This document shows, piece by piece, positions 1 to 32,000 of a stretch of DNA of 32,000 nucleotides; position 1 is the first letter of the stretch; each line of letters begins with the position of its first letter. The stretch covers positions 960,001 through 992,000 of the forward strand of contig OY970170.1 in NCBI GenBank assembly GCA_963706795.1. The letters are read 5' to 3'. The DNA comes from Candidatus Saccharimonadota bacterium. Its GTDB lineage: Bacteria; Patescibacteriota; Gracilibacteria; BD1-5; UBA2023. The notes beneath the pieces were generated by a model. The model saw only the letters and a program-made list of their open reading frames with translations, searched no databases and had not been told where the DNA came from. A program made the translations under genes and the position numbers.

Positions 1-893
1 AGCTGGATAATAACAGACAGGATTTCAAGAATATATACCCCAGAAATAATAAGTAGCACAATGAGCGTATTTGTCATCATTGCGATGATTGCGAGATTAG
101 CTCAGAGCGCCAGGGCTCACACATCTCACATATAAAACTTAGCAGGCTTGATATTAAACCAGAGGAATGCAATGAGTCCGCCGACAATGATCATACAGAG
201 TGCAGCAAGGATCATGAGCCCACGATTGTAGCAAATGAATGCGTAGACCGCGTAATTAAATAAGAGAAGTCCACCTGCAAGTCCATCGAGTCCATCGGTG
301 ATATTTACCGCATTTGCCATCGACACGATGATGAGCATGAAAATAGGAATATACCAAAAACCAACATCGAGATCTCCCAAAAATGGAAGTCGTACATTGG
401 TATATCCGAGCTTTACATAAAACCAATACGCTCCGAGTCCTGCAAAAATGAGCAGAAGTATCATCTTTACGCGAGCAGAAAGTCCTTTGGTACGACCGAT
501 ACCGAGGATATTCATATAGTCATCTACGAGTCCGATACCGCCTACTGCTAGGATTGTAAAGAGTGAGAGATAGGTCTCATTACGATTCCAGAGGGAATAC
601 CGAATAGATACGCCGAGGTATTCTTTGATCTCTGGTGCAAAATAGAGAAATACGACCGAGAGAATAACGAGCAAAAACACCGAAAAAAATACGATGGCCA
701 TACCCATAGTGGGAGTTCACTCTTTGACTTTGTGGAGTTTGGCAAATTCGGTGGCCTTTCCCATGAGAGCGTCTTGGCGAATAGTCTTGCCGAGCTTATA
801 TTTCCAAAGGAGTCGGAGATATGGCGGGATCAAGAAAAATGTCAGCAAGAATGCGACAATTACGTATGACGTCAGGAATATCAGATTTCACAT
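1..893 (-). CDS. mraY: Phospho-N-acetylmuramoyl-pentapeptide transferase MraY (3' end runs off the window; 5 in-frame TGA read as Gly)
   Basis: ORF-track piece 126..707 extends both ways through in-frame TGA (102-104, 117-119, 126-128, 717-719, 888-890). The joined product reads MGNLIFL..LIPPYLRLLWKYKLGKTIRQD, KE-G-TPTMG, NAVNITDGLDGLAGG and FYM-G-DV-G-ALAL-G-ANL. The last matches the MraY FMGDVGSLALGG box (recalled). ATG at 893..891. Confidence 0.9.
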
Positions 894-940
894 AGTTTGT
901 TTTGCAGGAGTATATGTTAAAGCTCTCAAAAGCAATGAAA

Positions 941-964
941 AGCCACCGCGAAGGGTGGCTTTTT
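941..964. terminator. GC-rich hairpin AGCCACC-GCGAAG-GGTGGCT with flanking A/T runs, between the small ORF and the mraY start
   Basis: Perfect 7-bp inverted repeat at 941-947/954-960. It is followed by TTTTG on the plus strand and TTTCATT on the minus strand. Confidence 0.5.
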
Positions 965-984
965 GTGAGGTGACGATTGGGGTG

Positions 985-1299
985 TCACGTATTGAGTACC
1001 GGCGTTTTCGCTCGTCCTTTTCGGCTTGTTCCCAGGGGTGGTGTATCCTGGATATTGAACCGCTTCAGAAATGCTTTAGATTGAGCATCCTGTGCATTAA
1101 CGGTTTGTTGGCGCAAGCTCATATCATATGACTTGTTATGCCATAATGGCGGTTGTGCCGCTATCTTTTCAGGTTGCATGCCCACCGGTGTTTTTACCTG
1201 AGTAGTACCGTGTCCTCTTCCAAGTTCGACACGGGTTACTCGTACGCCCGCCAGATCTTTCATGGTTACCTTGCCTGCAGTGTTGGACTGATTGCTCAT
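985..1299 (-). CDS. Small hypothetical protein (104 aa to the TGA; the frame stays open to TAA at 796-798 if TGA is always Gly)
   Basis: ATG at 1299..1297 is preceded by AAGGAGTTATC (strong SD). No recognisable domain. The only 'stop' before the hairpin is TGA at 985-987. Confidence 0.55.
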   Translation of the reverse strand: MSNQSNTAGKVTMKDLAGVRVTRVELGRGHGTTQVKTPVGMQPEKIAAQPPLWHNKSYDMSLRQQTVNAQDAQSKAFLKRFNIQDTPPLGTSRKGRAKTPVLNT

Positions 1300-1369
1300 G
1301 ATAACTCCTTCAATTTGTTTTTGCGTGTACGTTCTATGAACGCCCCTTTGTCACCGAAGTGATGCATGG

Positions 1370-1396
1370 AGTATATATTTCAAAACAAACTGTCAA
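1370..1396 (-). promoter_or_regulatory. Candidate sigma70-type promoter for the small ORF (TTGACA, 15-nt spacer, TATACT on the minus strand)
   Basis: Minus-strand TTGACA at 1396..1391 and TATACT at 1375..1370. The spacer is short. The leader contains UCAC-UUCG-GUGA (1351-1362) and CGUUC-UAU-GAACG (1330-1342) hairpins. Confidence 0.35.
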
Positions 1397-1487
1397 GAGA
1401 GATTTTTTAAGTTTTTTGAAACTTTTTTTGTCCGACCGTATCTTAACTATTGTATCTCGCTTTCTTAAGTGAGGGTTATTTTTTTCT

Positions 1488-1515
1488 TTGACATACTTTT
1501 CATACATTATATACT
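1488..1515 (+). promoter_or_regulatory. Candidate promoter TTGACA-N16-TATACT for the abrB-like/MFP/RND operon
   Basis: TTGACA at 1488-1493 and TATACT at 1510-1515, about 30 nt upstream of the ATG at 1545. Confidence 0.5.
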
Positions 1516-1544
1516 TTTCAGGTCGAATAATATATTTTGTATCT

Positions 1545-1826
1545 ATGATTGAATTAGAAGACGATTGTCCCGATGACGCACATACTGGCATCAAAATGCA
1601 TGGAAGTGTGGTCGTTGGATCCAAAGGGCAAATAGTAATTCCGAGTGAAGTGAGGAAATCCCTCAATATCAATTCGGGAGATTCTATGTGTGTCATTACT
1701 AAGCATGGCAAAGCTGTCGCACTCATCAAGATGGATGATCTTGAAGACTTCATGGCATTCATGCATGACGAAATGAATACGCTCAAAAAAATGGCAATCG
1801 AACAAGCAAAAAACCTTAAAGTATAA
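1545..1826 (+). CDS. AbrB/SpoVT/MazE-type DNA-binding protein
   Basis: GSVVVGSKGQIVIPSEVRKSLNINSGDSMCV is the swapped-hairpin AbrB-type motif. The ATG at 1545 was chosen downstream of the predicted promoter. TAA stop. Confidence 0.8.
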   Translation: MIELEDDCPDDAHTGIKMHGSVVVGSKGQIVIPSEVRKSLNINSGDSMCVITKHGKAVALIKMDDLEDFMAFMHDEMNTLKKMAIEQAKNLKV

Positions 1827-1855
1827 TTATTTCTATCTCAGAGTACTTTTCTTTT

Positions 1856-3775
1856 ATGAAAAAAATTTTAGCAAGCGCACTCCTCCTCCCGTTCGTTCTT
1901 ACTTCGTGCGGAACTCCTGTAGAGACTGCAAAAACAGAAGACGCAAAAATGCCGTTTTATATCGAGACACAATTAGCAAAGGAATTTCCAAAAAACTACA
2001 CGATCGAAAAAACTGGTCGTCTAGTGGGAAGTTCTACGATTTCACTCGCTTCACAGGGGATTGGGCGTGTTCAGGCGATTAATGTACATGAAGGTTCAGT
2101 CATCAAAAAAGGACAACTTCTCGTTTCGCTCAGTGATACAGTGGCGAACTATGATCTCAAGGCTTCTCAGGCTGCAAACGGTCTCGCAAGCACGCGAAAT
2201 GCCGCCGACAGCACACGTCTCGCTCTCGATAAAACGGTAGCGGATGCACTTATTGCTCTCAATAAAGCAAAGGCAGACTACGAAACCGCCAAGCAAGATG
2301 GTGCAAAGCGTCTCGAAAAAGCACAGCGTGATGCAACGAAGAGCGATATTAATTCATCTACTTCTGACGCAACAACAACTATTGCTCAGCTCGAAGCAAA
2401 CCTTTCAAAGGCACAATTGGATTACGAAAATCTCAAAAAATCCAATGTTCAAACACTTCTCAATTACAACACGAGTTATCAGCTCTCGGTGAGTGATCTC
2501 AAAAAATTCCTCACTCGAATGACGTACGAGGGTGATAAACTTTTTGGTGTAACTGCACAGTATCCAACGGACAATGCACTTGCTCGTAAATATCTCTGAA
2601 GTGGAAATAGCTCTGTTCGTCCAGAGCTCGAATTTGCATTTTACAAGATCCAAAAAATCGCCACTGACTTCGAAAACCGCAGTGAGGTTGCGATTACTGA
2701 ATCAAACCTCATTATTGAGCTTGATGCACTCTCAGAATACTACAAGAGCTCAAAAGAATACCTTGCTGTTGCAACAAAATATATCCAGAGTTCAGTAACT
2801 TCATCTGAGTTTCCACAGACAACCGTCGATGGATATATCGCAACCTATAATGGCTACAAAACCGAAGTTCAGGGTCTCGAAGCTTCGTATGTAAATTTCC
2901 GTAATGGCGCTTCTAGTTTCCTTGCTACATACCGCAATAATGAGAACTCTGCAGCTGCTGGACTCGAAGTTCAAAAAAAGCAGATCGAAGTACAGCGCAA
3001 TGGACTCAATACTGGTGAATTTGAAGCAAACCTCGGACTCGATCGCACAAAGATTGATATCGATCGCTCACTCACTCAGGCAAAGACCACTGTCGAGAGT
3101 GCTCAAGCAAACTACGATAATTCTGTAAAAAACCGTGTAATCTCTCTTCAAAAACTTGAAGTGAGTCAAACAGATGCAAGTCTCGCCGTTCGTCAGGCTC
3201 AAGAAGAACTCAGCAAGCTTGCTATTCTTGCGCCAATTGATGGAACCGTTACTAAGGTTATTGCTTCTGTAGGTCAGGATGTGAGCGCCGGTACACTTAT
3301 GCTCGAGATCGCCAATAAAAATCCAGAGATCGTATTTGACGTAGACTTTGATACGGTTGGTCAGCTCAAGATTGGTACAGCTTCGCCCGTAACATACGAA
3401 GAAAAGACCTACACTGGTACAGTCGTTGGAGTATCTCAGGTAGCGAGTGACTCTCTTCAATACAGTGTTCGTGTTTCTCTCTCACAGAGCCCTGCACTCA
3501 TCGGTGGAATTGCAAAAATTTCACTCAAACTTCCGTCAGCAATGCCGATTCTTCCTACAAAGATTGTAAAGGTACTCACAGAACAAACAGGAGAAATCCA
3601 GACGCTTTCTGGAAGTGTATTTGTGCCAATCACTGTAAAACTTGGACGTATTAATGGACCAACAATCGAGATTCTCACGCCAATCGATCCATCTGTCGAG
3701 ATTGTAACAACCGACGTGACCAATTTTGATGCTCGTAAATACGAACCAAAGAAAAAAGACACTGAAGCAAAATAA
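1856..3775 (+). CDS. Efflux-pump membrane-fusion (HlyD/periplasmic adaptor family) lipoprotein, 639 aa, one in-frame TGA (2597-2599)
   Basis: Signal peptide with lipobox LLLPFVLTSC. The two lipoyl half-motifs GRVQAINVHEGSVIKKGQLLVSL and LAILAPIDGTVTKVIASVGQDVSAGTLMLEI are separated by about 360 aa of heptad-like sequence. ORF-track pieces 1856..2599 and 3161..3775 are in one frame with no TAA/TAG between them. Confidence 0.85.
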
Positions 3776-3828
3776 GCCTCCTCCCAGAACAGTTACAGAG
3801 ATATACCTGCTAGTCTAATTATCCAAAT

Positions 3829-6800
3829 ATGAAGAACATGCTCGAAGGAGTTCCTGAGAAGATTGTAAAAATTCGAGAACATCTCGAGTCCGGATTTCTC
3901 GGATTCTGGGTTCGAAAGTATCGAATCTCGTATCTCATTGCGATGGCGATTGTCATCATGGGATTCGTAGCACTCTCAGGTATTCCAAAAGAATCATCGC
4001 CAAATATCAAGTTCGGTATCGTCATGGTAACCACTGTCTATCCTGGAACCAATCCAGTTGACATGGACTCACTCGTGACCACCAAGCTCTACAAAGAAGT
4101 AAAGGATATTAAGGGTATTAAAAAGGGTACGACGAGCTCAAGTCTCGGAGTTTCGAGTATTACACTCGAGCTTCAGCCTGGGGTTGATACTTCTGCATTT
4201 ATTTCGGAAGTTCGAAATAATATCGGACGTGTCAATCTCCCTACTGATGCCAAAAGCCCAAGTGTTATCGAAGTAAAATCCGACACGAATCGCGTATATA
4301 CGGCAACGATCTATTCGCCCGACGAATCTGTCCCACTCGAAAAACTTCGCATCCTCGGACAAGAATTAAAAGACAAACTCGCACTCACTCCCAATGTCGA
4401 AAAAATCGACTACGGAAATACAAATATCTATGATGTCTGGATCGTATTTGATGAGCAGATGGTCCGCTCTATGGGTCTCACGCTTGATGGGATCGCGAGT
4501 GTTGTTCGCTCGTACCACAAGGATGCTCCAATCGGAAACTTTGCCATCGGAGAACGCAGTTATGACTTCCGTATCGAAGGAAAATATGACCGTGGTTCAC
4601 AGTTCCTCGAAATCCCTATTCCGCTTGCGAATGGTCAAAATGTTCGCCTAGGTGACATTGCTCACATCGAGCGATCATATAAGGACAAGACTATTGACCG
4701 CATTGGACTCTCTGGTGAAAAGGCCGTGCCATACGTTAATGTCGTCATCAATAAAAATGACGGAGCAAATATTTTTGCGGTCAGCAAAGGGACGAAGGAT
4801 CTCATCGAAAAAGAGCTTGCAACTCCTGCTTACAAGGGTGTAAAGGTTGCATACTCCAATGACCTTGCAGACAATATCAATGACGACTATGCCGAGCTCG
4901 CAAAAGAAGCGATCACGACTACGGTTCTCGTATTTATTTGTATGTGGCTCTTTGTAGGTTTTAAAGACTCGCTCTTTGCTACATTGACCCTCCCGCTCGC
5001 GTTTTTCTCGACATTTATTCTCCTCAAAGCAGGTGGGTTCTCGCTTAACTTTTTGACGAATTTCTCATTCATCCTGTCGTTTGGTATCGCGGTTGATACG
5101 ATTATCGTAATCGTTCAGGCTGCCTCAGCGAAGATGCGTGTTGGACACGATCCGCGCTCTGCGATCATGATTGCACTCAAGGAATACAGCGTTCCAATTA
5201 CTGCTGGAGTTATGACGACGATCGTCGCGTTTATTCCGATGATGGTTCTTCCGGGTATTTTGGGTAAGTTCCTCGCATATATTCCAATTACGATTTTTGG
5301 AGTACTCGCATCTGGTCTCGTACTCGCCATGACGATCAATAGTGCACTCTATCTCGCATTCGTAAAGCGTGGGAAGACATTTGTGCACGATGATACAATC
5401 CTCGAATACGCCGATGATGATGAGCGAGAACTCCTTGAATATGAACGACAAGGCAAGACAGAGATCAACGAAACTTCACGCCCGCTTCGTTTGAGAGTGA
5501 TTCACTATCTTACTGACAAGTACAAGACACTCCTCCGAATGTTTTTGGAGAATAGTTTCCTCAGACGTACTGCAGTATTTGTGCCAGTGATTCTCTTGGT
5601 GCTTTCATTTTTCCCAATTATTGGTGGAAAATCTCTCGCAGGACATGTGGGATTCAATCTCTTCCCAGGAAGTGATAATGCCTTTGTAGCTTATACATTT
5701 AAGGGGGCAATCGGAGAACGTGCCGTGTCTACTGACCGAATTGTTCCAAAGATCATCGATATCGTCAGTAAGTACCCGGAAGTAAAATTCTATACGATTA
5801 CAACCAACGATGTTAAAAACAGTACAGATGCCGGTATCACTGTAAATGTAAATCTCAAAAAGAAGGACGAACGAGAAAAACTCGGCCTGATGGACGTATT
5901 TAAGTTCGATACAACAATCCTCAAGGACTTTGATCCTATCCGAAATGAGGGCTTCGAAGTAGCGTCAAAAGTTGCGGAAGGAGGTCCGCCTGCAGCCTCT
6001 GCAGTAGCGATCAAGCTCGTAGCGGATGATGCCTCAAAACTTGATCTCCTCGTCCAGGCAGCCAAGGATTTCGAAAAAGAAATCCGCACTTACCAGGGAG
6101 TAAAGAATGTTGGAAATTCCTCAGGTGAAACTCCAGGACAGTTTGTATTTAGTCTCAAAAAAGACACGATCACAACGCTTGGTCTCACGCCGGCACAGGT
6201 CATCGGAGAGATCGTTACCACCATGAATGGTATGACGGTCGGAACCGTACCAGATGGAGGTGAAGACCTTGATGTCACACTCAAATATTCAAATTTCCGT
6301 GATAGTGTCAATCCTGATGAGGTGCTTAGTCACACATTCCGTGTGGGTCAAAAAACTTACCGCATCGGAGACCTCGTTGACACAAAATTCAAGAATGCGA
6401 TCGCTTCTATCAAACGTGAAGCCGGACTTATCACTATCTCAGTTTCGAGTGACGTAGAAGACGGAGTGAATGCAACTGAGATCCAATCTAAGTTTGAGTC
6501 GTTTGCCAAAGCCTACAAATTTGAATCCGGAATCTCCTATGTGACTGGTGGAGAAAATGCCGAAAACATGGACCTTATCGTTGCGGTTCTCATAGCATTC
6601 TTCATCGCGGTCGTTGCGATCTTTGGTATCCTGACACTGCAATTTAATAGCTTTGCGCAGCCGTTCATCGTGCTTTATTCGGTCGTTATGTCATTGCCAT
6701 TCGTAATGGTTGGACTCCTTCTGACGAACAATCAGTTCTCATTGCCATTTGGTATCGGATTTATCTCATTTACGGGTATTGCCGTGAACCACGGTATTAT

Positions 6801-7158
6801 CCTGATCGACGCCATCAATATCAATCTCCGAAAGGGAATGAAGAGCTTCAAGGCTCTTATCGAAGCTGGCTCTAGTCGTCTTGAACCAATGATACTCACG
6901 ACACTCACAACCGCTCTTGGTATCTTACCAATCGCGCTTCGTGATAGATTTTGGTCAGGTCTTGGATTTACGATTATCTTCGGACTCATTGCTTGTACAT
7001 TCCTCACACTCTTTATTGTAAAGGGATTGTTCTACGAAGTATTTATGGTAGAGCATCATATGGGGCGGATGGTCCTCTCAGCGATCAAATGGCCGTTCAA
7101 ATTTGTATGGAATATCATCAAAAAAATCTTCTCTCGTAAAAAAACTCGAGTGAAGTAA
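3829..7158 (+). CDS. RND-family efflux transporter permease (AcrB/ACR_tran-like), 1109 aa
   Basis: Length, 12-TM-like hydrophobic blocks and two large loop regions fit the family. The position directly after the adaptor gene also fits. No in-frame TGA. Confidence 0.9.
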   Translation: MKNMLEGVPEKIVKIREHLESGFLGFWVRKYRISYLIAMAIVIMGFVALSGIPKESSPNIKFGIVMVTTVYPGTNPVDMDSLVTTKLYKEVKDIKGIKKGTTSSSLGVSSITLELQPGVDTSAFISEVRNNIGRVNLPTDAKSPSVIEVKSDTNRVYTATIYSPDESVPLEKLRILGQELKDKLALTPNVEKIDYGNTNIYDVWIVFDEQMVRSMGLTLDGIASVVRSYHKDAPIGNFAIGERSYDFRIEGKYDRGSQFLEIPIPLANGQNVRLGDIAHIERSYKDKTIDRIGLSGEKAVPYVNVVINKNDGANIFAVSKGTKDLIEKELATPAYKGVKVAYSNDLADNINDDYAELAKEAITTTVLVFICMWLFVGFKDSLFATLTLPLAFFSTFILLKAGGFSLNFLTNFSFILSFGIAVDTIIVIVQAASAKMRVGHDPRSAIMIALKEYSVPITAGVMTTIVAFIPMMVLPGILGKFLAYIPITIFGVLASGLVLAMTINSALYLAFVKRGKTFVHDDTILEYADDDERELLEYERQGKTEINETSRPLRLRVIHYLTDKYKTLLRMFLENSFLRRTAVFVPVILLVLSFFPIIGGKSLAGHVGFNLFPGSDNAFVAYTFKGAIGERAVSTDRIVPKIIDIVSKYPEVKFYTITTNDVKNSTDAGITVNVNLKKKDEREKLGLMDVFKFDTTILKDFDPIRNEGFEVASKVAEGGPPAASAVAIKLVADDASKLDLLVQAAKDFEKEIRTYQGVKNVGNSSGETPGQFVFSLKKDTITTLGLTPAQVIGEIVTTMNGMTVGTVPDGGEDLDVTLKYSNFRDSVNPDEVLSHTFRVGQKTYRIGDLVDTKFKNAIASIKREAGLITISVSSDVEDGVNATEIQSKFESFAKAYKFESGISYVTGGENAENMDLIVAVLIAFFIAVVAIFGILTLQFNSFAQPFIVLYSVVMSLPFVMVGLLLTNNQFSLPFGIGFISFTGIAVNHGIILIDAININLRKGMKSFKALIEAGSSRLEPMILTTLTTALGILPIALRDRFWSGLGFTIIFGLIACTFLTLFIVKGLFYEVFMVEHHMGRMVLSAIKWPFKFVWNIIKKIFSRKKTRVK

Positions 7159-7164
7159 TTAGCA

Positions 7165-7201
7165 ATATCCACGGTAATTCAATTACCGTGGATATTTTTT
7201 T
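7165..7201 (+). terminator. Rho-independent terminator after the RND gene
   Basis: ATATCCACGGTAATT / AATTACCGTGGATAT inverted repeat followed by TTTTTTT. Confidence 0.8.
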
Positions 7202-7217
7202 CTCATATACTCTCATC

Positions 7218-7925
7218 GTGAAAAATATTTTTTCGAATTCGCGTATCCGAATAAGTCTCATGGTTATCTGTGTGCTCTTTGGTGCGTATGCGATTTTTGG
7301 CCTTGGACTGAGTCTGTATATGGATATCAGTACTGACAAATATCGCTATGGCGATGTTTCAGGTATTCCAAAAAATTCGGTCTGACTCTTGCTTGGAACT
7401 TCCAAATATCTGGATTCTGGACAGAAGAATAGTTTTTTTGTCTCGCGTATCTGGGCAGTAAAGGAACTCTATGACGCTAAAAAAATCGACTGCGTTCTCA
7501 TTAGTGGAGACAATCGAAGTGCTTCTTATAACGAGCCCATCGATATGCAGGAGTCTCTTCTTGAGCTCGGGATTCCTTCTGAGCGCATGTATTTAGATTA
7601 TGCAGGTATTCGTACGCTTGATTCTGTGATTCGTGCTAAGGAAATCTTTGGCTTGGATAGCTATACGATCATCTCGCAGCCATTTCATAATGCCCGTGCA
7701 CTCTTTTTGGCTCGTGAGCATGGGGAGCATCCTATTGCCTATAATGCTTCTTCAATTAGTTTTTCAGAAGCTCCATTTGTGTATGTGCGTGAGCTCGTGT
7801 CTCGCACCCTCGCACTCTATGATGCCTCTTTTGATACGAATCCGCAATTTGGTGGTAAAAAGATCGAGATCGAATTTGATGCAACCATCCGCCCAGTTCC
7901 CGAAAAAATCTGTACGGCAAGATAG
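7218..7925 (+). CDS. sanA: SanA/DUF218-family envelope protein (start uncertain: GTG 7188, GTG 7218 or ATG 7260), one in-frame TGA (7383-7385)
   Basis: After an N-terminal TM segment the product reads PKNSV-G-LLLGTSKY..ISGDNRSASYNEPIDM..LDYAGIRTLDSVIRAKEIF..IISQPFHNARALF. This tracks E. coli SanA (VGVVLGTAKY..LSGDN..YNEP..LDYAGFRTLDS..ITQRFHCERALF, recalled). Confidence 0.8.
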
Positions 7926-7993
7926 TTTTTACTCTCTTCTTGACTCGACTTTCGGCAAGAGGAAGATATAATTGCCCGTCACTCATTTTTGAT

Positions 7994-8269
7994 ATGCGAA
8001 CCTATACGATAGACGGAAAAAATTTTGATGGAGTCGAGACTTTTTATGATGAGATTGCTCGTGTATGCGCTTTTCCAGATTATTTTGGGCGCAATCTCGA
8101 TGCACTCTACGAATGCTTGATCGATATCGATGACGAGATGTTGATCGTCTGGAAAAATAACAAAAAATCAAAGCAAGAACTCTCCGCAGATACTTCGCAG
8201 GCAGGATTTTATGGATCTCTTCTTCGAACATTTGATGATGTACCAGGGCTTACTCTTTCATTTGAATAA
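7994..8269 (+). CDS. Barstar-like ribonuclease-inhibitor family protein
   Basis: MRTYTIDGKNF..ETFYDEIARVCAFPDYFGRNLDALYECL matches the barstar family core (FP.YFG.NLDAL.DCL). ATG at 7994. Confidence 0.75.
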   Translation: MRTYTIDGKNFDGVETFYDEIARVCAFPDYFGRNLDALYECLIDIDDEMLIVWKNNKKSKQELSADTSQAGFYGSLLRTFDDVPGLTLSFE

Positions 8270-8271
8270 TC

Positions 8272-8934
8272 ATGACCAATCCAGATTCATATATCAAGGG
8301 CAAGCTCGCTGTAGCTAAGGCAGGTCTCAAGAAGTCACTTCCTGCGTCGAATGAGCTACCAGCAGGGCAGCGACTTGTTTCTAAAATGGTAGCAATGGCA
8401 CCCATTGTCCGCGATCTCACTGAGACTCCGCGAGATAAGTGGCAGCTCAAAATCTACGGCTCTGTCGCAAATCCAGTGACGCTCGACTGGCAGTCACTTC
8501 ACGCACTTGGTATTGAGGACAAAACCTTTGATATCCACTGTGTGACTTCTTGGTCGAAACTTGGACAAAAATTTAAGGGTGTGGATTTTTATGAGATTCT
8601 CAATCTGGTTCATCCGACCGAGGATGCACGGTATGTGATTTTTGAGTCGGACAATGACGGATATACGACTAATGTCTCATTGGATGAGCTGCTTGCGTAC
8701 GATGCCCTCGTTGCAACGGAGATCGATGATGAGCCGATCTCGCTCGCCTATGGTGGCCCAGTCCGCATGGTTATACCACATCTCTATTATTGGAAGAGTT
8801 GCAAATATCTCACGGGTATTCGTTTTGCGGCTGAGGATGAACGAGGGTTTTGGGAGGTGCGCGGATATCATAACCATGCTGATCCCTGGAAGGAAGAACG
8901 ATATTCTTCGCAAGAGCCAGGATATATAGACTAA
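8272..8934 (+). CDS. Small sulfite-oxidase-like molybdopterin-binding oxidoreductase (YuiH/MsrP-type catalytic domain)
   Basis: The segment W.L.I.G.V..P..L....L; the FDIHCVTSWSKLGQKFKGV segment with the Mo-ligand Cys; GGPVRMVIPHLYYWKSCKYLTGIRF; GFWEVRGYH. Confidence 0.8.
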   Translation: MTNPDSYIKGKLAVAKAGLKKSLPASNELPAGQRLVSKMVAMAPIVRDLTETPRDKWQLKIYGSVANPVTLDWQSLHALGIEDKTFDIHCVTSWSKLGQKFKGVDFYEILNLVHPTEDARYVIFESDNDGYTTNVSLDELLAYDALVATEIDDEPISLAYGGPVRMVIPHLYYWKSCKYLTGIRFAAEDERGFWEVRGYHNHADPWKEERYSSQEPGYID

Positions 8935-8953
8935 GCCCAGGAGGGCTTTTTTA
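8933..8953 (+). terminator. Rho-independent terminator
   Basis: AAGCCC-AGGA-GGGCTT followed by TTTTTAT. Confidence 0.65.
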
Positions 8954-9039
8954 TTGTCTGGATCATGCGTATTTGAAATCCTGTGAAAACCCTTATATTG
9001 AGAATAATTCGGCGTCTCAATCAGATTTTTTCTTCGCCC

Positions 9040-10272
9040 ATGCAACAGGCATCTCATGTGAGTAATCGTAAGAGCGCGCACGTTATCCCCGTCTTTTCTC
9101 TTAAAAAAATCCAAACACTGCTCATCGCGGGTCTTTTTTTTGTTTTACCGATCGTCTTCTCTCATTTGCTCTATCTCACATGAACCGTTTGGAGTTTTGA
9201 ATACTTCTGAAATTATGAAGGCCTCAAAAAGGCAGTTTTTTATGCTATAGTGCCCGTTATTTTTTTGGTGGCATATCTTCGCGGCAAATGCACTATTCGT
9301 AGAGCGGACGGACTTTTTTTGAGTATTATTTCCGTCATACTTGCGCTCCAGTGGTATCAGACCGGCACGAATGCGAGCGTATTTTTTGGAAGCGACCCGC
9401 TCTATTTTGGTACGTTGTTTCCAGTAGTGCTGTGGATGTTTTTTGCTGTGCTACGCGAATTGGATCATGGAACTTTTGAGATCATCCGCAAATGGCTTGT
9501 GATGAGTCTTTTCTTGGTGTCGGGATATGCACTATTGCAGTTTTTGCAGTATGATCCCATTGGCTCATATACGGCGACTTTTGCACTCGATCGCGTGTTT
9601 TCGACACTGGGTAATCCAAATATGCTCGCAGGATACGGACTTCTTTTGCTTCCATTTATAGCGCGCGAAAAGCTCGTGTGGATGCTGAGTCTCTCTCTGC
9701 TCGTACTCTTTAATATCTTTGCATCGGGCTCGATTTCGATCGCGCTGATTGCATTTGTATATGTGCTCTGGTATTTTTTTAGAGAATCCCCGTTCAATCG
9801 GTTTTACTATTTTTTACTGCTCATTATCGCGGGCCTCTCGATCTTAGAAGTGATCGGTATATCCGGAATTCTAAACTCAAAACTCCTCTCTCTTGCGACT
9901 CGTGGAGCACTCATTATTCAGGCAGGAACACTCTTTGTATATCATCCGAGTGCGCTCTTTTTTGGATTTCCATCAGATGCACTCATAGATCTGCTCGATA
10001 CCGAGCGCATTGCTCTTGTGAAGCTCTACATCAGTGATGATCTCATTATTGGCAATTTTCATTCATTGCCGGTGGATATCCTCACGAGATTTGGGGTCAT
10101 CTTTGCAGCGTTTTTGACCTATGCATGTGCGATCTTTTTTCAAAAAAATAAGTCTCCACTCGCTCTGGAGGTATTTATTTTGTTTGTGCTCTTCTCGCTC
10201 CTGCACATGCCAGAAGTAACGCATTTTGCTATCTTTACTTTGGCGCTCGCACATTATAAAACCGCTCGTTAA
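9040..10272 (+). CDS. O-antigen ligase/polymerase-like (Wzy_C family) polytopic membrane protein, two in-frame TGA (9181-9183, 9208-9210)
   Basis: ORF-track pieces 8983..9183 and 9250..10272 are in one frame. The product is multi-TM with FSTLGNPNMLAGYGLLLLPF (G.NPN.LA motif). The ATG at 9040 is taken as the start. Confidence 0.7.
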
Positions 10273-10288
10273 CGAGCGGTTTTATATA
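10257..10288. terminator. Bidirectional terminator between convergent genes
   Basis: AACCGCTCG-TTAA-CGAGCGGTT with A-run upstream and T-run downstream. Confidence 0.7.
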
Positions 10289-10294
10289 TCGTAT

Positions 10295-11740
10295 TTAGTT
10301 GTCAATTGTTGCACTGCCGCTCACGACTCATCGCAGAGGACTCATGATTTTTGGTAGGGATGAAGTTGTTCCGCCAGAGCTTGTGAGCGAAGTCTTTGCT
10401 TCGATCTTTACTTCCGTAGAAGCTTCGGGAACAGGAGTTGCCCTTGGAGTAGGTGAAGTTGTTTTTGGCGGCGTAGGATTTACTGGAGTTTTTGGGGCTA
10501 CGACTTGTGGTTTTGGTTCGATAATATTGGGTGTTCTGTCGCCTTCGATCGCTTCGGCTTGTTTGGCTTCGAGGGCCTTTTTTTCTTGGGCTTGTCTGTC
10601 AGCTTCTTCTTGTTGTTTCTTCCAATTGAGATCGAAGTTGCGAACTTCTTCTTCGAGAGTGTTAATAGCTTTTTTATGTTCTTCTACACTGGTAGGATCA
10701 TTTGGCGGAGTGGTTTCTTTTGCGCGATCGAGCTCAGTTTTTTTATTCATAAGCCCCATATCATCGCGGATGCTTTGCATGAGCTCGGTTTGTTTTGTTA
10801 CTGGATCTGGAACTGTAGTGCCGTCTTTTGGAGGAGTATCCAGTGTTGCTACGTGTTCCTCAATCACGGGCGAATCAAAGAATGATTTCACTTCGTTTGG
10901 AGTAGGGAGCGAAGCCTGAATTTCTCATTGTACCTTGAGGAGGCGAGCCTTTTCTCGTGCATCGGTTTTTGCCTTTTCGTCGAGCTGTTTTTGAAGCTCA
11001 TCCATGTATACAAGATCAGCTTTGGTATTCATTCGGACAAATGCATCGTCGGCAAAGACTTTTTCGAGATTGAGTTTTTTCTTGCGCTTTTCGACAGGTG
11101 CTGGGTATTCAAAATGCTCTTCTACCATCATGTTTTCCTGTTTTGGCTGAGATTCTTCAGAATACGCGACTTCTACCGCTGTTTTGCCAGTACCAGAATA
11201 CGAGTCGATAACATCGATCGAGGATGTTGTCGGAGTTTTCTTTACTTTTACAGAAGTGCTGCGAACACCGGCCGAGAGATCACTGGTCTTAATAGTAAAG
11301 AGTGAGCTGTCGCCGAGTGGCTTGAGGATACGTGCCCAGAGTTCTCATTCTCAAAGCTCGAGATCGGTACTAGTGCTGCTTGCGACCGAGATAGTGAGTT
11401 TAGAATTCATCGCAAGTCGTACAACCGAATTATCCGTAAATACGATTTCGGCATCTGAGTTTGCTTTGGTTGTGAGCGTATCTCAGGCTTTGACGGGGCT
11501 ATTTGCAGCCGCATTTGTAGTGCCTGCAGTATTAGAAATTTCTACGGTTCCTGATGCTTTGCGAACAAATGCGATTGCATCATCATTGTTTGTTACTTGG
11601 GTCGTGTGAGTCGCACCACTGCTATTCGTGGTTGTGACCGCTACTTGTGCTGGAGAAGTCATATTTTTTTTCCAAACGTAGACGCTAACGAGTGCCACAA
11701 TAATGATCAATCCTGCAAGGAGTTTTTTGAGTGCTCACAT
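10295..11740 (-). CDS. Membrane-anchored FecR-domain protein with coiled-coil and Pro/Thr-rich tail, 481 aa, six in-frame TGA
   Basis: ORF-track pieces 11483..11710, 10925..11131 and 10328..10891 plus the untracked middle are one frame. In-frame TGA at 11735, 11483, 11351, 11345, 10925 and 10328. The N-terminal TM is LLAGLIIIVALVSVYVW. The FecR-like beta region is VRKASGTVEI..SPVKA-G-DTLTTKANSDAEIVFTDNSVVRLAMNSKLTI..LEL-G-E-G-ELWARI..FTIKTSDLSAGVRSTSVKV. Stop TAA at 10295-10297. Confidence 0.8.
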
Positions 11741-11785
11741 ATTTCGCTAAGATAACAAAAGTATTCGGCCTATTATAGCTTCAAT

Positions 11786-13789
11786 ATGCGTAGCTTCAAT
11801 ACAAAAAAATGAGTGCAGTCCTTGGCGGTGTTTATTGTGACCTTGTGACTTGGATGCATGCTGTATACAGGGCTTTTTGGTCTCATTGGGACTGACTTCA
11901 ATGCATTCTTCCTCTATAAACAATTCAGGGGGGTACCTTCGGGGAATGTGGTGATTGTAAAGATCGACAATGCCTCGCTCGATATTCTCGCGAAGTCGGA
12001 TTTGCGCATTTTGACCTTCACAAAACAGCTCTATATCGATCTCATCGATCGACTCGAAGAAGCAAAAGTACGAGCCATAGGTTTTGATCTTGTCCTTACC
12101 AATCCAGATCCCAAAGAGCAAACACTCGCTGATCTGATAAAAAAATATGGTAATATCACCATCGCGGCCAAGCTTGGTGCGGTTAATGGTGATACCGAGC
12201 GTGTACTGCCTCGAGATCTCTATAGTCGGGATAGTTGGGGAATGATCGATGTCTTTTTTGATAAAAATATTATCACAAAGATCAAGCCGCTCTATGAGCT
12301 CGATACCTCAAAGATCGAAAATATCGCGATTAAACTCTATAGATTATCGACTGGCGATACCGCGCTTGCGGGCAGCGTTCAGGATCACACATATGCCATA
12401 AATCCTCTTCGCAAACTGCCGCTTGATAGCGATGGCTTTGTACGCATCCCATTTTTTAGGAAGCCTGAAACTTTTCCGTCGATTTCGCTCGTTGATGTGT
12501 TGGATCATAAATATGATCCGAGTTTTTTTAAGGACAAAATTGTACTCGTAGGCGAGTACGGAACATTGATCCATGATGCTCATTTCTCGCCGGTGGATTT
12601 TGGTCATGCGATGCCTTGAGTTGAGTTCCATGCAAATATGCTCGAGTGACTACTCTCAGGTAAATTTTTAAATCCCATTTCGAATATAGCCTCTTGGATT
12701 TTGGCCATCTTGCTCGGATTTTGTTCGTACGTGCTTGTGGTCTATGGTCGTATAAAATGGAATGTTATCTATTTTTGTACGCTTCCTTTTATCCTCTTGA
12801 TCGTGTCATGGTATGGAATGGCCGAGGCAGGATTTATGGTGAATTTGTTTTTGCTGCTGGTCGTCTGAATTATCGCTCCGCTCGTCGTTTGAGTGCTCTA
12901 TCGATATTTTGTCGTTGATTCGATGCGACGATTTATTGCGAATGCCTTTTCGCACTATATTTCGCCTGATGTGGTAACGGAGATTGCTAATCATCCTGAG
13001 ATTTTTGCTCTCGGCGGTGAGAAGCGTGAACTCACGGTAACATTCTCAGATATTGCAGGATTTACGACAATTTCGGAGACACTTGGTACAGATCGGCTCT
13101 TCACACTTATTAGTGAATATCTCTCGGAGATGACTGATATTCTCGTTGCCAATCGTGGAACGCTCGACAAATATATTGGCGACGCGGTGATGGGATTTTA
13201 TGGAGCTCCACTTCCACTGGATCGCCCTGAATTTTTGGCCTGCAAGACCGCACTTGAACAGCAAAAGCGATTACAAATCCTCAGTAAAAAATGGGAAAGT
13301 GAAGGAATTCCAACGGTTGCAGCCCGCATCGGTATCAATCGAGGGGAAGTCATGGTCGGAAATATTGGCTCGCATGATCGTTTTAATTACACGGTCATGG
13401 GTGATAACGTAAATCTCGCTTCTCGTCTCGAATGAATCAATAAAGAATACGGAACTCTCGTCTGTATGAGCGAAGCAGTATATGACCGTGTAAGAGAAGA
13501 TTTCGTCTGCCGCCGACTCGACTGTATCCGCGTAAAATGAAAGCATGAAGCCGTTACGATCTATGAACTCATCACATTCAAATGAATGAATGACTTCGAT
13601 CCCGATATGCTTGCTAATTACGAATCCGCGCTGAACCTCTATTTTGAGGGGCAATACAAAAAAGCGCGTGAACTCTTTGCGCGTTATCCCGATGATGCTC
13701 CGTCCGCCATTATGGGAGTTCGCTGTCTCTCACTCATCGCCGGTACCACCAAGCTCGAAAACGGTATCTTTACTATGACAGAGAAGTAA
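11786..13789 (+). CDS. CHASE2 sensor domain / class III adenylate (or guanylate) cyclase, 667 aa, nine in-frame TGA
   Basis: Pieces 11858..12619, 12893..13435 and 13586..13789 plus gaps are one frame starting at ATG 11786. The CHASE2-like part has VVIVKIDNASL..AIGFDLVL..HAMP-G-VEFHANMLE-G-LL followed by 3 TM segments. The cyclase core has ELTVTFSDIAGFTTISE..KYIGDAVMGFYGAP..RIGINRGEVMVGNIGS..FNYTVMGDNVNLASRLE-G-..IRVK-G-KHEAVTIYEL. Confidence 0.85.
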
Positions 13790-13801
13790 CCAAAGTCCTG
13801 C

Positions 13802-13829
13802 TTGAATAATCATATAATCCCTATATGAT
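13802..13829 (+). promoter_or_regulatory. Candidate promoter TTGAAT-N16-TATGAT for the T-box leader/operon
   Basis: TTGAAT at 13802-13807 and TATGAT at 13824-13829. An alternative TATAAT at 13813-13818 lacks a good -35. Confidence 0.35.
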
Positions 13830-13836
13830 ATCTCTC

Positions 13837-14016
13837 GTTACAGACGTCTGAGCGGCTATCAACCGCGAGTCGAGGAAAGAACGCCCCCGCTAGTAGAATC
13901 CTCCGGTCACTCCCGTTATAGAGTCCAATCAAGTACAGCCAAGGTGGTACCTTCCTACTTCGCTCTGATGAGCTACGTAGGACCAAGGCATGAAAGTTAT
14001 TTTTCATGTCTTTTTT
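13837..14016 (+). promoter_or_regulatory. T-box-like tRNA(Ile)-sensing leader with short Stem I, upstream of yjjX-HD-ileS-tag
   Basis: Elements occur in canonical order.
- Tandem GA/GA (13850-51 / 13867-68) under a 4-bp stem (13852-55 / 13863-66).
- 7-nt loop CUAUCAA, with AUC at 13858-60 followed by A.
- Stem II GAGGA/UCCUC (13872-76 / 13899-903) with a GAA/AGUA S-turn (13879-81 / 13892-95).
- CCGUUA F-box (13913-18).
- GGUGGUACC T-box core (13943-51).
- Antiterminator helices 13938-44/13983-89 and 13953-58/13977-82.
- A terminator that competes with the antiterminator. Confidence 0.65.
13985..14016 (+). terminator. Intrinsic terminator of the leader
   Basis: AAGGCATGAAA-loop-TTTCATGTCTT followed by TTTT. 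Its 5' arm overlaps the 3' arm of the proposed antiterminator. Confidence 0.7.
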
Positions 14017-14020
14017 GTGT

Positions 14021-14569
14021 ATGCAAAACCTCCACTTTGCGCTCTGAACCACCAATGGTCCAAAGACTCAAGCGATCGAAAAAGCCCTGGGCAATTGTCC
14101 GTATTTCAAAGAATATACAATTATGGGTTACAAAGTCCCATCGGGTGTTTCGGATATGCCGCTCTCACTTCAGGAGCTTCGAGAGGGTGCAAAAAATAGA
14201 GCTCAGGCGATCATAGCTCTCGGGATCGAAGCAGATTACTACGTAGGAATGGAGGGTGGTGTATTTCCAGATCCTATTGGACCTGAGACATGGATGGCGG
14301 GTGTGATCTATATCGAGTCCGTCCATAAAGTTGGTCACTATGGATATACGACGCACATTCGAGTTCCGGACAAGATTCGAGATCGACTCTATGATGGGAG
14401 CAATGCAGATCTCGAAACCATTATGCACGAACTCGCAGGCATAGAATCCGTTGGCGAGAAAAATGGCTCATTCGGAGCATGGTCGGATGATATGATTACC
14501 CGCACTGATGCCTTCGCAAGTGCGACACAGGCGGCGCTCGCACCGTTCTTCAATAACTTTTATAAATAG
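14021..14569 (+). CDS. yjjX: Inosine/xanthosine triphosphatase-like NTPase (YjjX/DUF84 family), one in-frame TGA (14045-14047)
   Basis: Restarting at ATG 14021 gives MQNLHFAL-G-TTNGPKTQAIEKAL..VPSGVSDMPLSLQELREGAKNRAQ. This parallels E. coli YjjX (..[32 protein letters not shown], recalled). The ORF track shows only 14123..14569. Confidence 0.8.
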
Positions 14570-14570
14570 T

Positions 14571-15143
14571 ATGAAGCAATCAATCGCAAAATTCATTTTT
14601 GAGATGCAGCATCTCAAGCAGATTAAACACGAATGATGGAGAACGGTCGGCGTGCAGTTTCCTGATAGTGTGGCCGAACACTCTCTCTGTGCAGCACAGA
14701 TTGCATATATTCTCGCTCAGATGGAGTGAGTAGATCCCTGTAAAGTAACGACGATGCTTGTGTGGCATGACATGGCAGAATCTCGTATCGGAGATCTTCA
14801 TAAAATCGCTAACCATTATCTTTCTGGCAAGCAAAAAGCCGAAGATCAGGTCATGGAGGATCAAGTTGGGCATATGGATTTTGGATCGCATATCATTGAT
14901 CTTGTCCATGAATACGAAGTTCATGAGACGCTCGAATGAAAGATCGCCAAAGATGCTGACTATCTCGAACAGGCCTTCCAAGCTCGTGTTTACCAGCAAT
15001 CAGGCTACGAAGGAACTGCATTGTTCATAGAAAATGTTGGTCGAGCTCTCAAGACAGAGAGTGCACGAAGTCTATGGAGTGAAATTTCTTCAATGGATTT
15101 CTGGGAATGGTCTAAAAATTACAACTATCACCCAAAATCATAA
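14571..15143 (+). CDS. HD-domain phosphohydrolase (YfbR-like 5'-nucleotidase family, HD_3), three in-frame TGA
   Basis: MKQS..LKQIKHE-G-WRTVGVQFPDSVAEHSL..MLVWHDMAESRIGDL..KDADYLEQ gives the H..HD..D metal motif. The gene is invisible in the standard-code track apart from fragment 14754..14939. TAA at 15141-15143. Confidence 0.8.
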
Positions 15144-15171
15144 TTCTCCTCAAGATATTAATTCAAAATAT

Positions 15172-18100
15172 ATGTTCCCATCTGTAGATCCAAAACAGTC
15201 ATTTCCAGCTCTGGAAGACAACGTACTCGCATTTTGGCGAGAAAATAAAACCTTCGAAAAATCTGTCACAAGTCGTGCGGATGCGCAGGAGTTTACATTT
15301 TATGATGGGCCTCCATTTGCGACGGGGACTCCTCACTACGGTCACATCCTTGCAGGTATCCTCAAGGATGTAGTTCCACGATATTGGACGATGCAGGGTC
15401 GTCGCGTAGAGCGCAGATTTGGTTGGGATACGCACGGTCTCCCGATCGAGAATATCGTCGAGAAAAAACTCGGGATTTCTGGGAAGAAAGACATCGAAGA
15501 AAAGGTCGGAGTTTTTGCATTTAACGAAGAATGTCGCAAGAACGTCTTTACCTATGTCGATGAATGGAAAAAAGTCGTAGAACGCTCGGGTCGATGGGTC
15601 GACATGGAGAACGACTACAAGACGCTCGACTGTGATTTCATGGAATCCGTTTGGTGGGTATTTAAGACGGTGCACGACAAGGGGCTCATCTACGAGTCTC
15701 ACCGTGTTGTTCCATACTGTCCACGATGTTCGACTCCGCTTTCGAACTTTGAGGTCAATCAGGGCTACGAAAATCGTCAGGACAAAGCACTGACTGTGAA
15801 ATTTAAGCTCTTAGATCAAGAAAATACCTCCGTTCTTGCATGGACGACCACGCCTTGGACACTTCCTGCGAACCTCGGACTCGCAGTTGGTGAAGCGGTT
15901 GAATACGCAAAGATCAAGGATCATGCAACGGGAGAATTCTATATTCTCGCACATGATCGAGTAGCGACGTACTACAAAAATCCTGAACTTTTTGATCTCA
16001 TCGAAACATTCTCTGGATCTACTCTGGTAGGACTTGGATATGAGCCAGTCGCTCAGGATGTTCGTGAGCTCGATGAGGTAGTCGCTGGTGGCGATATTGC
16101 GACTTGGTACAAACCAGGCAGTAATATGTATACTGTACAGCTCGGTCATCATGTAACAACCGACTCCGGTACAGGTGTGGTTCATATTGCTCCAGCATAC
16201 GGTGAGGACGACGCAGCAATCGGGAAGCTTACGCAGATGGGATTTTATCTCCACATCGATGCAGCTGGAAAAGTCGAGCACTGCGAATTTGGAAATAGTG
16301 AATGGGTGTTTGATTTTAATCAAACTGTCATCGATCGACTCAAGGCGGCAGGGAAGATGGTGCATGTAGGAACGATCGATCATTCGTACCCACATTGTTA
16401 CCGATGCCATACTCCGCTCATCTACCGAGCGATCAGCGCATGGTATCTCAATGTTGAATCCATCCGAGAGCGCATGCTCGCTTCCAACGCGAAAACTCGT
16501 TGGGTTCCAGAAAATATCCGCGAAGGGCGATTTGGAAAATGGCTCGAGGGCGCGCGCGACTGGAATATCTCCCGTAACCGTTACTGGGGCTCTGCGATCC
16601 CAGTATGGAAGAGCGAAGATGGTGAAATCCTCGTCATCGGATCAGTCGAAGAACTCTACGAATACAACAAACCATTCGGCGATATCGAAAAGCGCGCTGA
16701 AGGATATTTCTACTCGGCAAATGGTGCAATCGGAAACGAAACGCCGATTGATATCCACAAGCACTACGTCGACAAAATCCTCCTTCAAAAGAACGGGAAA
16801 ACCTTCACACGTATCCCAGAAGTCCTCGACTGTTGGTTCGAATCTGGATCGATGCCGTATGCACAAAAGCATTATCCATTTGAGAACAAAGAAGCCTTCG
16901 AAGCGTCATTCCCTGCGGATTTCATCTGTGAAGGACTCGACCAGACACGTGGATGGTTCTATACACTCGTGGTTCTTTCAACTGCGCTCTTTGATTCGCC
17001 AGCATTCCAGAATGTCATCGTAAATGGAATCCTCCTCGCCGAAGATGGACGAAAGATGAGTAAGTCGCTCCAAAACTATCCAGATCCGATGGAGCTCTTG
17101 GGCCGCCACGGAGCAGACGCGGTTCGACTCTACCTCATGTCTTCTCCTTCTGTTCGTGCCGAAGAGCTTCGATTCTCTGAATCTGATGTCATCGAGACGG
17201 TCAAGAAGGGAATTCTCCCACTTTGGAATACTTACTCGTTCTTCACAACCTACGCGAATATCGACGGATGGAAGCCAAATACGGGTTCACTCCACTTCGT
17301 TCGACACGGAGAAACTGATGCCAATCTCGAGATGCGACTCTCAGATGGAGGAGAAAATTCTCCGCTCAATACACTCGGTCAATCACAGGCAACAGCCACT
17401 GGTAAACGCCTCGCTGAAGCAGGAACGCAGTTTGATGTGATCGTTGCATCACCGCTTGCACGGGCTCACAAAACAGCTGAGCTTATCGCGAAGGAAGTCG
17501 GATTCACAGGCGAGATCGTAACCGAAAATTGTCTCTCAGAACACTCTGCAGGATGTTATTCTGGTCGAGCATATGACGAGATCATCGAGGAACATTTCAA
17601 GGAAACAGGCGTTCGTTATGAGCGTCACGAGGTGATCTCTCAGATCGTAAAAAATCATCCAAGTTCCGAATCCAACGAAGACTTCGATGCACGCAATGCA
17701 AAATTCTACGAAGAACTCGTGGGTCGATACCCTGGGAAGAAGATCCTCGTAGTAGCCCACGGTGGAACATTCCGCTCTTGGTGCAAACATGTCTTCGGGC
17801 TCACACACGAAGCAGCGTTTACCCGAGCATATGCGATCAAAAACGCAGAATGCGTACAGCTTCCGATGGTCGTTCGCGCGAATCCGCTCGATCGATGGGT
17901 GATGGGAGAACTTCATACACTCAGTGCAAAAGTACAAGACAGTTTTGAGCGCTACGAGCTCCAGTCGGCCTCTCGTGCGATCGTAGAATTCATGGACGAT
18001 CTCACTAACTGGTATGTTCGTCGTTCACGTCGAAGATTCTGGAAGAGTGAGAGCGACTCAGACAAGGCTTCTGCATACGAGACGCTCTATACCGTGCTCA

Positions 18101-18933
18101 CAACGCTCTGCAAGATCGCAGCTCCGATCATCCCATTCGTCACTGAACACGTGTATCGCAACCTCACAGGTCACGAAAGTGTGCACCTGGAGTATTTCCC
18201 AGCGTTCGATCGTTTCGCGGTTTCTCCGCAGCTGCTTGCGGATATGAAGAAGACGAAAGAACTCGTGACTCTCGGTCTCGCGCTCCGATCACGCAAGAAA
18301 CTCCGCGTTCGTCAGCCACTCGCATCGATCACGATCGGCGAAAACCTCGACGACTACTTCCTCGAAATCCTCCGCGAAGAACTCAACGTCAAAGAAGTAA
18401 AATTCGATGACATGTCCAAACACGCGAAGCTCGTTTGTAAGCCAAACGCACGACTCATCGGACCGAAGTTCGGGAAGGAAGTACAGGCAGTGATCGTTGC
18501 CGCAAAATCTGGAAACTTCAGTTCACTCGACGATGGAAAGGTGCAGGTTGGAGCATTCGTGCTCGAAGCAGGGGAGTACGAACTCGCCTACGAGCCACTC
18601 ACCGAAGATGCAGACATCGAAGGAGGAGCAGGAATGGTCCTCATGATGGATACCCATGTAACCGATGATCTCAGACTCGAAGGATACGCCCGCGACATCG
18701 TCCGCGCGATCCAGGATCTTCGCAAAGAATCTGCCTTTGATGTATCGGATCGTATCTCGATCGGACTCATGGCGGATACAGATATCGCTCGCGCTTGCGA
18801 AATGTTCCAATCGATCATCATGAACGAAACACTCGCGACCTCTCTTCAGATGAGTGAACTCCCAGGAGCTACCGCTCGCCGTGAAGAATCCCTCGATGAT
18901 ATGAAATTTACCCTCACTATCGCTCGTGTCTAA
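15172..18933 (+). CDS. ileS: Isoleucyl-tRNA synthetase, type 2, 1253 aa, carrying an internal histidine-phosphatase domain
   Basis: FYDGPPFATGTPHYGHIL (HIGH), GRKMSKSL (KMSKS) and NWYVRRSRRRFWK. ATG 15172 was chosen because the upstream part of track ORF 15034.. overlaps the HD gene. No in-frame TGA. Confidence 0.95.
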   Translation: MFPSVDPKQSFPALEDNVLAFWRENKTFEKSVTSRADAQEFTFYDGPPFATGTPHYGHILAGILKDVVPRYWTMQGRRVERRFGWDTHGLPIENIVEKKLGISGKKDIEEKVGVFAFNEECRKNVFTYVDEWKKVVERSGRWVDMENDYKTLDCDFMESVWWVFKTVHDKGLIYESHRVVPYCPRCSTPLSNFEVNQGYENRQDKALTVKFKLLDQENTSVLAWTTTPWTLPANLGLAVGEAVEYAKIKDHATGEFYILAHDRVATYYKNPELFDLIETFSGSTLVGLGYEPVAQDVRELDEVVAGGDIATWYKPGSNMYTVQLGHHVTTDSGTGVVHIAPAYGEDDAAIGKLTQMGFYLHIDAAGKVEHCEFGNSEWVFDFNQTVIDRLKAAGKMVHVGTIDHSYPHCYRCHTPLIYRAISAWYLNVESIRERMLASNAKTRWVPENIREGRFGKWLEGARDWNISRNRYWGSAIPVWKSEDGEILVIGSVEELYEYNKPFGDIEKRAEGYFYSANGAIGNETPIDIHKHYVDKILLQKNGKTFTRIPEVLDCWFESGSMPYAQKHYPFENKEAFEASFPADFICEGLDQTRGWFYTLVVLSTALFDSPAFQNVIVNGILLAEDGRKMSKSLQNYPDPMELLGRHGADAVRLYLMSSPSVRAEELRFSESDVIETVKKGILPLWNTYSFFTTYANIDGWKPNTGSLHFVRHGETDANLEMRLSDGGENSPLNTLGQSQATATGKRLAEAGTQFDVIVASPLARAHKTAELIAKEVGFTGEIVTENCLSEHSAGCYSGRAYDEIIEEHFKETGVRYERHEVISQIVKNHPSSESNEDFDARNAKFYEELVGRYPGKKILVVAHGGTFRSWCKHVFGLTHEAAFTRAYAIKNAECVQLPMVVRANPLDRWVMGELHTLSAKVQDSFERYELQSASRAIVEFMDDLTNWYVRRSRRRFWKSESDSDKASAYETLYTVLTTLCKIAAPIIPFVTEHVYRNLTGHESVHLEYFPAFDRFAVSPQLLADMKKTKELVTLGLALRSRKKLRVRQPLASITIGENLDDYFLEILREELNVKEVKFDDMSKHAKLVCKPNARLIGPKFGKEVQAVIVAAKSGNFSSLDDGKVQVGAFVLEAGEYELAYEPLTEDADIEGGAGMVLMMDTHVTDDLRLEGYARDIVRAIQDLRKESAFDVSDRISIGLMADTDIARACEMFQSIIMNETLATSLQMSELPGATARREESLDDMKFTLTIARV
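17287..17886 (+). other. Histidine-phosphatase (PGAM/CobC/SixA superfamily) domain inserted in IleRS (about aa 706-903)
   Basis: SLHFVRHGETDAN (RHG), NTLGQSQA, ASPLARAHKTAE, CLSEHSAGCYSG and KILVVAHGGTFRSW (second catalytic His). The flanks are the IleRS segments ..LWNTYSFFTTYANID and NPLDRWVMGEL... Confidence 0.8.
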
Positions 18934-19480
18934 TCCACTCAATCGCTGCTCTTGGGTCAACAACGACCCACTCTACCAGTCATACCACGACGAAGAGTGG
19001 GGAGTTCCCGAGCATGATTCACTCGCACTTTTCGAACTCTTCTGTCTCGAAGGACAACAAGCCGGACTTTCCTGGTTCACGGTGCTCAAGCGTCGAGAGT
19101 CCATGCGACGTGTTTTCGATGGATTCGATCCCGACAAACTCGCTCGCTGGACGGATGATGACATGGCCCGAGCCCTCCTCGATCCCGGGATTATCCGACT
19201 CCCACTCAAGGTCCAAGCCGTCATCAAAAATGCCCGCGCATTCCTCACACTTCGTGATGAAGGCATCGACTTCGCCGACTATCTCTGGAGCTTTGCACCT
19301 GCTGATAAATACACCTATGCGCACGAACGCACGATCACATGTCTCGAGTCCGATGCGATGTCCAAAGCACTCAAGAAACGAGGTTTTGGATTTTGTGGCT
19401 CGACCATCTGCTACGCCTTCATGCAAGCATGCGGGATGGTGGATGATCATGGAGCAGGGTGCTTTCGATACAAGAAATAG
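18926..19480 (+). CDS. tag: DNA-3-methyladenine glycosylase I
   Basis: RCSWVNNDPLYQSYHDEEWGVPEHDS..LEGQQAGLSWFTVLKRRE..ALKKRGFGFCGSTICYAFMQACGMVDDH closely parallels E. coli Tag (recalled). The GTG start overlaps the ileS stop by 8 nt. Confidence 0.9.
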   Translation: MSNPLNRCSWVNNDPLYQSYHDEEWGVPEHDSLALFELFCLEGQQAGLSWFTVLKRRESMRRVFDGFDPDKLARWTDDDMARALLDPGIIRLPLKVQAVIKNARAFLTLRDEGIDFADYLWSFAPADKYTYAHERTITCLESDAMSKALKKRGFGFCGSTICYAFMQACGMVDDHGAGCFRYKK

Positions 19481-19512
19481 AAAAAACCACTGGGTAACCA
19501 GTGGTTTTTTTA
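19481..19512. terminator. Bidirectional terminator between tag and ung
   Basis: AAAAAACCACTGG-GTAA-CCAGTGGTTTTTTT. Confidence 0.8.
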
Positions 19513-19522
19513 TTTGAGACAT

Positions 19523-20185
19523 CTACCCCCACTTCACTTCCTTCTTGTCCCATTTCTTAAGCACTGCATTTGCCTTCGAGAAGCACTTCGATCCAAAGAA
19601 TCCCTTGTGTGCGGAGAATGGACTGGGGTGCGGAGAGCTGAGGATGACGTGTTTGTCCGCGTCGATGAGCGCAGACTTCGCGATGGCATAGTTGCCCCAG
19701 AGGATGAATACGAGGTGATCTTGCGAATCAGAAAGCTGCTTGATGACTTCATCTGTGAACGTTTCCCATCATTTCCCTTGGTGCGAGGCTGGCATTCCAG
19801 ATCTCACTGTGAGCACGCTATTTAAGAGAAGTACTCATTGTTCTGACCAGTCTGTGAGATCAGTGGCAGTGCGCGTGATACCAAGATCTTCCTTTAATTC
19901 CTTGAAAATATTTTGGAGACTTGGTTGTGCCTTAGATCCATTTGGCACGGAAAATGACAATCCCATCGCAGCTCATGGCGTGTGATATGGATCTTGTCCG
20001 AGGATGACAACGCGCACTTTCTCGGGAGGTGTGAGATCGAACGCTCGGAAGATATTTTTCCCTTCTGGGAAACAAGCAGTCGTCGAGTATTCGTTTTTTA
20101 CAAACTGGGTGAGTGTATTCCAGTATGGTTTTTCGAATTCTTCCTTGAGCAGGGAATTCCAAGATGGATGGATTCGAACGGACAT
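19523..20185 (-). CDS. ung: Uracil-DNA glycosylase (family 1), three in-frame TGA
   Basis: [51 protein letters not shown] and [16 protein letters not shown] at 19973-75, 19835-37 and 19769-71 falls on Gly of E. coli Ung (GPGQAHG, RQGVLLLN, SLGWETFT, recalled). TAG stop at 19523-25. Confidence 0.9.
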
Positions 20186-20192
20186 AGTGTGA

Positions 20193-20693
20193 TTAATCGA
20201 TCTTAATATCCCCAGCATCCACTACTTCAGCCTTGATAATCACTACATCCTCAAGTGGTCGGTCATTGCGGTTAGTAGCGACGGATTCGATGGCGTCGAC
20301 GACTTCCATGCCGGATGTGACTTTGCCAAATACTGAGTGCTTGTTATCGAGGTGGCTCGAGACGTCGGCGGCCGTGATAATAAAGAACTGGCTGCCATTT
20401 GTGTTGCGTCCGGCGTTGGCCATGGAGATCATTCCGCGAATATTTTTGAGAGAAGGATCGAATTCGTCCTTAAATGACTTTCCCCAGATACTGTCGCCAC
20501 CCATGCCGGTACCGGTTGGATCTCCGCCCTGGATCATAAATCCCTCAATTACGCGGTGGAAAATAATCCCATCATAGTAACCAGAAGCAGTGAGTCGGAC
20601 GAAGTTTTCGGTAGTGAGTGGAGTCTTCATGGTGAGCTCGAGTTCAATTACGCCGAGCGTAGTTGTAAGTCGGATTTTTGGTGCAGAAGTCAT
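20193..20693 (-). CDS. Cyclophilin-type peptidyl-prolyl cis-trans isomerase
   Basis: [52 protein letters not shown] at 20693; TAA at 20193-95. Confidence 0.9.
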
Positions 20694-20756
20694 AGAAAAA
20701 AGTTTAGAATGCGCCAAGTGTATCGAAGTCCGCACTTCCTGCAACCACTCGAAGAC

Positions 20757-20786
20757 ATAAAAAAACCGAAGCAAGGAGCTTCGGCT
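20757..20786 (-). terminator. Intrinsic terminator (minus strand) between the small ORF and the PPIase gene
   Basis: Minus strand reads CCGAAGC-TCCTT-GCTTCGG followed by TTTTTTT. Confidence 0.75.
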
Positions 20787-20804
20787 TAAAGGAGACAGGG
20801 TATC

Positions 20805-21152
20805 TCATCTGGAATGCAGAATTGATACACGTTGTGGCTTTGGAATGGGTCCGAAGAGTGATACGAGATCCACAGAGTTGACCTCGGTATCGGTATTTAC
20901 TGGGGAAGGCGAGAAATACTTCATAGTTTCTTTTCTGACCCAGCTTTGGATGCGCTTCGGCAGTGCTTCGAGTGTGATTGGACGACCAAAATTTTCACAC
21001 ATTTCAAGAATATTTTTCAGCACTTTTTCACCAAGACGGACATGGAAGAGTTCTGATTCATGCTCCCGAAGTAATCTTGGTTGTTCTTTTGCAAGTGCTG
21101 CGGCCAAACTCTGGACGTAGACTTGATGGAACATCAGAGATGGTGAACTCAT
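20805..21152 (-). CDS. Hypothetical small protein, paralog B (115 aa to the TGA)
   Basis: ATG at 21152 is preceded by AAAGGAAGTGAA (SD). It is paralogous to the upstream ORF. The only 'stop' is TGA at 20805-07. Confidence 0.6.
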   Translation of the reverse strand: MSSPSLMFHQVYVQSLAAALAKEQPRLLREHESELFHVRLGEKVLKNILEMCENFGRPITLEALPKRIQSWVRKETMKYFSPSPVNTDTEVNSVDLVSLFGPIPKPQRVSILHSR

Positions 21153-21168
21153 TTCACTTCCTTTCGTT

Positions 21169-21501
21169 TTAGACTGGCACCGCAGGATAGAGAGCTAAAA
21201 GATCAATTTCCTTCATCATATGTTCGCTCAGAGTGCGAACGGTATTGTTGGTATGGCGCAAGACTTCAGTAGCAATCCATGCAACTATAGTCACCGGAAA
21301 TTCAGAGATCTTAGCTTTTCTGTCATTTTGACTGAGCAGAGACTCCATTTGTTCGCGAACTTTGTCACTCAGCAACGGCATGAAATTACCTGGCTTATTG
21401 AGCTTGGTCGGATGAGCTATTGCGACTTGTCTGGCTATCCGTTGGACATCTTTTGGACCAAAAAAGACTGATTTTGCAGAAGTATTTTTGTTTGAAGCCA
21501 T
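21169..21501 (-). CDS. Hypothetical small protein, paralog A (110 aa)
   Basis: ATG at 21501 is preceded by AAAGGAGATATC (strong SD). TAA stop at 21169-71. Confidence 0.65.
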   Translation of the reverse strand: MASNKNTSAKSVFFGPKDVQRIARQVAIAHPTKLNKPGNFMPLLSDKVREQMESLLSQNDRKAKISEFPVTIVAWIATEVLRHTNNTVRTLSEHMMKEIDLLALYPAVPV

Positions 21502-21667
21502 GATATCTCCTTTGATTGTTGGCGATCCGATAGTAAGCATTCCGATCTATTTAGCAATCTTATTTATGAGAGTCAATGATGTAGAAATCTCATTGCATTC
21601 CCAACTCATTTCGCTATACTTCCGGCGTTTTAGATCCGCACCTTGCAAGTGCTTTATCTTTTTTTCT

Positions 21668-22765
21668 ATGCGACACCGAGAGTCTTTTTCTCTTCTGACG
21701 TTTTATAAATTCGTCGATATTTCCGAATCCGAGGCAACGCGCCTCGTCGAAGAGCAGTGGCAATTTACTCACGATCTTGGTCTCAAAGGCCGTGTCTATA
21801 TCGGTACCGAAGGTATTTCTTCGACCGTAACTGGAAACGCAGGTCAACTTTGGGCATACCGAGCATATCTCGAGTCGACTGGATTCTTCAAAGATATCCC
21901 AGATATCGATGTGAAGGCGACTCCCGTAAAAGGTCATCAATTCGAAAAAATGATCGTCAAATATCGCGAAGAAATCGTCACGATGGGCGTCAAAGTAGAA
22001 GCAAAAGAGGTTGAAAAATACCGCAAAGATATGTCGCCCGAAGAATTCAAATCACTCATTGATTCCGGAAAAACCGATGATTATGTCATCATCGACATGC
22101 GTAATGACTACGAATACCGACTCGGACATTTTAAATGAGCGATCCCAGCAGGCACGACAAACTTCCGAGAAGTCCCTAAACTCCTCGAGCGCTACAAAGA
22201 AGCAACCAAAGGTAAAAAAATCATCTGGTACTGTACTGGTGGAATCCGCTGCGAAAAAGCCGCCGTCCTCATGAACAAGGCCGGTATCGAAGATGTCTAC
22301 GCACTCGAAGGTGGTGTTGTAAAATACGTCAATACCCACAATGATGGCAATTGGCTCGGCAATCTCTATACCTTTGATGGACGTGTCTCGACTGAGGTAG
22401 GGGATAGTGTAACACATACGACCATCGGTCAGTGTCTCTATACCGACGAGCTCACCGACAACTGTGAAAACTGTCGCTACGCCCCATGCAATGCCCGACT
22501 TATCACCACTAAAAAGGCCTACAAAAAGCACATGGGATTCTGTAGTGAAGAATGCTACAAAAATGCCCGCCAAGATGGATTTATTCGTACTATGGACTGG
22601 GACTCATTCGACTACAAAGCCCTCCTTCGCAAAGCAAAAAACGAAGGACCCGAAAGTGTAAACACTACACTCCAGTACATCGCGAAACATCTCGATACTG
22701 CACTCGCTGGTGTAACATTCTGTCACGCAAAGAGCCAGAAGGAGACTGAGATTGTGGAGGCGTAA
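21668..22765 (+). CDS. trhO: Rhodanese-domain tRNA U34 hydroxylase TrhO/YceA (UPF0176), one in-frame TGA (22136-22138)
   Basis: IDMRNDYEYRLGHFK-G-AIPAG..KKIIWYCTGGIRCEKAAVLM..ALEGGVVKY plus a C-terminal Cys cluster. The pieces ending at 22138 and starting at 22271 are in one frame. Confidence 0.85.
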
Positions 22766-22770
22766 GCGTC

Positions 22771-23616
22771 CTATCTCACATTCCTCAAGATCACACACAT
22801 TCCGTCTTCGCGAGAAGCCATGACGGAGACGATCTGGTCCTGGTGGATCGCAGCAAATGGCATCCCATTCGTACGACCAAAACGGTTGGCGATGAGGATG
22901 CCATTTTTGATGCTTTGGTATTCTTCTATGGTGATGTTTTCGCTTCGGCCTTTAAAAAATTCGCGCTCATCCATTATAATGGGGCTATTTTCGATGCCAG
23001 GTGATGTGAATGCTCCGATCTGTGAACGGTGGAGTTTTGTTACGACTCAGCCAAGTCCAAAGCGAGCTCCAAGGTCTCGTGCGAGCGATCGCACATAGGT
23101 GCCGCTCGAGACAGATACGCGAAATGACGCAATTGGAAACGCAAAATCCAATACTTCAAAAGAATGCACAGTGATCTCTCGTGCGGCGAGCTCTATATCT
23201 TTGCCGGCTCTCGCGAGATCATAGGCACGTTTGCCGTCAATACGGATCGCGCTATAGAGCGGTGGCGATTGCAGAATCTTCCCAATAAAATGTTCGGAGA
23301 TGCATTGTACGAGATCTGATTTTTGGATTACTTTTCAGTATTCAAATGCTTCCTCTGAGATAGGTTCGGTCTCGGTGCCCAAATCCCATGAAGCGCTCAC
23401 CACAGAAAAATCGACTTCAAATATATATATTTTTTCGAAGTCGTCGAGATAGGGAAGGAGCTTGGTAGATCGATCGGTAGCCGCAATGAGAAGCCCAGTT
23501 GCCAGTGGGTCGAGTGTGCCCGCATGTCCGATTGTCTTGGTTTGAAAAACCTTCCGTAATTTTGCTATTGCGGTAAATGATGAGTGTCGGAATTCTTTTT
23601 CTACGAGCGCAAACAT
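22771..23616 (-). CDS. truB: tRNA pseudouridine(55) synthase TruB, two in-frame TGA (23335-37, 23047-49)
   Basis: GHAGTLDPLATGLL..QSPPLYSAIRIDGKRAYDLARAG..SSGTYVRSLARDLGARFGLG-G-VVTKLHR. I translated every codon from 22972 to 23334 by hand and found no TAA/TAG. TAG stop at 22771-73. Confidence 0.9.
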
Positions 23617-23632
23617 AGTGAAGTCTAACAAA

Positions 23633-23668
23633 GAGTCCTCCTTCGCTCTGAGGAGCTTTGGAGGACTC
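23633..23668 (-). other. Two-tier hairpin between lepB and truB (weak terminator or processing site)
   Basis: GAGTCCTCC..GGAGGACTC outer stem enclosing GCTC-TGAG-GAGC. On the minus strand it is followed only by TTTGTT. Confidence 0.4.
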
Positions 23669-23674
23669 GGGTGA

Positions 23675-24466
23675 TTAATTGAGTTCTTTGTAATCCCAGT
23701 TACGAGGAGTTGAGAGGAATCGTGGCGGATAATCAAATCAGATTTTATCCGCAAATTGAATATTCACTGTTGGAAATATATCAAAACTTTGGAAAACTTT
23801 CACAGAGCCAAGTGTTGCCCAGAGATCCCCAACGATATCATCTCTATGGATAAAATGCGTTGTGTTGCCTACACTACACGAATAAAAACAATCGCGCGAA
23901 TCAGCTGATCCATTGCGGTTATCTCCGAGTAAAAAATACTGACCCTCTGGCACATGAAAGGTGCTATCATTGCTCGTACGACCAGGCATCGTCTTGCCGT
24001 AATTTACAGGCGAGAGATAGTTCTCAATGAGCATTACGAAGTCCTTCGCTCCTGATTTTTTAAGATAAACAAAACCATTGTCGATCTTGATATCATCGCC
24101 AGGGATTCCGATCACACGCTTGATATAAAAATCCTTGCCATTATCAGCATGTGGTTTGATCACAACAACATCTCCACGCTTCGGATCTCCTACCTTAAAT
24201 GCACCAAAATCCGCATAGGTAAATTTATCTACGATAATAAATTCACCATTGTGGTAATTGTCTTCCATCGAGCTTCCGCTGATACGAAATGGTGCGGCGA
24301 TATAGGTGCGTACAAATATCACGAGCACAAGGATAATGACAATGTCACGCAAGAAAGCGATCCATTCATCCATTTTGTGCGGATTGGTCTCGGTCGTTGC
24401 TGTTTGTGCTGGCATCGCTAGGATTTCTTCTGTTGGGTTTGGAGGAGGAAGGGTGGTTTTTGTCAT
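23675..24466 (-). CDS. lepB: Signal peptidase I, one in-frame TGA (23738-40) adding 20 C-terminal codons
   Basis: RISGSSMEDNY (catalytic Ser box), IKRVIGIPGD and LLGDNRNGSADSR. ATG at 24466, 11 nt after the secA stop; a GTG at 24493 is also possible. TAA at 23675-77. Confidence 0.85.
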
Positions 24467-24477
24467 CTTGTGAGAAA

Positions 24478-27216
24478 TTAGCGACCGTGACACTGTTTGA
24501 ATTTTTTACCACTGCCACACGGACATGGGTCGTTGCGTTTTACGTCTTTATATTCTGCTGGAAGGGCTTCAGTTGGGGTATTATTGACCCGTACTACACG
24601 GATACCGTCATCATCACGAGTGTTCTGATTTGAAGCAAAAACTGCAGGTGCTGGACTTGCGAGCATTTCGCTGTCGACTGGAGCGAAGCTGACCTCGAGG
24701 TTTTCGAGGGGGATCTCACGAGATTCGATTGGAACAAATGCTCGAGCTGAGAGAAGACCCTTTGTTACCTTATGTGCGATGGTTTCAACGAGTTCGATAA
24801 ATCGGTCGTAGGCACGTTCTTTATAGACAACGAGAGGATTTTTTTGAGCATATCCTTCGAATGCGACTTCTTCGCGGAGATGGGACATGCGGTCGATATG
24901 AGCCATCCACAGTTCGTCGATGGATGCGAGAGTGAGTGACTTCTCAAAATTTGTGAAGTCCTCGATCGAGAGCCGTTCTTTGATCGTCTCGAGACCTCAG
25001 AGGAGTGATTGCTTCACTACGAGGACGAGCATTTCAGGATCTGCATCGGTGATATATTCTTCCTTCATGACTTCGGATTCTGCAAACTCGTTTACCTTGA
25101 TAACCAAGAGTGAGAGGGGATTTGTCTCTGATTCTTTGTCGTCGAGATCGACCGAATTGACGAGCTTTTCGGCGATACCTTCCATCATCTTTTCGACTTC
25201 TTCGTGGATGTTGTTGTTTTCGAGGATGCGATTGCGGCGTCCGTACATGACGAGACGGTGCTGATTGAGGACATCGTCGTACTCAAGAATATGCTTACGC
25301 ACATCAAAGTTGCGACCTTCTACCTGTTTTTGAACAGTAGTAATACGCTTGGTGAGCATTTTAGATTCAGCGAGTGGCTCATCTGCCGGTACCGAATCAA
25401 AAATCGATGAATTAAATACTGAGAAGAGTTTATCTCCTCCAAATATTCGCATGATATCGTCGGTTGGAGCGACCATAAACTGTGAGAGTCCAGGATCTCC
25501 CTGACGTCCCGAGCGTCCACGGAGCTGATTGTCGATACGTCGTGTTTCGTGTTTTTCGGTTCCGATTACAAAGAGTCCACCGAGCTCATAGGTCTGACCT
25601 GAGAGGACGACTTCTCCTGTAAGTTTTGCAACCTCGTCAGAGATTTTGATATCTGTTCCACGTCCTGCCATATTGGTAGCAATCGTGATGGCTCCGATTT
25701 GACCGGCGTGAGAGATGACTTCGGCTTCGTTTGCATCCTGCTTTGCACTGAGGACTCGATGTGGGATATCTTGCGCCGTAAGAAGCTCAGAGAGCAGCTC
25801 AGATTTCGCAACGGAGACCGTACCTACGAGTATTGGTTGACCCTTTGTGTGGAGCTCTTTGATAAGTCGGACGAGATAGGTGTATTTTCCTTCTTCGTTT
25901 TTAAAGAGGAGATCGGCCTTGTCGCGGCGGATCATTGGGCGATTCGTAGGAATCTGGATGACTTCTAGGTGGTAGATTTTGTAGAATTCTTCTTCTTCAG
26001 TTTTAGCAGTACCCGTCATTCCAGCGAGCTTTTTGTAAAGTCGGAAATAGTTTTGGAATGTTATTGATGCAAGAGTTCGAGACTCTTGCTGGATCGTGAT
26101 TCATTCCTTGGCTTCGATCGCCTGATGAAGTCCATCAGAATATCGTCGTCCCGCAAGTACGCGGCCGGTGTGCTCATCGATGATGAGTGCCTCATCTTTG
26201 CGGATGAGATAATCGACATCGCGCTGATACACAACATTCGCCTTGAGGGCATTTTCGATATGATGAATATCGTTGTAGCTCTCAGAGGCGTAGATGTTTT
26301 CGACACCGAGCATTTTTTCGATTTCGGCGATACCGTCTTCGGTGAGGGTGGCTGTTTTTTGTTTCTCATCGATCTTGTAATGTGTCTCTATCTTGAGAAC
26401 ACGAGCCATTTCAGCGAACTTCAAATATTTAGAAGTCGGCTCACTGTCAGGTGCAGAAATAATGAGTGGAGTTCGAGCTTCGTCTACGAGAATCGAGTCT
26501 ACTTCGTCTATGATCGCAAAGAAGAGTGGTCCCATCGAGCGTCGCTCGACTGAGGTCACCATATTATCTCGGAGATAATCAAATCCGAGTTCATTGTTCG
26601 TCGCGTAAACGACATCTCGACGGTAGTTTTCTTGCTTTTGAGCAGGGGATTGGCCGTGTACAACAATACCTACGGAGAGTCCGAGTGTATTATAGATGAT
26701 TCCCATTTCCATGGCATCACGACTCGCGAGGTAGTCATTGACGGTTACAACATGTACTGGATATCCAGCAAGTGCATTGAGAGAAGCAGCGATAGTAGCG
26801 ACGAGAGTCTTTCCTTCTCCGGTTTTCATTTCGGAGATATTTCCGCCATGGAGCGTGAGCGCACCTAAAAGCTGAACATCGTAGGGAATCATATTCCATA
26901 CAACACTATGACCATCCTCGAGGACAAATTCTTGGCCAGCAATAATGCGACATGCAGTTCGGTGAAGCGCAAAAGCCTCGTGCTTTACGCTTTCGAGGCG
27001 ACGTTTGATCTCTTTGAGATCTTCGGGATTTCGGATATCGAGCCCAACAAATTCGGCCTTGAGTTTTGCGGTATATGCCTGCACAGCCTCAACGGTCGTG
27101 ATTTCAGAAGCAAATCGTGCTTCGATTTCACGAATACGATCGAGCTCCTTTTGGTAACTACGAAGACGCTTCTCCCCGGGATCACCGAAGAGCGCTTTTA
27201 AAAGAGAAGAAATCAT
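24478..27216 (-). CDS. secA: Preprotein translocase ATPase SecA, 912 aa, two in-frame TGA (26101-03, 24997-99)
   Basis: The three track pieces are one frame (2739 nt). [44 protein letters not shown] matches E. coli ..[37 protein letters not shown] (recalled). C-terminal Zn motif CPCGSGKKFKQCHG. Confidence 0.95.
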
Positions 27217-27230
27217 TCCTGGGTTGGGTA

Positions 27231-28565
27231 CTATTTGCTGCTAAAAAAACTATCTACTACTTTGCGGTATGCGAGTCGTGTCTTGATGTCCTCGTAATAC
27301 GTATCACCTGGAACGAGTTTTTCTTTGAGACGCTTCACAACATCTGCATTCTGGTATTGAGCAAGAATACCATTGATTTCCATCTGAATTTCTTCATTAG
27401 AAGCTTCTACACCTCGGATGTCTCGAACCTTTTTGAGGATGAGTTCTGCAGCAACACGGCGACGAGCTTCTTTTTGGATAACTTCGTTCTTGTATTGTGT
27501 TTCATCCATCTTCATGTGCTCGAGGTAGGCCTTCATATTGTAGCCCTGACCTTCGAGGTTAGATTTTTGTTCATTGTAGATAGCCTCAGCTTCGCGTCCA
27601 ACGAGGTTTTCACCCACTTCGTATGTAGCGATGGCTTCGAGTTCTGTGAGGAGCTTCCCTTCGTCTTCTTCACGAGCACGACGCTCTTTTTCTCCGAGAA
27701 TTTCCTTCTCAAGAATATCCTTAAATCCAGCCATATCCGTCTTTACACCACGAAGTTTCTCAATGAAATCTGGAGTCCATTCTGGAGTGTGTGGTTTTTC
27801 AACCTTTTCGATCTGAGATACAAAATATACCTTTCGCTTCTTAAAAGCTTCAGAGTGGTAATCCTCAGGGAAAGTAATGTCGAATTCTACGGTTTCTCCT
27901 ACCTTTGCACCTACGAGTTTCTCCTCAAATCCAGGAATAAACTGAGCGCTTCCGATAACGAGTGGGAAATTCTGAACCTTTGTCTCAGGAATCGCGTCAC
28001 CACCCTTTTTGTCATAACCTTGTGTACTGAGTGTGACACGGTCATTTGTTTCGATTGCAGTCTTTGATGCGTCAAAACCATCATCATGGCTGTGACCTGC
28101 TTCATGAAAATGCGTAAATCGCTTGTTGATATCGGCGATTGCGTCTTCAACTTCTGACTTTTCAACTTTTACAGTTGTCTTTTTAATCGTGATTTTATCG
28201 AGCTTCTTCATATCGAGTTCGATCTCTGGAAGCACTTCGATCTCGAGAGTGATCTCGATAGGTGAGAGTGACTTCATATCAGTAACTACTCCAGCGGCGA
28301 TCGGAGTGATCTGTGCCTTGTCGAGCATTTCTGAATAATTTTTGTCGAGGTAATAGTTGATCGCACGCTCGTCGATTGCGGCCTGACCGAACTCCTTGAT
28401 CACAATAGCTTCAGGAATCTGAGCACCCTTTCGGAAACCCTTGATTTCTGCATTTTTACCAAGATTGGCAATAACGCTCGCTCGAGCTTTGTCGAATTCT
28501 TTAGCGTTGTCGGTAATAGTGAGACTTACTTTCGATCCTGGGATCTTTTTGACTTCTACTTTCAT
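27231..28565 (-). CDS. tig: Trigger factor
   Basis: MKVEVKKIPGSKVSLTI.., an FKBP-like middle region (VTLSTQGYDKKGG..FPLVIGSAQFIPGFEEKLVG) and a helical C-terminal domain. ATG at 28565; TAG at 27231-33. Confidence 0.9.
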   Translation of the reverse strand: MKVEVKKIPGSKVSLTITDNAKEFDKARASVIANLGKNAEIKGFRKGAQIPEAIVIKEFGQAAIDERAINYYLDKNYSEMLDKAQITPIAAGVVTDMKSLSPIEITLEIEVLPEIELDMKKLDKITIKKTTVKVEKSEVEDAIADINKRFTHFHEAGHSHDDGFDASKTAIETNDRVTLSTQGYDKKGGDAIPETKVQNFPLVIGSAQFIPGFEEKLVGAKVGETVEFDITFPEDYHSEAFKKRKVYFVSQIEKVEKPHTPEWTPDFIEKLRGVKTDMAGFKDILEKEILGEKERRAREEDEGKLLTELEAIATYEVGENLVGREAEAIYNEQKSNLEGQGYNMKAYLEHMKMDETQYKNEVIQKEARRRVAAELILKKVRDIRGVEASNEEIQMEINGILAQYQNADVVKRLKEKLVPGDTYYEDIKTRLAYRKVVDSFFSSK

Positions 28566-28728
28566 AATTTGCGTACAAAAAATAACCTGCCAATTATATG
28601 AAAAACGGGCGAAATACAAATTGCATTGAGCCTAAATTGCCGTCTCTTTCAGGAATTTAAGTTTTGTTTAATAAAACATCCAAAATCCTCAGGAGATACT
28701 CTCGAAAATACATGTGAAATATTCAGTT

Positions 28729-28756
28729 TTGACAAAAATTATTGCCATCGTATAGT
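28729..28756 (+). promoter_or_regulatory. Near-consensus promoter TTGACA-N16-TATAGT
   Basis: TTGACA at 28729-34 and TATAGT at 28751-56. Predicted TSS is near 28763. Confidence 0.6.
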
Positions 28757-28762
28757 CTCACT

Positions 28763-29008
28763 CGAGTCGGTATCAATATATATGTGTATGTGGCAATGAA
28801 TGTGGATACGTCCCGTGTTGCCCAGCGCAGCACTATTTCATTGAAATATTTCGGAGGTTTTTTCCGAAGTACTGGCTGACGATCCGGTGTTAAGTTATAA
28901 CACGTACGACGAGTAATTTCGTTTGTATGAGTTGCATCGGGCTCCGTCTCCTCCCTGAGATATCGATTCGCTAAATTCAAGAGGCCGTTTTTACGGCCTC
29001 TTTTCAAT
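28763..29008 (+). ncRNA. Candidate structured non-coding RNA (about 210-nt core plus terminator), class unknown
   Basis: The 5' segment CGAGUCGGUAUC (28763-74) pairs over 12 bp, two of them G-U, with GAUAUCGAUUCG (28959-70). Internal hairpins lie at 28804-13, 28815-33, 28834-48, 28850-68, 28871-88 and 28906-26. There is no convincing ORF or RBS. The unit has its own promoter and terminator. Confidence 0.55.
28979..29008 (+). terminator. Intrinsic terminator of the candidate RNA
   Basis: AGAGGCCG-TTTTTA-CGGCCTCT followed by TTTCAATT. Confidence 0.75.
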
Positions 29009-29045
29009 TGTAAAAAAGTACGAATAATAAAAGTTCGTATTCTCG

Positions 29046-29073
29046 TTGAAAAAAGCATGCCCCAGCGTATAAT
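29046..29073 (+). promoter_or_regulatory. Candidate promoter TTGAAA-N16-TATAAT for ftsA-ftsZ
   Basis: TTGAAA at 29046-51 and TATAAT at 29068-73. Confidence 0.55.
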
Positions 29074-29169
29074 GTGCGCGTTCAAATTGTTGAAACGAAA
29101 GAGAAGATTCGCTTCATAGAGAGGAGAATTCTGAGCAAAAACTTTGTACAACCTAACTTGAAACCCCAC

Positions 29170-30405
29170 ATGGTGTCCGGCTACACCTTTACCGCGATTG
29201 ATATCGGGAGTTCGAAAATCAAAACGCTTATTGGTACCTTTACTGAAGATAAAAAACTCCGAATTCTCTGAGTAGGAATATCTCCGTCGAACTGAGTTCG
29301 CAAGGGAAATATCCTCGACATGGATGAATTCAAACGCAATGTCGACATGTCACTTTCTGAAGCAGAAAAAATGCTTGGAGAGCAGACAGGTTCAGTATAT
29401 CTCTCACTTTCTGGTGTTACTATCGAGAGCGTCGTAAATACAGGAATCGTTGCCGTTCCGCACTCAGAAGTCACAGAAGACGATGTAAATCGAGCACTCG
29501 ACATGTCTCAGAATGGAGTCGACCTCGTGAATCGAACAATTCTCAAAGTAATCCCAGAGTCATTTACACTCGATGGAACCCCTGGCATCAAGAATCCTAT
29601 CGGAATGGCAGCCAAGAAGCTTGAGGTAAAATCACACATTTTTTCAATCGCCGAAAACGTCCTCGGTAATATTAAAAAGGGAATCTTCGACGTCGGAGTC
29701 GACATCGCTGATATCTACGCAAATGTGCTCTCAGCTCCAGAAGCCGTACTCTCACGCCGTCAAAAAGAGCTCGGTGTTGTATGTATTGATATCGGTGCAA
29801 GCACGACCGACATTGCAGTATTCGAAGAAGGTACTCTCATCTTTGCTTCTGTTATCCCACTAGGTGGTGAGCACGTAACATCCGACATTGCGCTCGGTCT
29901 TCGTATCTCCATTGATCTCGCCGAAAAGCTCAAACTCGAGCACGCTGATGTTCTTTTCTGTAAGGACGAAAAAGCAAAAGACGAAGATATCGATCTCTCA
30001 AAATACTCGAAAACTGAGACGACGATCGTCTCTAAAAAGTACCTCTCTGAGATTGCAAGAGCTCGATATTCTGAGATTCTCTATTTTGTAAATACTGAGC
30101 TTAAGCGTATTGGTAAAGACGGAATGCTTCCAGAAGGTGCGGTGATTACAGGAGGTGCTGCCAAGATGCGCAACCTCGTAGATCTCGCAAAAGAAATCCT
30201 CCGACTTCCTTCGGTGATCGGAGTTCCTGAGGATTCGGATCATATTTCGGGAACCTCGATTGGTGACCCACAATATGCGGGTATCGTCGGTACACTTCTT
30301 CTCTCACAAAAATTCTCTCCGAATAAGAGCAGAATACGCCTCAATATCTCATTCGGATGATTTTGGCATTCGGTGAAAAATCTCTTTCAAAAAATCCTTC
30401 CATAA
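29170..30405 (+). CDS. ftsA: Cell division protein FtsA, three in-frame TGA (29269-71, 29293-95, 30358-60)
   Basis: MVSGYTFTAIDIGSSKIKTLIG..LRIL-G-VGISPSN-G-VRKGNILDMDEF parallels E. coli VIGVGSCPSRGMDKGGVNDLE (recalled). Reading through the last TGA adds G-FWHSVKNLFQKILP, an amphipathic tail, then TAA at 30403-05. An in-frame CTG at 29131 is an alternative start. Confidence 0.9.
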
Positions 30406-30423
30406 TCTCTCACATCTGTATAT

Positions 30424-31623
30424 ATGTCAGTAGCAAAGAAATCAGACGACAAGCTCAAAAATCTCCTCCGCGGTGGTGATATGCGATCGGCAGTAGAGGA
30501 AATTAACGTCTCAGACTACATTTCACCTGTTGCCAATATCAAGGTTGTGGGAGTGGGTGGAGGTGGAGTCAATGCGGTTAATCGCATGATCCAATCAGGT
30601 CTCGAAGGCGTAGAATTCATCGCTGTAAATACCGACGCTCAGGCGCTCTTTACATCAAAGGCTCCAATCCGCATCAATATCGGACGTGCGGCAACTCGTG
30701 GTCTCGGTGCCGGAGCTAATCCTCAGATTGGTCAAAAGGCCGCAGAAGAATCAAGCGAAGAAATCAAGCAGGCACTCGCGGGTGCTGATATGGTGTTTAT
30801 TACTTGTGGACTCGGAGGTGGAACAGGAACGGGTTCTGCACCAGTTATCGCTGAAATTGCAAAGGGTCTCGGAGCGCTCGTTATCGCGGTAGTTACCAAG
30901 CCATTTTCATTTGAAGGTCAGCGTCGTTCGCTTCAGGCAATCGACGGATATGAGAAACTCAAGGATAAGGTGGATACACTCATCACGATCCCAAATGACA
31001 AGATCCTCTCAATCATCGATAAAAAGACTCCTCTCCTCGATGCATTCAATATTGTAGACGAAGTCCTCAATCAGGGTGTACAGGGTGTTTCGGATCTCAT
31101 TACGCTTCCTGGTCTCATCAACGTAGACTTCGCGGACGTTCGCTCGGTTATGGAAAATGCAGGTTCTGCGCTCATGGGTATTGGATATGGTTCTGGTGAA
31201 AACCGAGCTATCGAAGCTGCTCGCGCTGCCGTAGATTCTCCGCTTCTCGAACTCTCAATTGCGGGAGCTCGCGGTCTCCTCTTTAATATTACGGGTGGTA
31301 CTGATCTCTCAATGTTTGAGGTTGATGAAGCAGCTCGCATCATTACTGAATCATGCGATCCAGAGGCAAACATTATTTTTGGAGCAACCATCAACGAAAA
31401 TTATACTGGTGAAATCAAGATCACGGTTGTTGCCACTGGTTTTAATGAAGAAACTAACCAGCGCCATCTCGAGGTTTCAAAGCACTCATCAAGCGCAAGC
31501 CCGTTTGGTAAGAAGCTCATTGGACACCAGAGTACATTCTCAAATCCTGCTCCGGCTCCACGCCCAGCAGAGTCACAGTCTGATCTCGATGTTCCAGCTT
31601 TCCTCCGCAACAAGATGAAATAA
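30424..31623 (+). CDS. ftsZ: Cell division GTPase FtsZ
   Basis: [43 protein letters not shown] and the C-terminal DLDVPAFLR peptide. Confidence 0.97.
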
Positions 31624-31643
31624 GCGAATAATATTCGATAAAA

Positions 31644-31683
31644 AATCCTCTGAAGCTCGCAAGAGCAAAGGAGGATTTTTTCT
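31644..31683 (+). terminator. Intrinsic terminator after ftsZ
   Basis: AATCCTC..GAGGATT outer stem around GCTC-GCAA-GAGC, followed by TTTTTTC. Confidence 0.8.
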
Positions 31684-31772
31684 TTGAATTTCGGGTCGTT
31701 TTCTTTGCTTTTTAGTTTCCGGCACATACCCTAGATTCCAATAGCGCACTTTATATCTTTCCCATAACCATT

Positions 31773-32000
31773 ATGGAGACGCAAGAATTTCAGTCACTCG
31801 TACTACAGAAGTTCGATTCGATCGATAAACGTTTCGATGGTCTTGAAACTCGCTTCGACTGACTCGAAACTAAAGTAGATGGTCTTGAAACTAAAGTGGA
31901 CGGTCTTGAAACTAAAGTAGTTGGTCTCGAAACCAGATTCGACTGACTTGAAACTAAAGTGGACGGCTTCAAAACCCGCTTCGACTGACTTGAAAGCAAG
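31773..32000 (+). CDS. Heptad-repeat (GLETKVD/GLETRFD) coiled-coil protein, N-terminal part only; three in-frame TGA
   Basis: ATG at 31773. The product reads METQEFQSLVLQKFDSIDKRFD GLETRFD *LETKVD GLETKVD GLETKVV GLETRFD *LETKVD GFKTRFD *LES.., where * is TGA at 31860, 31944 and 31986. The track's antisense ORF 31790..31999 is a shadow. Confidence 0.7.
31818..32000 (+). repeat. 21-bp tandem coding repeat (at least 8 units), continues past the window edge
   Basis: Units resemble ggtcttgaaactaaagtagat. First-codon variants are GGT, GGC and TGA. Confidence 0.85.

What the first reader, a model, noticed from the sequence alone, without database searches (positions are those of the whole stretch)
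13802..14016. T-box-like tRNA(Ile) leader with an ultrashort Stem I, hidden in the 230-nt gap upstream of the ileS operon
The gap between the cyclase stop (13789) and the re-derived yjjX start (14021) contains T-box elements in canonical order:
- a K-turn-like tandem GA/GA
- a 4-bp stem capped by a 7-nt loop CUAUCAA, presenting AUC followed by A as a possible Ile specifier
- a Stem II with the GAA/AGUA S-turn
- CCGUUA (F-box)
- AAGGUGGUACC, the T-box core, where UGGU would pair with the ACCA-3' end of a tRNA with an A73 discriminator
- a bulged antiterminator whose 3' arm (13983-89) overlaps the 5' arm of an intrinsic terminator (13985-14012)

A terminal-loop specifier resembles the 'ultrashort Stem I' ileS T-boxes described in Actinobacteria. 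Those act on translation, whereas this one is coupled to a transcription terminator.

T-boxes are chiefly a Firmicutes/Actinobacteria feature. One in a table-25 CPR-type genome would be noteworthy.
Basis: partly seen in the sequence, partly recalled or inferred. Interest (0 to 1): 0.75.

Follow-up and report, generated by a model that had tools for sequence, protein, structure and literature searches.

The report
Minimal isoleucine T-box riboswitch in CPR bacteria
The 230-base gap in front of the isoleucyl-tRNA synthetase operon encodes a real, stripped-down T-box riboswitch that probably senses uncharged tRNA-Ile, and it belongs to a version, apparently not yet described, that is widespread in the tiny "candidate phyla radiation" bacteria and pairs the shortest known tRNA-reading arm with a transcription terminator.

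Summary
The same leader heads the ileS operon in all 16 distinct Gracilibacteria/Peribacteria loci that have enough upstream DNA. AUC-A in a terminal loop and UGGUA(C/A)C in a bulge do not vary, while the helices around them do.

- Structure test: on an unfitted MAFFT alignment, 90.8% of cells pair, against 77.4% in shuffles (0 of 500) and 35-51% when partners are slid. 21 of 30 pairs change on both sides.
- Pseudoknot: the IIA/B pseudoknot covaries independently.
- Leave-out model: built without the window, it still finds 13838-13989 at 80 bits (E about 2e-15).
- Terminator: all 16 Gracilibacteria-type leaders end in a hairpin plus U-run whose base shares 3-7 nt with the antiterminator.
- Rfam: RF00230 misses the window even at E<=10, but it weakly hits two Parcubacteria/Moranbacteria relatives that my model also hits, which links the family to T-box.

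Differences from known T-boxes:
- It has the "ultrashort" Stem I so far described only for translational actinobacterial ileS T-boxes, yet it is coupled to a terminator.
- It lacks Stem III.
- It sits in phyla where I found no T-box report.

This is a new variant of a known kind. tRNA binding and termination control are inferred, not shown.

The parts
13802..13829 (+). Promoter-like site: -35 TTGAAT (13802-07), 16-nt spacer, -10 TATGAT (13824-29). The inferred transcription start is near 13836.
   Evidence: A TTGNNN-N15-18-TANNNT site ends 6-22 nt before the Stem I base in 15 of 16 orthologous leaders. The start site is inferred.
13843..13871 (+). Ultrashort Stem I. It has a 3-bp base helix GAC/GUC (13843-45/13869-71), a GUCU bulge, a K-turn-like tandem GA (13850-51, 13867-68), and a 4-bp helix GCGG/CCGC. 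Its terminal Specifier loop CUAUCAA (13856-62) presents AUC (13858-60) followed by the purine A13861.
   Evidence: The helices pair in 94-100% of cells, and 6 of 7 pairs change on both sides. AUC does not vary in 26 distinct sequences, while loop positions 1-2 and 7 do vary. Rfam's alignment of relative L067 places the K-turn UGA...GAG here and replaces 78 Stem I positions with 7 nt.
13872..13903 (+). Stem II. It has a base helix GAGGA/UCCUC (13872-76/13899-903), an internal loop AAGAA (13877-81) opposite UAGUAGAA (13891-98) that holds the GAA/AGUA S-turn motif, and a short apical hairpin GC-CCCC-GC (13883-90).
   Evidence: The base helix pairs in 91% of cells and 4 of 5 pairs change on both sides; all 5 do across 26 sequences. 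AAGAA and AGAA/AGAC are conserved. The apical hairpin varies in length.
13904..13924 (+). Stem IIA/B pseudoknot with the F-box. IIA is CGG/CCG (13904-06/13913-15), IIB is ACUC/GAGU (13909-12/13921-24), and the F-box is CCGUUA (13913-18).
   Evidence: In the pseudoknot test on 12 sequences, 91.7% of cells pair against 77.0% in shuffles (0/500) and 26-43% when slid. The central IIB pairs covary: GC7/UA5, and AU3/CG3/GC2/UA2/UG1.
13925..13937 (+). Linker with the conserved purine string AAGUA (13931-35; the 'RAG' motif). No Stem III follows: only 2 nt separate it from helix A1.
   Evidence: RAG(U/C)A is conserved. A Stem III hairpin is inserted at exactly this point in L013 and L021 only. Rfam's alignment of L067 replaces 19 Stem III positions with 8 nt.
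13938..13989 (+). Antiterminator (discriminator core). Helix A1 is GCCAAGG/CCAAGGC (13938-44/13983-89, with a tandem A-A mismatch). The bulge UGGUACC (13945-51) has UGGU positioned to pair with the 3'-ACCA end of a tRNA. U13952 is unpaired. Helix A2 is UCCUAC/GUAGGA (13953-58/13977-82), with an inner hairpin GCUC-UGAU-GAGC.
   Evidence: All 6 A2 pairs change on both sides and 94% of cells pair. The two GG/CC pairs of A1 never vary, and its lower part switches between GCC/GGC and GCUUU/AAAGC. The bulge is UGGUA(C/A)C in all 16 leaders. RNAalifold recovers A1, the bulge and A2 without guidance. The proposed fold scores -19.0 kcal/mol.
13985..14016 (+). Intrinsic terminator: hairpin AAGGCAUGAAAG-UUAU-UUUUCAUGUCUU (core 13987-14010) followed by a U-run (14011-16). 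Its 5' base (13985-89) is the 3' strand of A1.
   Evidence: The A2 hairpin plus terminator scores -24.4 kcal/mol against -19.0 for the antiterminator. Withholding the 5 shared nt cuts the hairpin from -12.0 to -3.7 kcal/mol and leaves it 5 nt from the U-tract. The same holds in all 16 leaders. The terminators differ completely in sequence between loci, but each is a hairpin plus U-run.
14021..19480 (+). The regulated operon: YjjX-type NTPase (14021-14569), HD-domain phosphohydrolase (about 14574-15143), IleRS with an inserted histidine-phosphatase domain (15172-18933), and DNA-3-methyladenine glycosylase I (18926-19480). A bidirectional hairpin at 19481-19510 closes it.
   Evidence: Pfam. The genes are tightly packed on one strand. 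There is no convincing + strand terminator between 14017 and 19480. That this is a single operon is inferred.

Best explanation
Window 13836-14016 encodes the leader RNA of the yjjX-HD-ileS-tag operon. It is a T-box riboswitch specific for tRNA-Ile(GAU) that works by transcription attenuation.

Proposed steps:
1. Transcription starts from the promoter at 13802-29.
2. The 5' half folds into a compact decoding module. This comprises an ultrashort Stem I that presents AUC-A in its terminal loop, Stem II with an S-turn, and the IIA/B pseudoknot. The module binds the anticodon of tRNA-Ile.
3. If the bound tRNA is uncharged, its 3'-ACCA end pairs with UGGU in the bulge. This stabilises helices A1 and A2. 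The sequence CCAAGGC (13983-89) is then held in A1, the base of the terminator cannot form, and RNA polymerase reads through into the operon.
4. If the tRNA is charged or absent, the more stable terminator (13985-14012 plus U6) forms and transcription stops before 14021.

Shown here:
- All the sequence and structure elements exist and are conserved with compensatory changes.
- The element is strictly associated with ileS.
- The antiterminator and terminator are mutually exclusive.
- The default energetics favour termination.

Inferred from the established T-box mechanism:
- tRNA binding.
- Sensing of the charge state.
- Control of termination.
For: Conservation and association:
- The leader is present in all 16 distinct TGA-recoded ileS loci that have enough upstream DNA. 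It is absent next to yjjX where ileS is not downstream.

Structure:
- Unfitted alignment: 90.8% of cells paired against 77.4+-1.0% in shuffles (0/500) and 35-51% when slid. 21 of 30 pairs change on both sides.
- 26 distinct sequences: 92.6% paired against 67.8%, with 28 of 30 pairs changing on both sides (this alignment is fitted to the model).
- The pseudoknot covaries.
- The RNAalifold consensus agrees.
- The leave-out model finds the window at 80 bits.

Specificity:
- AUC is the only triplet that never varies in the loop. It is the Ile codon read by the GAU anticodon, and the gene is ileS.
- The C-ending codon fits the reported preference of the S-turn for G34 (PMC7583486).
- The bulge is UGGUACC or UGGUAAC in all 16 Gracilibacteria-type leaders.

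Expression platform:
- A hairpin plus U-run follows all 16 Gracilibacteria-type leaders. This includes the genomes of 42-51% GC, where U-runs are not a background feature.
- The terminator shares 3-7 nt with A1. Losing them costs most of its stability.
- The terminator state is 5-10 kcal/mol more stable than the antiterminator.

Family link:
- RF00230 hits L092 (53.5 bits, E 3e-11) and L067 (23.6 bits, E 0.0012) at exactly the coordinates hit by my model.
Against: - RF00230 gives no hit on the window, L004 or L011 even at E<=10.
- The Stem I distal platform, held to be required by transcriptional T-boxes, is absent. So is Stem III, reported as indispensable for tRNA 3'-end binding (PMC7583486).
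- The overlap between antiterminator and terminator is short (5 nt in the window), and A1 contains a tandem A-A mismatch.
- The tRNA-Ile of this lineage could not be retrieved, so A73 is assumed from general knowledge. The only tRNA-Ile in held DNA (L057, an unrelated lineage) does have A73.
- There is no expression or binding data.
- The E-values of my models are rough because calibration was shortened.
Confidence: 0.85

Rival explanations
1. It is a tRNA-Ile T-box, but it controls translation, or both transcription and translation. The hairpin at 13985-14012 would act mainly as a sequestrator of the yjjX start region (AUG at 14021, 9-11 nt after the hairpin), as in the actinobacterial ultrashort class.
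For: - All previously described ultrashort ileS T-boxes are translational (bioRxiv 10.1101/2023.02.28.530422; PMC7583486).
- In several loci the first start codon lies within 2-10 nt of the U-run, so a ribosome footprint would overlap the hairpin.
- No Shine-Dalgarno sequence is visible, so A/U-rich single-strandedness may matter for initiation.
Against: - A U-run of at least 5 follows the hairpin directly in all 16 Gracilibacteria-type leaders, including those from 42-51% GC genomes. A sequestrator does not need this.
- The hairpin does not pair with the start codon or with any SD-like sequence.
- The distance from the U-run to the start codon varies from 2 to about 40 nt.
Confidence: 0.1
2. 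It is a conserved structured leader that resembles a T-box but senses something else. Examples would be a nucleotide-related metabolite, given the NTPase genes in the operon, or a protein such as IleRS itself.
For: - Rfam's T-box model does not detect it.
- The operons carry YjjX, HD, MazG, NUDIX, dNK and CYTH genes.
- Two domains thought to be needed for tRNA capture are missing.
Against: - The element follows ileS, while the accompanying NTPase genes vary from locus to locus.
- The two single-stranded sequences that never vary are exactly the Ile codon and the NCCA-complement, in their canonical structural settings.
- The K-turn, S-turn, F-box pseudoknot, RAG string and the 7-nt UGGNACC bulge are all T-box signatures.
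- RF00230 aligns globally to relatives L067 and L092.
Confidence: 0.03
3. There is no regulatory RNA. The hairpin at 13985-14012 is simply the terminator of the upstream cyclase gene, and the T-box-like words are chance matches in a promoter-containing spacer.
For: - The hairpin lies downstream of the cyclase stop codon (13789).
- Consensus scans find about one terminator-like site per 900 nt by chance.
- The whole-gap fold z-score is only -2.65.
Against: - In other loci the upstream gene is different or divergent, yet the whole 150-nt element with its terminator is retained.
- Covariation in six helices and a pseudoknot.
- The leave-out model gives E about 2e-15.
- A promoter-like site precedes the element in 15 of 16 loci.
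Confidence: 0.01

Closest known systems
Ultrashort (US) Stem I ileS T-box riboswitches of Actinobacteria (Mycobacterium tuberculosis and M. smegmatis ileS; Sherwood, Grundy & Henkin 2015, as described in PMC7583486 and bioRxiv 10.1101/2023.02.28.530422)
   Same: - Stem I is reduced to a short helix with the Specifier in its terminal loop.
- The specifier is AUC.
- The element is found only upstream of ileS.
- The elbow-binding distal platform is absent.
- Stem II with an S-turn and the IIA/B pseudoknot are kept and presumably compensate.
- The UGGN bulge lies between helices A1 and A2.
   Different: - The expression platform is an intrinsic terminator (hairpin plus U6), not a Shine-Dalgarno sequestrator.
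- Stem III is absent in the window and in most relatives, whereas the actinobacterial RNAs have it.
- The hosts are Gracilibacteria, Peribacteria, Parcubacteria and Moranbacteria (CPR), not Actinobacteria.
- No actinobacterial sequence could be obtained for a direct alignment, so the comparison rests on published descriptions.
Canonical transcriptional T-box leaders (Rfam RF00230; for example Bacillus subtilis tyrS, glyQS and ileS)
   Same: - K-turn at the base of Stem I.
- Specifier codon followed by a purine.
- Stem II S-turn and the F-box within the IIA/B pseudoknot.
- Purine string before the discriminator.
- The GGUGGUACC core with a 7-nt bulge.
- An antiterminator that competes with a terminator followed by a U-run, with termination as the default.
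   Different: - The long Stem I is missing: no internal Specifier loop, no AG bulge, no distal T-loops.
- No Stem III.
- The overlap with the terminator is only 3-7 nt, at the base of the terminator.
- The core continues as ACCUU rather than ACCGCG.
- RF00230 scores nothing on the window, and only 23.6-53.5 bits (gathering score 93) on CPR relatives.
glyQS-type T-boxes (minimal transcriptional T-boxes that lack Stem II and IIA/B)
   Same: They are naturally reduced T-boxes that still act by transcription attenuation.
   Different: glyQS keeps the long Stem I platform and Stem III and drops Stem II and IIA/B. This leader does the opposite: it keeps Stem II and IIA/B and drops the platform and Stem III.

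Membership tests
T-box riboswitch (tRNA-sensing leader) | A specifier codon that matches the amino acid of the regulated gene, followed by a conserved purine and presented in a Stem I loop | tested here: met
   AUC (Ile) lies upstream of ileS and never varies in 26 distinct leaders. The next base is A in 24 of 26. The neighbouring loop positions vary.
T-box riboswitch (tRNA-sensing leader) | The T-box sequence forms a 7-nt bulge UGGNACC between helices A1 and A2 (the antiterminator) | tested here: met
   UGGUACC (13945-51) is flanked by A1 and A2. Both helices are supported by compensatory changes and by RNAalifold. The bulge is UGGUA(C/A)C in all 16 Gracilibacteria-type leaders.
T-box riboswitch (tRNA-sensing leader) | The N of UGGN is complementary to the discriminator base (N73) of the cognate tRNA | not testable with these tools
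U predicts A73, which is the usual bacterial tRNA-Ile discriminator (general knowledge). The single unrelated tRNA-Ile found (L057) ends in A-CCA.
T-box riboswitch (tRNA-sensing leader) | A mutually exclusive terminator (or sequestrator) that uses the 3' strand of the antiterminator | tested here: met
   Window 13985-89 is shared by the two structures. The overlap is 3-7 nt in all 16 leaders, and the terminator loses most of its stability without those bases. The terminator state is the more stable one.
T-box riboswitch (tRNA-sensing leader) | K-turn (GA motif) at the base of Stem I | tested here: inconclusive
   The sequence pattern UGA...GA flanking the helices is conserved. The 3' GA is AA in 4 of 16 leaders. 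Rfam's K-turn columns align to it in L067. The three-dimensional kink cannot be tested here.
T-box riboswitch (tRNA-sensing leader) | Stem II S-turn, and the Stem IIA/B pseudoknot containing the F-box | tested here: met
   GAA/AGUA is at 13879-81 and 13892-95. The G of AGUA varies among relatives. CCGUUA is at 13913-18. The pseudoknot covaries in 12 sequences. It could not be demonstrated in the AT-rich Gracilibacteria subgroup.
T-box riboswitch (tRNA-sensing leader) | Match to the curated family model, Rfam RF00230 | tested here: not met
   There is no hit at the gathering score or at E<=10 on the window. The same is true for L004 and L011. Related CPR leaders reach 53.5 and 23.6 bits, below the gathering score of 93. 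This is a property of the model, which is built on long-Stem-I leaders, and not a defining biological feature.
T-box riboswitch (tRNA-sensing leader) | Binding of uncharged cognate tRNA, and tRNA-dependent readthrough | not testable with these tools
   This needs binding and transcription assays.
Canonical (class I) transcriptional T-box | A long Stem I with an internal Specifier loop and a distal interdigitated T-loop platform that stacks on the tRNA elbow | tested here: not met
   Stem I spans only 29 nt (13843-71) and ends in the 7-nt Specifier loop. In the relative L067, Rfam replaces 78 model positions with 7 nt.
Canonical (class I) transcriptional T-box | Stem III between the purine string and helix A1 | tested here: not met
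   Only 2 nt lie between AAGUA (13931-35) and A1 (13938). A hairpin is present at this position only in L013, L021 and some Parcubacteria-type relatives.
Ultrashort (class II, translational) ileS T-box of Actinobacteria | The Specifier in the terminal loop of a short Stem I; regulates ileS | tested here: met
   The definition is taken from bioRxiv 10.1101/2023.02.28.530422.
Ultrashort (class II, translational) ileS T-box of Actinobacteria | The expression platform sequesters the ribosome-binding site (translational control), with no intrinsic terminator | tested here: not met
   A hairpin plus U-run of at least 5 follows all 16 Gracilibacteria-type leaders. No SD-like sequence is paired.

The most novel reading that the evidence does not exclude
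CPR/Patescibacteria (Gracilibacteria, Peribacteria, Parcubacteria, Moranbacteria) carry an undescribed, phylum-spanning class of minimal transcriptional T-boxes, about 150 nt long. They have neither the tRNA-elbow platform nor, in most cases, Stem III, yet they still make the termination decision co-transcriptionally.

If this is right, neither element is intrinsically needed for kinetic control. The ultrashort architecture would be ancient, or would be exchanged together with the ileS gene, rather than being an actinobacterial adaptation to translational control.
Probability: 0.5. Interest if true: 0.8.

Novelty: new variant of a known kind. Interest (0 to 1): 0.72.

Why it matters
The current picture of T-boxes has three parts (PMC7583486, PMC7778990, PMC11297988):
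- Transcription-controlling T-boxes need a long Stem I to catch the tRNA elbow quickly enough.
- Ultrashort Stem I elements are a speciality of slow, reversible translational control in Actinobacteria.
- Stem III is an integral part of the charge sensor.

This leader and its relatives combine the ultrashort Stem I with a terminator, and most lack Stem III. They therefore offer a natural test of those rules and a very small scaffold for engineering.

The finding has three further consequences:
- It extends T-box regulation to the candidate phyla radiation. These organisms have tiny genomes and few known regulators, and I found no report of T-boxes in them.
- The standard detection model (RF00230) misses a whole branch of the family, so databases built on it under-count T-boxes.
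- For annotation, it explains the long "empty" gap in front of ileS operons in these genomes.

Tried and rejected
- Rfam: no hits at the gathering score on the window or on 18 related loci, and none at E<=10 on the window, L004 or L011. These are informative negatives.
- tRNA-Ile of the lineage: ARAGORN on all 1.1 Mb of held DNA found only one tRNA-Ile, in an unrelated 68% GC locus. The A73 test could not be done.
- Actinobacterial sequence for direct alignment: Sherwood 2015 and Battaglia 2019 are not held. No supplement or paper text printed a sequence.
- Pfam on DNA references failed because of in-frame TGA. The other window genes were identified only by my reading of the translations.
- IIB pseudoknot pairing in the AT-rich Gracilibacteria subgroup: no consistent partner was found, so it is left open.
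- Leader-peptide attenuation: rejected, because no conserved small ORF or run of Ile codons lies in the gap.
- yjjX-linked purine or NTP riboswitch: rejected, because the element tracks ileS and not yjjX.
- Whole-gap MFE folding did not reproduce the T-box fold and is not informative for a multi-state RNA.
Full report
**1. Context**

The window is 45% GC and reads TGA as a sense codon. Under table 11 the genes are fragmented, and with TGA as sense they merge into long ORFs.

The finding lies in the gap between a CHASE2-adenylate/guanylate cyclase (11786-13789) and a tightly packed + strand gene set:
- YjjX/NTPase_I-T (14021-14569, with TGA at codon 9).
- An HD_3 phosphohydrolase (about 14574-15143).
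- IleRS (15172-18933).
- Tag glycosylase (18926-19480).

There is no convincing + strand terminator until a bidirectional hairpin at 19481-19510.

The closest relatives are Candidatus Gracilibacteria, Peribacteria and Altimarinota MAGs. YjjX is 39-46% identical and IleRS is 52-93% identical.

**2.

- UGA/GA flanking a 4-bp helix.
- The 7-nt loop CUAUCAA.
- GAGGA/UCCUC with AAGAA opposite UAGUAGAA.
- CGG...CCGUUA...GAGU.
- AAGUA.
- GCCAAGG-UGGUACC-U-UCCUAC...GUAGGA-CCAAGGC.
- The hairpin at 13985-14012 followed by U6.

A promoter-like TTGAAT-16-TATGAT sits at 13802-29.

**3. Comparative evidence**

Source of the loci:
- One genome scan with YjjX.
- Ten contig look-ups of IleRS relatives.
- One metagenome scan with an IleRS alignment.
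- Together these gave 96 loci, about 1.1 Mb.

The core GGUGGUA(C/A)C occurs on the ileS strand, upstream of ileS, in every Gracilibacteria-type locus.

The leader tracks ileS and not yjjX:
- In L011 the gene order is yjjX-dNK-[leader]-...-ileS.
- In L014 the leader heads a seven-gene operon that ends in ileS.
- L002 and L003 have yjjX without ileS and no leader.

All 16 distinct TGA-recoded ileS loci with enough upstream sequence have it. The one miss (L023) has only 286 nt before the contig ends.

**4. Structure**

Unfitted MAFFT alignment of the 16 distinct leaders (24-56% GC), scored against my six-helix model:

| Measure | Result |
|---|---|
| Cells paired | 90.8% |
| Shuffle control | 77.4 +- 1.0% (0 of 500 reach the observed value) |
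| Slide control | 35-51% |
| Pairs with changes on both sides | 21 of 30 |
| Covariation score | 0.531, against 0.269 in shuffles and at most 0.168 when slid |

Further support:
- RNAalifold, run without guidance on 13 leaders that excluded the window and its two closest relatives, recovered the Stem I base, Stem II, IIA, A1 and A2, with UGGUACC left unpaired.
- The model built from that alignment finds window 13838-13989 end to end at 80 bits, E about 2e-15. The next best match in the window scores 6.9 bits.
- The full model (R1) found 30 matches in 1.1 Mb on both strands. All are upstream of ileS on its strand, with nothing else at E<=1.
- On the 26 distinct matches, 92.6% of cells pair against 67.8% in shuffles, and 28 of 30 pairs change on both sides. 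That alignment is fitted to the model, so it leans towards the structure.
- The IIA/B pseudoknot cannot be part of the covariance model, so it is an independent test. It gives 91.7% paired against 77.0% in shuffles (0/500) and 26-43% when slid, and the two central IIB pairs covary.

**5. What does not vary**

- In the loop, only A-U-C is constant in all 26 sequences. The following base is A in 24 of them. The flanking loop positions vary: CU, AA, AU, UU, AG, CA. AUC is the Ile codon read by tRNA-Ile(GAU).
- The bulge is UGGUACC or UGGUAAC in all 16 Gracilibacteria-type leaders. UGGU is the complement of ACCA-3'.

**6. Expression platform**

- All 16 Gracilibacteria-type leaders end in a hairpin followed by a U-run. 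The hairpins share no sequence beyond their base.
- In all 16, the 3' strand of A1 supplies 3-7 nt of the terminator base. If these bases are withheld, the hairpin drops from -9.8...-23.2 to -2.4...-14.6 kcal/mol (window: -12.0 to -3.7). What remains then sits 3-7 nt away from the U-tract.
- For the window, the A2 hairpin plus terminator scores -24.4 kcal/mol (MFE -28.7), against -19.0 for the antiterminator. Termination is therefore the default, as in T-boxes.
- 15 of 16 leaders have a promoter-like site ending 6-22 nt before Stem I.

**7. Relation to the known family**

- Rfam 15 has no family that matches the window at the gathering score or at E<=10. The same holds for L004 and L011.
- My model also hits ten standard-code loci, which have no in-frame TGA in ileS. 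Three of them can be named: Candidatus Parcubacteria (L067), Candidatus Moranbacteria (L092), and an ACD aquifer CPR bin (L063).
- On two of these, RF00230 does register at the same coordinates: L092 at 53.5 bits (E 3e-11) and L067 at 23.6 bits (E 0.0012). Its gathering score is 93 bits.
- Rfam's global alignment of L067 keeps the K-turn, Stem II/S-turn, IIA/B and the T-box core. It replaces 78 Stem I positions with 7 nt and 19 Stem III positions with 8 nt.
- This chain (RF00230 - L067/L092 - R1 - window), together with the feature-by-feature match, places the window's leader in the T-box family as a divergent member.

**8. Comparison with the literature**

- The "ultrashort" class is defined by a short Stem I with the Specifier in the terminal loop. 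All its members regulate ileS, and it is described as translational and actinobacterial (bioRxiv 10.1101/2023.02.28.530422; PMC7583486; PMC12990946).
- Reviews state that transcriptional T-boxes generally require the long Stem I platform. They also state that Stem III is integral to the discriminator, and that the antiterminator alone binds tRNA poorly (PMC7583486; PMC11297988).
- TBDB ran its class II model only on Actinobacteria. It describes the family's range as Firmicutes, Actinobacteria, Chloroflexi and Deinococcus-Thermus, plus horizontal transfers (PMC7778990 and its supplement).
- Full-text searches that combined T-box or "T box" with Gracilibacteria, Patescibacteria, Parcubacteria or candidate phyla radiation found nothing. 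This covers only the open-access library and is not proof of absence.

**9. What is new**

- An ultrashort Stem I coupled to an intrinsic terminator.
- Loss of Stem III in the window and in most relatives. A hairpin sits at exactly that site in L013, L021 and some Parcubacteria-type leaders, so the trait is variable within the family.
- Occurrence across several CPR lineages.
- Invisibility to the standard model.

**10. Limits**

- tRNA binding, charge sensing and termination control are inferred from the known T-box mechanism and were not tested.
- The discriminator base of the lineage's tRNA-Ile could not be checked.
- The K-turn and S-turn are sequence-level matches only.
- The pseudoknot is not demonstrable in the AT-rich Gracilibacteria subgroup.
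- A contribution of the hairpin to translational control of yjjX (AUG at 14021) is not excluded.
- My model E-values are rough.

**11. Verdict**

It is a tRNA-Ile T-box of a new architectural variant, and it is the local representative of a CPR-wide group.

Noticed in passing
window 17290-17859 (IleRS residues 707-896 of the protein encoded at 15172-18933): IleRS carries a complete histidine-phosphatase domain (PF00300, E 2.5e-37, with RHG and HGG motifs intact). It is inserted between the catalytic core and the anticodon-binding domain. Most of the 120 closest IleRS relatives share it, as do two standard-code CPR loci (L020, L025). Some relatives are additionally fused to NUDIX and Ser_hydrolase domains (P0012, P0028, P0040). 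Its function is unknown.
   Followed up: partly
window 14021-15143; L009, L011, L013-L016 upstream of ileS: The T-box-controlled ileS operons of Gracilibacteria collect nucleotide 'house-cleaning' enzymes ahead of ileS: YjjX NTPase, HD_3, MazG, NUDIX, HAD, dNK, CYTH and Ser_hydrolase. The set differs from genome to genome. Why these genes should respond to tRNA-Ile charging is unexplained.
   Followed up: no
L067:5716-5874, L089:5812-5975, L054:436-600, L086:1217-1400, L092:5776-5975, L059:5552-5825, L063:3197-3510, L087:522-705, L020:2323-2515, L025:5258-5485: Standard-code CPR lineages (Parcubacteria and Moranbacteria where a name is available) have related short-Stem-I ileS T-boxes with a canonical CGGGUAAGCCCGUAA pseudoknot. 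None reaches Rfam's gathering score. Variants include a UGGC bulge (L020), the loops UUAUCCU (L086) and CUAUCUA (L025), and, in L067, an A1 helix extended by CACC/GGUG that runs straight into U7 with no separate terminator hairpin.
   Followed up: partly
L013:3534-3557 and L021:2745-2768: Two Gracilibacteria leaders have a hairpin (Stem III) inserted exactly between the RAGUA purine string and helix A1. The other 14 do not. Stem III is therefore gained or lost within one closely related family.
   Followed up: partly
window 14045; window 15172-18933: TGA is read as sense in this genome, for example at YjjX codon 9, which aligns with a conserved Gly, and in the cyclase and efflux genes. Yet the 1253-codon ileS has no in-frame TGA, whereas ileS of the AT-rich relatives has 35-50.
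   Followed up: partly
window 19481-19510: A perfect 13-bp hairpin, AAAAAACCACTGG-TTAC-CCAGTGGTTTTTT, is flanked by an A-run and a T-run. It looks like a bidirectional terminator between tag (+) and the convergent UDG gene (-).
   Followed up: no
window 13740-13756, - strand: The reverse complement of the cyclase coding sequence contains CUUGGUGGUACCGGCG, a chance T-box-core look-alike on the opposite strand. Neither covariance model hits it.
   Followed up: yes

What the first reader, a model, noticed from the sequence alone, without database searches (positions are those of the whole stretch)
17287..17886. IleRS carries an apparently intact histidine-phosphatase (PGAM-like) domain inserted between its catalytic body and its anticodon-binding domain
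About 200 aa (roughly residues 706-903 of 1253) contain the key signatures of histidine-phosphatase branch 1. These are VRHGET (the RHG nucleophile), SPLARA (Arg), SEHSAG (Glu) and VVAHGGTFR (the second His).

The insert sits exactly between ..LWNTYSFFTTYANIDGWKPNTG and NPLDRWVMGELHTL... As I recall them, canonical type-2 IleRS enzymes join these segments by only a short linker.

The reading frame is continuous, with no TGA, TAA or TAG. This looks like a domain insertion rather than two adjacent genes. I do not know of a described aaRS with an internal PGAM-type phosphatase.

Possible roles are pure inference:
- removal of a 2',3'-cyclic or 3'-phosphate from tRNA ends before charging
- hydrolysis of a phosphorylated nucleotide by-product or inhibitor
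- a regulatory phosphatase tethered to the synthetase
Basis: partly seen in the sequence, partly recalled or inferred. Interest (0 to 1): 0.85.

Follow-up and report, generated by a model that had tools for sequence, protein, structure and literature searches.

The report
Phosphatase domain nested inside isoleucyl-tRNA synthetase
The isoleucyl-tRNA synthetase of this Gracilibacteria-type bacterium carries a complete, apparently active histidine-phosphatase domain spliced into a loop of its anticodon-binding region, and relatives add Nudix, esterase and further phosphatase domains, an arrangement I found described in no paper.

Summary
The gene at 15172-18933 (+) encodes a 1253-aa type-2 IleRS. 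Residues 706-903 (nt 17287-17880) are a full His_Phos_1 domain (PF00300, 128.9 bits, E 2.5e-37). In P. megaterium IleRS2 and in insert-less Gracilibacteria enzymes this position holds a linker of only 1-12 aa.

It is not an assembly artefact. An independent assembly carries a 93%-identical ortholog. At least 108 species-representative genomes (Gracilibacteria, Peribacteria, Altimarinus) have the insert at the same site.

The catalytic residues R711, H712, N718, R764, E790 and H863 are invariant. dN/dS of the insert (0.059) equals that of the catalytic body. The AF2 model has pLDDT 94. It is not a phosphoglycerate mutase.

The insert evolves with its host and has been cleanly lost several times, so it is an accessory.

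In 35 of 63 complete genes, relatives nest further domains at three other loops: Nudix, serine hydrolase and extra His_Phos_1 (up to 2165 aa in all). Genes upstream of ileS encode nucleotide "house-cleaning" hydrolases. In the window these are a YjjX-type NTPase and an HD_3 protein.

My best reading is an IleRS-tethered phosphatase that acts on nucleotide-type small molecules. The substrate is inferred, not shown. I found no published description.

The parts
15172..18933 (+). ileS gene: type-2 isoleucyl-tRNA synthetase, 1253 aa plus stop codon, hosting the nested domain
   Evidence: ORF. NCBIfam ileS TIGR00392 scores 916.8 bits against a 621.4 cut-off. The start is set by alignment with homologs.
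15172..17286 (+). Catalytic Rossmann body with CP1 editing domain, plus the first helix of the anticodon-binding domain (aa 1-705). It contains HIGH (HYGH, nt 15334-15345), the editing motif WTTTPWTLP (15841-15867) and KMSKS (17053-17067).
   Evidence: Pfam tRNA-synt_1 at aa 18-666. Motif coordinates.
17221..17244 (+). LWNTYSFF segment of the helix just before the insert. N686 and F690 align with PmIleRS2 N647 and F651, which are reported to recognise anticodon bases A35/U36.
   Evidence: Alignment. Residue roles from bioRxiv 10.64898/2026.02.03.703510. Invariant or nearly so in 51 homologs.
17287..17880 (+). Nested histidine-phosphatase (His_Phos_1, branch 1) domain, aa 706-903. Catalytic residues: R711/H712 (VRHGET, 17299-17316), N718, R764 (SPLARA, 17449-17466), E790 (SEHSAG, 17536-17553) and H863 (VVAHGGTFR, 17749-17775).
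   Evidence: PF00300 at 128.9 bits. Boundaries. Catalytic residues invariant in 74, 51 and 63 sequences. AF2 pLDDT 94.1. Foldseek TM 0.75 to PGAM1/BPGM and rmsd 2.7 A to 4ij6. dN/dS 0.059.
17881..18363 (+). Remainder of the anticodon-binding helical domain (aa 904-1064). It includes RRSRRRFW (18019-18042), whose R953 aligns with PmIleRS2 R721.
   Evidence: Pfam Anticodon_1 at aa 907-1050. Alignment. Residue role from the paper read.
18364..18930 (+). Type-2 C-terminal domain (DUF5915), aa 1065-1253
   Evidence: Pfam PF19302 at 116.4 bits.
14003..14569 (+). Upstream co-directional gene for a YjjX-type inosine/xanthosine triphosphatase (NTPase_I-T family), with 1 in-frame TGA. It is context that supports a nucleotide-hydrolase association.
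   Evidence: Pfam PF01931 at 115.7 bits. NCBIfam NF003459 at 93.4 bits, below its equivalog cut-off. The same family lies upstream of ileS in 22 loci.
14571..15143 (+). Upstream co-directional gene for an HD_3 phosphohydrolase (YfbR-like 5'-deoxynucleotidase superfamily), 190 aa with 3 in-frame TGA. It starts 2 nt after the stop codon of the NTPase gene and ends 28 nt before the ileS start.
   Evidence: Code-25 translation. Pfam HD_3 at 93.6 bits and YfbR-like at 32 bits. A 74%-identical copy sits at the same place in L009.

Best explanation
The window encodes the type-2 IleRS of a code-25 Gracilibacteria-class bacterium. A complete ~198-aa histidine phosphatase of the small PhoE/PspA/CobC kind has been nested into a surface loop of its anticodon-recognition domain. 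Short, well-ordered connectors tether it there.

Shown:
- The domain is real.
- It keeps every catalytic residue.
- It is under the same purifying selection as the synthetase core.
- It has co-evolved with its host protein across more than 100 species.
- Several sub-lineages have excised it cleanly.

Inferred from these points: the domain is an active accessory enzyme and is not needed for aminoacylation.

Also inferred is the function. The domain would work as a phosphomonoesterase through a phospho-His712 intermediate, acting on a nucleotide-type small molecule. It would be one module of a nucleotide clean-up set that this lineage keeps physically or genetically attached to IleRS. The other modules would be a MutT-like Nudix domain, a serine hydrolase, extra phosphatase copies, and YjjX, HD, MazG, Ham1, CYTH and HAD enzymes. 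A plausible step is removal of a phosphate left by those NTP/NDP hydrolases, or from by-products of adenylate chemistry. The substrate itself is unknown.
For: Domain identity and integrity:
- PF00300 match at 128.9 bits.
- AF2 pLDDT 94.1, pTM 0.90.
- Foldseek hits to PGAM1/BPGM, iPSP 4ij6, HFP 9mmh and TIGAR.
- R711, H712, N718, R764, E790 and H863 are invariant in 74, 51 and 63 orthologs.

Selection:
- Against the 93%-identical ortholog in L003, dN/dS is 0.059 for the insert and 0.059 for the catalytic body.

Not an artefact:
- An independent Logan assembly has the same synteny.
- 108 confirmed GTDB species-representative genomes carry it, including the complete genome CP060226.1.

Vertical descent with losses:
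- Insert and body distances correlate: Mantel r = 0.73, with 0 of 999 permutations as high.
- Insert-less clades are nested among insert-bearing ones in the NJ tree.
- Linker length is bimodal: 185-206 aa or 1-12 aa.

Rigid tether:
- pLDDT exceeds 90 through both connectors.

The host enzyme looks functional:
- HIGH, KMSKS and the editing motifs are present.

Hydrolase-set context:
- In 63 complete genes, every extra segment of at least 70 aa falls at one of four loops. Each is Nudix (19 genes), His_Phos_1, or serine hydrolase; none is unclassified.
- All 88 phosphatase copies keep the catalytic set.
- All 19 Nudix inserts keep the Nudix box.
- The Nudix insert scores best against MutT.
- In the window, ileS is directly preceded by a YjjX-type ITP/XTPase gene and an HD_3 gene.
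- Upstream of ileS in related loci lie NTPase_I-T (22 loci), Nudix (13), Ser_hydrolase (9), HAD (6) and MazG (4).
- Seven insert-less loci carry Nudix, NTPase_I-T, MazG, Ham1, CYTH, HAD, Ser_hydrolase and GNAT genes upstream on the same strand.

Precedent:
- Mycobacterial MutT1 pairs a Nudix domain with an RHG histidine-phosphatase domain (PMC11784022).
Against: - There is no biochemical evidence at all, so activity and substrate are both inferred.
- The region between E790 and E833, which caps the active site in this fold, is poorly conserved. The family therefore shows no obvious shared specificity pocket.
- The insert evolves about twice as fast as the body at the amino-acid level.
- Conserved gene neighbourhood in small genomes can reflect co-expression rather than shared chemistry.
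- Free-standing upstream Nudix and Ser-hydrolase genes are only ~30% identical to the nested ones. Some loci have both. Neither capture from the operon nor strict complementarity is therefore shown.
- The insertion point follows the helix that carries anticodon-contact residues. That would also fit a tRNA-directed role.
- The histidine-phosphatase domain of MutT1 was later linked to protein dephosphorylation rather than nucleotides (titles and abstracts listed).
- I could not inspect model coordinates, so the orientation of the active site relative to tRNA or to the synthetic site is unknown.
Confidence: 0.55

Rival explanations
1. tRNA-directed phosphatase. The domain would be held next to the anticodon-recognition helix. 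From there it would remove a 3'-, 2'- or 2',3'-cyclic-derived phosphate from tRNAIle, for example after anticodon-loop or CCA-end cleavage, before or during charging.
For: The insertion lies 15-19 residues after N686/F690, the counterparts of the PmIleRS2 A35/U36-recognition residues. The connectors are short and confidently modelled, which suggests a fixed pose on the anticodon-binding domain. The fusion is specific to IleRS: every long hit in the 1.8-billion-protein search that I scanned with Pfam was an IleRS or an IleRS fragment.
Against: The domain is not basic: net charge is -5 here, the family mean is about 0 and the median pI is 7.1. Further intact phosphatase copies sit in CP3/Rossmann loops far from the anticodon site. 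To my knowledge no member of this superfamily is an RNA-end phosphatase. The co-nested Nudix and esterase domains and the neighbouring NTP hydrolases point to small molecules. Repeated clean loss shows tRNAIle charging does not need it.
Confidence: 0.1
2. Regulatory phosphoprotein phosphatase of the SixA, PGAM5 or MutT1-CTD type. It would be tethered to IleRS and would dephosphorylate a phosphohistidine or another phospho-residue on a partner protein or on IleRS itself.
For: Branch-1 histidine phosphatases include protein phosphatases. PGAM5 and SixA give weak matches. Recent papers assign protein-dephosphorylation roles to MutT1 (PMC11784022 and PMC12407098, listed).
Against: The SixA model scores 31.6 bits against a 74.5 cut-off, and the PGAM5 hits are marginal. 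The closest sequence and structure neighbours are small-molecule enzymes: dPGM, PhoE, iPSP, CobC, HFP and TIGAR. Up to four phosphatase copies in one polypeptide would be odd for a specific regulator. No kinase or two-component partner is conserved nearby.
Confidence: 0.12
3. An ordinary metabolic phosphatase with no chemical link to IleRS, for example of phosphoserine, ribazole or riboflavin-precursor type. It would be nested in an essential, constitutively expressed gene of a streamlined genome only as a way to be expressed and retained.
For: The best family matches are generic: CobC model 88-93 bits, PspA and dPGM models lower, all below their cut-offs. The structural neighbours include the phosphoserine phosphatase 4ij6 and the riboflavin-pathway HFP 9mmh. 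The variable cap region suggests drifting or broad specificity. Clean losses show independence from aminoacylation.
Against: This does not explain why only IleRS hosts these domains. It does not explain why the nested domains belong to so few families (three hydrolase families, plus one GNAT in L064) and are nested repeatedly at four loops. Nor does it explain why the same families sit just upstream of ileS when they are not nested.
Confidence: 0.15
4. A catalytically dead structural or tRNA-binding module, or a glycolytic cofactor-dependent phosphoglycerate mutase fused to IleRS.
For: The best PDB sequence hits are dPGMs: 1fzt at 52 bits and PGAM1. The fold is closest in TM-score to PGAM1/BPGM.
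Against: All six catalytic residues are invariant over more than 100 species, so the domain is not dead. The dPGM equivalog models fail by a wide margin (63.9 against 316; pgm_1 47.9 against 81.7). Where dPGMs have ERHYG and HGN, this protein has SEHSAG and HGG; I recall the dPGM motifs from memory, and the 1fzt alignment shows 'LNERYYG' opposite 'LSEHSAG'. Gracilibacteria are reported to lack most or all of glycolysis (PMC8406219).
Confidence: 0.04
5. Assembly or gene-calling artefact: two genes joined by a chimeric contig.
For: None beyond the metagenomic origin of the sequence.
Against: The same architecture, at the same residue, is found in an independent assembly at 93% identity. It is also found in 74 of the 120 best protein hits and in 108 species-representative genomes, one of them a closed chromosome. 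The frame is continuous, and dN/dS is low across both junction regions.
Confidence: 0.01

Closest known systems
Bacterial type-2 (eukaryote-like) IleRS, e.g. Priestia megaterium IleRS2 (PDB 8C8U/8C8W) and Thermus thermophilus IleRS (1ILE)
   Same: The whole synthetase is of this kind. It has HIGH and KMSKS, the CP1 editing motifs, a helical anticodon-binding domain and a type-2 C-terminal domain (DUF5915). These are also its best PDB sequence matches.
   Different: PmIleRS2 has a 5-residue linker (664-670) where this protein has a 198-aa enzyme domain.
Small branch-1 histidine phosphatases: PhoE (1EBB/1H2E), phosphoserine phosphatase iPSP/PspA (4IJ6), alpha-ribazole phosphatase CobC (3HJG, 6E4B), riboflavin-pathway HFP (9MMH)
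   Same: The size (~200 aa), the fold and the full catalytic set (RHG...R...E...H) all match. The structural fits are the closest by rmsd, at 2.7-3.1 A.
   Different: None of their equivalog models is met. Those enzymes are free-standing, whereas this domain is nested in a loop of another enzyme.
Cofactor-dependent phosphoglycerate mutases and BPGM (1FZT, PGAM1 1YFK, BPGM)
   Same: These give the best sequence and Foldseek E-values. The shared motifs include RHGE(S/T)xxN, GES...R and HG..R.
   Different: The protein fails the dPGM models. It lacks the Arg and Tyr of ERHYG and the Asn of HGN. The lineage is reported to lack glycolysis.
Mycobacterial MutT1 (Nudix domain plus RHG histidine-phosphatase domain)
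   Same: It is a precedent for a MutT-like Nudix domain and a His_Phos_1 domain in one polypeptide. It acts on 8-oxo-(d)GTP and diadenosine polyphosphates (PMC11784022). Relatives of this IleRS carry both domain types.
   Different: MutT1 is a two-domain stand-alone protein with no synthetase. Its NCBIfam model is barely touched (17 bits against 475, and only by a relative's second phosphatase domain). The window protein has no Nudix domain.
IleRS carrying an N-acetyltransferase domain (NCBIfam NF040702, 'ileS_w_GNAT')
   Same: It is a curated precedent for an IleRS that contains an extra enzyme domain. One relative here (L064) has a GNAT domain nested near position Q575.
   Different: It is a different domain family. 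The window protein scores 308.6 bits against a cut-off of 1999. No curated model exists for the phosphatase-bearing form.
INS subdomain of IleRS ARD2, and the appended domains of eukaryotic aaRSs
   Same: Both are lineage-variable insertions or appendages in the tRNA-binding half of an aaRS that are gained and lost in evolution (bioRxiv 10.64898/2026.02.03.703510).
   Different: INS is an ~80-aa tRNA-binding element, and the eukaryotic appendages are mostly non-catalytic (from my own knowledge). Here the insertions are complete hydrolase enzymes.

Membership tests
Histidine phosphatase superfamily, branch 1 (Pfam PF00300) | Significant match to the family profile over the whole domain | tested here: met
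   128.9 bits against a 21.7 gathering score; profile positions 1-178 of 194.
Histidine phosphatase superfamily, branch 1 (Pfam PF00300) | Catalytic core: RHG nucleophile His with its Arg, a second Arg, the Glu proton donor, a second His, and the Asn of RHGxxxxN | tested here: met
   R711, H712, N718, R764, E790 and H863 are present. They are invariant in 74, 51 and 63 orthologs.
Histidine phosphatase superfamily, branch 1 (Pfam PF00300) | dPGM-like alpha/beta fold | tested here: met
   AF2 pLDDT 94.1. Foldseek probability 1.00 and TM 0.69-0.75 to PGAM1, BPGM, TIGAR and iPSP. This rests on a predicted structure, not a solved one.
Histidine phosphatase superfamily, branch 1 (Pfam PF00300) | Phosphoryl transfer through a phosphohistidine intermediate | not testable with these tools
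   Needs enzyme assays with wild type and H712A.
Cofactor-dependent phosphoglycerate mutase (dPGM) | Reaches the curated family score | tested here: not met
   NF002339 63.9 against 316; NF038349 63.5 against 225; TIGR01258 47.9 against 81.7.
Cofactor-dependent phosphoglycerate mutase (dPGM) | Substrate-binding residues of the ERHYG and HGN motifs | tested here: not met
   The sequence has SEHSAG and HGG. The 1fzt alignment shows LNERYYG opposite LSEHSAG. The motif definitions come from my own knowledge.
Alpha-ribazole phosphatase CobC (TIGR03162) | Reaches the equivalog score | tested here: not met
   88.5-93.4 bits against a 162.9 cut-off.
Phosphohistidine phosphatase SixA (TIGR00249) | Reaches the equivalog score | tested here: not met
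   31.6 bits against 74.5, covering the N-terminal third only.
Isoleucyl-tRNA synthetase, type 2 | Reaches the ileS equivalog score; has HIGH and KMSKS, the CP1 editing motifs and a type-2 C-terminal domain | tested here: met
   TIGR00392 916.8 bits against 621.4. HYGH, KMSKS, WTTTPWTLP and HIAPAYGEDD are present. DUF5915 scores 116 bits. The best PDB matches are PmIleRS2 and T. thermophilus IleRS.
Isoleucyl-tRNA synthetase, type 2 | Aminoacylation of tRNAIle | not testable with these tools
   Inferred from intact motifs, conserved anticodon-contact residues and strong purifying selection. Whether it is the only ileS in the genome could not be checked.
Mupirocin-resistance IleRS MupA/MupB; IleRS with GNAT (NF040702) | Reaches the exception-model score | tested here: not met
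   MupA 715.9 against 1900; MupB 686.5 against 1900; ileS_w_GNAT 308.6 against 1999.
Known anti-phage defence proteins (PADLOC-DB) | Any model match | tested here: not met
   No families matched the insert or the whole protein at E <= 0.01.

The most novel reading that the evidence does not exclude
The phosphatase acts on the synthetase's own RNA substrate. It is held rigidly on the anticodon-recognition domain, next to the helix that reads A35/U36. From there it would remove a terminal or junction phosphate from damaged tRNAIle, such as a nuclease-cleaved anticodon loop or 3' end. Together with the nested Nudix, esterase and GNAT modules of relatives, it would make this IleRS a self-contained tRNA and by-product repair machine. 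That would be the first aminoacyl-tRNA synthetase with built-in RNA-end healing.
Probability: 0.08. Interest if true: 0.95.

Novelty: new variant of a known kind. Interest (0 to 1): 0.75.

Why it matters
Catalytic domains added to aminoacyl-tRNA synthetases are usually discussed as a eukaryotic feature (my own knowledge). Bacterial synthetases are thought of as lean.

Here an essential bacterial synthetase carries one complete hydrolase enzyme nested in its surface loops, and relatives carry up to five. These domains are under strong selection in more than a hundred uncultivated species with tiny genomes.

If the modules work on nucleotides or on by-products of adenylate chemistry, tRNA charging would be physically coupled to nucleotide-pool clean-up in organisms that must scavenge nucleotides from hosts.

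The system also offers:
- a natural map of four loops in a class Ia synthetase that tolerate whole-domain insertion;
- a natural experiment in gain and clean loss of nested domains;
- a warning that 'isoleucine--tRNA ligase' annotations hide multi-enzyme proteins of up to 2165 aa.

Tried and rejected
- **Glycolytic mutase.** Rejected on model scores, on the missing substrate-binding residues and on the reported absence of glycolysis in this lineage.
- **Chimeric assembly.** Rejected because independent assemblies and 108 genomes show the same architecture.
- **Defence system.** There are no PADLOC matches.
- **RNA-binding surface.** Net charge is near zero or negative, which gives no support.
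- **Tandem-phosphatase proteins as IleRS fragments.** I suspected that the ~420-aa tandem His_Phos_1 proteins, the nearest non-IleRS relatives, were IleRS fragments split at TGA codons. P0133 is a genuine stand-alone gene lying between fmt and a ketopantoate reductase gene. P0128 could not be located.
- **Specificity residues.** E833, R841 and R868 looked like candidates, but they match the general GES...R and HG..R motifs of the dPGM-like subfamily (alignment).
- **HAD as a stand-in for the missing insert.** A HAD phosphatase gene lies upstream in 3 of 7 insert-less loci against 4 of 45 insert-bearing loci (Fisher p = 0.043). This is uncorrected for relatedness, and two of the three loci are close relatives, so it is only a hint.
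- **Nested domains captured from the upstream operon.** Free-standing and nested Nudix and Ser-hydrolase sequences share only ~30% identity, so this is undecided.
- **Position relative to tRNA in 3D.** The tools return no coordinates. I could only use sequence alignment to published contact residues.
- **Literature.** Nine full-text searches found no description. Subscription-only papers were not searchable.
- **Exact-sequence look-up.** The window protein is not on record in the contig index.
Full report
**Observation**

The window has one long continuous ORF at 15034-18933 (+). Alignment with homologs puts the start at the ATG at 15172, giving a 1253-aa protein.

Pfam divides it as follows:
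- tRNA-synt_1, aa 18-666
- His_Phos_1 (PF00300), aa 707-896, 128.9 bits against a gathering score of 21.7, E 2.5e-37
- Anticodon_1, aa 907-1050
- DUF5915, aa 1065-1252

NCBIfam calls the whole protein ileS: TIGR00392 scores 916.8 bits against a 621.4 cut-off.

The insert runs from aa 706 (nt 17287) to aa 903 (nt 17880). There is no in-frame stop codon and no in-frame TGA.

The closest solved structure is P. megaterium IleRS2. Its alignment breaks exactly at the insert: Q601-703 matches Pm566-664 and Q902-1052 matches Pm670-819. A five-residue linker in the solved enzyme is therefore replaced here by 198 residues.

**Organism and code**

Treating TGA as a stop codon fragments many genes of the window; treating it as sense restores them. 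SecA has 2 in-frame TGA codons and the gene at 11756-13789 has 9. Homologs are named Candidatus Gracilibacteria, Altimarinota, Peribacteria or 'Patescibacteria group'. The window therefore comes from a code-25 member of the Gracilibacteria class.

**Is it real and is it maintained?**

An independent Logan assembly (L003) encodes a 93%-identical 1253-aa ortholog with the same downstream genes.

Among the 120 best protein hits, the linker at this site is bimodal. It is 185-206 aa in 74 proteins and 1-12 aa in the other 46.

A scan of one genome per GTDB species, using the flanking peptide FFTTYANI, found 296 stretches. Of these, 108 were confirmed to contain the insert. The 80 that were kept all cover the full query. 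They include the closed chromosome CP060226.1 and the oral strain GN02-873.

The catalytic set R711, H712, N718, R764, E790 and H863 is invariant in 74, 51 and 63 orthologs.

Between the window and L003, dN/dS is 0.059 for the insert and 0.059 for the catalytic body.

AF2 models the domain with pLDDT 94.1 and pTM 0.90. Foldseek places it in the dPGM-like fold. TM-scores are about 0.75 to PGAM1 and BPGM. The tightest fits are to the small phosphatases 4ij6 (rmsd 2.7 A) and 9mmh (rmsd 3.1 A).

A second model of residues 561-1253 keeps pLDDT above 90 through both connectors. This suggests a fixed rather than a floppy attachment.

**Evolution**

Pairwise distances in the insert track those in the IleRS body: Mantel r = 0.73, with 0 of 999 permutations reaching that value. 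The insert diverges about twice as fast as the body.

In an NJ tree built from body-only columns, the insert is present in most deep branches. Insert-less clades are nested among insert-bearing ones.

The simplest reading is one old acquisition, vertical descent and several clean excisions. Because the excised forms retain all synthetase features, I infer that the domain is an accessory and is not required for charging tRNAIle.

**Where it sits**

The structure-based borders of yeast IleRS put the anticodon-binding domain at residues 644-816 (PMC7955072). Q691 aligns with Sc665. The insertion therefore lies inside that domain, in the loop after its first long helix.

That helix carries N686 and F690. 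These align with PmIleRS2 N647 and F651, which a 2026 preprint reports as recognising anticodon bases A35 and U36 together with R721 (here R953). These residues are conserved.

**The wider pattern**

Relatives carry more nested domains. Pfam finds the following:
- Nudix at about residue 216, at the junction of the CP core and CP1
- a second His_Phos_1 at about residue 510, in CP3
- Ser_hydrolase, with or without further His_Phos_1 copies, before or after the RIPEVLDCWFESG segment

I reconstructed 63 complete genes with code 25. Their lengths run from 1223 to 2165 aa. Every extra segment of at least 70 aa falls at one of four positions, and every one belongs to one of three hydrolase families; none was left unclassified:

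| Position (window protein numbering) | Nested domain | Genes |
|---|---|---|
| Q216 | Nudix | 19 |
| Q510 | His_Phos_1 | 10 |
| ~Q575 | Ser hydrolase, with or without His_Phos_1 | 18 |
| Q704 | His_Phos_1 | 63 |

Twenty-eight genes, like the one in the window, have only the Q704 domain.

All 88 phosphatase copies keep the catalytic set, and all 19 Nudix inserts keep a full Nudix box. One truncated gene (L064) has a GNAT domain nested at the ~Q575 site.

Every long hit in the search of 1.84 billion representative proteins that I scanned with Pfam was an IleRS or an IleRS fragment. The nearest non-IleRS relatives are free-standing tandem double phosphatases of about 420 aa.

**Neighbourhood**

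In the window, two co-directional genes sit directly upstream of ileS:
- a YjjX-type inosine/xanthosine triphosphatase gene at 14003-14569;
- an HD_3 phosphohydrolase gene of the YfbR-like superfamily at 14571-15143. It has three in-frame TGA codons and so is absent from table-11 ORF lists. It ends 28 nt before the ileS start.

Across related loci the same-strand upstream region holds NTPase_I-T (22 loci), Nudix (13), Ser_hydrolase (9), HAD (6) and MazG (4). An unbiased clustering of upstream ORFs ranks the NTPase first.

Seven insert-less loci show Nudix, NTPase_I-T, MazG, Ham1, CYTH, HAD, Ser_hydrolase, GNAT and dNK genes upstream of ileS.

So the families that are nested in some IleRSs (Nudix, Ser hydrolase, GNAT) are free-standing upstream genes in others. 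The remaining neighbours are classic nucleotide 'house-cleaning' hydrolases.

No free-standing His_Phos_1 gene occurs within 6 kb of any of these ileS genes, or anywhere in the 32-kb window.

**Mechanism**

Shown: an intact, selected, vertically inherited and dispensable histidine-phosphatase domain is rigidly nested in IleRS.

Inferred:
- It is an active phosphomonoesterase that works through phospho-His712.
- It is not a mutase. The dPGM models fail, ERHYG and HGN are replaced by SEHSAG and HGG, and the lineage is reported to lack glycolysis.
- Its substrate is most likely a nucleotide-type small molecule handled together with the Nudix, NTPase, HD, MazG and HAD set. This is the weakest step.

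Mycobacterial MutT1, a Nudix domain plus an RHG phosphatase domain, is a partial precedent.

I put about 0.9 on the first layer and about 0.45-0.5 on the substrate class, giving 0.55 for the statement as a whole.

The rivals are a tRNA-directed phosphatase (0.10), a regulatory protein phosphatase (0.12), an unrelated metabolic phosphatase fused only for expression (0.15), a dead domain or a mutase (0.04) and an artefact (0.01).

**Novelty**

Nine full-text searches found no description of an IleRS, or any other aaRS, with a histidine-phosphatase, Nudix or esterase insert. A 2026 preprint on IleRS domain evolution does not mention one.

Public records name these proteins only 'isoleucine--tRNA ligase' or 'class I tRNA ligase family protein'. 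NCBIfam has an exception model for a GNAT-bearing IleRS but none for this form.

Both parts are known families and the combination is new, so I rate it a new variant of a known kind. I score interest at 0.75. A synthetase specialist would be surprised by a bacterial aaRS carrying one to five nested hydrolases. The function, however, remains inferred.

Noticed in passing
window 14571-15143 (+): A 190-aa HD_3 phosphohydrolase gene (YfbR-like superfamily) fills the apparent gap between the NTPase gene and ileS. Its three in-frame TGA codons hide it from standard-code ORF calling.
   Followed up: yes
window 14003-14569 (+): A YjjX-type inosine/xanthosine triphosphatase (NTPase_I-T) gene lies co-directionally upstream of ileS. 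The same family is upstream of ileS in 22 related loci.
   Followed up: yes
whole window, e.g. 24478-27240 (-), 11756-13789 (+), 21191-22765 (+): TGA is a sense codon (code 25). SecA, a CHASE2-type adenylate cyclase, a TrhO-like rhodanese protein and other genes are split in table-11 ORF lists and become whole when TGA is read through.
   Followed up: partly
L084 1822-5949; L086 2272-5993; L087, L088 and L090 upstream of position 6001: IleRS genes without the insert are preceded on the same strand by clusters of small hydrolase genes: Nudix, NTPase_I-T, MazG, CYTH, HAD and Ser_hydrolase, plus GNAT. Several of these families occur as nested domains in other IleRSs.
   Followed up: partly
L064 ~250-700: An IleRS with a GNAT acetyltransferase domain nested at the ~Q575 loop, in addition to the phosphatase at the window's site. 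NCBIfam has a curated 'ileS_w_GNAT' model for a GNAT-bearing IleRS (NF040702).
   Followed up: partly
L084 3146-3391; L085 5722-5967; L082 3558-3788 and 13 other loci: A conserved acidic protein of ~80 aa with no Pfam match lies just upstream of ileS in 16 loci. It is absent from the window.
   Followed up: partly
proteins P0091, P0100, P0017 and others: Many public translations of these genes show Trp where Gly is conserved (e.g. DQTRWWFY for DQTRGWFY). The TGA codons were evidently read as Trp (code 4) instead of Gly (code 25).
   Followed up: no
L001 1183-2475: The nearest non-IleRS relatives of the insert are free-standing proteins of ~420 aa with two tandem His_Phos_1 domains. In L001 the gene lies between fmt (methionyl-tRNA formyltransferase) and a ketopantoate reductase gene.
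   Followed up: partly
window 10295-11746 (-): A 483-aa membrane-anchored protein rich in Thr, Ser, Pro, Glu and Lys lies in a region of strong AT skew (-0.34). Long spurious ORFs appear on both strands there.
   Followed up: no
window 18926-19480 (+) and 19523-20221 (-): DNA-3-methyladenine glycosylase I (Tag) overlaps the ileS stop codon by 8 nt. It is followed by a gene I read from its translation as a uracil-DNA glycosylase. Both are conserved in L003 and L004.
   Followed up: partly

Follow-up and report, generated by a model that had tools for sequence, protein, structure and literature searches.

The spacer between the divergent tig and ftsA genes in the 32-kb stretch of DNA analysed here (hereafter the window) harbours a lineage-specific insertion, seen in a single genome, that brought along its own predicted promoter. 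We tentatively interpret the unit defined by this promoter and a downstream intrinsic terminator as a young, lineage-specific and self-contained gene for a non-coding RNA of ~240 nt that has clamped ends and acts in trans, a reading that we place somewhat short of an even chance. According to this model, a block of ~364 nt would have been inserted in one lineage into a neutral stretch that separates the promoters of the divergent genes tig and ftsA. A sigma-70 promoter in the block would start transcription at ~28763-28765 and a constitutive intrinsic terminator would stop it at ~29005, yielding a discrete and most likely non-coding transcript of ~240 nt. Its first 12 nt would pair with 28959-28970 and its 3' end would form a stable hairpin; with both ends thus buried in helices, the molecule would presumably be protected from exonucleases. 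For the enclosed part, a four-way junction is predicted that bears a short hairpin and a long arm whose pairing is well determined, and the RNA might act in trans, through protein binding or base pairing, as a species-specific small RNA. We infer the transcription of the unit, the exact ends of the RNA and any function from these features of the DNA.

The first-pass annotation had placed the unit in a divergent gap of ~600 nt between tig and ftsA and had regarded it as separate from the ftsA promoter. Both points hold: the gap extends from 28566 to 29169 (604 nt), and ftsA has a promoter of its own downstream of the unit (Table 1). The unit is oriented as ftsA is and lies 165 nt upstream of the ftsA ATG. 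Homologues of the Tig protein are annotated as Gracilibacteria or Patescibacteria, and the genome uses genetic code 25, with TGA encoding Gly: at each of the three in-frame TGA codons in ftsA, the FtsA proteins of three relatives have an aligned Gly. A Pfam scan of the ORFs called under this code recovered only housekeeping families in the window: a HlyD/AcrB efflux pair, DUF218, a molybdopterin oxidoreductase domain, FecR, a CHASE2 cyclase, an NTPase, an HD domain, IleRS, UDG, a cyclophilin, TruB, LepB, SecA, Tig, FtsA and FtsZ. The same scan of the 32 kb detected no reverse transcriptase (RVT), transposase, TnpB/IscB, Cas protein or toxin partner, and no candidate partner protein for the unit was found in the window.

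Comparison of the tig-ftsA loci of relatives delineates the inserted block. In blastn alignments against the window, the loci of three relatives with a Tig 86% identical to that of the window (L001, a Patescibacteria MAG, together with L012 and L013 of the same Tig cluster) are colinear with it at 77-82% identity, with one and the same single break at 28631 | 28996-29000. The flanks of L001 align right up to this break, with nearly 100% identity on the tig side; in all three the gap measures ~240 nt and holds no insert. Two outgroup loci likewise lack an insert, one with a gap of 261 nt (L016, Tig 64%) and one with a gap of 228-276 nt (L014, Tig 59%), so that five syntenic relatives without the unit have gaps of ~230-260 nt. 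In L014 the conserved tig-promoter block lies ~75 nt from the -35 element of ftsA, from which it follows that the short gap is ancestral and that the block in the window is a lineage-specific insertion. The window itself (Tig 100%) contains the promoter-RNA-terminator unit in its gap of 604 nt, and other long gaps are occupied differently. Four loci (L003-L006, Tig 64%) have a gap of 1324 nt with an unrelated 176-aa ORF, and the contig encoding P0010 (Tig 61%) has one of 799 nt with a 151-aa ORF. In the contig encoding P0007 (Tig 62%) at most 914 nt separate the called genes (~680 nt allowing for a truncated ftsA call), with no gene called between them; at two loci (L007 and L017, Tig 64% and 63%) synteny is broken. 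The region separating the promoters of tig and ftsA thus evidently tolerates lineage-specific cargo.

The inserted block includes, besides the promoter and the RNA, 96 nt of AT-rich DNA upstream and the greater part of the terminator hairpin; its GC content is 39.7%, compared with 45.2% in the window. Relatives that lack the unit share the T-run that follows the hairpin, and their alignment to the window resumes at 28996-29000. No inverted or direct repeats beyond chance were found at the ends of the block (best match 7 nt, p ~0.33-0.37 against shuffles), and tblastn with the neighbouring cargo ORFs detected no remnant of them inside the unit.

Table 1. Features in and around the tig-ftsA spacer; positions count from the first nucleotide of the window.
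Feature	Position	Strand	Remarks
Promoter of an AbrB/MazE-like 93-aa ORF	1488 (site)		One of three sites scoring at least 11/12
lepB-secA-tig		-	Local gene order beside the unit
tig ATG	28565	-	
Conserved tig promoter and 5'-UTR block	28566-28631	-	Left boundary of the insertion; ~100% identity with L001, L012 and L013; recognisable in L014
Lineage-specific inserted block	28632-28995		~364 nt; ~10 nt at the same place in close relatives
Predicted sigma-70-type promoter	28729-28756	+	TTGACA-N16-TATAGT; score 11/12
P1, 5' strand	28763-28774	+	CGAGUCGGUAUC; pairs with 28959-28970
44-codon ORF	28782-28916	+	MCMWQGMWIRPVLPSAALFHGNISEVFSEVLADDPVLSYNTYDE; code 25, two in-frame TGA; ATG 19 nt after the predicted +1
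5' domain	28794-28843	+	Stem CAAUGAA/UUCAUUG around two small hairpins including 28815-28833; poorly determined, pair probabilities ~0.5
Hairpin C	28847-28871	+	10-bp stem, UUUUU loop, contains GGAGG; probability 0.94; -9.6 kcal/mol
Arm D	28874-28951	+	Long, irregular, ~29 bp in five segments; pair probabilities 0.68-0.96
15-codon ORF	28927-28974		Code 25
C/U-rich segment	28946-28958	+	GUCUCCUCCCUGA; joins arm D to P1; 28952-28958 single-stranded in the unpaired-probability profile
P1, 3' strand	28959-28970	+	GAUAUCGAUUCG; pairs with 28763-28774
Intrinsic terminator (predicted fold)	28979-29006	+	AAGAGGCCGU-UUUU-ACGGCCUCUU, then UUCA
ftsA promoter	29046-29073	+	TTGAAA-N16-TATAAT; 11/12; downstream of the unit; conserved in relatives without the unit
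ftsA ATG	29170	+	
ftsA-ftsZ		+	Local gene order beside the unit

The upstream element of the unit, previously noted as a near-consensus promoter, indeed matches the consensus at 11 of 12 positions. Sites of at least this quality are rare: on both strands of the 32 kb (64 kb of strand) there are three, against 0.66 expected from shuffled sequences, and each of the three has a spacer of 16 nt. The other two drive real genes, namely ftsA, whose promoter is conserved in relatives (for instance, L014 carries an equivalent TTGAAA...TATAAT before ftsA), and the ORF for the AbrB/MazE-like protein. Given this rarity and the company of two sites that serve real genes, the promoter of the unit is probably real, with its predicted +1 at 28763-28765.

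The fold of the predicted transcript is dominated by its two ends. The perfect 12-nt pairing between the presumed 5' end and 28959-28970, first noted from the sequence alone, is recovered as a helix (P1) of 12 bp, 10 of them Watson-Crick and two G-U, with a predicted pair probability of 0.99 and a place in the MFE, centroid and MEA structures alike. It starts exactly at the predicted +1 and stops 8 nt before the terminator hairpin. Perfect long-range helices of at least 12 bp (allowing at most two G-U pairs and 50-400 nt enclosed) number 13 on the + strand and seven on the - strand of the window; what makes P1 notable is where it lies, with one strand at the predicted +1 and the other shortly before the terminator, rather than that it exists at all. 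Both mismatched positions of P1 are G-U pairs on the + strand. The whole unit (28763-29008, 246 nt) attains fold z-scores of -5.9 and -5.5 on the + strand and of -3.8 and -3.5 on the - strand, which makes it the most stable 246-nt segment of the 32 kb (rank 1 of 376 by fold z, both strands); the next independent segment has a z of -4.2. Without the terminator (28763-28970, 208 nt) the values are -3.6 on the + and -2.0 on the - strand, and for the enclosed interior (28775-28958, 184 nt) they are -1.7 and -2.05, respectively. Hence, the fold signal of the unit comes from P1 and the terminator, and the interior is no better than shuffled sequence.

It follows from the interior z of -1.7 that the "at least six hairpins" counted in the first-pass annotation carry little statistical weight, being not clearly beyond what chance would provide. 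The four-way junction inside P1 is present in the MFE, centroid and MEA structures, and the core of its long arm D (28883-28941) contributes -19.4 kcal/mol. Three hairpins had also been described as abutting each other in this region (28815-33, 28834-48 and 28850-68). The first is worth -8.3 kcal/mol, and 28834-48 is an alternative local hairpin of only -0.7 kcal/mol.

At the 3' end, the strong hairpin previously placed just past the 3' strand of P1 is confirmed: 28979-29002 forms a GC-rich stem of 10 bp (-16.9 kcal/mol, probability 0.97) followed by UUUUC. A terminator scan tool did not call it, because part of the U-run sits inside the stem. The hairpin forms under every constraint tested, including those that block either strand of P1, and the best rival pairings of its two arms reach only -10.1 and -10.4 kcal/mol against about -17 for the hairpin. 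Its formation regardless of the upstream fold argues that the unit is not a riboswitch or attenuator for ftsA; with a constitutive terminator, the unit would be a transcript independent of ftsA.

The use of code 25 also bears on whether the unit encodes a protein. The two ORFs of 44 and 15 codons previously listed as the only ones do have these lengths, under code 25 only, and an additional 38-codon ORF with a GTG start had been overlooked. The lack of a ribosome-binding site had been taken to speak against coding. This argument is void: an SD-like motif precedes only two of the 14 genes in the window, and with code 25 and such rare SD use the missing site is uninformative. The AbrB/MazE-like gene, for instance, has its ATG 24 nt after its predicted +1 behind an AU-rich leader, a layout that resembles that of the unit. 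We instead turn to codon statistics trained on 9,072 codons from the genes of the window. The 44-codon ORF has a log-odds of -0.30, a value as low as in only 2% of real 44-codon segments and reached or exceeded by 30% of non-coding frames. Its two TGA among 44 codons compare with a frequency of 0.46% in the genes of the window (P of two or more TGA, if coding, 0.018). Homology searches and comparisons with Pfam and PHROGs found no homologue or family for this ORF, and the 38-codon GTG ORF is borderline at -0.04. To judge from these statistics, coding by the unit is disfavoured.

Searches for relatives of the RNA itself covered known families, related loci and large sequence collections. Rfam 15 has no match at gathering score anywhere in the window (its models including SRP, RNase P, tmRNA, 6S, riboswitches, HEARO, raiA and OLE), and at E<=10 the region 28560-29170 has only sub-threshold matches, to the terminator hairpin and to anti-hemB. 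ARAGORN likewise found no tRNA or tmRNA, which agrees with the earlier failure to recognise SRP, RNase P, tmRNA, 6S or common riboswitch cores. Phage and plasmid records contain no blastn match. Of seven exact words used on viral contigs, six have no match and one 19-mer matches a contig (L008) whose flanks are not alignable; a 20-mer used on metagenome contigs has three chance matches, all in unrelated GC-rich coding contexts. The 20-mer match in L010 is the reverse complement of a ribosome-binding site plus ATG. An antisense ORF of 148 aa that runs across the unit served as a translated probe of 5.8 billion proteins and returned only itself (P0121), as it did when compared with 1.84 billion representatives without a word index. 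A covariance model built from the single sequence (208 positions, 68 pairs) recovered only the unit from 98.8 kb comprising the window and ten related loci. A synteny-guided search of Tig-anchored loci on genome contigs and in Logan, NCBI and ENA assemblies by blastn, nhmmer and the covariance model yielded no homologue, and no second copy was found in the 32-kb window or the related loci. Conservation and covariation among relatives, on which the earlier reading was to stand or fall, did not emerge: no syntenic relative and none of the collections searched contains the unit. With no homologue from these searches, the proposed RNA has no support from covariation or conservation; the absence from relatives points to a single-genome insertion rather than a conserved structured-RNA family.

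Target prediction across 19 genes produced one conspicuous candidate, which did not prove significant. The pairing of UCUCCUCCC with GAGAGGAGA in the ftsA leader reaches -21 kcal/mol (rank 1 of 19 leaders, seed-shuffle p = 0.004), and the corresponding stretch differs in L001, whose leader pairs at only -12.7 kcal/mol. The idea that the C/U-rich segment targets the ftsA leader failed its control, in that 16% of random 23-mers from the window equal -21 kcal/mol against some leader. As a seed more generally, this segment is outscored by other parts of the RNA on Tig, UDG and TruB. An anti-SD function is weakened as well, such a mechanism being unlikely because the host genome rarely uses SD sequences.

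The claim that this is a self-contained non-coding RNA unit with clamped ends, separate from ftsA, thus survives the tests of promoter, terminator, codon statistics and Rfam and receives no backing from conservation. In favour of the non-coding RNA, the + strand folds far better than the - strand (z of -5.9 against -3.8), and the unit displays the sequence-level traits of an sRNA gene: its own promoter, an intrinsic terminator, an intergenic location and non-coding codon statistics. Against it, transcription of a young insertion need not imply a function. Such a functionless insertion is the main rival, though an unlikely explanation: it would be what is left of a cassette, foreign or rearranged, that retained a real promoter and a terminator, is perhaps transcribed and owes its helices to chance. 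It accords with the occurrence of the unit in one genome and its absence from all syntenic relatives, with the unrelated cargo held by the same spacer elsewhere (the 176-aa ORF in L003 and the 151-aa ORF in the contig of P0010), with the interior z of -1.7, and with the abundance of 12-bp helices, of which the window has ~20. It sits poorly with the coincidence of P1 with the predicted +1 at one end and, 8 nt short of it, with the terminator at the other, with the rank of the unit as the top fold outlier of the window, and with the want of any trace of coding ancestry in tblastn with the cargo ORFs, Pfam and PHROGs. At the opposite extreme, the unit might be the first member of a new structured non-coding RNA class in code-25 CPR bacteria, a cassette at a recurrent tig/ftsA site with a real cellular role and with relatives beyond the reach of exact-word searches. 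We consider this improbable; the role would then be, for example, protein sequestration or a part in an episymbiotic lifestyle.

The remaining explanations give the unit a different kind of product or no independent product. That it is a small protein gene, translated from the ATG at 28782 behind an AU-rich, SD-less leader, with the helix and hairpins being mRNA structure, is quite improbable. The genome does initiate translation without SD sequences (two of 14 genes have one), the AbrB/MazE-like ORF shares the layout with an ATG 24 nt after +1, and code 25, confirmed for the genome, leaves the ORF open; but its codon log-odds of -0.30 lies in the non-coding range, its TGA codons are in excess (2/44, P = 0.018), it has neither a homologue nor a family match, and even the 38-codon GTG ORF is only borderline. 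Very improbable, in our assessment, is a cis-acting addition to ftsAZ, in which read-through into ftsA would be controlled by an extra promoter together with a structured leader and a terminator of the attenuator or riboswitch type. A P1-closed junction followed by a terminator is the usual riboswitch layout, and the unit points towards ftsA from 165 nt upstream of its ATG. Yet the terminator forms with or without P1 (an antiterminator would reach -10 against about -17 kcal/mol), ftsA keeps a conserved promoter downstream of it, no aptamer family matches, and relatives manage without the unit. More doubtful still is the remnant of a mobile or retro-element, be it a non-autonomous transposon of the MITE/PATE type or an orphan retron-like msr-msd RNA with P1 as its terminal repeats. 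The clean indel of ~364 nt would suit such an origin, as would inverted repeats around hairpins and a long arm, which recall the layout of retron non-coding RNAs. The ends of the block, however, have no significant repeats (p ~0.33), neither the 32 kb nor the loci of relatives contain a second copy, genes for a reverse transcriptase, transposase or TnpB/IscB are missing from the window, a terminator rather than an RT gene lies at the end of the RNA, and the phage, plasmid and viral collections gave no matches.

If the proposed trans-acting RNA is real and functional, it would be among the very few candidates for regulatory or structural RNAs in Gracilibacteria-type bacteria, which are uncultured hosts with a recoded genome and SD-poor translation whose RNA biology is essentially unknown. 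It would also imply that a permissive site between divergent housekeeping promoters can take up whole RNA genes in the form of compact cassettes. The interest, which is modest, lies in the host, a recoded and uncultured candidate-phyla-radiation bacterium, and in the cleanness of the insertion; the main value of a single-genome orphan is at present that of a specific target for transcript mapping. The case further illustrates that a recoded genetic code and scant SD use invalidate the usual arguments from ORFs and ribosome-binding sites. The test that told most was whether close relatives possess the unit.

The unit partly resembles several known systems. Like 6S RNA (SsrS), it is a stand-alone gene of similar size whose product would have its ends paired in a closing helix. 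However, the unit is predicted to form a four-way junction, whereas 6S is a rod with a large central bubble, and no 6S model matches it even at E<=10; moreover, 6S is a conserved housekeeping RNA and the unit is absent from the five syntenic relatives whose tig-ftsA loci were compared. Stand-alone sRNAs derived from riboswitches, such as SreA/SreB of Listeria and EutX/Rli55 of Enterococcus and Listeria, share with it a multi-helix junction closed by P1, a terminator directly after and no controlled cognate ORF; the unit differs from them in matching no aptamer family and in having a terminator that is free of competition from P1 or other upstream sequence. It differs from riboswitches and attenuators proper in that there is no competing antiterminator and the downstream ftsA has its own conserved promoter. 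Retron msr-msd RNAs span ~200 nt and have their ends joined by terminal inverted repeats, with a few hairpins and a long arm enclosed. The unit has an end pairing of this a1/a2 type in its 12-bp P1, a necessary but not a specific feature; unlike a retron, it has no reverse transcriptase within the 32 kb and ends in an intrinsic terminator, followed by ftsA. Unlike MITEs, it lacks significant terminal inverted repeats or a target-site duplication. The segment CGUCUCCUCCCUGAG matches the loop consensus of the anti-hemB family (RF02837) almost exactly and a terminator comes after it, but with 16.1 bits the match stays well under the gathering score of 49.5, and the helices of the family are not formed.

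The broadest likeness is to generic genes for trans-acting sRNAs. As in these, the unit stands alone between divergent genes, with a strong sigma-70 promoter and a GC-rich 3' hairpin with a U-run; it is intergenic, its ORFs are unconvincing, and like many young sRNAs it occurs in a single lineage. Its length of ~240 nt places it among the longer ones, and a 12-bp helix ties its 5' end to the 3' region; it displays no conspicuous seed or target, and no RNA chaperone context is known from the phylum of the host. On the evidence of its sequence, the unit belongs to no known RNA family and, as an orphan intergenic sRNA gene, is of an ordinary kind.

Judged by comparison of the related loci, lineage-specific cargo recurs in the spacer that separates the divergent promoters of tig and ftsA. 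The ORFs that this spacer carries are unrelated between the relatives and have no Pfam match; that of L003 (a tig-ftsA locus whose Tig is 64% identical to that of the window) encodes a Cys-rich protein with a hydrophobic, signal-peptide-like N-terminus. Two further relatives, represented by the contigs of P0010 and P0007 (Tig 61% and 62% identical, respectively), have, in turn, an ORF of a different length and a gap with no called gene, while other relatives retain a spacer of about 230-260 nt.

The segment 28528-28631, which takes in the start of tig together with its leader and promoter, is about 100% identical between the window and L001, L012 and L013 (loci with 86% identical Tig), as against a DNA identity of just 77-82% otherwise. 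This difference points to strong constraint on the tig regulatory region. The -10 element of the tig promoter is TATAAT (28592-28597, - strand), and counted from this predicted element the tig leader would be only about 20 nt long. More generally, the leaders in the window are short and AU-rich, with a Shine-Dalgarno motif at only 2 of the 14 gene starts. On the ftsA side, an inverted repeat directly precedes the -35 element, and L003 has the palindrome tcgcaataattattgcga at the equivalent position upstream of its ftsA -35; the repeat is a possible operator site.

Features of the tig-ftsA region and of the remainder of the window (window positions unless a locus or contig is named)
Feature	Position	Strand	Remarks
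Third near-consensus promoter	1488-1515	+	TTGACA-16-TATACT
AbrB/MazE-type ORF, 93 aa	1546-1827	+	SpoVT_AbrB fold; driven by predicted promoter 1488-1515
Perfect inverted repeat, 12-13 bp	13387-13399 / 13481-13493	both	inside CHASE2-adenylate/guanylate cyclase gene
Isoleucyl-tRNA-synthetase-like protein, 1299 aa	15034-18933	+	
Inverted repeat TACGAA-N9-TTCGTA	29019-29041	+	directly 5' of ftsA -35 element
In-frame TGA codons of ftsA (29170-30405)	29269-29271; 29293-29295; third near 3' end		
tig-ftsA gap, L003	1677-3000 (of L003)		176-aa ORF at 2241-2771
tig-ftsA gap, contig of P0010			151-aa ORF
tig-ftsA gap, contig of P0007			no called gene; flanking gene calls at most 914 nt apart, or ~680 nt once truncation of the ftsA call is allowed for

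As read from its coding sequences, the genome is translated with genetic code 25. At each of the three in-frame TGA codons of ftsA, the FtsA proteins of three relatives have an aligned Gly; such codons make up 0.46% of the codons in the genes of the window, and standard code-11 ORF calls break up ftsA, secA and other genes.

Elsewhere, the stretch at about 6971-7390 ranks second among the fold outliers of the window, on both strands (z from about -3.4 to -4.2 in the overlapping sub-windows that start at 6971 and 7141). It covers the 3' end of an AcrB-like gene and the short gap preceding a DUF218 gene, and is probably a bidirectional terminator or palindrome. The AbrB/MazE-type ORF has no adjacent toxin gene and is directly followed by an HlyD/AcrB-type efflux pair. 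Finally, the isoleucyl-tRNA-synthetase-like protein contains a complete histidine-phosphatase domain (His_Phos_1, PGAM-type) at residues 753-942, which separates the class I catalytic core from the anticodon-binding domain and, by its predicted domain architecture, is an unusual fusion or insertion.
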